From Perkinsus chesapeaki ATCC PRA-425 (Eukaryota; Protista; Perkinsozoa), in contig JAAPAO010000018.1 in the NCBI GenBank assembly GCA_013115145.1, positions 74,214-138,213 of the forward strand: 64,000 nt of DNA, given 5' to 3'. Position numbers and translations under genes: made by a program. Within the stretch, counting starts at the first letter, position 1. Each line of letters starts with the position of its first letter. The notes beneath the pieces were generated by a model. That model did no database searches, was not told the DNA's origin, and saw nothing but the letters and a program-made list of their open reading frames with translations. This document shows positions 1 through 64,000 of the stretch, in pieces.

Positions 1-38
1 GGGCAGTATCTCACGCTGGTCTATGTATTTCTGGTTAG

Positions 39-181
39 ATGACCATTACCAGCCACACAAGAAGGGCAAGGGTGGGAAGCACGGCGGGAAAGGGTCTCAT
101 AGTAAAGGCGGTGGCAAGGGGGGCGGTGGTAAAGGGCACAGCAAAGGAGGGAGAGGAGGAAAGGGTAAAGGAAGATGGTGA
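39..181 (+). CDS. 3' terminal exon (partial gene) encoding a Gly/Lys/His-rich basic tail
   Basis: After a ttag acceptor (35-38), the frame starting at 41 reads DHYQPHKKGKGGKHGGKGSHSKGGGKGGGGKGHSKGGRGGKGKGRW* (TGA 179-181). A second copy at 9241-9326 differs only at synonymous sites, supporting this frame rather than the listed 39..236 ORF. Confidence 0.6.
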
Positions 182-1995
182 TGATGATGCAAATCGTTCA
201 AGTTTCCAGAGCGAAAGCGGCTTCCATGTTACCTGATAGTAGTCAATGATGTTATCGGATATCTTCAGAGGACTAAAGTCTAAGACAGGAGTGCATTAGC
301 TATACGAATCGGAGGCTATTAAGTTATTTCAACTCCTTTGCGATGAGGCCCATCAGCCTTATTCAACTGTGCCCTCGGGCTTAAGTAGAAAATATACCCC
401 GAATGAAGGAAAAAGAAGAAACGTTATATTTCTTTCTGTAGATTCTCGACGTGGTGCTATTCTCTGACTCAACTTGTGTTGCCACTTTCAACCTCCTTCC
501 ACCTTCCGCACCATTCGTCATTGGACTGATTGGCTTGAGCCTAAAGAACTCTCCCGAATTGGTCTCTCAACGAACAGTTGCCTAAAGCGGAATTTTCCGG
601 CAGTCCAAATAGCTACAGGCCTCCTTCAATTCCGCCCCCTTAAGAACTGTTTCTTCTACATTCCATAACGGATGTACGCATGAGCCATGTGAGTTGTTTG
701 ATGATGATGCAACTTTATAGTTTTCAATCGAACACCGATGACTTGGAGGTTAAAGGAGGAGGTCAAAACTAGGGAGTAGCTTTATGTTTTACATTCAATA
801 TTGACTCTATGTAACCAGTGGTCATCATCAACCCTTAGCATGTCTTATAGCGTCACACGATCCACAGCACAGCCAGTGTATCTCTCACAATGCTCTTCTG
901 ATGCTAAAGTTTGCAATATCAAGGTTACTTTGAGGGTGCTCTGTTCGAGTTGAATTAGACTCACCTCATGAACTCGCACGAATTGATCGTTACTACTAAT
1001 GCCAAGTAAAGCCTGGACTAGTCAGAGGCTGCCCATCATCATACATTGGAACACTTCAACTGCCTTATCTCGAGCACATGAGCATGAAGCGGCCTATGAC
1101 GAGATATCTACTTGTGTTGTCCGAGTTCAGCTTCATCAGAACGCTTCAATAACCCCATTGTTTCATCGTTTTTCAACTGCGAGCTCCAGCATGCTTCAAC
1201 ATCGAGGAGTGAGCCATGTTACGTTGGGTAAATTCAACGAACTTCATAATAATTCTTGGCTCGCGTGAAGCCCCGAGTAGATGAGAGATGCCACTAGGTG
1301 CAGTGCATGTCACAGAATGGGTCCATAATGGACCGTCCATTGTCCTGTAGAACGCGCGTATAGAACTGTTCGCCTATGGGATAAACCTAGAGCCTGGACA
1401 CCTGTATAATCGGAGGGTTAATACTACACAAGCTGTTACGTGGAGGATATCAGCATAGTCCATTAACAAAATCCGTTCACAGGCATACAGTCCTCCAAAT
1501 AAATTTGAGATATTCTCAAATGTTATCATAACTCTACAACGGGATCGAGTTTAAGGCTTATTTTCGTGTACACAAGTGAAGTGTAGGCCAGAGGAGTAGC
1601 AGTGGATGATGATGATGAATCATCACCGATGATGAATCATCATTGGTGATGATGATGATGGTGCTCTTCGCAATGTGCTGTAAGCAATACATAATGTATG
1701 ACAAATAACAGTGTCAATGAACAATGTCAATGAGTGTCATAGTTGACTATTAAGATACCTGTTAACGGGGTGCACGGCGACGAGAGGAATCTCTACGATT
1801 GACGAACACCACAACGGGACTATACCCGATTGTAAAGAAAGCTTTGCGCAAGCGTAGCTAACGTACAACAATCGATAGACTAACCAGAAATTGCACAGAA
1901 GAGCGCGCCAAGGCTTTTTGGCTCTGGACACGGCTCCTTGTGCCTCTCTAACAATACCCATAAATCCAACATACAAAGAATCTCACCGTAGTGAA

Positions 1996-2505
1996 CTACA
2001 GAAAGCAATACCACGTGGACTGTGATTGTCCTTCTCCGGTATGAAATAAGTTAACCGAGAGTTCGCCGCCTAATCTCAGCTCAAGTCGACGTTCTCCAGG
2101 AACGTTGCGCACAATGCCCATGAAACGCTCTGGGTCCCACGAGCTTACTACATAAAAGGGATTGCTTTGCTGCACAGAACTTGCCACGGCTTGCCGAAAT
2201 CTTTCACGGTAAAGACGACCTTCTGGCACATTCGTCCATACAAGACGGAAGACCTCGATACTATCTTGAGAGTATCGAATGCGCGCGGTGATTGGTGAAG
2301 CTCCCGGCCCATAAGGAATCAGAGACAGATCAACCTCGTCGCCGGTACGAAAGCTCATTTCGAACTTCATGGTGGGTCCTTCAGTCAAGCCAAAGTCAGC
2401 GTAGTGGAAGAACCCTACAAAGGTTTGCCCCTCGAGGATTGCGTTGACCGTAGGCAGCAACAGCGATGGAGAGAATGCCGCAATGATCAAGGAGAATGCG
2501 AACAT
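1996..2505 (-). CDS. Intronless putative secreted protein, 169 aa, unknown function
   Basis: Single ORF with a hydrophobic signal-peptide-like N-terminus (MFAFSLIIAAFSPSLLLPTVNA) followed by a beta-rich globular-looking region. Confidence 0.65.
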   Translation of the reverse strand: MFAFSLIIAAFSPSLLLPTVNAILEGQTFVGFFHYADFGLTEGPTMKFEMSFRTGDEVDLSLIPYGPGASPITARIRYSQDSIEVFRLVWTNVPEGRLYRERFRQAVASSVQQSNPFYVVSSWDPERFMGIVRNVPGERRLELRLGGELSVNLFHTGEGQSQSTWYCFL

Positions 2506-2589
2506 TTCGAAAGCAACAGTAGAAGTGTCGTGTGATACCGATGTGCTTAGCTTTTGGCCGCACGCTATGTGAACATCCGGGTGCGTGAT

Positions 2590-3023
2590 GCTCTAGTTGG
2601 CTGACATTAAAATCCATTTAGAGAGTCAGCTCTAGTTGGCTGACATTAAAATTCATTTAGAGAGTCAGCTCTAGTTGGCTGACATAAAATTTTATTCAGA
2701 GAGTCAGCTCTAGTTGGCTGACATTAAAATTCACTCAGAGAGTCAGCTCTAGTTGGCTGACATAAAATTTTATTTAGAGAGTCAGCTCTAGTGGGCTGAC
2801 ATGAAATTTTATTTCAAGAGTCAGCTCTAGTTGGCTGACATTAAAATCCACTTAGAGAGTCAGCTCTAGTTGGCTGACATTAAAATCCATTTAGAGAGTC
2901 AGCTCTAGTTGGCTGACATAAAATTTTATTTAGAGAGTCAGCTCTAGTTGGCTGACATTAAAATCCATTTAGAGAGTCAGCTCTAGTTGGCTGACATTAA
3001 AATCCATTTAGAGAGTCAGCTCT
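2590..3023. repeat. 39-bp tandem minisatellite, about 11 units, each with an internal inverted repeat
   Basis: Unit is a near-constant 23-mer GAGTCAGCTCTAGTTGGCTGACA (GTCAGC/GCTGAC dyad) plus a 16-nt AT-rich variable part (ttaaaatccatttaga or taaaattttatttaga types). Confidence 0.97.
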
Positions 3024-3242
3024 CATTCTCTGCTTTGTTCATTTTATCAATAATATCATTAATAACAAAGTTCTACTTTCCTCATTTCCATCGATGAGCA
3101 ACGACCTTAACAGAAGACAAAGGGCCAGGCTTAGTCGGGACCGATGGGTAATATAGCCTCAGCAAAGATGAGGCTTACTAACTTCGGTATTCCAAGTTGT
3201 ACTTCTAATTAGATTGCTCATCATAGTGCCGTTCAAAACAAT

Positions 3243-4962
3243 ATGCAGGAGCATATCTCCGCCCTCCAAAGGCAGGTTGCGGAACTCATTTCTGACGTTG
3301 TTCGCAAAGACTCGGAAATACATTGGCTGGTGAGCAGCAAATTTCCCATTGCCGTGACTTCATAATCATTTGTTGATGTGAATATTTCTGGCTTTCAGGT
3401 AAACACTGTTCGTGATCAAGCCCACATTACCGATAATCTACATGACCACGAAAAAACTTCTACTACTGACATTCTGGAGGAAAAGGACAGCGTGAGGAAG
3501 AATGCCGAGACTCAGACTACGAATACGAATACGAGTGCCACTCAGCACACTGCAGGCGCTCAGTACTACTCAGTACGTACGATAACGCGATCTTTCTACT
3601 GTAGCGCTCACACCCAGACAGAGACAAAGCTTTCTCAACAAGAGTCTGGCGTTCAGACAGAAAAGGATCATCAATGCAATATTGGTACTCAGACGCTCGA
3701 AAGTAATATCGGGCTAAGAGCCCTTAGTGAGTCCCCTCACCTACTCTGATGATGCAATATAGGAATAAATGTTGATAGCACAAATAGAGAAAATAGGAGC
3801 ACGTTGGAGCGGCTTTCTCACGAGCTCGCTGAAGCAAAGGTAACACCTCAAAAGAGTGTATTATGTAGCTCTGTATTTAAGGGCCAGATCAAGCAAATGG
3901 CTGAGTCGCAAGAAAATACATTCGAGTATGCTAGGTCTCTGTTGGTAAGTTGGCACAGGGCACTCTCTGTGGTTTATCTAGTACACCGTGTTACATGAGT
4001 TCCATACCTTATTGACCTTAATGTCAGAGAACTGCACAGCAAAACCACAAGGATATGATCGACGATTTGAAGGGCGATCACAAACGAAAAGAAGATGAAT
4101 TTCGGAAGGAGATCGATCGCATGCGTAGCGAATACGAGGCTAAGATAAGAAATAAGGTGAGTCTGAGTCTGTGACAGTCTACCATGGACGGAAGGTTTGT
4201 GAGCATGGGTCGGGTCTGTATTTCGTCTTCCCTCAGGAAGTGCTGTTGATGAATCATGTTACCCATCATCGCAACAAACCCGAGGCCCCAGGTAGCAGGG
4301 AACCAGAGGCCCCACGTAGCAGGGAACCAGAGGCTCCACGTAGCGGGGAAGCCCAGGCCTCACGTAGCAGGGAACTAGAGATCCAACCTAGCAAGGAACC
4401 AGAGGCCCAACCTAGCAGGGAACCAGAGGCCCAACCTAGGGAATCGCCCCCGGCACCAGAACTGCTGGTAGTACCAATATGGTATCTTTTTGGCAAAAAG
4501 GTTTTGCAGCTATCCGTATATCCTATATCCATGGTACGTCGCATCGTTAAGTCATTTCAGGGGAATGTCGTCCACCTTGGATGCGTCTCGTGTTGTACCA
4601 TTGAACAGGAAGGGCGCCGAGGAATCCTATTCAATAACACTTCTCAGTTTAGTAAGAAGAGCGTTCTTATCACGTTTCCAGGGAGCAATAAGAATTATGA
4701 GGTCATTCTGGAAGCGAAACAGTCCAGAGTGTTTCATTTGACTGCTGACTTTCATAGTATGAAAGAAGCTTATCTTACATCTGAAATTGGTGAGCCCAAA
4801 GTCTTGCCATTCCTATGGAGAAGCCTCCCTCGCTTCGAAGACCACATACGCACTACGCGAACGCCCCACGCCAAATCGTCAGCGAAGTCCGATGAGCCCC
4901 CGAAGAAGAAGGCCAAAATGTCGACACCCGTTCGGCAATCCCGAAGACTGCAGAATCATTGA
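3243..4962 (+). CDS. Multi-exon hypothetical protein: coiled-coil N-half, EPEAPRSR repeats, basic C-terminus
   Basis: ATG at 3243 (MQEHISALQRQVAELISDVVRKDSEIHWL|gtgagc). Exons can be joined through GT-AG introns to DMIDDLKGDHKRKEDEFRKEIDRMRSEYEAKIRNK|EVLLMNH and the 4171..4962 ORF ending RQSRRLQNH. Confidence 0.6.
4277..4441 (+). repeat. Coding 24-bp tandem repeat, about 7 copies (EPEAPRSR / EPEAQPSR)
   Basis: Unit aaccagaggccccacgtagcaggg repeated with drift, in frame in ORF 4171..4962. Confidence 0.9.
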
Positions 4963-5268
4963 CAATCAATCACTGATTTGGAACCAGACAATTCCGGAAG
5001 TTATTATGCCTTCAGCATGCGCCTAGCTCCTTCGGTGCTGACCGGTCTCCAATTTCAGCAGACATGCAGTCGTTTCTTGTGCTCGTTTCTTGTGCTCGTT
5101 TCTTACTGGAATTTGAACCCGAAGTTTTGCGTTGATCGTGTCAATAGGGATGTATCGCACGGCAGGTTTTTCGAGGGACCCATGACATGGGTATCGATCA
5201 GTTGTGATCGTGTAGACTCCACGTTGTAGAGTGGTTACGAACTGTTAAAACGTTCCGTTCATTCTCAG

Positions 5269-5391
5269 TGACTCATTGCCAATGAGTCATTGATAGATGG
5301 AGGCAGAATGATCAAGTTACTCACTGTGACTCACAGTCTGTGAGTAGAACAGACAATATAGTAAGGAAAACCTGCCTGGGACAGTGACTCA
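5269..5391. promoter_or_regulatory. Cluster of four TGA(C/G)TCA (AP-1/bZIP-like) heptamers
   Basis: TGACTCA at 5269, TGAGTCA at 5283, TGACTCA at 5327 and TGACTCA at 5385, 135-260 bp upstream of the transposase ORF. The motifs are seen; their function is inferred. Confidence 0.35.
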
Positions 5392-5526
5392 CAGAGGGCG
5401 AGCAATAAGTATACTAGCATAATCGTAACTATAATCAGGTAGACTACTGAGTGCAATCGGGAATACCTTAAGATATACAGACCGGAAATGAGACCACGCT
5501 CGCGTTAACGGAGCGAAGTTTGACAG

Positions 5527-8500
5527 ATGTACGAGCGTCATCCATCAGAGTTTTTTTCGTTACACACTTCGAACATGTATTACCCGAGACGTGAATGGCA
5601 GCAAGTCAAGACGTACGACATTCAGGGCGAAGAATCTGACCCTTTTTGGGATGCCTTGGTCCACTACATGCCGGACTATTCGTGTAAAAAGCAGTACGTG
5701 CCATCTAATCCGAACGAAATAAGATGGGAGTGTGCTGAGCATGTGGAATGTGACAAGAAAATCAGAATAGTCAAGGATGGGGCGCAAATGAAGATATCGG
5801 TGTCTGGTAACACATTTGGAAAAGCCTTCTACTACACAACGTCCTTCATAGGTCAGGACACGGGAGAGCCTCGGGACTTGGAGCGTCTAAGGTTGCCACC
5901 ACACATCGAGCAGTACATCCTGAATGCTGCGTCTAGAGGAGAAAACGCCTCGCATGTTTTGGCGCATGCGACACATAAATACCCAGCATTCGAGGAAAGG
6001 TTGACACAATCAAGGGTACGTACATTGCTGCGCTATCTATTTTAGGCCAATATCCTGAGTTCCTTTTTACAGGTGCAGAACCTGATATCATCTTTTCGGA
6101 CGAGACGCGATGGAATTCCACGGGTTGCTAACTTGTTCGAGCTTGATAGCGCATTTGCTGACTATCGAATTACTCCGGCCACCCTGGAAAGTGTGAAGGA
6201 CAATCGTTCGTTGCCGAGCAAGATTGTTCATCTGGGAACGAACTTCGAATCTTCGAGTTTCGTTTGCGCTTTGTCCAGCACAGGTAGGCTCTTCTCACGA
6301 GTTTATAATGTCATCTTGGAATGAGCAGGTCATGATGGCCCCAACTCGACTTTAGAGTGTAGTTTCTCCTTGTTAGATATGCTCGTATCCCTTAAGTGGT
6401 TTCTAGACTCATGCAGTGACGGGTTCCCATTATACATGGATGCGCAGCAGAAAGTTATTCGTGGCAAGCCGAAGCTCGTGTGGATGGGAAGCTCGCGGAC
6501 ACGGTACTGGTAAATTGAATTTATAAATCTTGTTCGTTCCTACTAGGAGTTTCCTAATTGGAGGCCAGCTGTGAATTTCTTGCAGGTATGACAATAGAAG
6601 AAAGAAGTATACCCACTCGTTCGTTCCGTTCCTTTGGGCAATTGTCCCGGAAGAATCCGCAGCGGTATACAGTTTCATGCTAGAGAAACTGGATGAGCTG
6701 GTGCAAGCGCTTTCGAGCGATGAGAAAACACTCTCGGATGTTATCAACCTCTGTGTGCATGACGCTCATCTAGGGGCGATCAGCGCGTGTGAGGAAAAGC
6801 TTCCCGAAATTCGCAACGGTAAGCTGTCCGTGCTCAGGAGCATTTTTCTTCCGTTTATGTGCATACCTATTGCCGGTTCGCACGGCTAGTCTTTCTACCG
6901 CCTGATTATCAGTATTTGCGATGAGACTCAGTGCCGACTTCTCTCAGCTCGATGCTTTTACCATTTTTCGAAGAACATCCGAGACAATAAAAAGAAGCTA
7001 GGACCAGCGTTTGACCAGGTAACCACTAACTACAGTCCGTGATCGCAGTCCGACCCGTCTACATAGTCGTATTAGGATTTTACACATTAGGTTGAGAAAT
7101 GTATATTCCCGTTACATATTTCGAGTACTGATGAGTTATTCCGATTGCTTGCCGATGCGTTGATTCATGAAGCACATGCGGAGTCGGAAGAAGCTGGCGT
7201 ATACCTCGAAAGTACTTTGGACACTGACAGATTCGGCTATCCGAATATAGCTATAACAGCCAAAGGACTTCGGGGTAACCAGGTAAGAATGCGAAGTTGG
7301 AGATGCCAACTTGGCATGACCTGTGAATCACAGGCTGTGATAGTATCACAGTGATACTCTAAGCAAGTTCAGGTTCTGAACAACATTGTTGAGTCGATGA
7401 ACTCTATTATGTCTAAAGCACTCGATGGCGAAAGTTTCGATGTCATGATATTCGTCAGAGAGGCGATTCTGGTAGACACTGTCAATGGCGCTTTAGCGAA
7501 ATGCGCTGAACGTAGCTTTGTTCTACCTGATTCTGCCATGGCAGATAATGGAGTCCATACGCAAATCTAGTCCGCAGTGTTTCGTAAGACGGCCAACGCC
7601 AGTGATAATGAGGGAATATCATCCAGAAATGCGACAGCTCGGCACATCAATGTTTAATCGGGAGGAGTTTAAAGAAGTAGTTTCCCTCCGTGGATATGTT
7701 ATCTCTACTATTGCCGTATTCCGGACTCATTTACTATGAAGGACTGTGAATTGGATCATCCTTTTTCTGTCAGGTCACAGACCTGGTCTCAGATAGAATA
7801 GACCTTGGCGAAGACACACGCTGCTTTTTATTCCCGGCCCATAGGACTGGTGCTACGGCGGCCACACCTTTCACAGCAGAACGCATCAGTGAATTTTTGG
7901 ACGGGACGTTATTAGGCGAGTTTCAGGAAGGTAACTATGTGCTGTTACCTCATTTATCTAGTACTCCTTGTCTCAATTCCTTATTCTATCCATTTCTAAC
8001 TACTGCTCAGGTGCAGAAGAACTCGGAGTCGTTGACCTTCTGAAGACGTATTACTGCTATCATCTGGTAACCATTGCTCGCCCGAGCGCGCAAGCAGTGG
8101 TCGTGGCCTGCACCTGCAAAGAAAACAGGGATTGGTCATTGTGCAAGCATACCTACTGCGCTGAAGTTTGTGTGGGAAGCCAACTGAAGTAAAGAAAGGT
8201 TCAACGCGTTTCTCGGTATTAAAGACTTTTGCTACCTTTACCTCCAGATTCGCACCAGGGCAGCACCGAATCCCAACTATAAGGCGTGGCCGTCGCTCCA
8301 CCAAGAGAAGAGGGCCATTAGAGCGTACATATTCGGGGATCTCTGCTCCTTCATCCGAAGCTCCAAGTACATCTCCGACAAGGGCTAGACCTGCAAGCTC
8401 CACCCCCATCATTTCCCAAAACATCGAGTGGGAGACATTGGGTGACATAGCTAATAATGACAGCGGAGTCGAGCCAACTTGTCAAAGCAATGAGAGTATT

Positions 8501-8812
8501 CATCGTCTTGCACCAGAAAATGATGATCTGACTTGGGAACTTTCAAATAGCTTCGAAGTGGCGAGGAGCTCAGGTGCGGTAGTACAAGACTGCAGCGAGG
8601 ACGAGCTCAGTGACTCCATTGCAAGTACAGAGATCGTCTCTCCGCTGGAATCTCGATCTTCTTCGAGCAAGTCACATCGAGCAGATAACCCAGAATCTCC
8701 CCGCCGAGTATCAAGGCGAGTGACATTCTCATCCTCCCCTACTCACTCGAATCAAGATGAATCACTTGATCCCTTATCTAATCTTCGTTGGGAGAATTTA
8801 CATGAACTCTAA
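5527..8812 (+). mobile_element. Mutator-like (MULE) DDE transposase gene with SWIM zinc finger, interrupted by about 10 introns
   Basis: Manually spliced exons give an N-terminal WECAEHVEC motif, D1 (PLYMDAQQK, GAT 6439), FVPFLWAIVPEES, D2 (CVHDAHLG, GAC 6761), CxxH (RCFYH, 6953), E (LNNIVESMN, GAG 7391), SWIM (CTCx8CKH, ~8110-8150), and a basic RRGRR plus Ser-rich tail. No TIRs or TSD were found. Confidence 0.85.
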
Positions 8813-9059
8813 TTGTACCAGTTCCGTTTCGTTCCGGAAAGACCTGTTGGTAAGTTTTTAGACTAGAGTTGACTTTCTGGTAAATTTTGGTACCTGCGGT
8901 CAACATAAACTATGTAAGTTTCACAATATTCGAGCTGTACTCATGGAATTCAATCGTGACTGTTTCATAGACTTTCCCCATAAAGCTTCTGTGTTGAGTA
9001 TGTAGTCGAATAAATTCGTCATATCTGCGTCAGGGTTGCGGTTGGCCCCAAGGTATGAA

Positions 9060-9235
9060 GTGACCTCAGAATTGCAAGTTCACCTCAGTTTAGACTTCAT
9101 AACCTAAAGCTACCATTGGATAACTCAGGATTAGTAAGTCACATCACATTAGCAGGATCACCTCATACTTACGCTTCCACCTCAGCCTACCTCATTCACC
9201 TCAGTTTAACAAATCCACCTCACTTTAGCCTGTTC
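9060..9235. repeat. Low-complexity tract with repeated (C)ACCTCA motifs
   Basis: About seven acctca/cacctca motifs (e.g. ttcacctcagttta twice) in roughly 175 bp. Confidence 0.6.
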
Positions 9236-9240
9236 CCCCC

Positions 9241-9328
9241 CTCATAGCAAAGGTGGTGGTAAGGGGGGCGGTGGTAAAGGGCACAGCAAAGGAGGGAGAG
9301 GAGGAAAAGGTAAAGGAAGATGGTGATG
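9241..9328 (+). pseudogene. Displaced 88-bp duplicate of the Gly/Lys tail exon at 96-183 (gene fragment or alternative terminal exon)
   Basis: 84/88 identity with 96..183; all 4 differences are synonymous third positions; same GRW* end. Confidence 0.7.
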
Positions 9329-9685
9329 CCTTAAAGCATCGACGTTCCAACTGTTTTCTGGTGCAGATGAAACTCTTGAGTTACTAGCAGTCAATTACGT
9401 TCATCGTAGTAATGGCGAGATTGCACCTGCCCAACGCTGAGCAGGCTGCAGCACCCATTAGCTGAGGGATACGTACGACGATAAGCAGACGATGCAGCAG
9501 AGATACGTTCGTAAGGAATGCCTCCTCACTTGCTTGGCCCTTTATTGCAACTACATAATAAGGTGTAACCCTACTTCCTCGTCTTTCGACCTTTCACTTG
9601 TGTTGGCATCACGGTGGCACCGGAGGGAGCTAAATAGACTCGCAGAGCTAATAGCCGATCCTACCACCAGCGGCAGCAGCTTTCC

Positions 9686-11402
9686 ATGATTTGCCTCCTC
9701 CTTCCTCTGGTCCATCTGGGCCTCTCTATAGTCTCCTCCCAGCCTCCCTCCGATTGCCTTCGCATAGGCAGCTTATCCGAGACCAGTGATTCACGAATGT
9801 TTGAACTGCCCCATAGATTCGATGAGGTCGGCCTTCAACCATATCCACATTTCGCCAGGTTGTATCAGATCCGGACTGGCAATAGTAGCAATATAACAAG
9901 CTCTAGCAACTGTGGCATGCATTTCACTGTCGGAGACACCCTCTGCATCGGAGCGAGAGAGCTCACCGTGAGCGCCGCCGCCGCCACCGTGGCATCGGTG
10001 AAAGATAGGTTAAATGAGGCTGCTCAGGTTCGCCGTAAGTGGGGCCTTGTTATACAACTCGGAAGCGATCATCGTGCTTATCTCGGTCAAAACTTCACTT
10101 GGGGAACTTGTCAACTTAATGATGAGGATGGCCGCCGACAACGGAGAGTTCTCATGCAAGGCCTGCACCATGATAGCCGACTTTATCTAGACGGCACTGG
10201 ACAAAGGCAGGCTTCAGACGGTACCGAAGTCCACGCGTCTGTTTGCCATGGCAGGTTACTGGTGACCCATCCTTCAAAGCGTTTGGTCTATCTCTACCAT
10301 TCGATACCATCTCACTTCACTCACGCTGGCAACAGGAAGCGTGTTGACGTACGAAATCTGCAAGCTTATCAAGCTTATCGCTGCCCAGGTTGTCGCCGGT
10401 GAAGACGGCAAGCTCCTGTACCCCTCTGACATAGCACTTCTCGAATTTAACGGTGTCACCAGCACTGGCCAGCCTGGTGCACGAGCTCCATGTGATTACT
10501 ACTGAGAGTCTTTCAGGTCGTTACTATGGCTACGTAGTCGTCTGTGATATGCACGCTCATCGCGTTGTCCTCTATCCTCCGCCTGGCACAGCATCTCCAG
10601 CTAGCATGGCTCGAGTAATAGCCGGATCAAGTAGGCACCCTTGGCTCTGTATCGTCATACCGAGTCAGCAGGCGGCGGTCTTCCCGGTGCTGATCTTTCA
10701 TCACTAAACAGCCCCAATGCGATTGCCATTGATCCCGATGCTCCCCTCTCTGAACTTCCCTACTCTAGCCTGTTCATCTCTGATTCCGGCAACGATCGAA
10801 TAGTCCGCTGGAGGTTCGGTGCTGTACGCGGAGAGATAGTAGCGTTCACCAATGCTCGTGATTTGCTCCTTCGACCCTCTGGCTTGTTCGTGGCAACCTC
10901 CACTGAAGTACTACTGCTACAAGGCAGGTCCTCTGACACCTGCCCTGTTCTTTCATCTCTGATGAACCAATTTGGGAATGACCAATGCACGGCCGTTGAC
11001 CAGAAAGCCGAAACTTCTTCGACCTCTCTGGCTCCCCTGAGGTTATCCATCAACGTTGAGAGCTACCCCCGTCATCTCCTCCGGGAAAACCGCACTAAAC
11101 TCGCTCCGACTGTGACCTCTGTCGACGCCGAAGCAAGTGAGGTCTACACATTCGCCGCGCCCGGAAAAGTATCCTTCGGGCAATCTCCAGATAGCCTTGT
11201 TATTGTCAGCGATGGTGGTAACGATACCTCCCTGGGATGGGTCAACATCGATACCGAGTTATCATTTTCGTGTGGCGGTTGTTCTGCGCTTGTTGTGAAT
11301 GCAGAAGTCTATAGTAAAGACTGCACCATGTTCTCAATACAACCTGCAAGTGGTGAGCTTGTGGAGTGGCATAACCATGATTGTGTCTCAAGAAAGGACT
11401 GA
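9686..11402 (+). CDS. Secreted NHL-repeat (beta-propeller) protein, multi-exon
   Basis: Signal-peptide-like start MICLLLPLVHLGLSIVSS; NHL-like segments LNSPNAIAIDP...LFISDSGNDRIVRW and VVCDMHAHRVVLY spread over ORFs 9686..10402, 10453..10707 and 10641..11402. Confidence 0.7.
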
Positions 11403-11428
11403 TGCCGTGTGATTTGTTGCGTTGCTTC

Positions 11429-14400
11429 CTAGTAACCGAGCTGAACTATACAAGTATGAGGTAAAGCTACTGTGGCAATGAGCCTGGACAGCACACGCAG
11501 TTCAAGACCTGCAACCGCAATTCGATTGGGGCGGCATATGTGAGCTATTTCAATCGTTCGCCTCTTATTCGGTAATAACGTATCTGCCAGTACTCCTGTG
11601 AGCATAAGCCAAACTACTTCTCTGAGGTAAGTGGACATTATTTGCACCTTTGCGCATCAATGCATTATTCGTTTAGTTTGTGCAGAGTAACTCAGTTCAA
11701 CACAACAATCAATTCCTAGCTGAAGCTCTGTCCTGCATAATAAACATGAACCGTCACATTCGCCGCCATACAACAATTGAACTTATGGCCGAAAACTTGT
11801 CGATCGCTGTCCAGGTTATACGATAATCATTTGACTGGTCTGGTTCGACTTGCCATCTCATCCAAGTGATGCCTGAAAACATCAACCTACCAAACTTCCC
11901 TTCCTGAGGTTATCTTTTCCTAGAAGAATGGTAAAGGCTCACATTGTCTGTCATTAATGCTCTTCTCCTGGATTTCCTCAGCACTGAGCAAACCGTTAAC
12001 ATAAACGGACTTACTTTCGACGACGATCTTATGGTTCAACGAGTTTTGCTGGAAAGGTTTGAGTAATCTACATGCCTTGGAGCCCGTGGAGGATGAACAG
12101 CTCACCCACGATCCTTGCAGTGCCCGCCAGACATCTCCTATCGATTGCAACGGTGGGAGAGACCCTACCGAGCTGAAACGCAGACGCGTCAACGTATCCT
12201 TCTTTACATCGTCGCCTGACCAATACTTTCGGTTGGATAGGCTAAGAGTCTCCCTAAGACATACTGCTGGTCTCCTGATCCTTGTCTTTTTTCTCATGAG
12301 TCATTCCGCCTTTCGCGTCTACTCTGTTGTGATCGGGTTGTGGGTCACTAGAAATCTTGATACATATGTCGGAGGAAAGGCTGTCGCATGCATCTGATGC
12401 ACAATTATTTATCTATCATTATGGTCTACACTGCAAGGTGTGAAGGTAAGCGCCATTCGTGACAGCAACGAAACTATCTAAAAATGTGCGCCGTTGAAAC
12501 AACAACAGCGCTGTGCCGTCGCTGGTGACTCCAGGCATCAGACGTATTTTCCAACCAAGCCGCACCTGGCGGTCTTCCGATTATTCGTTGTCCACTTTCA
12601 CGCAGTGTCAAGCAGCGAATCGCGGGATCTGCGCTCATTGTCATCATTTGCCTAAAGCACCACAGGATCTATTGGCCGTGACGCCCACATAAAGCTGTAC
12701 CACTGGTTCCTTTCCATATCCGTTCGCCGTTTTCTGAGGTTAACCAGGACAGCCAAATCATCATGCAGGCTGGTGGCTCGATCGATCTCCATCGTGGCGG
12801 GTATAATTCTCTCGGTGAGAGACTTACTCAGCCTTTTTCGTCCTTCTAAGACGGTTTTCCGCCTGACGACTCACAAAGCCTCAGACCAGAAACAGCAACG
12901 CTTTCCTGACCAGCTGGCTTCCTGGGCATACGAACGTTCCATCTTCTCCAACTCGTAACACTCTTCCAGCATCTTCCACTTCCTTTCAGACCGGCTGCGA
13001 ATTCTCTTCAGTTTACTGCAGAATCTGCTCGCCATGGTAACAAATCGTCTCATTGATACCTGCCAACTTCATCGCATGATGAACACCCTTCCATCTCTCC
13101 TCTATCGAAAATGTTCCGCAATTTTAACAGCTTCTTCCCAGCGTATTTCTCGCGTTGTATGACAGCACTTTCGTATCTATAAAACACAGTTGGTCGTGCC
13201 CAGTCTCGCTCTCTGCACGCTTTCTCTTCCTTGACTATCGTGCCATGCACGACTGCTGTGCGGATTGCCTGAAATACTCGGTATCTGTGCAGAAGCGAGA
13301 ACGCGCGACCGCTGCTCTAATCCTTATACTTCCACATGTCGTCCAACTGCAGTGTGAAGCAGTTATCGGCTGTCGCGTTCACTGTAGGTAAGAGACCGAG
13401 CCTGTGGGCGACTCCTTGGGACCGGATGTTGTCGTTTCGACAGTAAATTAGGAGCTCTGTCACATTATCGCCCTCACAGAGCTCTCGTTTGACCTAAAAA
13501 TGCCTCAAACATCAAGTTTAATCTCGAATCCTCAAGCAGCTTGCTGAACGTAGCCCTACAAAGTCGAGCATAACTATAACAGCTGTGGTGACAAGCCCTT
13601 TTCCCTCTGCCCATTGTGCAAGCCAATATGAGACATCCAGAAATTGATAGGGAGTATCAGTTTTGGGGCAGACCCGACCGAACTTCTCGAACCTGTCGTG
13701 ACAGTTGAGGTGTGAAAACCCGCTCGACTGGTAACCATATCATTCCGGCCAGCTTCCGTGTCCCGTCTTCTGCGTCAAGCCATATCCCACTGTAGTAGGC
13801 GAGCTTGTCAATGAGTAGCTGCTTCCATTTTACTATGCATTCCTGAACCTCCCTCTTGTGCACATACCTAGAAAAGCTGGTAGCCCTTTCCCTGATGGAT
13901 GTCGATGTTACTGAGTTATATCACTCCTTCGAATGCCCGTATCTCTCAGTCGGTCGCGGTTAGCTCTGAGGGTCCTAATGTCAACTCTTCGTGGATTCTC
14001 GATCCTCTTGTCAAGCCTACTCCTTGAGAATCTTCCAGTCATCCATCACCAGAGGTTGGCAGTAGAACTGCGTGGCGCCCAAAGGCACTTTCCAGGCCTT
14101 GAAGGTCCCGTCATTCTCAAGACACTTGGGAATGTCCTGAGCCGGACACCTACAGGAGATGGTGAGCAGCGTGTGGTGTTGGCTGAGACCCCTCACTTTA
14201 AGCACAAGCCATCAGGAGGTAGAAGCCTCGGGGGCGTCGAGCTCGCACCAATGAAGAGGACGCCATCAGATGTCCCAAGGATCATCATCAGACACGGTGG
14301 TCGAGAGTGAATCCCCGTGTCAGTGATAATAATCATCGGTACCTTGGGAACGAGGCAATGTCACACGCTCATAGGGGGCTCTCCTTTGAGGTTCTCCACA

Positions 14401-14630
14401 GGTGCTACTTTGAAGCATGGTCGAATATACATTTAACACACGGATGAGACGATCGCTGTACTAACCTCCTGGAGCGCCCCATCCGTGGGAAGGTGGAGAG
14501 TGCCCGTGCCTTCCTCTACGATCCAGACGTGATCTAACGATACTTCTTCATCGAGCCCCGAGATATTCGACATCGGCCGTCGGACCAGAAATCTGGAAGG
14601 ACATTGCGATTGTTTTAATTGCGATAGCAT
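11429..14630 (-). CDS. One or more multi-exon hypothetical genes, unidentified
   Basis: Series of protein-like minus-strand ORF pieces flanked by GT/AG (e.g. DGTFKAWKVPLGATQFYCQPLVMDDWKILKE; ECIVKWKQLLIDKLAYYSGIWLD). No recognisable domain; boundaries approximate. Confidence 0.35.
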
Positions 14631-15256
14631 CGGGAGCGCCGGCTCAGAGGCTGGAGGAGAGGCGAAAGCACTCCTGTGAAGAGCAGCGTGGGACTTTCAA
14701 GCGAACTGCCACAATCGTGAGTGTGAGAGTTGATTCAGGCAGAGGGAGCCGAATGACTCACATATCAATATTGCATTTCCCGTCAATATTTAGAGTGAGC
14801 CTTGCAAGTTCATCATGCAAGAACTCAACCTGATCGATAGATCATTGGTTTGGCTTTATCATTTCGACCTCAGCTTCCTCCACTGCAGCCTCTTGAACGG
14901 ACATGAGAACTTTGTAAACTTGTTCAATGTGACTTGATTCCGCAAAAACCCGCATATAATGGCGGAACTGCCACACGGCAAGAGGCCAGTCAATGACTGG
15001 CGATCATGGTCGAGCATTGGGCCTACGGATGTAGTAGGACTTCCATATGCCTCGATACGCAAGTTAAGTTGTGTAGGTTCTTCCTTGGCAGATCCACGGC
15101 TTCGCTGGTACACAACGTCTGTGAGGGATATCGAATCATTTTGGAGCTGATAGGCTTACCTTCTTCCTGATCATGGCTGGGCTCGACTGGGAGGAAGGAT
15201 CCAAGTTGGATGGAGGCTCGATGTGGCCCTAGCGGGGCACCTGGGGTCTCGGCCTG

Positions 15257-16960
15257 TTAGAAAACGAAGTCGAGGAAGCGTATCTTTCTAACATATGCAT
15301 ACTTGCGATGCCTGGAGACTGTCGGTGAGCTTAGGAGCCCTCTCGGGTTTAAAGGTAAGTTCTGCCACTTCATCATCAATGACAAGCTCCTGCGGGAGGA
15401 TCCCATCTTCACGTTGCTGGTGCGATACAACTCTCTCCCAAAGCAAAGTGGGCTGCACGACGCTTCGTAATACAGTTGGAACTGCTTGTTTACATTCCTA
15501 ATGTGGGCTTCAACACCTTTCATCTCGAGCTCGATTAGCTCTTCCAGCCACCCACACATCTCGCTTAGCCGAGTAATCGAAGCGTCACAGTCACCTAAAT
15601 CTTCGGTTCCTGGTCACCTAGCCCTGAGCCAGGCATACCAAGCATTGCTACGTCACGGTAGTTGTCGTCCAGGTGGAAGCGGAAGCCTCTGTTACCAAAA
15701 GTGGGAGGGTTCAAAGGATCGGCCAACCTAAAGGGAACATAGCACGGCCACAATCGAAGTGTTCCAACAAGCCAGCGGGCTCTTTATTGATGAGAACGCG
15801 AGGTGTGGACCGAGGTACAGAGCCAATGAGGCCGGCAAAAGGCATAACTCTGAGTGAAGTGCCCATCACGATGAGGAGATCACAACTGGGAAAATCATCC
15901 AAAACCAGCTCCCGGTAACTGGCAACCGAAACTATATGAGCTGCCACAGAGAAGCCGTACTGGTCTTTTATTTTCTCTTTGAAAAAGGTCACGTCTGGCT
16001 TCACTAACCCTTGGCAGTTTAAACATCGAGGAGGAGTCACCCGTTCCGAATCCTTATTCGATATCCTAGCCCGATACCTGCTGTGCACAATTTGTGCTGC
16101 ACAAGCAGAACAAGCGATGACACTCACCATCGGATATCATGCTGTGAGTTGCAATCAATGCAATGACAGTCCGAGAACGAGCCATGCCAGAAGACCACCT
16201 TTTCTGATGTCAAGCCGCACCCGTGCTCGAGACCGTCTATGTTTTGGGTATATACCCTAATCTTCCGATACGAGAGAAGAATTCGGTATGAGAGCTCGCC
16301 TGCCTGAGTAACATTCCTTTCTTCTCTAGGAGTCTTATGAAATAGTGTGCTCTTGTTGGTAAGTACTGCCCAGGGAAAAGGTCTGGTACTAAAGTCGTGA
16401 AGGGTTCAGGATTGCCTTTAAAGTAACTGATACACAATGTGGGTAACATACACGGTTCAGCAAGATGCAGGTAACCACTCTCGAGATTAGGAAGGCGGAA
16501 TGTAGCGATCGCGGAAGCTGGACTGAAGGTGACTTCACGAAACATGACAATCAACAACAACCTCACTGTATCGCGATAATATTTCGAGGAAATGCGGTTT
16601 AGCTAGCAATACACTGAATTGCGAAGTTAATAGCTTCAAGTGGTCATTCATGCTGTAATGTGAACCGGCGAGATACATCCCAAACTGGATACTTTATGTC
16701 AAACATAGCCTCTGGGCGGGGTAGGTCGAAGTGACCAAGTCTGGCATAGAGCCCACTAGTGGGGGATCGGAAGTCGGGTATCCCAGACGAAACGGAGATC
16801 CCAGCCCCTGCCATTACGATGATGCGACCTAGCAGACAGGAGTAACGGTGCTGTGGTTAGCGACTCCGACTGGAGGTAGCTTACGGCAAGCCCCTGACTT
16901 GAGTAGTTCTGTCAGACTCCTTGGTCCAGGCCTCAACCCAAGAAGTGCCGAGCTGCGTCT
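15257..16960 (-). CDS. NAD-dependent deacetylase, sirtuin class I (SIRT2/Hst2-like), multi-exon
   Basis: Exons read RIIVMAGAGISVSSGIPDFRSPTSGLY (~16700-16830), YFKGNPEPF...PTRAHYFIRLLEKKGMLLR, zinc-binding CSAC...CLNC, VKPDVTFF, LLIVMGTSLRVMPFAGL, RVLINKE and GDCD. Start and end are approximate. Confidence 0.92.
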
Positions 16961-17067
16961 TAAGGGGATGGGTATAGACACAGGCTGAGCAGCGAGCAGC
17001 GAGGTCGAGGTATTTCCATATAATACGAGATTATGCAGTTGTCCGAAATACTAGCATTGTCACGTCT

Positions 17068-17960
17068 TTAGTATGCCACCTCTGACATTCGCTTCGCAGC
17101 ATGTGGAAGCTCCGGGGGAGAGAAAGACTCTACTTCAAAGTTCTGTCCCTCAATCAGTGCTCGGGGATGAGTGTGAAGCGAGCTGAAAATGTACGGGAAT
17201 ATATGGCGAGTATAGCAAGCAATCACGTTTGCTCTCCAAGCTGGGTTGTTATTCTGTATCTGACATGCGTGCGTTGAGCAAGTAGTTGAGCTTCGAAGAG
17301 TCCTCACGCGAAATACGCCTCCACATGGGTTCTCTCGCTGGAGCGTATCGATAGAACGCTTTCAATTCGCCCACTGCATGGTCCAATGATTTCACTGACC
17401 TTTTCTGGAGGGTTAGTACTAATAAGTATCCTGCGAAGGTCAGGTTGAAAGTTTGAGTTACCGTGCCCGAAACTGGTAGCAGCCCTACCACTGTCCAGCT
17501 GACCGTGAGTCTTTGCGCGCCATTGGCCGGAGGCACTCCATTACGCCGAACGAATACTTCCTAGCGAGATCCATCGACGTCGACTTGGCAAGCAGAAGGA
17601 GAGCATCGAGCACCCCGAAATCCAAAAACTGAATTTCACACAATGGACTCGGTCGGCTCGGTAAGAGGTCACCAAGTCGAGTCCGCGGGCCGATTTACTG
17701 GGTACCACATTGAGGCTCACCTGAGTGTGCAAAGCCGATGAATCCTTACGCGAAGGATGTGCCACCAGTTTGGAGTTCCTACCCGAAGGTCTTCTGGATT
17801 CGCGATTTCGGCAGTGACCCATTCGATGGCCGACCGAGTATACAGGCTTCGCGACCGACCGTCAGAGATGGGTTCATTGAAAGGGTCCACACACGTCCAG
17901 AGCAAATTAGAACTATCAAGTTCACAAGTTTGGCAAATGACAGCCACGACGCAGTTCACG
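17068..17960 (-). CDS. Hypothetical multi-exon gene
   Basis: Protein-like minus-strand pieces (ELDSSNLLWTCVDPFNEPI...PNWWHILR|gtaag...cag|VSLNVVP) with splice signals; no domain recognised. Confidence 0.3.
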
Positions 17961-18434
17961 CTACCGTTGAGGATTTGAGTGGCAGGCTATTCCCGTTGAT
18001 TCATCGGCACGGGAACGAAATATGTCGTATCTATCACAGGCCGTGAATGTCGACTCAGGCTGATGCTGACATGAATATTAGCGAGGACGTCGATATCTTA
18101 CATTTCTTCCAATTGCCTGCTAAAGCCGTTACATGCAGGGCCGCATAGCACCACACGTATCTTAAGATGAAGACAGCAACCAGGGCTAAAATGCTCTACT
18201 CGTTATCTACCCGATCCTTCATCTGATTGTAACGGATTAGCTCTTCTATTCGGATACGCGCTAGTCTGACGAAAAGAGGCACGCAAGCTTCACTTGGGTA
18301 GTCGGCCTTCGCCTCTCACTCTGCCATAGCGCTTGTACCAAGTGTCCAGTTCAGCGAAATGAATCCATTATCGGTGTTAATCGGCTCTCTACATCTTTCC
18401 AATGTACTCTTCCACGTAGCAAGTCGCGTCCACT

Positions 18435-19893
18435 CTATCTGATTATGCTGCGTTCTGGGGACTTTCGCATTGAGACTCGGCGACCCACATGTGACTTTGA
18501 AGGTTTAAAACAAACATATAAAAAGACCCTGTTGGTCATGAAGATTTTGCCAGATGGCGAGATTGCAAGCCTTGAGGATGACAGCTCGCACTCATGACAG
18601 ACTAGGTCCTCCAGCAGCGCGTCTGATGAATCATCGCTTTGTGTTTCAACTAGTGCTTGCCAGCTCACACCTCGTACGAGCTCACAAAAAGGAGTTCTTT
18701 CTTCTGAGGGTACCCCACTAATCGAGACATATGCCCCACCGGCTTTGAGAACTCTTTTCACTTGCCCGATCGCGGCCGTAGCGATGGAAGCGTTGTCCTT
18801 ACTATAGAGAATGCAGTCCATAAGACCTAGGCAGATAAATAGAATACATCGTGGCTTCACAGACGACTCTAACCTTTATCTACGACCAAAGAAAAGTGTC
18901 CGCCAGGGAGATCGTGTGCTTCCGCAAAGCCTTGTTGATAGTTAACACCGTCCCGGGGATGCGATTCCACTGAAGAATCCCTCGACGTTTTAAGAGTGAG
19001 TTTTGCGTGAGGTAACAGAACAGCGCCCTGGGAGCAAAAAACCTACCCATTCCGGCAATCGCTGTATCGCTCGCATCCATAGCTGTGACCTGACAACCAA
19101 ACGTCATCAGCTTGTTCTCGGTGGATCGGGGTGGAAATAGCAAACAAGTGCAAGTCTAATAAGCAATAAATAGAAAGCTTTCACCATGCTTACCGCTGTG
19201 TATCCGATGGTTATGAGCTCTTGAGGTAGTCTACTATTACCACAGCCAAGAACCTGATGGTATAAGGCTGATATCCAAATTGGGTAATTCAGCTGGGCTA
19301 GGCTATCTACAGGGGCTCGGAACCCCACCTTCGGATAGAAGGTTTTCACAACCGATTAAGTGTTGCCCAAGTGTTACCAGGGCGTTGGCGTCCCTGCAAT
19401 CATATGATAGCCTCGTAGCAGTCTCGAAGCCGTCATCGCTGAAAATTTGGTCGCTAGTAGGCGTCGGCAACGAGCGTGAAGATATAGGCTCCAGTCTGTC
19501 AAAATGCAATTACGTGCATACTGAACTTCAGTTACTTAAGTATATGTACTGTATGATATATGTTACTACCACACCACCCGCTAGTGTGATCTACACCATG
19601 GAAAGGTTACTCTAGCCCAGTATAAGTACAAGTAAAATACCGTGATGAGGACAAAGAACATTCCGTGACGGATACGCATGGTACCTTGGTCTAAGTATAT
19701 CGTTGAAGTCGGCCTGTATCTCACTGAATGACGCGAGCCACTCGAAATCGCTGCCGAAAACACCTTTTTGGTAAGCGGCTTCCCACTGGGCGCAGTCAAT
19801 CAAATTCGAGAAGTGTCGCTCGACCTGAGCCCATGCAAGCAGTGTAAAGATCGTCAAATAAACTCGACTGGCCAATGCTATGGTCATACGCAC
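18435..19893 (-). CDS. Class I SAM-dependent methyltransferase, METTL13-N/EEF1AKMT4-like, multi-exon
   Basis: WEAAYQKG...FEWL, LILG/LGCGNSRLPQEL, VTAMDASDTAIAGM, GLMDCIL and RVLKAGGAYVSIS motifs in the expected order. Confidence 0.82.
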
Positions 19894-21108
19894 GGTAACG
19901 TTCGCTCGAGTGTTGTGGTACGTACGTCCGCCACTATGTTATGCTCTTTGGATGGTGTGGAGCTATGGCTCAGCCTATATCGCGGCTTAAACTTCTGGCT
20001 CATGTAAACGGAGTAACAATTATACACCGACCGTACTGGGGCAAGGCCCGCATCGCGTCAGTACTCCAACGGAACTGTAATTCGTTACAGACGGTAGGCA
20101 TCTTTCTAGGCACGCGCTTTGTCATCCAGGCTCGTGTTCAGCGCTTTTGTGTTCTTTCTACAGTTATAAAGAATCGATTGAACACGGGCATCACGTGCCT
20201 GTTGCACATACACTCATACAGTGCGGAATTATTGTGGTATCTTCTGATACGAAATAGAGTACCAGTACAGCGGTGTGACACAGCTCTATGAAAAGAAAGC
20301 TACCTACATCTACGGACGAATGAGGTTGCCCGCAATCGTTGCAAGATACTGGGTTACAGCGAGACCGGATTTGCGGAGCTCTCCATTAACCGCGCTAATT
20401 CAACACTAATTGCGAGGGAATAAACATGAAATCACAGATATTTGGCACATCGTTGAAGTAAGGACCCATGAAATATCCACAGCTAAGGAGCATGCGTAAT
20501 GCACGGAGCCGAGAGGTAGATAACTGGAGTGTTCCTTCAATCGAGACACGCTTCGTAATTTAACGTAACTCAGTAGCTTATAGCAGCGGATTCACCATTA
20601 AATGCCATCACTGTAACATCTGTAGGACACAGTGTACGGCCTGACCACTGGGGGAACTCAACATGACTACGGGTAGAGATATATGAGAGAAAAAACAATG
20701 AGCAATGAACAGCCGAGAGCGTGCGTACAACTAATCGCTAACGCTCATAGCTAATGGCTGCCCGCACGCATACTCACCACTAACAGCGCGCTTGGCCGCA
20801 CAACAGCATAGTATAATACTCAGAAAACGAAACTTCATTTGCCTGTGTATCAAAACTTGACCCCCTGCGCAAGCTTCTACCCCCGTAGAATCCTCTCGAT
20901 TCAACTCAGAATGAACAACAAAACCCTTATAGACGGAAACGCACGCAGATTGGGGACAGCGCAACATGTTCGCCCTGTCACCGAGCGTGGCACAGCTACG
21001 AGCGGCTTTCGATGAACAAAAGGTCACGTGTTGAATTGTGGTGGAAATTTGACTCGTACAGCACACGAAGAACTGTATCCCATTGTGGTTTGTAGTTAGC
21101 TGAAAGTC

Positions 21109-21909
21109 GTGATGCTCCATTGTCTCACCATCATCATTGCTGTCACTGCTACCTTCGGTATTGTGCGTGGGCAGTATGTGGATAGCACTATTCCCGAAGG
21201 CCGCTATGTGGATAGTAACAACCAATCTCAGTTTCGTGTATATGCTGAACAGAGTATTGACGGCTATTTGGCAACCGACACGTTTAAATTTCTCTTCTTT
21301 TACGTACGTTATGTTGTGGACCAAACAACAGGCAAGATGAGCCTCGAGGGTGAGCCCTTCCGGAGGGATCCTGGAAAGTTCCCATTCGCCTTTCCCCTTT
21401 GGACGATGAGCTATAATAGGAGCTTGAGGGAGGTCCATCTTACCGCGTATACGTATCGTGTACGCTTTCGGTTGGTCACTAACAAAACTGTATATCATGA
21501 TGATAGGGAGGTTCTCTCGACCACTCCTAGCCCTACAATATCTTATCTGGTTCAGCATCTCCCCCTCGACAAGCCACTTTGCCTGTCCAGGGAAGTCCCC
21601 ACGATGCCTTTCGACCCGTCAAGGTTCACTTTTGGATCCAAGCATCTTAGCGGTATCCTAAATTATAACGATTTGGTATGGGCAAACATTCGTGATATGA
21701 AGTATAGCCTACGGAAACGCTCCGATGGAGCCATATACGTGATACCCGATTTCCCGCCTTATTATCGGTTCCCATTTATGTACTTCAACTTCACATTGGA
21801 ATATCATACCACGACGAGCTCACTGATGATGGCCACTAAAAACGCAGTGCACCACCCAGATGGGTCAACGGTCCCCCAGCGAAGAGTTTTCAATGCCGGC
21901 GCGTGCTGA
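21109..21909 (+). CDS. Intronless putative secreted protein, 266 aa, unknown function
   Basis: Signal-peptide-like MMLHCLTIIIAVTATFGIVRG; aromatic and beta-rich body; short duplicated YVDS motif near the N-terminus. Confidence 0.7.
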   Translation: MMLHCLTIIIAVTATFGIVRGQYVDSTIPEGRYVDSNNQSQFRVYAEQSIDGYLATDTFKFLFFYVRYVVDQTTGKMSLEGEPFRRDPGKFPFAFPLWTMSYNRSLREVHLTAYTYRVRFRLVTNKTVYHDDREVLSTTPSPTISYLVQHLPLDKPLCLSREVPTMPFDPSRFTFGSKHLSGILNYNDLVWANIRDMKYSLRKRSDGAIYVIPDFPPYYRFPFMYFNFTLEYHTTTSSLMMATKNAVHHPDGSTVPQRRVFNAGAC

Positions 21910-22419
21910 TGCTCGACCGGGAAACTGATTGCATATTCGTCATTCAGCTCGACCTCGAGTCTGAGAATTTTATCATAGGACTTCTATAATGATTCATTAT
22001 TATCGCACAAGCTCGCTAAATACCGGGCTTCCTTCTTCGTATACGGGAGCTTAGAAGCTTGGTGGCTCGGTAGCGGTTCATCATAGCCACGATGTTATGG
22101 TTTATGTGTAGCCCTCAACCATTGATACTCGACACCTATCTGACTCCTTATCGAGGTTCGTCTGCATCAACGCTGAGAGCCGAGAGAGCGTTTCATGTAC
22201 GGTCTTCGTAGTTGTGCTGGTCACCTTCGCTACGAAGTTTGCGTAGTCACACCTATGCTCGCCAAGACTGTTTTTTGAACCTTACTCTCAGCTTCGAGCT
22301 GAAGTGTAACCTTGGATTACACCGGGCACCGAACTTCACCGGAAACAGTTTGCAGTGGGGAGGGACTACGAAGACGAATTCTCAAGACGGTTTGCACCTG
22401 AGAGGGGTTGCGTCACGTA

Positions 22420-22572
22420 TGTAACACAATTGTAACACAATATTGTTGATTACTGTCCCTAGTATCATTAAGCTAAGCTATGGCTAAGTCCTTATTTATA
22501 TACTAGCATTATTATACTCAAATATATATTATCCAATATTATAGGATATTGAGTTGTTCCCTTTGGGTAACA
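22420..22572 (+). repeat. 5' LTR (153 bp)
   Basis: Identical to 27792..27944 except C22561 versus G27933; starts with an 11-bp tandem TGTAACACAAT x2. Confidence 0.97.
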
Positions 22573-22574
22573 TT

Positions 22575-22590
22575 TGGTAGCAGCTCCTTG
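22575..22590 (+). other. Primer-binding site, tRNA-iMet-like
   Basis: TGGTAGCAGCTCC begins 2 nt after the LTR. Its complement ...AGCTGCT-A-CCA resembles a eukaryotic initiator tRNA 3' end (A1-U72); the tRNA identity is inferred. Confidence 0.7.
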
Positions 22591-22651
22591 TTAAGACTTC
22601 GCCCTCTTTAACGCCATTTACTGATACTATTGGTTTCTCTGGTTACATATT

Positions 22652-23881
22652 GTGATATTATATACGATGTCTACCCCTTCACGTTATACGGCTCTACCCC
22701 CGACCTATGATGGTAATACTAGTTTTTCCGCGTGGGAAAAACGGTTTCGTTTGTGCGTGCGTGCAAATGGTTGGTCAAGCGAAGACGCGCTTTTGAAGTT
22801 GCCCACGTTGCTCTCAGATAGTGCCCTTTCAACATGGGTTGGGTTACCAGATTCCGATATCGCCACACTGGACTCTGCATTGAAGGCTCTACGGAATGAA
22901 CTATCACCTGAGACCTTTGTAAGTTTTGATTTATTTCAAACTCGACGTTGGAATCAGAATGCTGAGTCCTTAGATGATTATGGTTTTGCTCTTGGTACTT
23001 TATTGGATCAAAGTGGTCTGAATCTATCAACTCAATCACGTGAGTCTCTGCTTACGTCTAGGTTTATAAGCGGCCTACCGTCTTCTATTCAGAAGGACAT
23101 GCGAAAGTCTCGAGAAGCTACCACTAGCTTTAAAGAAGCTGTGAGGGCTGCTAAGAGACTGTATACTATACAATTAGCTTCGAGAGATATGGATCCGTTT
23201 CAGGCCTCTCCAATATCACAAGGCTCGCCTGCTTTACCTTTAAATGTTTTCCCCGTCTCTAATCTTCCGTCGTCGACTGCTACTACACCCCCTACAAGCA
23301 ATGGTTCGTCTCCAGCTCCTTTACAAGTCCCACGAAATGATAATGCTCCCTCAGTACAAGCTTTGAATGGTTTGAACGGTGTCAGTACCATTAATGCTAT
23401 TTCTGATCTAGCCAATGCTATGGTTAGCTTTATTAATGGGAAGTCTCGGGGACATTCAGGAAATTCGACTGCGTCTAGCAATCGTAATTTTTCCCGTAAT
23501 GGTAACCAGATTCGTTGTGATTATTGTGGTATTCAAGGCCACAAATGGCGCAATTGTAGAAAATTGCAAGCATCCCTAAGGAATGGTGGAAATCCTAGAG
23601 ATCGCTTTGTTAATGGGAATCGAGATAATTCCTTTCAATCTCGCCCACAGTTCAGTGACCGTTCCCAACAACTTGGATATATTAACTATGCATCGACTAC
23701 GCCGACTGTAGGTTCCTCTCCGAGTCCTTTTCAACCTCCTCAATATGGTTCGTCAACGCCCCCGTCTCCTCCAGGCTTACTTCCGGCCCCTCAGGGAAAC
23801 GACAACGGGACTACTACTGCGGAGGAAGCGGTAGCCCCCAATGTTATGTACCTCCAGAGAAATGCGAACGAGAGTCATTAG
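22652..23881 (+). CDS. gag: Retrotransposon Gag with CCHC zinc knuckle
   Basis: Capsid-like FSAWEKRFRLC...W...LL; knuckle CDYCGIQGHKWRNC. Likely start is the ATG at 22667. Confidence 0.92.
   Translation: MILYTMSTPSRYTALPPTYDGNTSFSAWEKRFRLCVRANGWSSEDALLKLPTLLSDSALSTWVGLPDSDIATLDSALKALRNELSPETFVSFDLFQTRRWNQNAESLDDYGFALGTLLDQSGLNLSTQSRESLLTSRFISGLPSSIQKDMRKSREATTSFKEAVRAAKRLYTIQLASRDMDPFQASPISQGSPALPLNVFPVSNLPSSTATTPPTSNGSSPAPLQVPRNDNAPSVQALNGLNGVSTINAISDLANAMVSFINGKSRGHSGNSTASSNRNFSRNGNQIRCDYCGIQGHKWRNCRKLQASLRNGGNPRDRFVNGNRDNSFQSRPQFSDRSQQLGYINYASTTPTVGSSPSPFQPPQYGSSTPPSPPGLLPAPQGNDNGTTTAEEAVAPNVMYLQRNANESH
23794..23855 (+). other. Candidate -1 programmed ribosomal frameshift signal (gag-pol)
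   Basis: G GGA AAC heptamer (23794-23800) is in the gag frame; the -1 frame is open from there into the protease ORF; a downstream stem CTACTGC/GCGGTAG has a loop GGAGG complementary to CCTCC (23851-23855). Confidence 0.75.
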
Positions 23882-25239
23882 TGGCTTCCGTTGGTAGTGA
23901 AGGCCATAATATTATTTCTTTTGGTTGTAAAATTCGTGATAAAGATGTGGATTTGGTTATTGATACTGGTTCTCCTTATAATTTGATATCTACATCGTTC
24001 TATGCTTCTTTGGGCTGTGCTTTTCCGATAAATTATGACACTTCTATGCTTCCGTCTTTACATTCAGCAAGTGGTCATGGTATTACTGTGGTTGGCTCTG
24101 TTATTTTACCTATTACTATCCCGACAAATTTATATTCTGGTTTTATTAGAGAAACTTTTTTGGTAGTTGATAATTTGGTGTCTATCCCTATTTTGGTTGG
24201 TCGTCGGTTCTTGAAAGATGCTCGTGCTACAATTGATTTCGGGCAAAATGTTCCTGTTCTTTCTATCCCTGGATTATCTGGTATAAAATTACATAAGGCT
24301 ACCTCTTTGGAATATGGTACTTTACTTACTTCTTCGGTTATTGATTCTCCTCTAGAGACTCCGACAACATCTACATCTACTCCTATTAATGATATTGATT
24401 CGACTAATTCACCGAATTTACCGCCAACAGCAGCGACTTTACCCCCAGATCTTCGAGTACTACGAGTCGTGAAAGACGAAGGATGGATTTCCCTATTTCT
24501 GACAGAGAATGTGGTTACTAAGGAAGTTCGTTTTACAGCTGAGATTTTACCTGGTGTGGTACCTCCTATTAGCAGTGCTAACTTTTCTCGCTTCTCTGCT
24601 CTACATAAAAATATGGAAACGGCAACCAAACCCGAATGGCAAGCTAGTGATATTATTTGGAATGACTGGATATCTAGTGGTAAAGTGCGACCTCTTACAG
24701 AAGCAGAACATTCTTCAGTGGTTTCGGTACAAAACTTTTATGTCGTCCGTGGTAAAAGGTATAGAGTGGTATTAACAGCTATTTACCCTAATCGGTTTCT
24801 TCAGCGAGATTTGGCTCTTCCTCAAGAGAAGATTGATGAAGTTTTGACTGGTATGAGAGCATACCAATCTCATTGTATTTTAGATTTGAAGGATGCGTTC
24901 CTGGGAATTTCCCTAGGAACTGTGCTAAGTGATGTTACTACTGTTAACGTTGTATATAGTGATGGACATGCAATCCTCTGTAAATTTCTGTTTCTTCCTT
25001 ATGGATTAGCGTTATCGCCATGGTGTCTGGAAATGAGTGTCAGGGATTCCCTCTCATATTTCCGCTCCACTGTGATACACTCTTCCAGGATTTTCCTTAC
25101 ATCTTATATGGATGATATAGTCCTTTGCTGCTCACGGTCTGCGTATTCTTTTATGTTGCACCTTCGTGATCTCTTAATAAAGAGAGGTTTTGAGGTGCCG
25201 AAAAAGATCAGCGATGGAAAGCTGTCTTGCTCGACATGA
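23881..25239 (+). CDS. pol: Pol part 1: aspartic protease and reverse transcriptase palm
   Basis: LVIDTGSPYN (protease), LDLKDAFLGI, LPYGLALSP, YMDD. Confidence 0.92.
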   Translation: MASVGSEGHNIISFGCKIRDKDVDLVIDTGSPYNLISTSFYASLGCAFPINYDTSMLPSLHSASGHGITVVGSVILPITIPTNLYSGFIRETFLVVDNLVSIPILVGRRFLKDARATIDFGQNVPVLSIPGLSGIKLHKATSLEYGTLLTSSVIDSPLETPTTSTSTPINDIDSTNSPNLPPTAATLPPDLRVLRVVKDEGWISLFLTENVVTKEVRFTAEILPGVVPPISSANFSRFSALHKNMETATKPEWQASDIIWNDWISSGKVRPLTEAEHSSVVSVQNFYVVRGKRYRVVLTAIYPNRFLQRDLALPQEKIDEVLTGMRAYQSHCILDLKDAFLGISLGTVLSDVTTVNVVYSDGHAILCKFLFLPYGLALSPWCLEMSVRDSLSYFRSTVIHSSRIFLTSYMDDIVLCCSRSAYSFMLHLRDLLIKRGFEVPKKISDGKLSCST

Positions 25240-27749
25240 AGAGTAAATCTGCATCACACTTTACTTTTAATGATGTTTCTCGATTAGTAGGAGTCATTCC
25301 TAAGTTTCCTGTCTATACTGCATGGCTGCGTACTTTTGCTAATAAAGTACAATCTATTTGTTCTTCCTCGATGCCATCTACTGATAAGTCTTCTCGCCTA
25401 AGCTCTCTCGATCCTCATTTAACTGCTCTTGTTACTCGCTTTATTGATTTTGCCGTTACTTGTAAACCATTACAATTCCCTTTATATGTATCATCTTCCG
25501 ATCCGATTAGTATTTATACCGATGCTAGCAAGTATTGTATGGGCTATATTATTACACAATTTGATAAAGTTGTTGCTTCTGAGAATTATTTATTCCCATC
25601 GAGGCACATACCTCTTAATATTTCCTTCAAGGAAATGATGTGTATTCGTTTTGCCTTATCTGCTATTTCTAAATTACAATGTATTACTCGTAAGACATAT
25701 TCTGTAAATCTGTTTAGCGATTCCGCCCTCCGTGTATCTATTATCAAAAATGGCCGTATTCATGGGATCTCCCAGGCCAATCGTAATCATAGTGAACTAA
25801 TTCGTAGAGAATTTAGTATTATTCAAGAGCTGTTATGTAATATTCAGCCTTTTCATATTTTCCATGTAAAAGGTGAATTTAATCCAGCAGATGCGCTCAC
25901 TAGGTGTGATTTCTTATCATATCTGGTAAGTAATTTCTATGGTGATGTACTGGATGAGACTAATGAAGCTAAAAGCCCAAGAGCTATAAATTCTACTACT
26001 TCGACTTCCGATACTGCATCGTCTGCGACAACTTCAAGTCCGGTTCTATTTATTGATGGTCTCCCACCTAATTTTGGTACCCCCATTAACTTCAACGATA
26101 TTTTGAATGCACAAAAGGCTGATTCTAGTCTTCCTGCTCTTGATGGTTGCAACTTCACGCTGATTAATGGTCTGGTTTATAAGAAGAATAATAAAGGGCA
26201 ACCATCTATCTATATTCCGTTGTCTCTAAGACCGAAGGTGTTAGCTTTATTCCATGATACTCTCTGTGGAGTACATGCCAATTCTCAGCGAATGATGGAT
26301 TCATTGAGAAAACTATATTATTGGAAAGGCATGCAAGAGGATGTTAATTATTGGGTTAACAGTTGCGCTGTATGTCAACAATATCGCAGGTCTACGCCTA
26401 ATACTGCCAAGTTATACAGCTTACAAGCCCATTATCCCCTTGAGGTTATTAGTATGGATTATCTTTATGTTGATGGTCGATGGTTATTAACGGTTCAAGA
26501 TATTTTTTCGAAGTTTCTTACTTCATTTGTTCTACCAGTAGGACAGTCTCCATCAGCTTCAACGACTATTACCTCATTGTTAGACTATTTTTCTGCTTAT
26601 GGTGTACCAAAAAGGGTATACTGTGATAATGGTTCCCATTTCAAGAATCATAAAGTGGTAGACTTCTTATCAAGGTTCAATTGTACGATGTTTCATAGTC
26701 CACCATATCATCCTGCATCTCATGGTGGTATTGAGAAGGCTAACTCAACTATTCTTGGGCTTATTAGAAAGTCTGGTGTGGGTCAAGACTGGTCAGCTTA
26801 TCTGCCTCTTCTCGTATTGTCTTATAATTGCCAGAAGAATGATACCACAGGTTTTCCTCCTTATACTTTGTTTTTTGGTAGAGAAGCACCGTCGCCCCTA
26901 TCCTTACCATCAACTGGTCCAACTACTGCAACTTCTTCGTACAACGAATACTATGATGCTATCAGTGATGGTATACGATCTACTTCGGCGACAGCTTCAC
27001 AACATACGCTTCAAGCTGTATCCAGGAGACAGGCTTATCGTAAGGTTAATGATGTTAATATTCCCACTAATGGATATGTTTGGTATTATAATCCGGTGAG
27101 ATCAAGTAAACCATCCCCTAAGTGGTTGGGTCCTTTTCGGTGTACTGGTGTATCAATTCAGTCCCCTAGCTTGGTTACTCTGATCGACTCTAATGGTAAA
27201 TCGTTTGTTGTTCATCGCAACCAAATTAGGCCTGTTACTACTACTCTACGATTACCACCTGTGACTACTAGTTCTACGACTTCGGCATCCACCACACCTG
27301 CGTCAGATTTGGCTCCTGCATCATACCAAGCTTCACGTACGCGTGTTGATTTTCACACGCCGTGCACACACTTTACTGAAGAGGTAGATGATGATGTTGC
27401 ACCCGGACCACTTCTTGGTCACCAGAATGAAGGTGAAGCTATAATTCCTCCTGCTCCGGTGACTCCAGCTTATGCAGATAATGATGATATACCCCCTGCT
27501 CCGGTGACCCCAGCTGATGAAGGTGATTTAGCTCATGCTGGCATTGATGCTGCTGACTATCATAATGCGTTGTCGGATAACTCGGATGCTATTTCTGCTC
27601 ATGAAAATGTTTCCCATCATACTAGCACTGATGATGATGATGACAATGATGATAACCAAAGTGTTATTTCGGAGCATTCTGTTGATAGTGATATACGATT
27701 CTCTCGTGTGTCTGGTCGTCGTATTCGAATTCCAGCCCGTTATTGTTAG
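25227..27749 (+). CDS. pol: Pol part 2 (-1 frame relative to part 1): RT thumb remnant, RNase H, integrase, acidic tail
   Basis: IYTDASKY...EMMCI...FSDS...NPADALTR (RNase H); H...H...YYWKGMQEDVNYWVNSCAVCQ (integrase Zn finger); ISMDY...YCDNGSHF...GGIEKAN (DDE). Confidence 0.92.
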   Translation: MLDMKSKSASHFTFNDVSRLVGVIPKFPVYTAWLRTFANKVQSICSSSMPSTDKSSRLSSLDPHLTALVTRFIDFAVTCKPLQFPLYVSSSDPISIYTDASKYCMGYIITQFDKVVASENYLFPSRHIPLNISFKEMMCIRFALSAISKLQCITRKTYSVNLFSDSALRVSIIKNGRIHGISQANRNHSELIRREFSIIQELLCNIQPFHIFHVKGEFNPADALTRCDFLSYLVSNFYGDVLDETNEAKSPRAINSTTSTSDTASSATTSSPVLFIDGLPPNFGTPINFNDILNAQKADSSLPALDGCNFTLINGLVYKKNNKGQPSIYIPLSLRPKVLALFHDTLCGVHANSQRMMDSLRKLYYWKGMQEDVNYWVNSCAVCQQYRRSTPNTAKLYSLQAHYPLEVISMDYLYVDGRWLLTVQDIFSKFLTSFVLPVGQSPSASTTITSLLDYFSAYGVPKRVYCDNGSHFKNHKVVDFLSRFNCTMFHSPPYHPASHGGIEKANSTILGLIRKSGVGQDWSAYLPLLVLSYNCQKNDTTGFPPYTLFFGREAPSPLSLPSTGPTTATSSYNEYYDAISDGIRSTSATASQHTLQAVSRRQAYRKVNDVNIPTNGYVWYYNPVRSSKPSPKWLGPFRCTGVSIQSPSLVTLIDSNGKSFVVHRNQIRPVTTTLRLPPVTTSSTTSASTTPASDLAPASYQASRTRVDFHTPCTHFTEEVDDDVAPGPLLGHQNEGEAIIPPAPVTPAYADNDDIPPAPVTPADEGDLAHAGIDAADYHNALSDNSDAISAHENVSHHTSTDDDDDNDDNQSVISEHSVDSDIRFSRVSGRRIRIPARYC

Positions 27750-27779
27750 TACTTGTTTTCACTCTTTTCCTCAATCGTT

Positions 27780-27789
27780 GAAGGGGAAG
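27780..27789 (+). other. Polypurine tract
   Basis: GAAGGGGAAG ends 2 nt before the 3' LTR. Confidence 0.8.
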
Positions 27790-27791
27790 TC

Positions 27792-27944
27792 TGTAACACA
27801 ATTGTAACACAATATTGTTGATTACTGTCCCTAGTATCATTAAGCTAAGCTATGGCTAAGTCCTTATTTATATACTAGCATTATTATACTCAAATATATA
27901 TTATCCAATATTATAGGATATTGAGTTGTTCCGTTTGGGTAACA
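27792..27944 (+). repeat. 3' LTR (153 bp)
   Basis: 152/153 identity to the 5' LTR; followed by the TSD CGTA. Confidence 0.97.
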
Positions 27945-28426
27945 CGTAGTAGCTGCGCACGCACGCGCTGACCAGTGCGCTCGCCTCGATCTCGACATAT
28001 CATGGCGCTCAGTGAGCACCATTCACAGTAGTATATTATTAGTCTGCTACTGCAATCGAGCATGTCATCAGCTCTTTACCAATCAAGAATAGCTTTCCAA
28101 CTTGGAGGGACTTTGAGGAGGGGGCACCCGGGAGGAAGGACTCCGGGCGCGCGCAAAACCACGAATTACTGACCATCGTCACGCGCCACGAAACTCCATT
28201 AACGCGTCGTACTTCAACCGTTCCCTTATTGGCTCAGTCTTATATCTCTTCTAAGAGGTACTCACGTATTTCAACTATCGAATTTAGATACAATGCCCTC
28301 TGTAAGGGGGCCTTATGGGGCGAGTCTTCAAACTAGTCTCTCCATCTCAACCGTTCCCTTACCCTGGAGGGATTAGAGTATAGTTTTAGTTTTTGGTGTC
28401 TTTGTTTTCACCGTACTTTAATAACT

Positions 28427-29074
28427 ATGGGCAATCTCTGCTGCTGTTTCGATGGCCCCACTACGGGTACCACCGTCCCCCCTGCGGCCACGACTACCGT
28501 GACTCGCAGCACCTATGCAGCTCCAGCTGCCCCACAGAACTACAACTACGCACAAGAGGAAGTGAAGCCATATGTCCCTCAGCAACAACAACAACAACAG
28601 CCTCATCAAATAGTCCTACCTGACGGTCGTGTGGCTATCCTCGGCACTGATGGTCAGTACTACCCCGTTGCCCAAAACCAACAGAATATGCCTCAGCAAC
28701 AGCCTGTTGCCCAGAACCAGCAGTACGTACCCCAACAGCAGCAACAGCCTGTTGCCCAGAACCAGCAGTACGTGCCCCAGCAGCAACCTATGATGGCAGG
28801 CCAGCCACCTATGCCGCAAAATCACGTGGTAGAGACGCATACCACTACTATTATTGATCACTCGGCCGCCCCTGCTGCTGCCCCGCAGCCCGACATGGGC
28901 CTTGGCACTGCTATGCTAGCTGGTACTGCTGGATTCCTCGGAGGTATGATGATGGGCAGCGCCATGGAGCAGCCTTCCAGTACCGTGATCGTTGAGCAGA
29001 GCCCATTGGTAATCGAGGACAGCCCTACCGTAATTGAGGAGACTATTGTCATCGACGACGATGACGATTGGTGA
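28427..29074 (+). CDS. Intronless Gln/Pro-rich protein with predicted N-terminal acylation motif
   Basis: MGNLCCCF start (Gly2 plus Cys cluster), QQPVAQNQQYVPQQQ repeats, Gly/Met hydrophobic patch, acidic C-terminus. Confidence 0.8.
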   Translation: MGNLCCCFDGPTTGTTVPPAATTTVTRSTYAAPAAPQNYNYAQEEVKPYVPQQQQQQQPHQIVLPDGRVAILGTDGQYYPVAQNQQNMPQQQPVAQNQQYVPQQQQQPVAQNQQYVPQQQPMMAGQPPMPQNHVVETHTTTIIDHSAAPAAAPQPDMGLGTAMLAGTAGFLGGMMMGSAMEQPSSTVIVEQSPLVIEDSPTVIEETIVIDDDDDW

Positions 29075-29487
29075 TTGCCTACCCTATAGGAGTGTTCGGG
29101 GCCTCTGGCAAGCTAAGGATGGCTCGGCAGCAGCAGCCTCGACAACTCCCTCGCTGGTTGATATTGTTTTCCCCTGTTGTTGGCCGTTACTAACCGCCGT
29201 GTTGGTTATTCATGGCTACGATTTATTTTCATCGTTTACAATACACCGAGCTGTTTCGGAGAGTAAATGTAACTTTCACTGGACTGGTAGTAGTAATTCT
29301 CGTTTGCCTCCACCACTGTGTCTTCCCGTAGGAGCAGTGTGTCCGATGAGACGACAAGGTGATTCAGTAGTAACAACCTGGTAGTTGAATACGATTAGAT
29401 TTATTACTGGTTCCCTCTATGCGGACTTGCGTTCTAGTGGGCATATCCGAATCGACATGGCAGTTCCTACCGGGTTTATCGGCTACC

Positions 29488-30378
29488 ATGAGAGCTCTTA
29501 CTGAAGATGAGACCCGCCAAGTGTTTGAGAAGCTGAAAAAGTTCCTCGGTTCTAACCTCCAGCTCTTGGTTGATCGGGCCGATGGCGAGAACTATGTATT
29601 CAGGCTGCATAAGGATAGGTAGCATTAATCTTTGTAGCGTGGGGTGATGATGACGCCGGCTGCGGTAGGGTATTCTACATGTCGGAGAATCTTCTACGTA
29701 AGGCTCAGCACATTCCCAGGAAATGTCTGCTGTCGGCTGGTGTGTGCTTTGGGAAGTTTACACATTCCAGGAAGTTCAGGCTGCACATCACTTGTCTAGA
29801 TTACCTTGCCAAGCTGGCCACGGTAGTAGTGGTAGGGGGAGGAGAAGGAGAAGGTTGTTATGGTTTGGTTTTTAGCATAAGATTTGGGTCAAGCCTACAG
29901 GCGAGCAGAGTTACGTTTATGGCAACCATGTGGTTAAGGTAATATTCATTACTTATCGATTTACTTGATTTATGGAACTGGGAGGGAATAAATTATAGAA
30001 ATGCAAGACAATAGGTTATTAATGTGTAAAATAGTGCTTTGTACCAGTAATACTGGGCCCTGCCTGCGCTAGTGCTACCGAGTTGGCTTTAAGAGCGTCT
30101 TTGCCGCCATCGTTATTGCCCATTGATGCATGCCAGGCTCACTTGCGTCGGGTAACCGAGGACACCCCTGCCAACACTGGTGTGGTAATCCTTAATGAGC
30201 AAGATGTTCCCCTGGGCTTTGGTGTTACCGCTAAGAGCGTTGGAGAGTGCCGTACTGCCGGACCGGAACAGATCGTTGTGTAGTGCATTTAGGGGGAGGG
30301 GGATGTGATGTGGCGGAAATCAGGTATCATCAATCCGATATCGGAGAGTATCTTCGCGAAGAAGCCAACCTCGTATAG
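29488..30378 (+). CDS. NIP7: 60S ribosome subunit biogenesis protein NIP7 (5 exons)
   Basis: Exons 29488-29618, 29669-29822, 29876-29938, 30137-30279 and 30324-30378 give [16 protein letters not shown]...[24 protein letters not shown]...HKIWVKP...YGNHVVK...[10 protein letters not shown]...[13 protein letters not shown]. Confidence 0.96.
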
Positions 30379-30489
30379 TTACACTGGATACTCCTACCAA
30401 CGTCGTTTCTCTTCCACATTGATAAGTGTTGTAGTTGTGTTACATGGTTTGGGTGGTATTCACTGAGCTAGGAGGTTTATTGCTCATCG

Positions 30490-32176
30490 ATGGGTGTCGA
30501 GACAAGCCCGTTCCTGTCGCCACAGGAGCTGCCGGCCTACGAGTCAGCAGCCATGAAGAATCTGGTGAGCCACTCCTTGTCCGCTTTGCTTCACGGTACC
30601 CCTCAGACGACCCTAGAAGGCCACGATTACTCTACACCACTCAGCACAGTTTTCAACATCGTCAATACAATGGTCGGCCTCGGTAGTCCTCCCGTCCTCT
30701 CGAGTCCACCAGTATTTGCTATTTAGGTATGTTCGCTCTACCATTTGTCTTCAGTGTTGTGGGGTACTTCACTGGCACTATAATTTTCATAGGCTCTGTC
30801 TTGGCATCCTATCTCTCGGCGTAGGTCGTCCACCACCTCTTCCCTCCGTTCTCTCAATTTGCCATAGGTACGTCTTGACGATGATACTGTCAGGGTACTT
30901 GGATGAATACAGCTACTATGCATTAGCGACTCGACTCTTCAAAGGCCATACCATGTCCGTGGCTATCGATGTCGTTCTTGCGGTAGTGCTCTTTGGTGTA
31001 AGTAACTGGTGGGGCGGCACATCTCGATTTCCCGCCTCGGCTTGAAAATGTCCTCCCTCAACAGGCGCAGTAGCAACAACAAGAATTTCGGCGGAGTTTC
31101 ACGGAGATCTCATTTCGTCACCGAGCGTCCTGAAATACCAACTCTGCTCGCCAAACCCTTCCTTGATGTGTTTTAGGTTATTAGCATGACCTTCGTTGTA
31201 TCATTTGATTCGATACACTATTACTTTCCGGCCATCCCACGGTGGATGCTGGGAGGCATGGCGGCCATGGCTGGTTGGGCGGCATCCCTGCCGAGGTCCC
31301 TTCACGGTGTAAGGTTCGCCTCCTACACCGGGGTAGGGCTTATGTTGCTTATATGGTTCTCTGTGGTCTTTACGGCCATCGTCTCACCACATACCATCGA
31401 TACCGTGGATGAGGAATTGATCCCGGCACCGCTGGACACCACGAGGTCGTGGGTTCCATTCTCCCAGGTACCATTTTTAATATATTGATACACATGTAAT
31501 TCTGTAACTTCAGGCGGCTTCAGCGGGTATCTTCTCATTTATAATGCACATAAACCTTCCGTGCCTCCACGGTGAGCTAAAGCCGGTGGATCGTCCTAAG
31601 ATGCCCATCCTATTGGCGATAGCTTTGGCGTGGGCATTCGCTATGTACATCATTTTTGCCGTCTGTGCTTCGTCCAGTCCACTCTTTCTGTATGGGCGGG
31701 CGCCAGACCTCTTGACGACTATGCCACGCACCCCTTTGTTTGATGCTTGCCGAGTCCTCATGGCATTTGTTAACATCACCAAGACGCCACTGCTGTTGCA
31801 CCCATTGAGACAGATTGTTGACACGAGACTTAATGTGCCCCAACAGTTGAACTGGTTCGCTACATCTGCCATCATAATAATCTCCTACTGTCTATTCTTA
31901 TGGTTCAACTCCCTTGTCGAGGCTGTGTCTATCATTTCTGCTATTTGCTCAATTTTGACAGTCCAATGGTTCCCGGCAATGTGCCTGTGGGCGTCGGCCG
32001 CCATAGACAGCAAACGGCGAAGTGGAGGAGATCGTCTCCTTCCTCGCATTTCTGACTATCATTCATGTCTTTGGTCAATTAGAACGCGTCGTATCGTAGC
32101 GGTTATATTGGGGCTGCTCGGTGTGGTGGTGTTAGGTTTGAGTGGCCCATCAATTCTATATCTCATAACGAAGTGA
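30490..32176 (+). CDS. Amino-acid transporter (Aa_trans/SLC38-like), multi-exon
   Basis: STVFNIVNTMVGLG, SLPRSLHGVRFASY, PCLHGELK, KTPLLLHPLRQ and multiple hydrophobic helices. Confidence 0.9.
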
Positions 32177-32289
32177 CTTTTTACAGAGTACAGTGAACAT
32201 TGCTTATATTGTGAAGCATTTCTATTCGCCATTGACTTGCGTTCATCAGTTCCCAAAAACGCGAAAGACGAAAGGCAGAGAAACGTGAA

Positions 32290-34395
32290 TCATTTCCGAG
32301 CCCGCAGCTTATCAATACGATTGGTAAAGGCGCCGTCATCCTGAGTAGGCCAGTCTTCGTAGACGGTGAACTTCAGCTGCTGTAGCTTGTCGGAGCTCTC
32401 GCTACCCTTGCCTATGGTGGGGAAGGTGTGGACGATAATGTAGACATAGGGCGCACTGCTGCGACATAGGATAACCTTTTCGAGAGTGTAGGGCAAGGAA
32501 GCTGCATCTAAGGCTTGATGGAACCATGAGACGGGCTCTAGGAGGTAGGCAGAGTGGCGGCCTACTAGATGGTAACCGACACAATAGAGACGATTCGGTG
32601 CCAAGACTTGACTAAGCTCGAACTGCAGGGCTTCGGACCAACAATGGTCATAGAGCATCACGTAGACATCGCAGTCGGTGGGGAGCTCAGCGATAGGTGA
32701 TATCTTTGTAGAGAGCTTATGCTTGGAGAGGAGCGCGGTCTCGATAGGGTCATCTGTTCTAACGAAAAGCTTCCAGTCTGGAAAGACCTCTATCAGCCTG
32801 CTAGACCAGCATAGGGAAGGTCCCTCCTGGACCAGGGCCTTAGCTGTTGATGAGAGGCCCAGGCTTAGGGCGCAGGCTCGAAGATATTTGGCGACTTGAA
32901 TGTCTACACGCTCTTGACGTTTGGTGTGCTCGATAACCGACAGGTCTATGGGAGAGAGCCCAACGCTCCGGTAGTCAGAGAAGTCGAGCGTCTCCTCGTT
33001 GATGGACTCGTCGAACGAGACAACGATGAAGTACACAGCCGAGCTCGGTGAGTTGTAGTTGAAAGCTGCCAAAGACCTTCCACCGGCCTCTCTAGCATAG
33101 AAGGCAAACCGGAAAAGCTCCTCGTGCTTCCACCTTTCCCCCACGTTGCTGTAGCTGAAGTTCCATAACAGCAACCGAGGCTTCTCAGACAACTTTAGGA
33201 TGGTCTTGAAGTCTTCTCGGAGGCCGCTTCTACGTCTACTGCGTAAATTAAGCATCCCCTCTTCACAGCACCATACTATACCGGGCACTTCGACAACTTC
33301 ACCTTCGTCAAGCCAGTGCCGAGGCCTCGGTATCGACTCCCAGAGCATGCCCAAGCCGGCAGTTGAGAAGACCTCCTGCGCCTCATGTCCCAAAGGCGTG
33401 TGGGGTGCTGTGATGTAGGCCGTCTCGATCCCTGCCTTGCTGCAGAGATCAAGAGCTCCGTCGGCCATCCACCGAGGGTACGCTAATCCAGTATCTCGCT
33501 GCTTCTCGACATTCACATCAATCCGTTCCGTCCACAGAGCTTCACTGCCATCGAGAACCAGTGAAGGCAGCTCGCTTGGCGGTAAATCGTCACCGCGCCA
33601 CGTAATTGCAGACAGGAACATCATCGGGGAGCTCCGAGGGTTGTGGCGATACCGCAGGCAATCGAGCCATCGAAGGTGCAGCCCTGGTTTACCAGCCTCG
33701 ACGATTGACTCGAGATAGTCCTTGACATTAAACCAGTGCTCCAAGGGGTAGGTCTCGCCAATGCCCCTCAACGAGAAGGATATGGCCAAGACGCACGGCG
33801 ACGCCATGAACCCGCTCTCGAGCAAGAATTTGAGATCGTCCCTCTTCCTCCTGCCAGTCTTGTAGCCATCTCGACCAAAGCTGCCGTTATAGTCAAGATA
33901 AATGCAGCGGAGCAAATGACCATCGGGCAGCCGATGCTCGAGGCCACCGTTAGGGCGAAGGAGGTCGTGGGAGGTCCCGTGCACGGTGACCAAAGTTTGG
34001 TACTTCTGCTTCATGGAGGAGAGCGCCTGGTCGTCGGGATTCGGTATGACAATCGACGAGGGAGGCACACCAGCCCCGTCAATGAGAGCTTCGGTGGTTA
34101 GAAGATGATCCGTGTCAAGGACCAGGCATGTCCCATCAGATGCGGTAGACACCGACACAACGGATGCGATGTAACTGAACAATGGAAGTGATTCTACGGC
34201 GACAGGTGTGGCCACCGACCTGTTGATCCTTTTCTTCAAGTCCTTCTCTGGCTCGTATGGCAGGCCTGTTGCCTTTAAGCGCGCAAGGTCGGATGGCATC
34301 ACACTAGGGATGACCTCTGCCTTAGAGTTGTGGACTATCTCGAACACGACATTAAAGAGTATAGTCAATTGTAGTTTACGAAAGAGTGACAGCAT
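32290..34395 (-). CDS. Intronless 701-aa protein with three diverged methyltransferase-like modules
   Basis: Long uninterrupted ORF with internal repetition (see findings); CLVLDTD and IYLDYNG resemble class I SAM-MTase strands. The fold is inferred. Confidence 0.7.
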   Translation of the reverse strand: MLSLFRKLQLTILFNVVFEIVHNSKAEVIPSVMPSDLARLKATGLPYEPEKDLKKRINRSVATPVAVESLPLFSYIASVVSVSTASDGTCLVLDTDHLLTTEALIDGAGVPPSSIVIPNPDDQALSSMKQKYQTLVTVHGTSHDLLRPNGGLEHRLPDGHLLRCIYLDYNGSFGRDGYKTGRRKRDDLKFLLESGFMASPCVLAISFSLRGIGETYPLEHWFNVKDYLESIVEAGKPGLHLRWLDCLRYRHNPRSSPMMFLSAITWRGDDLPPSELPSLVLDGSEALWTERIDVNVEKQRDTGLAYPRWMADGALDLCSKAGIETAYITAPHTPLGHEAQEVFSTAGLGMLWESIPRPRHWLDEGEVVEVPGIVWCCEEGMLNLRSRRRSGLREDFKTILKLSEKPRLLLWNFSYSNVGERWKHEELFRFAFYAREAGGRSLAAFNYNSPSSAVYFIVVSFDESINEETLDFSDYRSVGLSPIDLSVIEHTKRQERVDIQVAKYLRACALSLGLSSTAKALVQEGPSLCWSSRLIEVFPDWKLFVRTDDPIETALLSKHKLSTKISPIAELPTDCDVYVMLYDHCWSEALQFELSQVLAPNRLYCVGYHLVGRHSAYLLEPVSWFHQALDAASLPYTLEKVILCRSSAPYVYIIVHTFPTIGKGSESSDKLQQLKFTVYEDWPTQDDGAFTNRIDKLRARK

Positions 34396-34499
34396 GCTTT
34401 GTGAAACTTGGCTACATTATCTACCACAAGCCGTTCTTGCGCGCCTCGTAATTCTCCTTCCGCTTGACGCATCCATCTTATCTCCATCGGCAGGGTCTT

Positions 34500-37052
34500 C
34501 TACGCTCTAGCTGCATGCCTTGGTGGCCCTCGTGGCTTCCGAGTTGCGTGCCTTTGTGTTCCAGCTTGGAGGGTGTTGCAAAACTGCACACCCTGTTCCT
34601 CCAGCAGTTCTCTCAGTAGCGTTTGGTCGCACACTAGAGAAGGGTCCTGAGAGCGAGTTACCATTGACCGAGACCAACATGGTTACCTGCTCCTTTAGGC
34701 GGTTTGCCAGATCAGTGATGTCGATGGTCTCAAAGAGCAGCATGCGTTGCCAGATATCAGCGTCCTTCCTGATGGCATGGACGAGAGCCTTCTTATTCGT
34801 CTTACGCTTCTCATCGGCCTCTCGCTTCTTCTCTGAGCATCCCAGCGTCCGCCCAGCCGCTTCAAACTTCGGTTACCTTCCCGGGATTTCTTTGCCGGTG
34901 ACTTCTTCTGTCTTTTCCTCTTCGGCAGTTCCGGCTCGGCCATGGAGCTCTCCGCCACCGCAGCACTTCCCTTGTCGACATACCTATCAACATGCGTGCA
35001 GAGTAGCCTCAAGCTCCGAGTGTACTTGGCGATCTCACCGAGGGTCCTTATCATGTTCCCCCTGCTGGTGGTGCCAGCTGTGACCTTCAAGCCGAAAAAC
35101 GACATCCATCGTTTCAGCTCCTCGTCCTTCAGCGTGTCCCACGCCATAGAGTCAAGGACGGACCTCCCAGCTCGGGCGTCCGCGGCACTCTCCACCGCCG
35201 CTCGAGGCTCAGCGGAGCCCTTGGAAGAGCCAGTTTCCGGAAGGGCGCCTTGGGAGCTGCCGCCCACCATCACAGCTCCGGCGAACGCGTCATCCGACAT
35301 GAAGGGATCAGACAAGCTGGCCGCCGCCGCCGTTGCCTCATCGTCGTAAGGTAGGGTAGACTCTCCAGGCGGCTCCGGCACACCGAGGCTGGCCAGTGAC
35401 AGCCGAGCACGCTTCCAGCTACCGTTGGCCCATCGGCTCACATCAGAGCCTCTCCTCATGGCACCCAAAGCCTTGATGCGCTCGACAAGTGGAAGGGCGT
35501 CCAGCCAAGCGGTGTCATCCTCGCTGGGGGCATCCCCGGCACTGGAGGCCTTCGCTGGGGTGGTAGAGATGCTGCCACCGGAGAGGCACTGGATGTCATC
35601 GTCATCATCACTGAACGCTAATGGCAGCTGGCTGGGAGGTCCTCTTGAGTGCTCATCTCCCATCATCGACAGTTCGTCCGCACTAACTTCAATAATCGGT
35701 GAGGATGGCACGTGGTCCAAATCAATGTCCCAATCGAGCTCCTGACTGCCCTCCTGTTGAACAGTTGCCGATGTGGCCACACTACACCGGAAGTGTGCAG
35801 GGCCCTCATTATCTGACACCATCTCATTCGGCGTCAGAGCCAGAGCCTCGGGGACCGGCTCCTCTTCATCGTCCATGAGCTCCGTCTGGTCAATGTCCTG
35901 TTGAGGCTCCACTGGCTGCTGAGGGCTCTCCTGTGGCTCACAGAAATGAGTGAGCTGCATATTCCGGGCGAGTGACGGAGACGGCTCTGCTGCCGGCGGC
36001 GGCGTGTCTTCTGCCGGCACCTTAGGCCTCGGATGCTTCTTGAAGAGCTCCTCGAGGTATCGTTTAACTGCGTCCAGCCGCACCCCCTTGGCCTTGTTGC
36101 GCTCCACACCGGCGTACAACCGACTTAGAAAATCTACGGCATTATTCGCAAAATAATGAAGGTCATCTCGGCTATCTGAAAGACAGGGCATGACCGCGCG
36201 CCACGAAATCCCGAGGCTTACAGACACGAGGGTCAAGGTACTTCGTCAGAGTGCTTTCAAGCTCGTCAGCGGTCGCGACCAACTCGGTATTCGACATAAC
36301 GAAGAGTTCATCGTAATCGTCCAAGAAGCCAGGAACGGTGGGATAGTTCGACAAATACGGCCCGTGCTGGTCCAACACTCTGGGGAAGGGGCTCGGGAGG
36401 CCTTCCTGAAAGAACCGTTTTGGAGGGACCATTGTGTCCGCTTACCGGCCTCGCCGGGATTTCCAGGGATGATGCGCTCGCCTTTGAATTCCCCTCAGCT
36501 GGCTGAGGGCAAACAATAAAGAAGGAGCGGCAAGCGGGTTGGGAGGTTACTTTGGCATTGGTCCCGAGAGCTGGTCGTTCCGAAGGTGCCAGTAGGTCAT
36601 CTACACAGCAGTAGCTGATTCTGCCCATAATTCGTATCACAGCGGCCTCTCTGTCAGCATAGGGATTCGTAAAGGTCATAAGATTGGCCTCGTCATTGGC
36701 CTGGGAGATATCGACCACCTTCACCTTTGATGGCCGGGGGGATGGCGAGTCCGGGCCGCCGGGACTCAGGAGCTCCACGGGTACTTCGTGTAGGACATTG
36801 AGGAGCCTCTCTTTCTCCAACTGGAGCCTATCGAACCCCTAGACCGCGCGCCACGAAATTGGGATCCTACGTGGCTATCTTGCGGTCTGCGGTAGCAATC
36901 CTCCTTTTGATGAGCTCGACCTCCGCGACGGTCCAGGCCGCGCCGTTCTTGGGCTTGAAATACTTGGTAATATCATCCTGCTCCATGTCCAGCTCATCCA
37001 AGCATCTTGGGAGCCCCCTAGTCTTCCGTCTGGTATTCTTACGTGGAGGCAT
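34500..37052 (-). CDS. SLX4: SLX4-like structure-specific endonuclease scaffold, multi-exon
   Basis: C-terminal SAP-like WDTLKDEELKRWMSFFGLK...MIRTLGEI, followed after splicing by ALVHAIRKDADIWQRMLLFETIDITDLANRLKEQ|DPSLVCDQTLLRELLEEQGVQF (SLX1-binding domain pattern). ATG at 37052, TAG at 34500-34502. Confidence 0.75.
36192..36209 (-). promoter_or_regulatory. Recurrent intronic motif ATTTCGTGGCGCGCGGTC (copy 1, intron 36176-36221)
   Basis: Identical 18-mer at 36842-36859; 14-mer core also at 42434-42447; 13/14 inverted copy at 38505-38518. Confidence 0.6.
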
Positions 37053-37449
37053 TATACGCTGACAATGGTGGGCCAATGGAACGTGTAGCCCCAACACAAG
37101 CGATGAACGGAGAATGAAAAACAACTACTCACTAATATGCAGTGGGGGGAGATAACACAATTGGAACGAAAAATTCAGAACTGGTCGGAGCTGTGGTGAA
37201 ATGATCTTCTATTGGGGATGCGGCCCGCCGTCGGTGGGCGGTACGTCAAACTCGGCGCCGGCTTCTGAGCCGGACTCTCCAACTCTGCCCAAGCGTGCAT
37301 GGTCTAGATGGTCTTTATGGAGAGAGCTGCTGCTGTGACCTGACAGGGATGACACTATGGCATAGTCCATAGATAAATCGATGCGTGTTTTAAGGAGTCA
37401 AATTTGCTATTAAAACATAACATGGCGGCTATCTTGCTGATGGAGTTCT

Positions 37450-39686
37450 TCATCCGTATTTCCGAACTCCACGATAAGCCCTAGGTGCCTCACCTTTGAG
37501 TAGAGCAGCGACTGGCTCTGGCCTCTCATCAATGGGTGCGCTGACAAAGCTATCACCGAGGCTCCCGCGGCCCGAGGATCCAAAAGAGCTGGCCATCGGC
37601 GGTGGGACAACGAAGGACGATTGCGAGCCGAGAGAGAATACCGAAGATTGCCGACTGATAAGAACGAAGAACCCTCCTAGGATCTGCACGGCTGCGCCTG
37701 CTGCCTACAACTCGTAGTTCATAGGTGAGTTCGAATGTGGCCGATCAGTTGGGCTCATGTCCAAAGATCTCGCTTGGAAGTCATCGGCGTCAAGATCGCT
37801 ACCTGACAAAACAGTCCTTGTGGTGTGGTCATTCTTCGTAGTGCGCAAAGATACGAGCCTTACCAACATCTATTGTAAGAGTCTCCTCATCTGCCTCGCT
37901 CGCTTGGGGTTGGTAGCTTGGCGCACGTAGGGAGGCTGAATACAACAGGCCAGTGCAATGGACGCTCGCAATCCCAGTTCAAGGCAGCCTCTAACAACAG
38001 TAATATACAATGACAGCAAGAGCAACCCCCGAAGGTACGGACGAATGACAAGGTTTCGACCTGCCTGTCAATTATCGACGAGGCAATCAAGAAGTGCTTA
38101 CATCGTGACGGCCTCTCAGTAACCGTCTCGGCGTAATCGCTGGTGGGAGAGGAAGGCTCTTCATGGGGGTAACGACCAAGATGAGGATCAAATGCTGATG
38201 AGAACGACTACAACACTTGATGGGGGCTGGGCGAGATCACCTTCGTTGACGAACTGAGGCACCTTTTGAACCTCCGAGAGGAGCATGTCGTTGGAGAGGA
38301 CATGTGGGGCGAAATGTATCCATTCCTCGTTCACTAAGGACGGTCTCCATGGGCAGGAGCAACGAACCTACGAACGACCCAGGCTCGAATCCCCCCTGCG
38401 GCATCTCTCTACCCAATGGTAGTGGTCGGCTATCAAACCAGTTGTAGGATCACGCCTGGAGTAGTGCACCACCATACCATTATATATCTGACATTAGTCC
38501 ACGTATTTCGCGGCGCGCGAGAATATCGACCACCTTAAATGTTGGTTCGTGTGGATGTACTCTTCTCCGTCGTGGCCGATTACGATGGACTTCGAACCCT
38601 TCGCTAAAGTCGGCTAGGACCAGATACCACTCTCTCGCCAGTTCGCAGATTCCTTCACCTACTTTGTCGTTTTCTCTCCACCAGAGCTCTAAACGCCTTA
38701 ATAACTCCACCATGGCAGACTATAATAACACGTAGGCCAGCGCTGCCCTTCTGAAGATGCTTGATGACACTCTCGACCCTCAAACACAGATTCGCAATAC
38801 CTGCCACCACAGGAACAGTAGAACACCGCCACCACGGCGGCGGAGAAGGTGGCGCCTTACTTTCCCCTCCGCTGGGCTGGAAGTAGAAGCTGTCTCTGTC
38901 CTGGCGTTCGATCTCATCTGCATGTTCCCTTCTCCTTTCCATTTTAGACTTGTTTGCCAGCACACCACGGTCACGCTCTCTGAGGGCCACCAGAAGTTAG
39001 AACCGTTTCCCAACTTTAAGGCTCAGACGCTCGTCCCATTTCAATGGGAAAATTGTTTGCTTTGTGAGCAAATATAGGAAAAGTGGTTAGTTTCCTGGCC
39101 TGGCTGAGAAAGGAATCCAGCCGTCTGGAACCGTCGAGTTGAACTCACGGGTAGAGAGATATTAGGAATACGAAATCACGCTGGAAAGCAACTTCCATAT
39201 AATCGTAAGATGCGGGCAATGCTGCCCAGTGCTCGGTGGGCCACTGAGCTCCCCTACCTTAGGAAGAACTCGGTCCTCCATTCAGCTTCTTGTATATGAA
39301 GATAAGCAGCCGTCTCCATTGCTCTGATGTATTCACTGGTCAAACATATATCAAACGCTTCACCTGACGGAGGGCCTTCACCTCCCACGGCCAAATCGCT
39401 CCACTATCCCTCACCAACATGGTCCTTGATCCATTTTCCAGCGGCCTCAGCCTGAGCTCGACCACGGTCTGTCAGACGGTACTTGGAGTTGTGGCGTGCC
39501 CTAAACCCACTGGTCCAAGGGTTGGGAGCATCTCCTTGCTGGGCCTGACATGCCGGCTCAGAACGCTGAGATGACGCCACTCAAGATTCCTACCATCTTC
39601 TGGGCTAGGTTGCCCTCGCTCTCACCGTGGCGGACCAGGATGAGATCAACAGGCATGTTCTTGTAGGCGAGACGCCAGGAGGCCAT
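37450..39686 (-). CDS. Histidine phosphatase / phosphoglycerate mutase family protein, multi-exon
   Basis: LILVRHGESEGN, LTDRGRAQAEAAGKWI, LRERDRG, VIIVCHGGVIKAFR, IYNGMVVHYSRRDP. 3' end approximate. Confidence 0.88.
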
Positions 39687-39784
39687 CAAAATGCAAGGAT
39701 GATGCGGTAAAGGAGAACTAAGAGCTGCAACAAACTGCCTCCGACGATCGCAAGACAGAGTAAAAGGAAACACTGACGCACATG

Positions 39785-40713
39785 CTACAAAGCCTGCTCT
39801 CGCAAGGCTGCACGTATGGTGTCAACATTGGACTCGAGGACCATGCCTCCCATCACGACTTCGTCCAATACGTAATTAGCCTAATTACCGGGACACTGAG
39901 GCAGAGGCAGTAAAGAGGGCTACCTACCTTGTCGAAATGGTAAACCAAATCTAGCTCACATACACTATCGAAGCTGCTGTCTAATACCTGAAGTCGATGG
40001 CAAGATGGTTAAGTGCAAAATGTCCATTGGCCATCTGGAGAGTAGGATAGGAATGATAACTACTGAAGCTGGCGCATGGGTTTCTTCCTGTAGGCTAGGA
40101 AGAAGGTAAACAAAATAGCAAGGCTCACAAATTTTCCGAGAAGTTCCGGAAAAGGAAGGAAAAAGCTGATTAGAAGCGATTGCCGGGTGGCTGCTGCTGC
40201 CTGCCTCTCCAAGACTCAGACCAGCAGTATCGAAACATCGAATACAGCCACATGCCATATTTTAATACTATTGGGCTGATTGTTGGTGCATTTGTTTGGA
40301 CACCCTACCTGTACGAGAACCTGTATAAGATCTAGTACAGCCAGATCACTCTCGGTTTCATCGACAATAAAGGCGAAGTAAAGAGTAGCAAAGTGCCTGA
40401 GCGATACAGTTCACGAAGTCAGTGCCACAGAAGAGACACTTGTAGATAATCCTAACATTCCTTCTAGATCCTCTTCGATCGTTCACATCTATAAGCTCAG
40501 GGAGAGCCTCGGAGACGATGCAACAGCAACTATCATCTGGTCTAAAGAAGAGGCAATTTTATGGCGCGTGACGGAGCTGACCGCCGACCTTGCTCTGAGA
40601 ATGGCATGGACTCTGTGGATGAGCGGTTGTCGAGCAGCCAAAGGAATCGCTGTGTAAAAGCGAGCCAGTCGCGTCTTGCCACCGTTGTTGAAGACTAGCG
40701 CTGCTAGAATCAT
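39785..40713 (-). CDS. Adaptor protein complex small (sigma) subunit, AP-3 sigma-like
   Basis: MILAALVFNNGGKTRLARFY...RHFATLYFAFIVDETESDLAVLDLIQVLVQ|VLDSSFDSVCELDLVYHFDK|ANYVLDEVVMGGMVLESN. Confidence 0.9.
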
Positions 40714-40899
40714 TATACAACAAAAACAGCAACAGCCCAGTGGGAGGCAGTTGAACTAGGATGCCGTATAGGTTGCCTAAGAATATTAACCCCCTGGAGA
40801 GCTTCGGACGGTCTGCACTGAATCCACCCTCCCCTGTGGGATGCCAGGAGCACAATACGAGTAGATGTGAAATGTCCATCTCATTATAGTGTACAAAAT

Positions 40900-41821
40900 A
40901 GTTACAATAGATCCTCTTCGTCAAGTTGATCAGCAACGGTATGGCTTCCTTCAATGGACGCTAATGCCAACTCTACCTGGAAGAGGACAAACCTGGAGTA
41001 AAGTTCGTGATGGAACACAGTGAACACTTTTAGCGTGGAGAAAGGATGCTGGAAATCATCAGTCTAGGCACAGGGGAGTTCGGTCTAGGCACATTTACCC
41101 TGAATCCTGGACCGTACGTTCTCGCATCGTCAGATGTAATATAGAAGGAGACTTGGTGGATGCAAGATGCGATAGGAGAGCATCAAACGCGAACACAAAG
41201 GATGTTTCCTGCCACTAGGGACATATCTCTATTATATTCCAGCACTAGAGATCTCCCAAGGAACACCTTTATACCCAGATGATATCCTGCATATGCCACC
41301 GACCTGATCTCGAGCCCACTTGGCCTCCTCCTTGCTGTCCGCCTCCAGCAATGGCATCTGCCTCAACGTGGAGTCCACTCCGAGCTCACGTAGCCGACCA
41401 CCCATCGCGGACCCGCCGCTTGATTCCCCCGTCAGGAGTATCACCGCTGAGGAAGTCCATACGGTCGCCAAATAGAGCTGGTCTTACCATACGCAAAACG
41501 GCCCAGTCTGATCTCACTGTTGACTTTGGTGTCCAATAGCACCCTAAGTTCTCGCGCTGCAGCAAGGGGAAGGTCTACACTGTCCGTAATGGTGTCCGCG
41601 GTAAACAGTGTCTCGAGTAGACGAATACAGGGCAGGTGATCGGGGCCATGGTGAAGGAAGGATGCCAGGAGGCAGTTGATAGTGGAGTCACGTAGGGGCT
41701 GAAAATGGAGGCAATACATTCCGAAGGGCCGGCAGTAGAGAGAGACGCTCCAAATCGTTCCCCGGAATTCACAAGTCCAGAACCGAGTCGTGGTTGCAGA
41801 ACTCCGTGTTGCCTTCATCAA
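40900..41821 (-). CDS. Hypothetical multi-exon gene
   Basis: ORF pieces 41441..41821 and 41232..41471 with splice signals; no domain recognised; boundaries approximate. Confidence 0.35.
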
Positions 41822-41849
41822 TGAGTCATTTGCGCTGACAATTTCTACA

Positions 41850-43270
41850 AGTGATAGCTAGCACCTTCGATGGCCTGTGGACATCAGTTATCGGAGCCTC
41901 AAGAGCCGTGAATTTCGGTGCGCGTGACGCATTCGATTCCTACATCATCTATGCCATCATCTCCTTGTTTACTAATCCATTCAGTCATCAACTCCGCTGC
42001 TGCCCTCATAACCCTCTCATCTTCACTAGGTGGCATTAACATACACTTCTCTGCCAGCAAAGGGGCAAAGACCCGACTGATAGCGGATGGCCTGAAGGGG
42101 ACAAGGACGGCAGCCATCCAACCAGCAAGTGATGTGCCCAGCACCTATCTGGCTCCTCCCGATTGCCCTCCATAGCACTAAGCACATCCAACACCCTTAA
42201 AGTTACCCTTAATGGGAGTGCAGAGGTATTCAACAATGAGACCAGAGTATCTGAGAGAGCGGTAATAACATACTGCCGAGGTGGCTCGTTTGACCCCGCG
42301 GCCGCACATATTCCTGAACGAAGCCGTTGCCGCTGAAGAGTAACTTAGACTATGTATCAAGGTGGTTGATGGAGCAATAGAAAACCAGTACTTAGAGCTG
42401 TCGTACGATATCCCCTCTCACTAACAAATTCTGGCGCGCCACGAAATTCCAGGGGTGGTGCCTCCCTAGGCCCATTTTGCACAGACTGCCCTCGGATTCT
42501 GCTGATGCTGCTGCTTACCCCTTCTTCTCACCTTCCAGTTTCCTGTCCCTCCTACTGTAGCACTTGAGCTTCTGCCGTACAGCAATAAGGCCCCTCTCAA
42601 CCTCCCCATAGTCGCCATTTTCCATAACATTACTCACATAAACCACAGCCTCATCAAAAGAAGCTTCACGGAGCTCTAAGGCTGTAAGCGCCCGCACTGG
42701 ATGGGCATCCTCTGGAGGAGCGTCCTCCATCACCATCCGCCGCCTCTGGGCCTTCAGCAACTGAACCTCCTTCCTCTGCAGTTCGACCAGATACCGGGCC
42801 AAGCTGGTGCCGGTAAGCCCCCTATATGTCACTGCGTTCGGGTCCCTGATGCCACTCTGCGAGGCCTCTTCCAGCACAGTCTGACCGTGGACAGTGGCGG
42901 TGGGAATGCCAGGCAACACTACCTTCACTTCAGAAATCTCCTCCTGAATGTAGCTCAGATCTGAGTGGGCTTGCAGGATGTACTATTGACTATTAAAAAA
43001 ACTACAAGTTAAGCGGAAGAATGATGCAAGACAGGAAGTTTTCGGAGGTAGCTTTCCACCGGTAAGATGGCAGAGGTGAATGTCACCGCGGCACTCCTCG
43101 GCTTTCCTAATTTCCAACGCGGCTGCTTCACGTGGTAGTGCCTCCTGAGGACTGCTCTGTCGAGTTCTTGCAACTAGATTGGCGGTTTTCTCCCCGGAGA
43201 TTTCCATTGCAGTTTTCCACATTTTAATTATACTAGCAACAAACTCCACCTCAGCAAAGGAAACAATCAT
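41850..43270 (-). CDS. Hypothetical multi-exon gene, partly coiled-coil
   Basis: ORF pieces 42983..43270, 42515..42928 and 41899..42144 read as helical protein and are separated by short introns. Confidence 0.45.
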
Positions 43271-43272
43271 TG

Positions 43273-46200
43273 TTAGGAAGTAGTACTTGCAATAGCAGCT
43301 GCGGCTGCAGGACCCGAGGGGACCTCTGCTGCGCGCTGAGGAGGAGGCGGTGACCGGAGCGGAGGCAAGTCTCTGAAGATGCTTCCCTGCAACCCACCCT
43401 CGTTCCTGGCTGGCCGGGAAGGTCTCTCGCTGCTAACAACCGCAATATCATCGTCATCGTCAATCTCCATTAGGTCCACTGATTCTGCCTTTTTCCGTGC
43501 CTCCATCGCTGCTCGGTGGTCATCCAGAGCTTTAAAAATTTGAGGGCATCTGTCCTCGAAGGATAGACTCTCATCGAAAACGTGAACATAGATCGACGTG
43601 TGCTTCGGCCGGTGGCAGATGTCCCCCATGACCTCATCATCCCCAATAGGCCTTGGCTCCACCGCTTGGTCGGTATTAAGAATGACCCTAAAGCACTGGG
43701 GCGGCTGGTCTATCACACTTTGCCCAAGTAAAAGCATCTTTAAGTCGTAGCCGGTGCACTCGCTACTAACTTCCTTCAAATCATCCAGCCGGCCTCCCCG
43801 CGACCTCGACGTACCATCGCCCCGCCGCACTTGCATAGCGATATCATCATAAACCATGTGGGCCTTAGCATTGCCCGAAGACGGGGGCAGCAAGCTCAGC
43901 AGTTCGCTGGTCTCCGTGGTAGAGGTACAGCAGCCCTTGTCACAGACGGGGGGGTCGAGGACGAGCTCGTTCTTGTCGCCATCTCGCCGTACCTGATCTT
44001 CCAGATGCTCCGGGGTTACTCCTGAAAAGCCACTGGCAGCCCCGAGCGGTTTTATAGATCCTCCGGCACTGTGATGATGAAGTGTGTACACATACTGTAT
44101 CTTGCATTTTGCGTTGTGTGTGTCGTATCCTTCTTCAGCGCTGCAATGACTACTTTATATTAATGTTTTTACTTGTCACAAAAACCTCTCAAACGGACCC
44201 TGTTGAGTTGTATAACCCGCAGGCACAGTGCTTAGCACAAGCTCATTTATAATCGCCATAAAGACATTATCAATTTTGTGCCACGAGCGATACAATATTT
44301 TTCGAGCTGGCATCAAATTTCCGCAAGGATATGCAGTAGATTTCCGAAACACATGACTCCTGCAAAGATTCGTTCGAGCTCACCTTGGCAAGACTCCCAT
44401 CATTCGACACATACTTCTTCTCCAAATACTTTCCCACCTCCTCATCCAACACCACCACCCACTTATTTTCACAATGCCCTCTACCTCGAGGATCGAACCT
44501 CAGCAGGCCATGCTGGCAATACATCAAACTGTAATATATCTCCCTTACGGAATCTATTCGGGCCTTCTTTGGCCCGTCTTCCTTTTCCTTCTTCGCCTCG
44601 TCACCGAATTGCGACAGATACTCCCGCCAAGACGTAAACCATCTTTTAGGTAGCAAATAGGACCAGCTGCTCCCCTCCAGATCGGACGGCAGGTCCTCCA
44701 GCGCCACCTTCCCCCCGCTCTCCAGCAACCCTTTACATTTCTCCTTTTCCTCCAAAGCGACCAGCTCCGCCTCCAGCCTCTCCTTCGTGCATTCTGGACA
44801 CAGAGGCTCTGATGGCTGCACCCACCGGTCGATCTGCAACTTCGGCAGCGCGCCGGGCAATTCAACAGCGAGCTGCTCCGAGGCGTCCAGGAGCTTCTCT
44901 AAGACCTTGATTTCCCGAGACACATACTGCGATCCTTCCGCGTGGTTGGAGGTCTTCCCATGCGGACATACAAGCCCCTCGCTCAGGTCCGAGACCTCCG
45001 GAACCTCCTCCTTCGCGCCCCTGACCAAGTGATTGACCACGAACCTCCAAAAGCGCACGTTATCCCAGACGAGGTTCCCTCTCGGAGCAACTTTAAGTGA
45101 TATCTTCAACCTGCTGGTAGCCGCCTTCGTCCCTCCTATCGGCACACTCGGCAACTTGGTCTTATTAATGACGGCCAGCGACGGCTTCCTCTGTCCATTC
45201 CCCTTGCCACTGCTGCTCTTCGATGGTGTTGCCAACACTACCACACATGTCTCCTCCAATTCACGCAAGCATTGCACTTTCTGATGAAGGTCCGAGCAGC
45301 ACTCAAAGCAGAGGGCTTCGGATGCTGGAGTCACCGCAGCCTCGAACTCAGGCTGTAGTAGGGCAGCTGGTATCACCTTCACTGCGCCACGAAATGTCGC
45401 CAGAGGATCCACTTTGCCGTGCGAACATCCCACACCCGAACAGAGCGAGTTGCCGTTGGTTGCCTTCACAGGCGATTCGCCAACGGCCACACAGCCGGAC
45501 TGCTTCTCCGACCGCGCGCCACCAAATTGTTCTTTTAATTTTTCTGCCACATCATCGCCGGCGCACCAGCTTGATACGAACTGGGATGGAATAAAGTAAA
45601 GCGAGTCAAGAGAGGCGCCGGCCTCGCTGGACTGGCCGAGCGCAGTCAAGGTTGACATCACGGAGGTAAGTTGACTCTTCCGATTAGCCACTGCCGTCTC
45701 AACGGCTTTCGATGCCTGCTCCATGAGTTGGATTTCAGAGGTGACCTGGAGAGGTTGAAGCATGCATCTCATATTTTAAAAGATATGCTACCTTCTGGTT
45801 GATCTCATCGACCTCTTCCCTCAGCCACTTCGGTATCTCTCTTCCCTCTTGTTTAATCGCATCATCATCCATCCCCACTACATCCTCCCGTGCGTACACC
45901 AACATATATGCCGTCTTCGAAGCCCCTCTGGGAGCCTCCGGAGATGCCTCATCGATCATCCTCTCCAAACTAGCTGGCGATGACCCTCCCTTCACCGACT
46001 GCCCACTTGCCGTCGTGCAAGCGTCCTCATCTTCCCCCGGACTTTTCGTTCCCGATTTTTTCCTACTCCCTTTGCTGAGTCTTCGTCTTTTCTTAGGCGC
46101 CGATTCCTTCACCGCCCATTCGTGCGGCTCCACCCTCTCATCGTTGAACGCCATCCACCCTCCTGCAGCCTCCCCAGTCAGCAGCGTCGCCGTGTAATGG

Positions 46201-48560
46201 CCAGAGTTTGCCGAGGCGCCGTGGTGCTCCAAGACCCCCGTGCACCTGTATCTTGCGCGCCCCGAAATTGCCTCGCCCTCGTCCGTAATGAAGGGTGTTA
46301 AGTCCAAATCCTCCAGCGGGAAGTCGACCTCCGCCGCCAACCGTCTTCGTTCGCCATTCTCAAACATGTACCGCTGGATGATAATACAAAGATGCTCCGG
46401 GCACTTTTCTATTTTCTGCACTCTCACAGCCTCCCCTCGCCCACTGCAATTCAAGCACTGATAGTCGCTGAAGTTTTCCTGCTCGAACGTCCTCGCCAGG
46501 GACTCCTCAAGTCGCAGAGGTTCCGCAGAGTCCAAACAAATCCGGAGTTCGGCGAGGCGCTCCGATCGATGCACGCTGTTGCCACACGTGTTGCACTGCG
46601 TACTGTAGCGAATGCTACCGCAAAAGATATCTTGGATGAAGTTGGGGGAGCCCGAGGGGATCTGCAATACTCATCTCTGGAGACGTACGACTGCCCAAAT
46701 TACCGCACTCTCAATCGTACTGAACAGCATGGTTGCCAGCTCGCTGGTATCCTCCTGCACTCCCGAGTCAAGCTGCAAAGATTCTCTCCAACGTCGCCAA
46801 GGTCTTCTTCAATCGCTCCTTACCTTACACGCCTTTATGAACGCCTCCACAGATCCCTTGCACGTAGCTGACACTCCCTCCTCCATTTCAGCAAATAGTA
46901 CCTAAGACGGAGGCTCTAAAGAGAAGTCCACAGCCACCACGGAACTGTCAAGGGAATATCGAATGAAGGAAAAGGGAGATAACGAAGAATAAAGAAATTC
47001 AATTGTTAGACGATTACCGTAGGAAGGGAACAAGCCTATTTGAAGCCCCAGTGTGTCGGGCACCTTCCTGAGGTCTCGTAAATACTGTGCACGATGTGAT
47101 CATGTGGAATTTTGCGACGATTGGTTTATCCATGAAAACATCGACGACTATCGGACGAACCAATGCAAGTGTCGCTTTCCAGTGGAAGGCTGGAACAGCT
47201 CAAGACAGCGCGATGGTTGAACTGAAGCCGATCGGATGAGCGAGATCTTTGAGAAGCTCCCATGAATGATGATATATTATCCCCCCACAGCAAACATTTA
47301 ATAGTATTACTCCACTACCTACTGTAGTCTACCCCTTCCTCCCCCCCTTTGTTGCTTCACATACCGTCTCGTATACTATCCGTTTACTAGACTAGCCCCA
47401 TGTTCCCCGAACAAGTTAATTCCACCGATTAAAGGCTGCTGCTGCTGCCCTTCTCGAACAATACCAATCCCGAGCACCAGAGTCATGTTGGCTCTGTTAT
47501 CTGCCTCACCTCACAGTAGCCCTATTCCTATATACACCTCATCACAGCCCATTCTAAACCGCCCCTGCCTCAGCATCCCCCCTTCTACTACCTGCATCGT
47601 CCTTAACCACGTTCCCTTCCCCTCCTCTATCGGTGGTATACTGTAAATGCCATACCGAAATGGTTTGATGGCATAGAGAGCTTGAAGCAGGGCATTCGCG
47701 TAGCAAGTGGCGCCGAGGTTACGCAGCCCCGCGTATTGTCCTGAAGGCATTCATGTCAGTTACACATCGAGTTCGTTTTTTGTCACAATTTTTACGAACT
47801 TCCCCTCAGAACCGACCCGGGCACCATCAACAGTACCTTCCCTGAGCTGCTCAATATTCCTGTCCAATCCCAACTCGACCTTCAGGAATCGGGGCGACCA
47901 CAAGCCCTCCTTTCGATTTGTTGCCGACTGAAAATGAACAATATTAGAGGAATTATCAACAACATTTCAACCGCTGGCCGGTTCGGTGAAGCTGGTGGAG
48001 AGCTTCACCATTTGAAACTCGTTAATGCATTTCGTCTACTATCATCCAATGCTCATCGCGGTTGAGCTCTACCACCAACAATTTCAACGCTCTTAATACT
48101 GCAAACTAGCACAGAGCTCATACCGCTCCCTCACCAAGCACCTCAGAATTTATGGTACACCCATTCCACAGCCCCATCTTTAAATGAATAAGCACAGGCG
48201 CAGTGAACCGCCCCCCTTACTACCATAAAATCGAGAGGATCGTCCTTATGCCGTTGACTTGACTTCGGCGTCGTCCACTTCAACTTCGATAGGCTAAAAC
48301 ATGCCCACCTCACAGGCTCAGAGGAAACCCCGAAGCTGCCCGTTTCACCTCGGAAGGTTATAATACGGCAGGAGCGTGTCTGGCTTGTCTGCAACTGGTG
48401 CCTCCTCCTCCTCCGGGAAGCAGTTGAATTTCACACCAGCTGCATTCGAAGATGCCATCTCGATAATCGAAGCTCCCGAAGCTGAATCTTTTGACACTAT
48501 CTTTGATAGAGATATTGTGCGTAAAAATCCGACGATTCCTCCGCCGCTTTCCAAGCTCAT
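43273..48560 (-). CDS. USP48-like ubiquitin-specific protease (paralog A): N-terminal module, UCH, DUSP-like, UBL-like
   Basis: Cys box [16 protein letters not shown], His box GVLEHHG..NSGHYTA, WMAFND; DUSP-like [12 protein letters not shown] and [14 protein letters not shown]. The upstream PYYNLP exons splice in phase 1 (REG|GQYAG). Start is 48560 or 48458. Confidence 0.88.
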
Positions 48561-48772
48561 AGTAATAGTGACTTCTACACAACAGAATAGGATACAGTCA
48601 AACGTATACTAACCACGCAACTTATACAACTGTTATCATTCCACATTCGCACACAACTGTCATACTAGAGCTCCCCTGCCTCCTCCTTTCGCCTCATCAT
48701 CAGGTGCTGCTCTGCACATCTCCTCCCGCTCGCCATGAAATTGATTTATACCACATTTCCTTCGCATTTCCT

Positions 48773-51700
48773 TCAAGAGAATGACTCGTGGAATATACTT
48801 CCAACCAGACCGCCTTCAGCCCTCAGATTCCTCCTTCGCCGTCGATCCGCAGCAGCAGTCGATGCCGTGGTTTTCTCACTTCTCTTAATCTTACTCGCCG
48901 GCTCACTAGTAACCGTCGGTGATGGGGTTGATGACGGCATACCCGTCGCTGTCTGCTCGCTCTTAGACACCCACAGCTTTGCCAGCTTAGGATGCCGGCA
49001 AAGATACCCGAATCGAGCGTCATCAGCCAGCTCTCTCTCCTCCGGGGCGGACTCACCGTCCTTACAGTACTGAAGAACCAGTTTGACTCGGACATTCTTG
49101 GGCACAAACCCTCGAGTCAACACCTGCAGTCTCATATCGTAGCCACTTGTATTGGGGCAGATACCCTCAAGAGTGCCAAGACGGATCCCTCGACTGGCCG
49201 ATCCTCCCCACTCCTTCGAGCGGACCTCCAAGTCAACCGCGTCAAAGACGGGAAAAGGCATACCGTCCTCGGCGAATTCGGGGGTGGAGGGCATTTCTAC
49301 CACCCCACTCCTAACAGCACCGAGACCAGTGGTAGAGCCAGCTCCAACCAGGTAGTTAGCGTTGAGCTTGTCGGTGGCCATGTCGGTCCCTCCGCCTTTA
49401 CCGCGGCCTTTGCTGCTTGCGCACACCGGGCAAGGCTGGGCATCACCTGGAAGCCAGGTCTCCATACGAAGCTTCGGCACCAGAGTCGGCAGCCTCGAAC
49501 ACAAACGCTCCGATTGCTCGATAGCCCTCTCGATGAGCCGCCGTGACCGAAGTACTCTAGTCGTTGATGTTGGCTTGTTTGTAGCAAGGTTACCATGTTC
49601 ACAGACACAGCTGCCACAGAGGTCCACTTCGCCCAGAGAGCTCGGAGCAGTCGATACCGTATCCGATCCCTCCGAGTCACCATTGCTCGGCGACGGACTC
49701 GGTGCCCAGTAAGATGAACGCGACGACAAGGGAACAGCGGTCGGGCGAGGCTCCCTTAGTTTGGCTCGCACCAAAGTCTGCCAAATAGCATCATTAGGAA
49801 CACCCATGGCAGCAGCGGCAGGACGAGGCGAGGTGTTCGGCGTTGAAGGTGGCGTCGGCTGATGCTGTTGCTGCTTCCTCTGACGGCCGCCACCAGAAGC
49901 CTTCCGGCCTCCCTGGCCGACAGTGGCCACCGTGGCGAGCTTGATTCGAGGCAGAGACTTGTACCATACCCATACACTACTGGCGGTCGGCGTACTTGAA
50001 GGGTCCGGCTGCAGTCGCTGGCATGTCTCATTGAACTCCCTCAAATCCGCAGTAAGATCGTGAAGATCTCTACAACACTCTACACATAAACCATCCTTGC
50101 TCGCCAACGGCACCATAGCAGATCGCAGTGACTCTGACACTTCCTCTTTAGCCAACACTCGACAACGATTGGCAAATACACTCAGAGGGTCAACACGATC
50201 ATGTTTGCACTTCATCTCCACCTTCAATGACTCCAGCACGTCACGGCTGCCCTCCTCCTGCTCGGTGCTATGCATGCCTGCCTCAGCCAGAAGAGCCCTC
50301 ACCACATCGGTGCCCTTAGACCACTCCTTCAAAGCCAATGCCGGAACAAACACCAAATCGCCGATGCTCTTCACATTTTCATACGAGTGAGAGAGCCTAG
50401 AGATAAGCCCTCTCACTTCCCCCCGCCTCGCCTCTTGAGCCACACTAGCTGCCTCACACAGCTGTTTGTGCACAAACGTCTCCGGCAGCCTCAATGCATC
50501 GTTCTTGCGCTTGATCTCCGCGCCCAGCCACGGCGGCAAATCAGGACACTCCTCCACCTTGTAGCCTTGCTTCACATACAGCACCATGTAAGCAGTGTGT
50601 GACCTTGCCCGCTCCGGTGCCGTCCGGTAACGCTTCGTGCCCCTCTCAGTTGGAGAGTCAACCTCGTTCGCGGCAACCACATCAGTAGGCGTAGTCCAGT
50701 CAACCTCCCGCACATCACCATCATCAAGCCTCCACCAGACACCAGTATTATGGTCTCTCAGTGTAGCCGTATAGTGCCCAGCATGTGCCACCGTACTGTG
50801 GTGCTCTAAAGCACCGACACAATCGTAAACACCAGCGTTAAACGGTCTCAAGTCCAACCCAATCAATGGGAAAGAGAGCTCCGTGAGAATCTTACGCCGA
50901 ACGCCATCGACAAAGACATGGCGGTGCATAGTTATCCATAGGAACGGCGGCGCCGACTTGATCGACTGTCGCCGTGTCGCTTCACAGTACTTGCCACACG
51001 CGCAGCAATAGTAATGTCTGTCGTACGAGAACAACTCGGGGGCAAAGACGTCAGAGACCAAATCCTCGAGATGAATGTCACCACCAGAGCCAGGGGAATA
51101 CGGCAGAGGGAGCCTCATTTCAGCAAAGACTTCAGTCTGCTTCGACACCGACCCACAGCTGTGGCAGGTGGTCTCATACATGACCACACCACCAAAGGTC
51201 TCTTGAACAAAGTCAGGAACGCCTTTAGGAATCTGAACAGCCGCGACGTGGCGATCTATAACACCACAGCGATGAGCCTACCAGTCGCTGCAGCCAACTC
51301 AGCAACAGCATCGATAGCTCGCTTGGATCCTCATGTGTGGCTGTGTGAATCTTGCACGCTTCAACAAAGGCTGTCACCGAAGATTCGCAGGTCGCACTTA
51401 TACCACACTGCATTTCACCAAACAGAACCTACAAAGGCGACAACTACCGAAATACCAAATTAACTACCAAAACCACAACTCAAGCTGCACAAGAAAGGCT
51501 CACCTGCAAAGCCCGCAAACTGGCCGCTTGCTGGCTGAAGCCCGAACTGCGACCGTTAGGCTCGGCGGTGGACAAACTGATTACTGCTGTACGAAATGGT
51601 TTGGTGAAGAAGAGAGCTTGTATAAGGGAGTTCACATAACATGTAGCTCCGAGATTGCGGATGCCGGCATAAGGCCCTACAAAGGACAGAGTCACCAAAT

Positions 51701-52083
51701 AGGAGAGCAAAGACGGCAGCCCTACCGGCCCTCAAAGGCTCAAAGCCTTTATCCAGACCAAGCTCTTTCATCACAAAGTTCTTCTTTCGCCAAACACCAT
51801 CACGGAGGTTCAAAGATCCCTGAGAACACAGAGCGTATCTTGTGCACACCCATCAACCGTCACTGCGCCACAAAATTCAGCAAGTCCGTAGTCGATCTTC
51901 TGGTCAGAAGCCGCGCACACTTACAATAACATCAGCAGCGTCGCCCTTAACTGGACGAACTGAACGCTTGTCGGACCATCGAAGAGCTCGCACGTTCGCT
52001 GGCAGGTTATAGTAGGGCATCAGGGACACCGCGCTGGATGGGGTGTCCGGGGTGGGGGCTCTCACCAAGAATTGGACGGACAT
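48773..52083 (-). CDS. USP48-like ubiquitin-specific protease (paralog B)
   Basis: ATG at 52083 (MSVQFLVRAP...LMPYYNLP); phase-1 splice LRAG|[19 protein letters not shown]; His box GALEHHSTVAHAGHYTA, WWRLDD; DUSP-like and UBL-like regions in the 804-aa terminal ORF. Confidence 0.88.
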
Positions 52084-52667
52084 CGATCCGAATGTGAAAA
52101 ATGAAACTAATACTGTATTAGTGATACATTATTCCATTGAAGACCGACGCTTTATTCGATGACGGCGAGATTGCACGCAAAGCGCACACAGAGCTCTAAG
52201 ATAGCATCGGTAAGGCCCCTATGGGCCACGAGGGAAGATTATATTTCAAGAACATGTGATGCGAAATAAGTAATAGTAAAAGGAGATAGCCAGCAAGGTG
52301 GAAGGTGGTTGGGAAGTAACAGAACAAAATAAGCTAGAGACGATGCACACAAGCCGCCCGGCAAGACTCTAAAGGGCGACTAATGAACCGTCAAAGAGAA
52401 CAGTAATGATAGTAATACATAAGAAGCAGATGTTATAGTTGAAGATTGACAAATCTAACCATCAGAAAGCAAAGGGTGACACTCCTGACTAGCCAGGAAG
52501 AGGAAAACAAGTGATTCAAGAAAAGTAGGGACCAATCAAAGGTAATCAATCCAACCGAGCATCGTTCAGTAGCACAGACCATTCACAATGCTAGTAGCTG
52601 ACACAGCCACTATCGAAGTACTCAAGGCTCAACAATTCCTTCGACCAACGCGCAACCAATAAGGCCA

Positions 52668-54492
52668 TCAAAAGGCTGAACGTTTGCGTTTGCAAAAAGC
52701 GCGCGCCCATGCTGAGCGCAGTTTCGTTAAGATTAGCGGGCGCCCTGTCTCGTTCCACTGGTGACTTTTGATGAACACAATAATTCTGTAATGGAGATGA
52801 ATTAGGAGATCAACCCCCAGCATGCTGCGGGCACGAGTGGGTGTCAGGGGACAGCTCCTGTGGGCCGATCCTGACAGACATGGATGGTCGAGCGACGACC
52901 AGAAGAAAGCGTGCCTGAGCCACGGGTGCTGGAATGCCTCCTCGGCCGACAGCCTATCCTGTGACCGCAACTGCAGCAAGCGGCAGATCAAATCTCGTGC
53001 ACCTCGAAAGACTGTTGAAGTGTAGGGTGATAGGAGCCCACTTACCGACGGTTAAAAGAGGCCGAAAGTCCTCCGCGATGACATCGAGGTTGATGTCTCG
53101 TTCCAAGATTTGCCGGTACCTTCCAAAAAGATGCATGCTTCCATGCCCCCCACGCTACAGCTTATGCAGCTGTCTGTTGTAAAAGGGCAGTGAACCAGTT
53201 AGGACAACATATGCTACCACCCCGACCGACCACAGATCTATCTCGCGACCGTACCTGCCACCACGGACATCTGCTGCCAGGCACAACCACCAACAGTCGT
53301 ACTCTTCCTGTCTGATTATTTCCGGTGCCAAGTAAAAATCCGAACCACAAACGCTTCGACTGTGAGGAAGCCTTCGAGGGAAATCAGCTGCTCGCTTAGC
53401 CAGGCCGAAGTCCGCAATCTAACCCCGTCCCTCCCAATCCCCTCTCCACACCGCCGTACCCTTATGTCAGTATTGCTGCCTCGACTTACCAACAATACGT
53501 TCTCGGGTTTCAAATCTCGATGCATCAACCCTTTACTGTGGATGAACGCTACTCCTCCTAAATAGGCATTTCCCGATCATCAGTTGCATCGCTCCGCTCA
53601 CCGAGTAAATTCCGCAGAACTATTTTGCCCTCCCCCACGGAGTAGTTACCAACCTGCCGCAATTCCGTTGAATAGGCTTTGTCCGACCTACCCGATCACC
53701 TGTCTGATCCTCTCGTACAGATCTCCACCGCTACACAAGTCAAACACCAGTCTCACGGTGTTTCTGACACCTCTAGCCATGTCACCACCAACCCCCAGAC
53801 ACTTACGTAAGCCCAAACGATTTATCGTCAACATCTCGGAGAGTAATGACATGCGGATGGCCCCGCACCAGGCGCAAGATGCGTATCTCCTCTCGTATTC
53901 GCTCAACAGCCTCCCCTCCCTCGGCGCTGGCTTCCACAGTCTAAACTGGAGTTGCTGTAACTAATTCCCAAACGAGTGTGAGTATTACATATCATCATCA
54001 ACGCATATAGTATAGCTAATACAACTAGCTTATAGGATTAATAAATCACTAATAATTAATATACACACAGAGCCACGTGGAAATCACTTTTCGCACGGAC
54101 ATCAAAATTCTGAGACGTGTGGCATTTTTACGCACCACCCTATACATACATACAACAATAGATACAAGTCGATCCGGGCCCGCCCGTATTACCTTCAATG
54201 CGAATAGCTGCCGATCTGAGTACTCTGCCTCCGACTTCAGGCAGCACGCCACAACCATACCAAACTTGCCCTTCCCCAGCGTGCCGCGCTGCCCATCCAA
54301 GACGTACTTGGAATCGAAATCTGATAAATCCGATACCGCTCTTCGCCCAAATACCGTGCCTATAGAGGAGTCGGCGTCTATCAGCTCCCTGGTGAGATCT
54401 GCCACTGCATGAGTGATGTGCTGCGGGCAGGTGAGGAGGCCAGCATGCCCCTTATGAACAGTAGAGAACACTTTCCCCATCCCTGCCACCAA
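52668..54492 (-). CDS. Ser/Thr protein kinase, CAMK/CDPK-like catalytic domain, multi-exon
   Basis: LGKGKFGMV, FALKVI, LVFDLCSGGDLYERI, MHRDLKPENVLL, MICRLLQLRSQDRLSAEEAFQHPWL. Confidence 0.9.
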
Positions 54493-54499
54493 CCCTCTT

Positions 54500-56200
54500 T
54501 TGCCTTAGAACTCAACAACCAAGCCAACAAGCATACAACTGCTATCGCATGCGCTTGAGCTTGCTGAGAAGGTCTAGCAATGGCCGAACTTGTGGCTTCT
54601 TCAACATACCCTCCTCCAACACCATACTCACCACCCTGATCAGCCCATCCCTCCATTTAAGACCCCCAGCTCCCCACCGCTGTGTGCCAGCCAAAGCTTG
54701 CAGGTCCTCCGGCTGCCGGAAAAACCTCTGCCAATCACATTGGAATTCCTCACAATCCGCAAGCATCGACAGGCTCTCCGTCCCTACCGCCTGGTGCACA
54801 ACAGAACGAACTGCGGCCCTGAGTTGGAATGCTCAGACCCTACCCGGAGCCCCATAGGGCACTCTTGATTGGCAAGATGACGGGCTAGCTTTGATACCAA
54901 ACCAGCCTCCTCCATTAATTCCAACATCTCCCTCGTATTAAGTTTTTCACAGTGTTGCATCATGCAGTGGATATAATGTAGCACCACCGACTCCTACCAC
55001 CATTCCCCTGCCATCAACCCTCCTCTGAGTCGCCCTACTACCTGCCTCCGAACCTGCTGCACATCGATACCCTTCCTGACAATCTCCTCCAATACAGTCT
55101 GAGTCAATCCCATAGACGAACCGTCTCACAAATGCTTCTCACAGAGCAATGTCGGATAAGTAGGGGCATGTCCGACAGCTGCAGGGCCTCCACGTGCACC
55201 AGACTCCTCCATACCAACACCCCAGAACTCTCCTCAAACGTGTTCTGAGATCACGCCCTCCCCGCCTCCCACTGCTGCTGCCCTGGACGCCCTACAATCT
55301 TGTTAATCAGTGACTGCGCTAGAGCGTGGGGATCAACGATTCGATGACCGTCAAGTCCACCATTTGCCTTGGCGCACTCCACCACTGCATCGTCGATGGT
55401 ATCCCAGTTCGCATATTGCCACACCTATCGTACTGCAATAAACACATGGCGAGCAGACGCCAGATTTCCTGTGGAGCACTTTTAGTGATTATTCAAGAAA
55501 TTCTAGCGGAATCCAACCAGGCATTCCACCCGTAAGTGCACCGCAGCCTCATACCGCTCCTCCCATTTATTACCTTGAATTCATGTAGCATCCTTAAACA
55601 CACGTTAACCTTAGCCTCCTCCAACAGCAACCTGTCCAAGCCATCCCTCCCTACCCCTCCCCCACTTCCCCACCTTATAGCATCTTCCTTCTTATCTTGA
55701 TCCCATAGTGTTCCACTATCACCAAGCCTTCCAAGCACCTACACACCCTTCAAGCCACCCCTCCCTCCCCCCCCTGGAACCTTATCAGTGTCCAAGTCCA
55801 ACACCTCCTCCCTCTTCGCCCCTTTGCCAACCTTCGGAGTGTATGCCTGTCCCTCAATGCTCACTTATCCCCTCACATCTGAGGCTCACCTCTAACATTG
55901 CCAACCTCGCCAATTGCTCCAACGTATCGGCAAGGTCGATCCAACCCCTCGACAATATCGGATACCTGCCAACCCCTCCGCCGACCCTCCACCACAGCCC
56001 ACGGTCTAATCTCCCTGATGCACTCCCGAGCAATCGCCGTCCTCTCCTGCCTTGCCTCTTCCCTCAGTTCCTGAGCCTTCATACCAGCATCTGCCTACAT
56101 ATACCCACACATTATCACCCTTCTCATAAGCACCTATTCCCTTCGTATACTTCGTGCCACTCGAACCGCCGTCTTTCTTGTGCATTACACCAAACCACTA
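54500..56200 (-). CDS. Helical multi-exon region: N-terminal extension of the kinase or a separate gene
   Basis: Protein-like minus-strand ORF pieces (55873..56082, 55493..55738, 54784..54987, 54542..54799) with splice signals; connection to the kinase not established. Confidence 0.4.
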
Positions 56201-57004
56201 CTATAATCCACAACAGCACCAACACAGAGCCACCCTAACCCGAGACGCTGGAAGACTCTCCAAAGACGCTCCCCTATACAAGTCCACGGAGCATAATACG
56301 ATACCTATCACAATAGACACTCCTAAGTATACAAGTGGCAGTCTACATATGCACCAGAGGCTACACTACAGTATCAGATGAAGTCATCACTATTGCCTTC
56401 CCTACTCACATATGATCAACCACACGTACTGGGTTAGTTCAAGTTAGTCACTTTCACTGGTGAGAAACGGACTTGCAGGAAGTTCCAGAGAACTGACTTT
56501 GCTGCGCTACAGGATGAAAAAGCCAAAGTCCTATGACCCAACACTGGCGTTAGAGCTCCTATTTCCACATTACCAACACATACCAGAAAACTGTCAAACT
56601 TAATACCAATTAGATATCCCCTTTATTAACTTCATAAAACGCAATAGGATTTAAAGGATACTACTGAGATAGGTGTTTTTATGGTGTATGTGGTGGTACG
56701 TCCATCAATTTATTATGAAGTCGAAACGTCACTGTAAGCAGTCCCACTCACAGTGATAACAACATTCACAGTCCAACAACAGCCAACATATCATTCAAAG
56801 GGTAGGGTATCAGCAGTTATAGGTGGGAAGCAGATGAAGCATCAGCAATAATATTACTATTACTACGACATAATCTAATAACAGATTAAAGGCCTCCTCT
56901 TATTCTCCTACAACTACCGGTAGTATTGCTTTTTAAAGTAGTAACAGGCACTACAGCGTGTATAGCCAAGCCGACGATACAGCAACAACAACAACGAGAA
57001 CTAC

Positions 57005-59345
57005 TTAATCAACCTCTTCCATCTTAGAGGCCTCATCAGCAGCCTGAGCATCGACTTCCTCAAGAGGAGGTAGATCCTCATCATCAGACTCAGCATCCTC
57101 CTCATCATCATCGATGGAAAGACCAAGCTTAATCATACGATGGATACGGTTGGCGAACTGAGTGGGGTCGTCGAGACTGAAGCCAGAGGTAAGAAGGGAA
57201 GTATCGAAGAGTAACCAGATAAGGTCCTTAACGGTCTTATCAGACTTGTCAGCGGCGGCCTTCTTCTTAAGCTCAGTCATGATAGGGTTCTTGGGGTTGA
57301 TCTCCATAGTCTTCTTAGACACCATGTAGCTGGTCATAGAGCTATCCCGAAGAGCCTGGGCCTTCATGATACGCTCCATATTAGCGGTCCAACCGTACTC
57401 GGAGGTGGTCAACACGCAAGGAGACTCGGACACGCGTTGGGAGACAACAACCTTCTCAACCTTATCACCAAGGACCTCTTTGACGAGTTTGCAGAGAGGC
57501 TCGAAGTCAGCCTTCTCCTCCTCAAAGGCCTTCTTCTCCTCGTCGGACTCGTTGAGATCGAGATCACCCTCCTTAGTGATGGACTTCAGCTTGTGGCCGT
57601 TGAACTCACGAAGCTGCTGGACGGCGTACTCATCAATGGGATCGACCAAGTAAAGGACCTCGTAGCCCTTCTTGCGGAGAGTCTCAATGAAGGGACTGGA
57701 AGAAACGGCGGCGATGCTCTCACCGGTGATGTAGTAGATATCCTTCTGACCCTCCTTCATGCGGTCAATGTACTCCTGGAAGGAGACCATGTCCTCACCG
57801 GACTTGGAAGACTTCCACCTCAACAGCTCGGCGATCTTATCACGGTTGGTGCTGTCCTCGTGGATACCCAACTTGAGGTTCTTGGAGAACTGCTCGTAGA
57901 AGATCTTGTAATCATCAGGCTTCTCGTTGGCCATCTCCTCGAACAACTGCAAGCACTTCTTGACCAAGTTCTTCCTGATGACGCGGAGGATCTTGTTCTG
58001 CTGCAAAGTCTCACGAGAGATGTTCAAAGGAAGATCCTCGGAATCGACAACACCCTTGATGAAGGACAACCACTCGGGCATGAGCTCCTCGCAGTCATCA
58101 GTGATGAAAACACGACGGACGTACAGCTTGATGTTGTTGCGCTTCTTGGTGTTCTCGAACAAGTCGAAAGGAGCACGACGAGGAACGAAGAGAAGAGCCT
58201 TGAACTCGAGCTGGCCCTCAACGGCGAAGTGCTTGACAGCAAGATGATCCTCCCAATCGTTAGTCAAGGACTTGTAGAAGGCAGCGTACTCGTCGTTGGT
58301 GACATCCTCGGGCTTGCGCATCCAGATAGGCTTGGTCTTGTTCAACTGCTCCCAGTCGTGGGTGACCTCCTTAACCTTCTTGGTCTTCTTCTTCTTGTCA
58401 CCTTCCTCCTCGCCTTCCTTCTTATCCTCGTCCTCCTCAACCTCCTCAACCTTAGGCTCATCAGACTCTTCCTCCTTCTTGTCCTCGTCCTTCTTCTCCT
58501 TGTCTTCCTCCTCATCCTCAGAGTCGGTCACCTCCTTCTCAGTGGATTTCTCGACGTAAAGCTCGATGGGGAAGCCGATGAACTGAGAGTGCTTCTTGAC
58601 AAGGTCCTTCAGGCGGCGCTCCTCGAGGAACTCGGTCTGGTCCTCCTTGAGATAAAGGATAACCTTGGTACCGCGCTTGATGTGGCCATCGGCGAACTCA
58701 GTATCCTTGGCGACAGTGAAGGAACCGCCGGCCGAGGACTCCCAGATGTACTGGTCGTCATCGTTAGACTTGGAAACAACACGAACTCTATCGGCGACGA
58801 GGTAGGCGGAGTAGAAACCGACACCGAACTGACCGATCATAGAGATATCACCACCGGCTTGGATGGCCTCCATGAAGGCCTTGGTGCCGGACTTGGCAAT
58901 TGTACCCAAGTTGTTGATCATCTCGTTCTTGGTGAGACCGATACCGGTATCCTCAACGGTTAGAGTGCCGTTGGCCTTATCGGGGATGATCTTAATTTTG
59001 AACTCGGGCTCCTAAAAGCAACGCACATGGCAGGACTACAACTAAACGGTGCCGCTTTCCTACGTTCTCGATCTTCTCGGGATCGGTGATCGACTCGAAT
59101 CGGATCTTATCCAAGGCATCGGAGGCATTGGAGATAAGCTCACGAAGGAAGACTTCCTTGTTGCCTGAAGAGAACAACAGTAACAACTGATATAAGAGGA
59201 AGTTCAAGTAGCCCCTCGGGGGGCTTCGATAAGATGGGGATGAGCAAGAGCCAATCGATTAACAATACTTACTGTAGAAGGTGTTGATGATGAGACTCAT
59301 CAACTGCTGAATATCAGCATTGAAGGCAAAAGTTTCTGTCGACAT
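57005..59345 (-). CDS. HSP90: Cytosolic heat shock protein 90 (3 exons)
   Basis: Exons 59345-59273, 59164-59084 and 59011-57005: [25 protein letters not shown]|[21 protein letters not shown]...[10 protein letters not shown]...GQFGVGFYS...MEEVD. Confidence 0.99.
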
Positions 59346-60200
59346 CTGCCAGGCTATGGGCAATACTAGGGACTGAAATTACTGAAATTAAAATGGATAG
59401 TGAAGAAACTTCCCGCGAGCCGATTCGCTGTAGCCTTGTGCAAGTTGTCTAGGGCGAGCGAGATTTACAACAAGCACACGACCACTAGAGATCAAGATAC
59501 TTTTGCCATAAAGATATCGATTAGGTCCCTTAGCTGACCGTTTCCGGATACCCATATCCTTCAGAGTGCGATGATTCGTCGCACTATGAAGATTTCTGCA
59601 TCGTTACCCTTCAGTTAGGGGTTGATCTTATCAATTTACTCGCCCCCTGATGAACTAACGTCCCGTCTCCTTCCATGAGTTATGCAACTTTATCCTGTTC
59701 GACGACACTCCAACGGTTTCAGATGAGTTTCATATCTTCCCATGTCTGAGCCTATCCCCGCCGGCTCATTGCCCAATCTATCGGACCTTTGGGGCTCACC
59801 ACCGGTCCATGAGGAGGAGATTAAGCACGAGGGAATTGAAGAAGGGAAAGAGAAACCTCTCGTTGAGCTCGGGTCATTGAATTCCCTCGTTGCCGATTGG
59901 AATAACGATAATGAACCTATGTTCCACTTCGGCAAAATGAAAGATACCAAAGAGGTTAAGTTACCCAGTCCACGATAAGAGCAGGAGGCCCAGCCGACTG
60001 TCTTTCGAAGTAGCTCTCTTGCATGCAAGTACGATAAGACCTCCTTGAGTGGCCCTAGTAGGAAGGGCCTCAACTAGCCAACTTGAGGAAAGGTTATGGG
60101 AGACAATAGATGTGTCAATGTTCAACACAGGCGTGAGGCGCCCCTGCTATCGACTCTTCTCCATTGAACGCGTAGCCTTCAGAGTACGATGCGTCCCCGG

Positions 60201-60265
60201 CGTAACATTATCGGTCGTTACCGACGTAACATTATCGGTCGTTACCGACGTAACATTATCAGTCG
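60201..60265. repeat. 24-bp tandem repeat, 2.7 copies, with internal dyads
   Basis: CGTAACATTATCGGTCGTTACCGA x2 plus a 17-bp partial copy. Confidence 0.9.
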
Positions 60266-61850
60266 CCTACTGTAATCTTCTTCACTTACTCTTTCCGATG
60301 TTACTTACCCAAAGCGACTTGCAAAGATCTTCTGCGGGCGGTATGATACAGCGGTAGACTTCACAATTTTGTAAACAGAAGGGCGCGAGTTCGGTTCTTA
60401 GGGTATATGTAGCTAACCATTCTTGCTCTTCACGTGTTATCCAAATATCTCGGATGCCTCCCCTACTTCGATTACGACCTCTACTAAGTTATTACAGTGA
60501 CCTTAAGTGTCGTGACAACGTGACAAAGCAGGGTTAGGATTATTTGGTAAGGTTCAAACAAGCATTGTGATATATAAGAGCTCTGTAGGCGTGTAGCTTC
60601 TCGGGCATAACACAACATTCCGCAATCTGCACACTGCTGCGGCAACATGTTTTTGGTGGCAACGAACGATTGGGTGCGTGAAGTGCATACGTTGCCATGC
60701 AATTTATGTGAAGCGTGAAAACTCTGTTTCGGGCTGTGGTCAATATTACGCAAGTATCGGCAGCTTTGTGCGTTCAGCACAATGTTTGACCCGGACTGAA
60801 AATGGTGCTGGCGTCAGCTGTTCAAGCGGTTGTCGACTTGGGCTTAGTAACTTGGTCGAATAACAACACCCATCGGCAGAAACGATGCCACGACATCAAT
60901 GGCTGCTATATCGTACTTGTTCGTGCACAGATGTGATCGGGCAGGGTCCGCCGCTTTCGTGAAGTGATTCTATTTTTCCACTTTGAAGGATGTCTTGAAG
61001 GGTAACCGGCTCAGTTGACTGAAAGTCTGGTCGTAGTAATATTGCAGTTTGCAACGCGGTCGGACTCCCCAGTAGAGTCCTGCTGGGTTGAACGCAATAG
61101 AGAAATTGCTGGAATGCTTACCATGCCCTGCACAGCGCACAATTATTGATAGAACATGGCGCCAAGTACTGTGCGGCTCATCATGAGGACACTTCGTGTT
61201 CTCACACTTACCAGCGAAGTGTGCACGACCTCTAATAAGTATGCTCTTCCGTCACGGTAGGTCCGTGGAGTAGCTATACCACTGCAAACTTTCCAGCTAC
61301 AAACTGTCTGAGAAGCTCTCAAATGCAGATAGATTGAACCCCTGAAATCCTCTTTTGTATGATGCACGCCTCTCGATAGTTCATACAAACAAAGGAAGAT
61401 TATCACCAAATTTAACGGAGCGCAGCACGTATAAAGCTCCTATTGCACACTGCGGGCCCCACAGTGTGAGATATGGTAATTGAGTGAAGCAACTCGGGAG
61501 ACAGCGTCACCTGTCACGCCCGAGACACGACCGTTTCGGTGTCACATTTGGGGTGACGCTCCACCCTTGGTGGAAGCATAACGGTTGCTTGGGGAACGTC
61601 TTAGTGTAGGCAGTCAGTGTCAATGTTCCAGTACTATTCTCATTAGAGGGTAACGATAGGCGTCTATTTGACGATCAATCGAAATTGGGGATGCTACTTA
61701 GTTGTCATGTCTAAACATATAAATGCTATTATGTCGATTGAGGATGGTTCCTCACCAGGGTTTATTGCTTATCTTGGTACATATGAAATATTAAACATAT
61801 CAAATATAAAGCCACGAAGGTGCACTTATAACAGGCATTATATCACAAAG

Positions 61851-62393
61851 ATGATCATACATGGGCTAATCCTATCGGTTATGCTTGCAGCTCCACTAAT
61901 GTCTGTTTGGTTACCATATTACAGTGCTCGAGTGCAAGCTGATAGCGTGAGAATTCATGTGGAAAGTTTAGAGATTCTCTACCCTTTGGATTGCTCTATT
62001 ATTCTTATGGACAGCTTCACCAAGCGATGCGTCAGGGGGACAGCAAGATTGCATGTTTCCTCAAGTGGATCGCAGCGTTCAGCATTCCGCCAACTCAGGC
62101 TGCATACTTATACTAGGGAAATGCCGATATATCCTACCCAAATAATGTTGGGTGACTTCGATGTCAATTCCCCTCATGACTCTGAGTTCGTCGTGGTGCC
62201 TTTTTATATTTTCTTGGATGATGCATTCACGTACGAAGGGCTCTGCACTTATCGATCCAAGTACCCTCTAACCGTGGAACTCGATCCTCCCACGGTTTGG
62301 ATATCTGGTATGGAGTATGAGGTGCCTCCACATGAACCACAAACACTATACAATTACACGGCATGCTCTCGTTCATACACCAGGATGTCTTAG
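61851..62393 (+). CDS. Intronless secreted or signal-anchored protein, about 180 aa (possibly LEA_2-like beta fold)
   Basis: ATG at 61851 within ORF 61668..62393; hydrophobic MIIHGLILSVMLAAPLMSVWL followed by beta-strand-rich sequence. Confidence 0.6.
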   Translation: MIIHGLILSVMLAAPLMSVWLPYYSARVQADSVRIHVESLEILYPLDCSIILMDSFTKRCVRGTARLHVSSSGSQRSAFRQLRLHTYTREMPIYPTQIMLGDFDVNSPHDSEFVVVPFYIFLDDAFTYEGLCTYRSKYPLTVELDPPTVWISGMEYEVPPHEPQTLYNYTACSRSYTRMS

Positions 62394-64000
62394 ACTCTCT
62401 CATGAAAGACAGATCCTCCCTTGCCTGGCTTCTGGCATCCTCCCCTCTCTTAAAGAGGATTTCGATGCGATAATGATGGTATACTCATAGCTTCCTTATG
62501 ATCTTAACAGGAGCAAAAGCCTCCTGTCTCTGAGCTTCATAATCGATGGTACCTTCGGGAGGTACCTTCCAGGCCTTGTTTATTTAACAATTGTTATGTT
62601 GAGTTATCGGGAGGGCACTCAAGTCTAGAAGATAGTAGATAATACCGCTTTTATCGGTTTTTTAGGAAACTTTCCTACCGCTATGCTACATCGACAACCA
62701 AACTACAAAGCTTCTCACCAGGGTTATTAGGGGCTTTTTTATTCTCGATCAGCATCGCTATGACTATAGCGTAGCTTAGCTACCGTCTATGCCTTTGACT
62801 TCCGCGAAATCTATTTCGCCGGATAAGGCCGCCAATTTCGCGAATAGGGATCACAATTTCACGGATGAGGAAATCAATTACAAACCAACACAACACAACT
62901 TCACAAAAAACATCAAAAACCTTTCATCAAAAGCTCCTTAACTTCGTGATATGTATTGAGCAAGTTTCGCTCACCACTGAGAACTAAATATCTCTCCGTT
63001 GGAGATCAAGTACTTCTTTCGATCTCAGAAGGCCAAAAGTGGCAGTCAGGCAAGCTACTACGTACATATGTCTCAGTTTTTGAAATAGTACAGACGCTCG
63101 ATACAGTCTCATGACTAAGTCACGTACAGCTTCAATCATTATAGCGAGCTTGAGTGGACCGAGCTAGTGCTAGTGTTTCTTGAACTAGCGACCTACATGA
63201 AGACGTTTGACAGTCAAATGAGTCTCATTTGTCAAGCTTTGACTGTATACCAGTTGTTGACGGGGTGAACTGCGACGAAACACGATCGAGACTAACGAAA
63301 ACAAGAACCAGATTAGGCTCGACTATAAAGGAAGCTTAGCGCAAGAGTAGCTAACATTCAACAGTTGATCGATTGACTCATCTATATTTGCACGGAAGTC
63401 TTCAGTCGAAGAGCACGCCGGGCCTTCTTGGCTCTGGGCACTGCCACAGTGGCAGTGCCACTCGTGCCTATCCAACGGCAGCTTTGAGCACTGAAAAACA
63501 ATAGAAACATGGGATGGGATTTAATGTTTAATTTGTCTAATAAACAACATAGCTAAGAACCGGCATGTCTCATTCCGTTACCGGGGATCTTGCACGCTTA
63601 CTCTACAACGAACCCCGGGCTCAAGTACTCATTGATATGGTTTCAGTCCTCTCAAGTTGAGGCAGCTAGAGGCTGAGTGGGCTGGAACGTGACAGCAGAA
63701 GATCTTGGGCCACATGGTCACGGGGCAGCGTGCTACCTTTTGAGCGATGGCGGAAATAGCTGGGGACCGGCTCAGTACCCATCTCTTCACGGGGGATCTT
63801 TACCGCTTATCATATAAAGACGTTGAGGCCTGCAGTTGAGTCTTCGTTGACATGGCTTCAGCCGCACGCTAATCTTCGGCCGCGGCCCACGGGCCGTAGG
63901 CCACGGGCCAGCATGCCACTTTCTTAGCGATACTTAGAATAGCCAAGGACCACCTTAGTATGCACTCAGTTCCTAAGGATCTTCTCCTATCGCATATTCT

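What the first reader, a model, noticed from the sequence alone, without database searches (positions are those of the whole stretch)
36176..42461. Orientation-independent GC-rich motif ATTTCG(T/C)GGCGCGC inside multiple 40-46-nt introns of unrelated genes
An exact 18-mer ATTTCGTGGCGCGCGGTC lies in two SLX4 introns (36176-36221 and 36828-36870, starting 11-12 nt after the donor). The exact 14-mer core lies in a probable GC-AG intron (42421-42461). A 13/14 copy lies in the opposite orientation in a phosphatase intron (38488-38533; HPHEPTFK|IYNG). 11/14 copies lie in an AP-sigma intron (40556-40569) and a probable intron at 41912-41925. The motif fills about a third of each tiny intron, whose other bases are unrelated. 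Both orientations occur, which argues for a DNA-level element rather than a splicing signal. It contains CRCGAAA (SCB/E2F-like) and TGGCGC (E2F-like). Possibilities are an intragenic protein-binding or chromatin/replication element stored in introns because spacers are tiny, internal promoters for downstream genes of the unidirectional cluster, or the footprint of an introner-type element.
Basis: partly seen in the sequence, partly recalled or inferred. Interest (0 to 1): 0.8.

Follow-up and report, generated by a model that had tools for sequence, protein, structure and literature searches.

The report
Conserved GC-rich motif in Perkinsus genes
A 14-20 letter GC-rich DNA motif recurs about 14 times in 24 kb of a Perkinsus (shellfish parasite) gene cluster, in tiny introns, short gene spacers and coding exons. 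Several copies sit at the same spots in two distantly related Perkinsus species, so it is most likely a maintained docking site for a DNA-binding protein, not a splicing signal or a trace of intron-making jumping elements.

Summary
The motif ATTTCGYGGCGCGC is real: 4 exact and 2 one-mismatch copies against 0 expected. A weight-matrix scan gives about 14 copies, all between 28.1 and 51.9 kb. The window is the end of a Perkinsus contig (GCA_013115145.1) that is an outgroup to P. marinus and P. olseni. Seven copies are intronic (4 sense, 3 antisense), four are exonic and in frame, and three lie in spacers. The proposed 41-nt GC-AG intron is more likely part of a 281-nt GT-AG intron.

All five sites occupied in P. 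marinus or P. olseni are also occupied here. These include an 18/18 identical copy at the same offset in SLX4 intron 1, a spacer copy shared by all three species, and two exonic copies with unchanged silent sites. Neutral sites are only about 40% identical. The host introns exist in the other species without the motif, so these are not introners.

No RNA structure, Rfam or tRNA match was found, and the canonical E2F consensus is not met. The best reading is a selected double-stranded DNA protein-binding site, partly biased to gene 5' ends, with an unknown binder. Earlier notes of this scan report other conserved intron motifs on other pieces of this genome. I could not tell whether any of them is this motif.

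The parts
36190..36209 (-). Motif copy ATTTCGTGGCGCGCGGTCAT (full 20-mer), sense, in SLX4 intron 4 (36176-36221, 46 nt), 12 nt after the donor. Found in this species only.
   Evidence: the intron is present in P. marinus (52 nt) and P. olseni (45 nt) without the motif.
36842..36859 (-). Motif copy ATTTCGTGGCGCGCGGTC, sense, in SLX4 intron 1 (36828-36870, 43 nt), 11 nt after the donor and +193 from the ATG at 37052.
   Evidence: 18/18 identical at the same offset in P. marinus intron 1 (L001 10198-10248). Decayed to about 12/18 in P. olseni.
38505..38518 (+). Motif copy ATTTCGCGGCGCGC(GAGAAT), a quasi-palindrome, antisense to its host, in the 46-nt histidine-phosphatase intron 38488-38533.
   Evidence: the P. 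olseni orthologous intron (95 nt) lacks it.
40556..40574 (+). Motif copy ATTTTATGGCGCGTGACGG (GTGACG variant), antisense, in AP-sigma intron 1 (40542-40588, 47 nt), about +150 from the ATG at 40713.
41912..41929 (+). Motif copy ATTTCGGTGCGCGTGACG, antisense, starting 14 nt after the donor of a 245-nt intron of the gene upstream of AP-sigma (41699-41943).
   Evidence: P. marinus has a perfect sense copy, also 14 nt after the donor of the orthologous intron (L001 4757-4776).
42428..42447 (-). Motif copy ATTTCGTGGCGCGCCAGAAT (near-palindrome around GGCGCGCC), sense, 84 nt into a probable 281-nt first intron (42251-42531).
51863..51876 (-). Motif copy ATTTTGTGGCGCAG(TGACGG), sense, in the 105-nt intron 1 of the upstream ubiquitin hydrolase gene UCH-B (51820-51924), +207 from the ATG at 52083.
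33593..33606 (-). Exonic copy ATTACGTGGCGCGG(TGACG), in frame as I-T-W-R-G-D, in the intronless 701-aa gene.
   Evidence: the P. olseni orthologue has ATTTCGTGGCGCGGTGACG (L002 13958). Silent sites inside the motif are identical, while four flanking degenerate codons differ.
46255..46268 (-). Exonic copy ATTTCGGGGCGCGC (I-S-G-R-A) in ubiquitin hydrolase UCH-A, inside a 9-residue segment that the paralogue UCH-B lacks.
   Evidence: the P. olseni orthologue has the perfect 14-mer (L002 1603).
45514..45527 (-). Exonic copy ATTTGGTGGCGCGC(GGTC), read as F-G-G-A-R, in UCH-A. Not present in P. olseni.
45382..45395 (-). Exonic copy ATTTCGTGGCGCAG(TGAAGG), read as F-R-G-A-V-K, in UCH-A. 9/14 retained in P. 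olseni.
34439..34452 (-). Spacer copy (GA)ATTACGAGGCGCGC, 47 nt after the SLX4 stop codon and 44 nt before the ATG (34395) of the 701-aa gene.
   Evidence: conserved in all three species (P. olseni GAATTGTGAGGCGCGCGACGG, P. marinus GAATTCTGTGGCGCGTGACGG). Also.
34405..34419 (-). Second conserved spacer block TAATGTAGCCAAGTT, 11-25 nt before the same ATG.
   Evidence: a 15-nt exact match to P. olseni, the longest common substring among true non-coding gaps.
48728..48741 (-). Spacer copy ATTTCATGGCGAGC (weaker, 15 bits), 35 nt after the UCH-B stop codon and upstream of UCH-A.
28145..28194 (-). Copy GTTTCGTGGCGCGTGACG followed by a degenerate second copy (AATTCGTGG..GCGCGCGCC), about 246 nt upstream of the plus-strand gene that starts at 28427.

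Best explanation
The motif has a core ATTTCGTGGCGCG(C). It is often preceded by GA and followed by GGTCAT, GTGACGG or MAGA. Its most likely role is as an old, selectively maintained recognition site on double-stranded DNA for a sequence-specific protein, probably a dimer or a multi-domain protein, given the 20-bp extent and the near-palindromic copies. Spacers between genes in this Perkinsus genome are only about 100-220 nt and introns about 45 nt. The sites therefore sit wherever sequence is free to hold them: first introns, the spacer just upstream of a start codon, other introns, and tolerant loops of coding sequence.

Shown: the motif is non-random. It occurs in both orientations within introns. 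It is conserved at orthologous positions in intron, spacer and exon across species whose neutral sites are nearly saturated. It is independent of intron origin.

Inferred: that a protein binds it, and that it acts on transcription or chromatin of the neighbouring genes (promoter-proximal regulation). The binder is unknown.
For: Non-random occurrence:
- 6 copies at <=1 mismatch against 0 expected.
- About 14 copies at >=15 bits, all within 28.1-51.9 kb.

Species relationships and divergence:
- SLX4 identities are 61% P. olseni-P. marinus, and 53% and 49% for the window against them. The window species is therefore the outgroup.
- Four-fold degenerate sites are only 39-41% identical.
- The median longest common substring in 71 orthologous non-coding gaps is 6 nt.

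Conservation against that background:
- The SLX4 intron-1 copy is 18/18 identical at the same 11-nt offset in P. marinus. By my arithmetic that is 0.4^18, about 7e-8.
- The spacer copy is kept in all three species.
- The two exonic copies shared with P. olseni have 6/6 silent sites unchanged, p about 0.004.
- All 5 distinct sites occupied in P. marinus or P. olseni are also occupied in the window.

Evidence that it acts on DNA:
- Intronic copies are 4 sense and 3 antisense.
- The orthologous gene-X intron carries the motif 14 nt from the donor, sense in P. marinus and antisense here.
- Two copies are near-palindromes.
- There is no RNA structure signal, with z between -1.1 and +1.1.

Location:
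- 9 of 13 copies in the minus-strand cluster are non-coding, against about 30% non-coding sequence (p about 0.004).
- 4 of 7 intronic copies are in first introns (p about 0.02).
- Three more copies lie in spacers: two of them 44 and 246 nt upstream of start codons, the third (48728) upstream of UCH-A, whose start codon I could not locate.
Against: - No binding protein is identified, and no transcription, accessibility or expression data exist for this stretch.
- Overall orientation leans to the sense strand (11:3, p about 0.06). All four exonic copies are sense, which a pure DNA site does not predict.
- About 9 of 14 copies are seen in this species only, so many may be recent or unselected.
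- A 20-bp identity between non-orthologous copies in different species is longer than a typical transcription-factor site.
- The sample is one 24-kb cluster plus two syntenic loci. The 5'-end bias rests on small numbers and on my own gene models.
- Several genes in the cluster, and the other 40 kb of the window, have no copy, so it is not a general promoter element.
Confidence: 0.5

Rival explanations
1. It is an RNA-level element. The motif would be read on the pre-mRNA or mRNA by an RNA-binding protein or a complementary small RNA, for example as an intronic splicing enhancer for very short introns or as a 3'-end or stability signal.
For: - Orientation leans to sense (11 of 14 independent sites), and all exonic and in-cluster spacer copies are sense.
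- In four short introns of the two species the motif starts 11-14 nt after the donor.
- Two spacer copies lie 35-47 nt after a stop codon.
Against: - Three intronic copies are antisense, including one whose P. marinus orthologue is sense at the same offset.
- Copies lie in an intronless gene, and 84 and 48 nt deep in longer introns.
- Other orthologous introns splice without it.
- There is no structure signal and no Rfam match.
- In a 43-47 nt intron, a 20-nt block can only sit about 8-14 nt from the donor, so the offset is not informative.
Confidence: 0.15
2. It is the remnant or product of a copy-and-paste process. Candidates are an introner or MITE end, a templated repair patch, or a fragment of a conserved small-RNA gene, such as the 5' acceptor/D-arm (A-box) part of a tRNA. 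The last would parallel the tRNA-tail relics that other notes of this scan report in Perkinsus introns.
For: - Sub-families share extended flanks (GGTCAT, AGTGACGG or CAAGA) across non-orthologous copies, and the same 20-mer occurs at different loci in two species.
- This species has about 4 times more copies than the syntenic loci.
- The exonic 45514 copy replaces about 24 nt of the P. olseni sequence with almost no length change (one extra residue here).
- UCH-A has a 9-residue extra segment at the 46255 copy.
- Two copies contain TGGCGCAGTGA, which is 10/11 of the tRNA A-box consensus. The resemblance of the core to tRNA 5' ends is from memory only.
Against: - All motif introns pre-date the species split and have about the same length with or without the motif.
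- There are no terminal inverted repeats, no target duplications, and no similarity outside the 20 nt.
- No tRNA or Rfam model match was found. There is no B-box enrichment in the window.
- The Tc1-like element nearby in P. marinus has unrelated 317-nt inverted ends.
- Same-offset conservation over saturated divergence needs selection whatever the origin.
Confidence: 0.15
3. It is an E2F/DP-type (or SCB/MCB-type) cell-cycle promoter element.
For: - The core is GGCGCGC with a T-run 3 nt upstream, and its reverse complement holds CACGAAA.
- SLX4 is a typical S/G2 repair gene.
- Copies are biased to gene 5' ends.
Against: - The canonical TTTSSCGC occurs at chance level and never at a motif copy.
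- The conserved part is 14-20 nt, much longer than an E2F site.
- The host genes (AP-sigma, phosphatase, ubiquitin hydrolases) are not an obvious cell-cycle set.
- Whether Perkinsus has E2F/DP was not tested. SBF/MBF are fungal factors.
Confidence: 0.07
4. It is a chance or compositional artefact (CpG-rich low-complexity matches).
For: GGCGCGC alone is only mildly enriched: 13 against 4.9 expected, with 1 of 100 shuffles reaching that count. Copies scoring under 13 bits, such as 44848 and 17608, are at noise level.
Against: Zero of 100 shuffles give any copy at <=1 mismatch, against 6 observed. There is cross-species identity at orthologous non-coding positions.
Confidence: 0.02

Closest known systems
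Promoter-proximal and first-intron transcription-factor sites, with the E2F/DP site TTTSSCGC as the nearest named consensus
   Same: A short GC-rich double-stranded DNA motif that works in either orientation, is partly palindromic, is enriched near gene 5' ends including first introns, and is conserved between species.
   Different: The E2F consensus itself is not met. The conserved block is 14-20 bp. Copies also sit deep in genes and in coding exons. No binder is known.
Long architectural or insulator-type sites (CTCF sites in animals, 'extra TFIIIC' B-box sites in yeasts)
   Same: Sites of about 20 bp, dispersed at roughly one per gene, found in genic and intergenic DNA, kept by selection, and containing CpG. 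The comparison is from general knowledge.
   Different: CTCF is confined to bilaterian animals. There is no B-box here. No chromatin data exist. This is an analogy of behaviour only.
Introner elements (Micromonas, Aureococcus, dinoflagellates such as Amoebophrya; PMC7789003)
   Same: A repeated sequence is found inside many introns of unrelated genes in an alveolate.
   Different: Introners are whole-intron copies with their own ends, often with direct and inverted repeats, and they create new lineage-specific introns. Here only about 20 nt is shared, the introns are old and positionally conserved, and copies also lie in exons and spacers.
Other conserved motif families in Perkinsus mini-introns noted earlier in this scan (B-box/tRNA-tail relics, palindromic and sense-strand motifs)
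   Same: Same genome and the same behaviour: a short motif fills part of tiny introns and is kept at orthologous introns in P. marinus or P. olseni.
   Different: This window shows no B-box enrichment. The letters of the other motifs were withheld, so identity with any of them could not be checked.

Membership tests
E2F/DP binding site | Match to the consensus TTTSSCGC on either strand | tested here: not met
   6 matches in the window against 6.4 expected, and none overlaps a motif copy. In the main copy the T-run and GGCGC are separated by CGT.
E2F/DP binding site | The organism encodes E2F and DP proteins that bind the site | not tested
   The literature search gave no statement for Perkinsus.
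Introner element | Copies share the whole intron, including its ends and any terminal or direct repeats | tested here: not met
   Only 14-20 nt is shared. The flanks within the introns are unrelated.
Introner element | Host introns are lineage-specific gains | tested here: not met
   SLX4 introns 1 and 4, the phosphatase intron, AP-sigma intron 1 and the gene-X introns exist at the same positions in P. marinus and/or P. olseni.
Spliceosomal intron signal (branch site or intronic enhancer) | Fixed sense orientation and restriction to introns | tested here: not met
   3 of 7 intronic copies are antisense. 4 copies are exonic and 3 are in spacers.
tRNA-gene relic (A-box/B-box, TFIIIC site) | Detectable match to a tRNA model, or an A-box followed by a B-box | tested here: not met
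   ARAGORN found 0 genes. There was no tRNA hit at E<=10 over the two SLX4 introns. The B-box is at chance level. The A-box reaches 10/11 in only two copies, at a chance-level count.
Selected cis-element (conserved non-coding element) | Retention at orthologous non-coding positions well above the neutral expectation | tested here: met
   18/18 in SLX4 intron 1 against a neutral identity of 0.40 and a median common substring of 6 nt. The spacer copy is present in three species.
Transcription-factor binding site | Demonstrated protein binding or a footprint | not testable with these tools
   No accessibility, ChIP or DAP data are available. No RNA run holds the stretch.

The most novel reading that the evidence does not exclude
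Perkinsus may use its tiny introns, its short spacers and even tolerant coding loops to house a genome-wide set of roughly 20-bp protein docking sites. This motif would be one family, alongside the B-box and other families noted elsewhere in the scan. The sites would organise transcription or chromatin, as insulators or internal promoters, in a compact genome of unidirectional, partly trans-spliced gene clusters. On that reading, part of the reason the mini-introns persist is that they carry DNA signals.
Probability: 0.2. Interest if true: 0.8.

Novelty: new variant of a known kind. Interest (0 to 1): 0.55.

Why it matters
Almost nothing is known about how perkinsids, the sister lineage of the dinoflagellates and parasites of oysters and clams, control transcription. 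A 14-20 bp motif has survived at the same intronic, spacer and even coding positions since before P. chesapeaki-like, P. marinus and P. olseni lineages split. That gives a concrete, testable handle: a probe for pulling down the binding protein, and a candidate element for improving Perkinsus expression vectors. It also bears on why very short introns are retained in compact protist genomes. Some may be kept because they carry DNA signals. Finally, it shows that repeated intron motifs need not mean introners.

Tried and rejected
- RNA evidence. No public run holds the stretch. Laying the two same-species runs gave nothing.
- Metagenome scan for the 20-mer. It gave two high-GC bacterial contigs, which are chance hits.
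- Rfam at gathering threshold on the window and two loci, and at E<=10 on the two SLX4 introns. Nothing relevant was found. ARAGORN found no tRNA.
- B-box and A-box scans were at chance level.
- RNA folding of four motif introns showed no stability signal.
- E2F consensus scan was at chance level.
- Motif search in the other spacers of the cluster (upstream of SLX4, the phosphatase and AP-sigma) found none, so it is not a universal promoter element.
- Comparison with the inverted ends of the nearby Tc1-like transposon in P. marinus showed they are unrelated.
- Attempts to sample more Perkinsus DNA through transposon proteins failed. No genome-wide statistics could be made.
- Exhaustive reconstruction of the P. 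marinus gene-X model timed out or found no solution. The 281-nt intron is therefore my model from three-species alignment, not a confirmed annotation.
- Literature searches found no description of this motif.


Full report
**What is there**

The 14-mer ATTTCGYGGCGCGC occurs exactly at 36196, 36846 and 42434 on the minus strand and at 38505 on the plus strand. One-mismatch copies lie at 45514 and 46255. No dinucleotide-preserving shuffle gave a single such match. At three mismatches or fewer there are 21 matches against 6.3 expected.

A weight matrix built from the copies finds 14 sites at 15 bits or more, all between 28.1 and 51.9 kb of the 64-kb window. Two further sites score at noise level. 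The threshold used gives about 2.5 random hits per window, and the matrix is circular for its own training sites.

A repeat finder that knows nothing of the motif returns it as the main short dispersed repeat of the region. It splits the copies by 3' flank into GGTCAT, (A/G)GTGACGG and MAGA variants. Two copies are near-palindromes: ATTTCGTGGCGCGCCAGAAT and ATTTCGCGGCGCGCGAGAAT.

**Where the window comes from**

- The SLX4 C-terminal exon finds only Perkinsus proteins. Identity is 53% to P. olseni and 49% to P. marinus.
- The intronless 701-aa protein maps the window to the last 64 kb of contig JAAPAO010000018.1 of assembly GCA_013115145.1. Earlier notes of this scan call this genome P. chesapeaki.
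- P. olseni and P. marinus SLX4 are 61% identical, so the window species is the outgroup of the three.
- I fetched the syntenic loci L001 (P. marinus) and L002 (P. olseni). Gene order is conserved.
- Four-fold degenerate sites are 39-41% identical, which is close to saturation.
- In 71 orthologous non-coding gaps the median longest common substring is 6 nt. The few values of 14-21 nt turned out to be exon ends.

**Gene context of the copies**

Seven copies are intronic:
- SLX4 intron 1 (36828-36870, 43 nt).
- SLX4 intron 4 (36176-36221, 46 nt).
- A histidine-phosphatase intron (38488-38533, 46 nt; antisense copy).
- AP-sigma intron 1 (40542-40588, 47 nt; antisense copy).
- A 245-nt intron of the gene upstream of AP-sigma (41699-41943; antisense copy).
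- A probable 281-nt first intron of that same gene (42251-42531).
- UCH-B intron 1 (51820-51924, 105 nt).

The evidence for these is as follows:
- Conserved exons flank each intron.
- Four of the lengths are not multiples of three.
- Intron phase is conserved across species.
- The deposited P. marinus and P. olseni SLX4 proteins can only be reproduced by removing the orthologous segments.

In all three species the segment between the exon ending ...LEG and the exon starting DTL... is about 280-330 nt. It is unconserved and bounded by GT..AG.

Four copies are exonic and in frame. These are 33593 in the 701-aa gene, and 45382, 45514 and 46255 in ubiquitin hydrolase UCH-A.

Three copies are in spacers:
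- 34439 lies 47 nt after the SLX4 stop codon and 44 nt before the next ATG.
- 48728 lies 35 nt after the UCH-B stop codon.
- 28181 lies 246 nt upstream of a plus-strand gene.

No RNA data could be obtained.

**Conservation**

- SLX4 intron 1. The P. marinus intron has the same 18-mer, and in fact the 20-mer consensus, starting 11 nt after the donor, exactly as in the window. The rest of the intron is scrambled. P. olseni keeps a decayed version.
- Spacer before the 701-aa gene. All three species keep the motif (GAATTnnGnGGCGCG...). They also keep a second block, TAATGTAGCCAAG, closer to the ATG.
- Exons. The copies at 33593 and 46255 are matched by stronger copies in P. olseni. All six degenerate third positions inside the 14-mer are unchanged, while neighbouring silent sites differ.
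- Gene-X intron. P. marinus has a perfect sense copy 14 nt after the donor. The window has an antisense copy starting 14 nt after the same donor. Either the ancestral site was palindromic, or the site was kept regardless of orientation.

Overall, all five distinct sites occupied in P. marinus or P. olseni are occupied in the window. About nine window copies have no counterpart. The P. olseni orthologues of three such short introns show slightly raised residual scores (2.2-3.7 bits, against -9 to 0.1 in eight control introns). That hints at decay rather than gain, but the evidence is weak.

**What this excludes**

- Introners. The host introns are old and have similar length with or without the motif, and nothing outside about 20 nt is shared.
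- A splicing signal. Antisense, exonic and spacer copies exist.
- RNA structure or a known RNA family.
- tRNA relics of the kind other notes describe. There are no tRNA hits and no B-box excess here.
- A canonical E2F site.
- A universal promoter element. Three other spacers lack it.

**Most likely mechanism**

The motif is most likely a recognition site on double-stranded DNA for an unidentified sequence-specific protein. The site is long (14-20 bp) and tolerates inversion, so the binder is probably dimeric or multi-domain.

Location is biased to non-coding DNA. Nine of 13 copies are non-coding against about 30% of the sequence, p about 0.004. My estimate of the coding fraction is rough.

Location is also biased to gene 5' ends. 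Four of seven intronic copies are in first introns, and three of those lie at +150 to +210 from the start codon. Three more copies are in spacers, two of them 44 and 246 nt upstream of start codons. With spacers of 100-220 nt, first introns are the nearest free sequence.

The binding itself, the effect on transcription or chromatin, and the 5' bias beyond this one cluster are all inferences.

The main unexplained points are:
- The overall lean to the sense strand (11:3).
- The 20-bp identity between unrelated loci in two species.
- The four-fold excess of copies in this species.

These points keep an RNA-level reading and a templated-copy origin alive as rivals.

**Relation to earlier notes and to the literature**

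Notes on other pieces of this genome report several motif families conserved in Perkinsus mini-introns and interpret them as protein docking sites. My result agrees in kind. I could not check whether any of those families is this motif, because their letters are withheld.

Full-text searches found no description of the motif or of conserved intron motifs in Perkinsus. One paper confirms that most Perkinsus introns are under 100 bp (PMC3101222).

Noticed in passing
window 34405-34419 (minus); L002 about 13140-13160; L001 about 12880-12900: A second conserved spacer block, TAATGTAGCCAAGTT, lies 11-25 nt upstream of the ATG of the 701-aa gene. It is kept in all three Perkinsus species and could be a transcription start or a trans-splice acceptor region. 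It shares GTAGCCA with the Perkinsus spliced leader as I recall it, which I did not check.
   Followed up: partly
L006 3683-9896 (= window about 34500-40713); L002 1-6195: The deposited annotations fuse neighbouring genes. In the window's own assembly, AP-sigma, the histidine phosphatase and SLX4 are one 1366-aa product. In P. olseni, the ubiquitin hydrolase and the next gene are one 2643-aa product. The spacers of about 100-200 nt seem to defeat the gene callers.
   Followed up: no
window 43276-52083 (minus): Two tandem paralogous ubiquitin C-terminal hydrolase (USP) genes, UCH-B and UCH-A. The P. marinus syntenic locus lacks them except for a relic of about 130 nt (L001 3194-3325).
   Followed up: partly
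L001 12388-12439; L002 12286-12335: SLX4 intron 6 is a GC-AG intron in both P. marinus and P. olseni, according to the deposited proteins. GC donors are therefore used and conserved in Perkinsus.
   Followed up: partly
L005 9402-11298 (P. marinus): A Tc1-like DDE_3 transposase gene is flanked by 317-nt inverted ends that are 99% complementary, with internal ATTTCCGAC/ATATCCG sub-repeats. It looks like a young, intact element, and its exact protein occurs only once.
   Followed up: partly
window about 23800-27750 (plus): An LTR-retrotransposon pol ORF (integrase zinc-binding and core domains, RNase H) borders the motif-rich gene cluster. The first 28 kb of the window has no motif copy.
   Followed up: no
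window 28655-28783: Three tandem 39-45 nt Q/P-rich coding repeats lie in the plus-strand 215-aa gene.
   Followed up: no
window 42360-42527 (minus): Inside the probable 281-nt intron, a 56-codon open frame runs through the motif and reads it as E-F-R-G-A-P. It is not conserved in the other species and could be an unannotated alternative exon.
   Followed up: no
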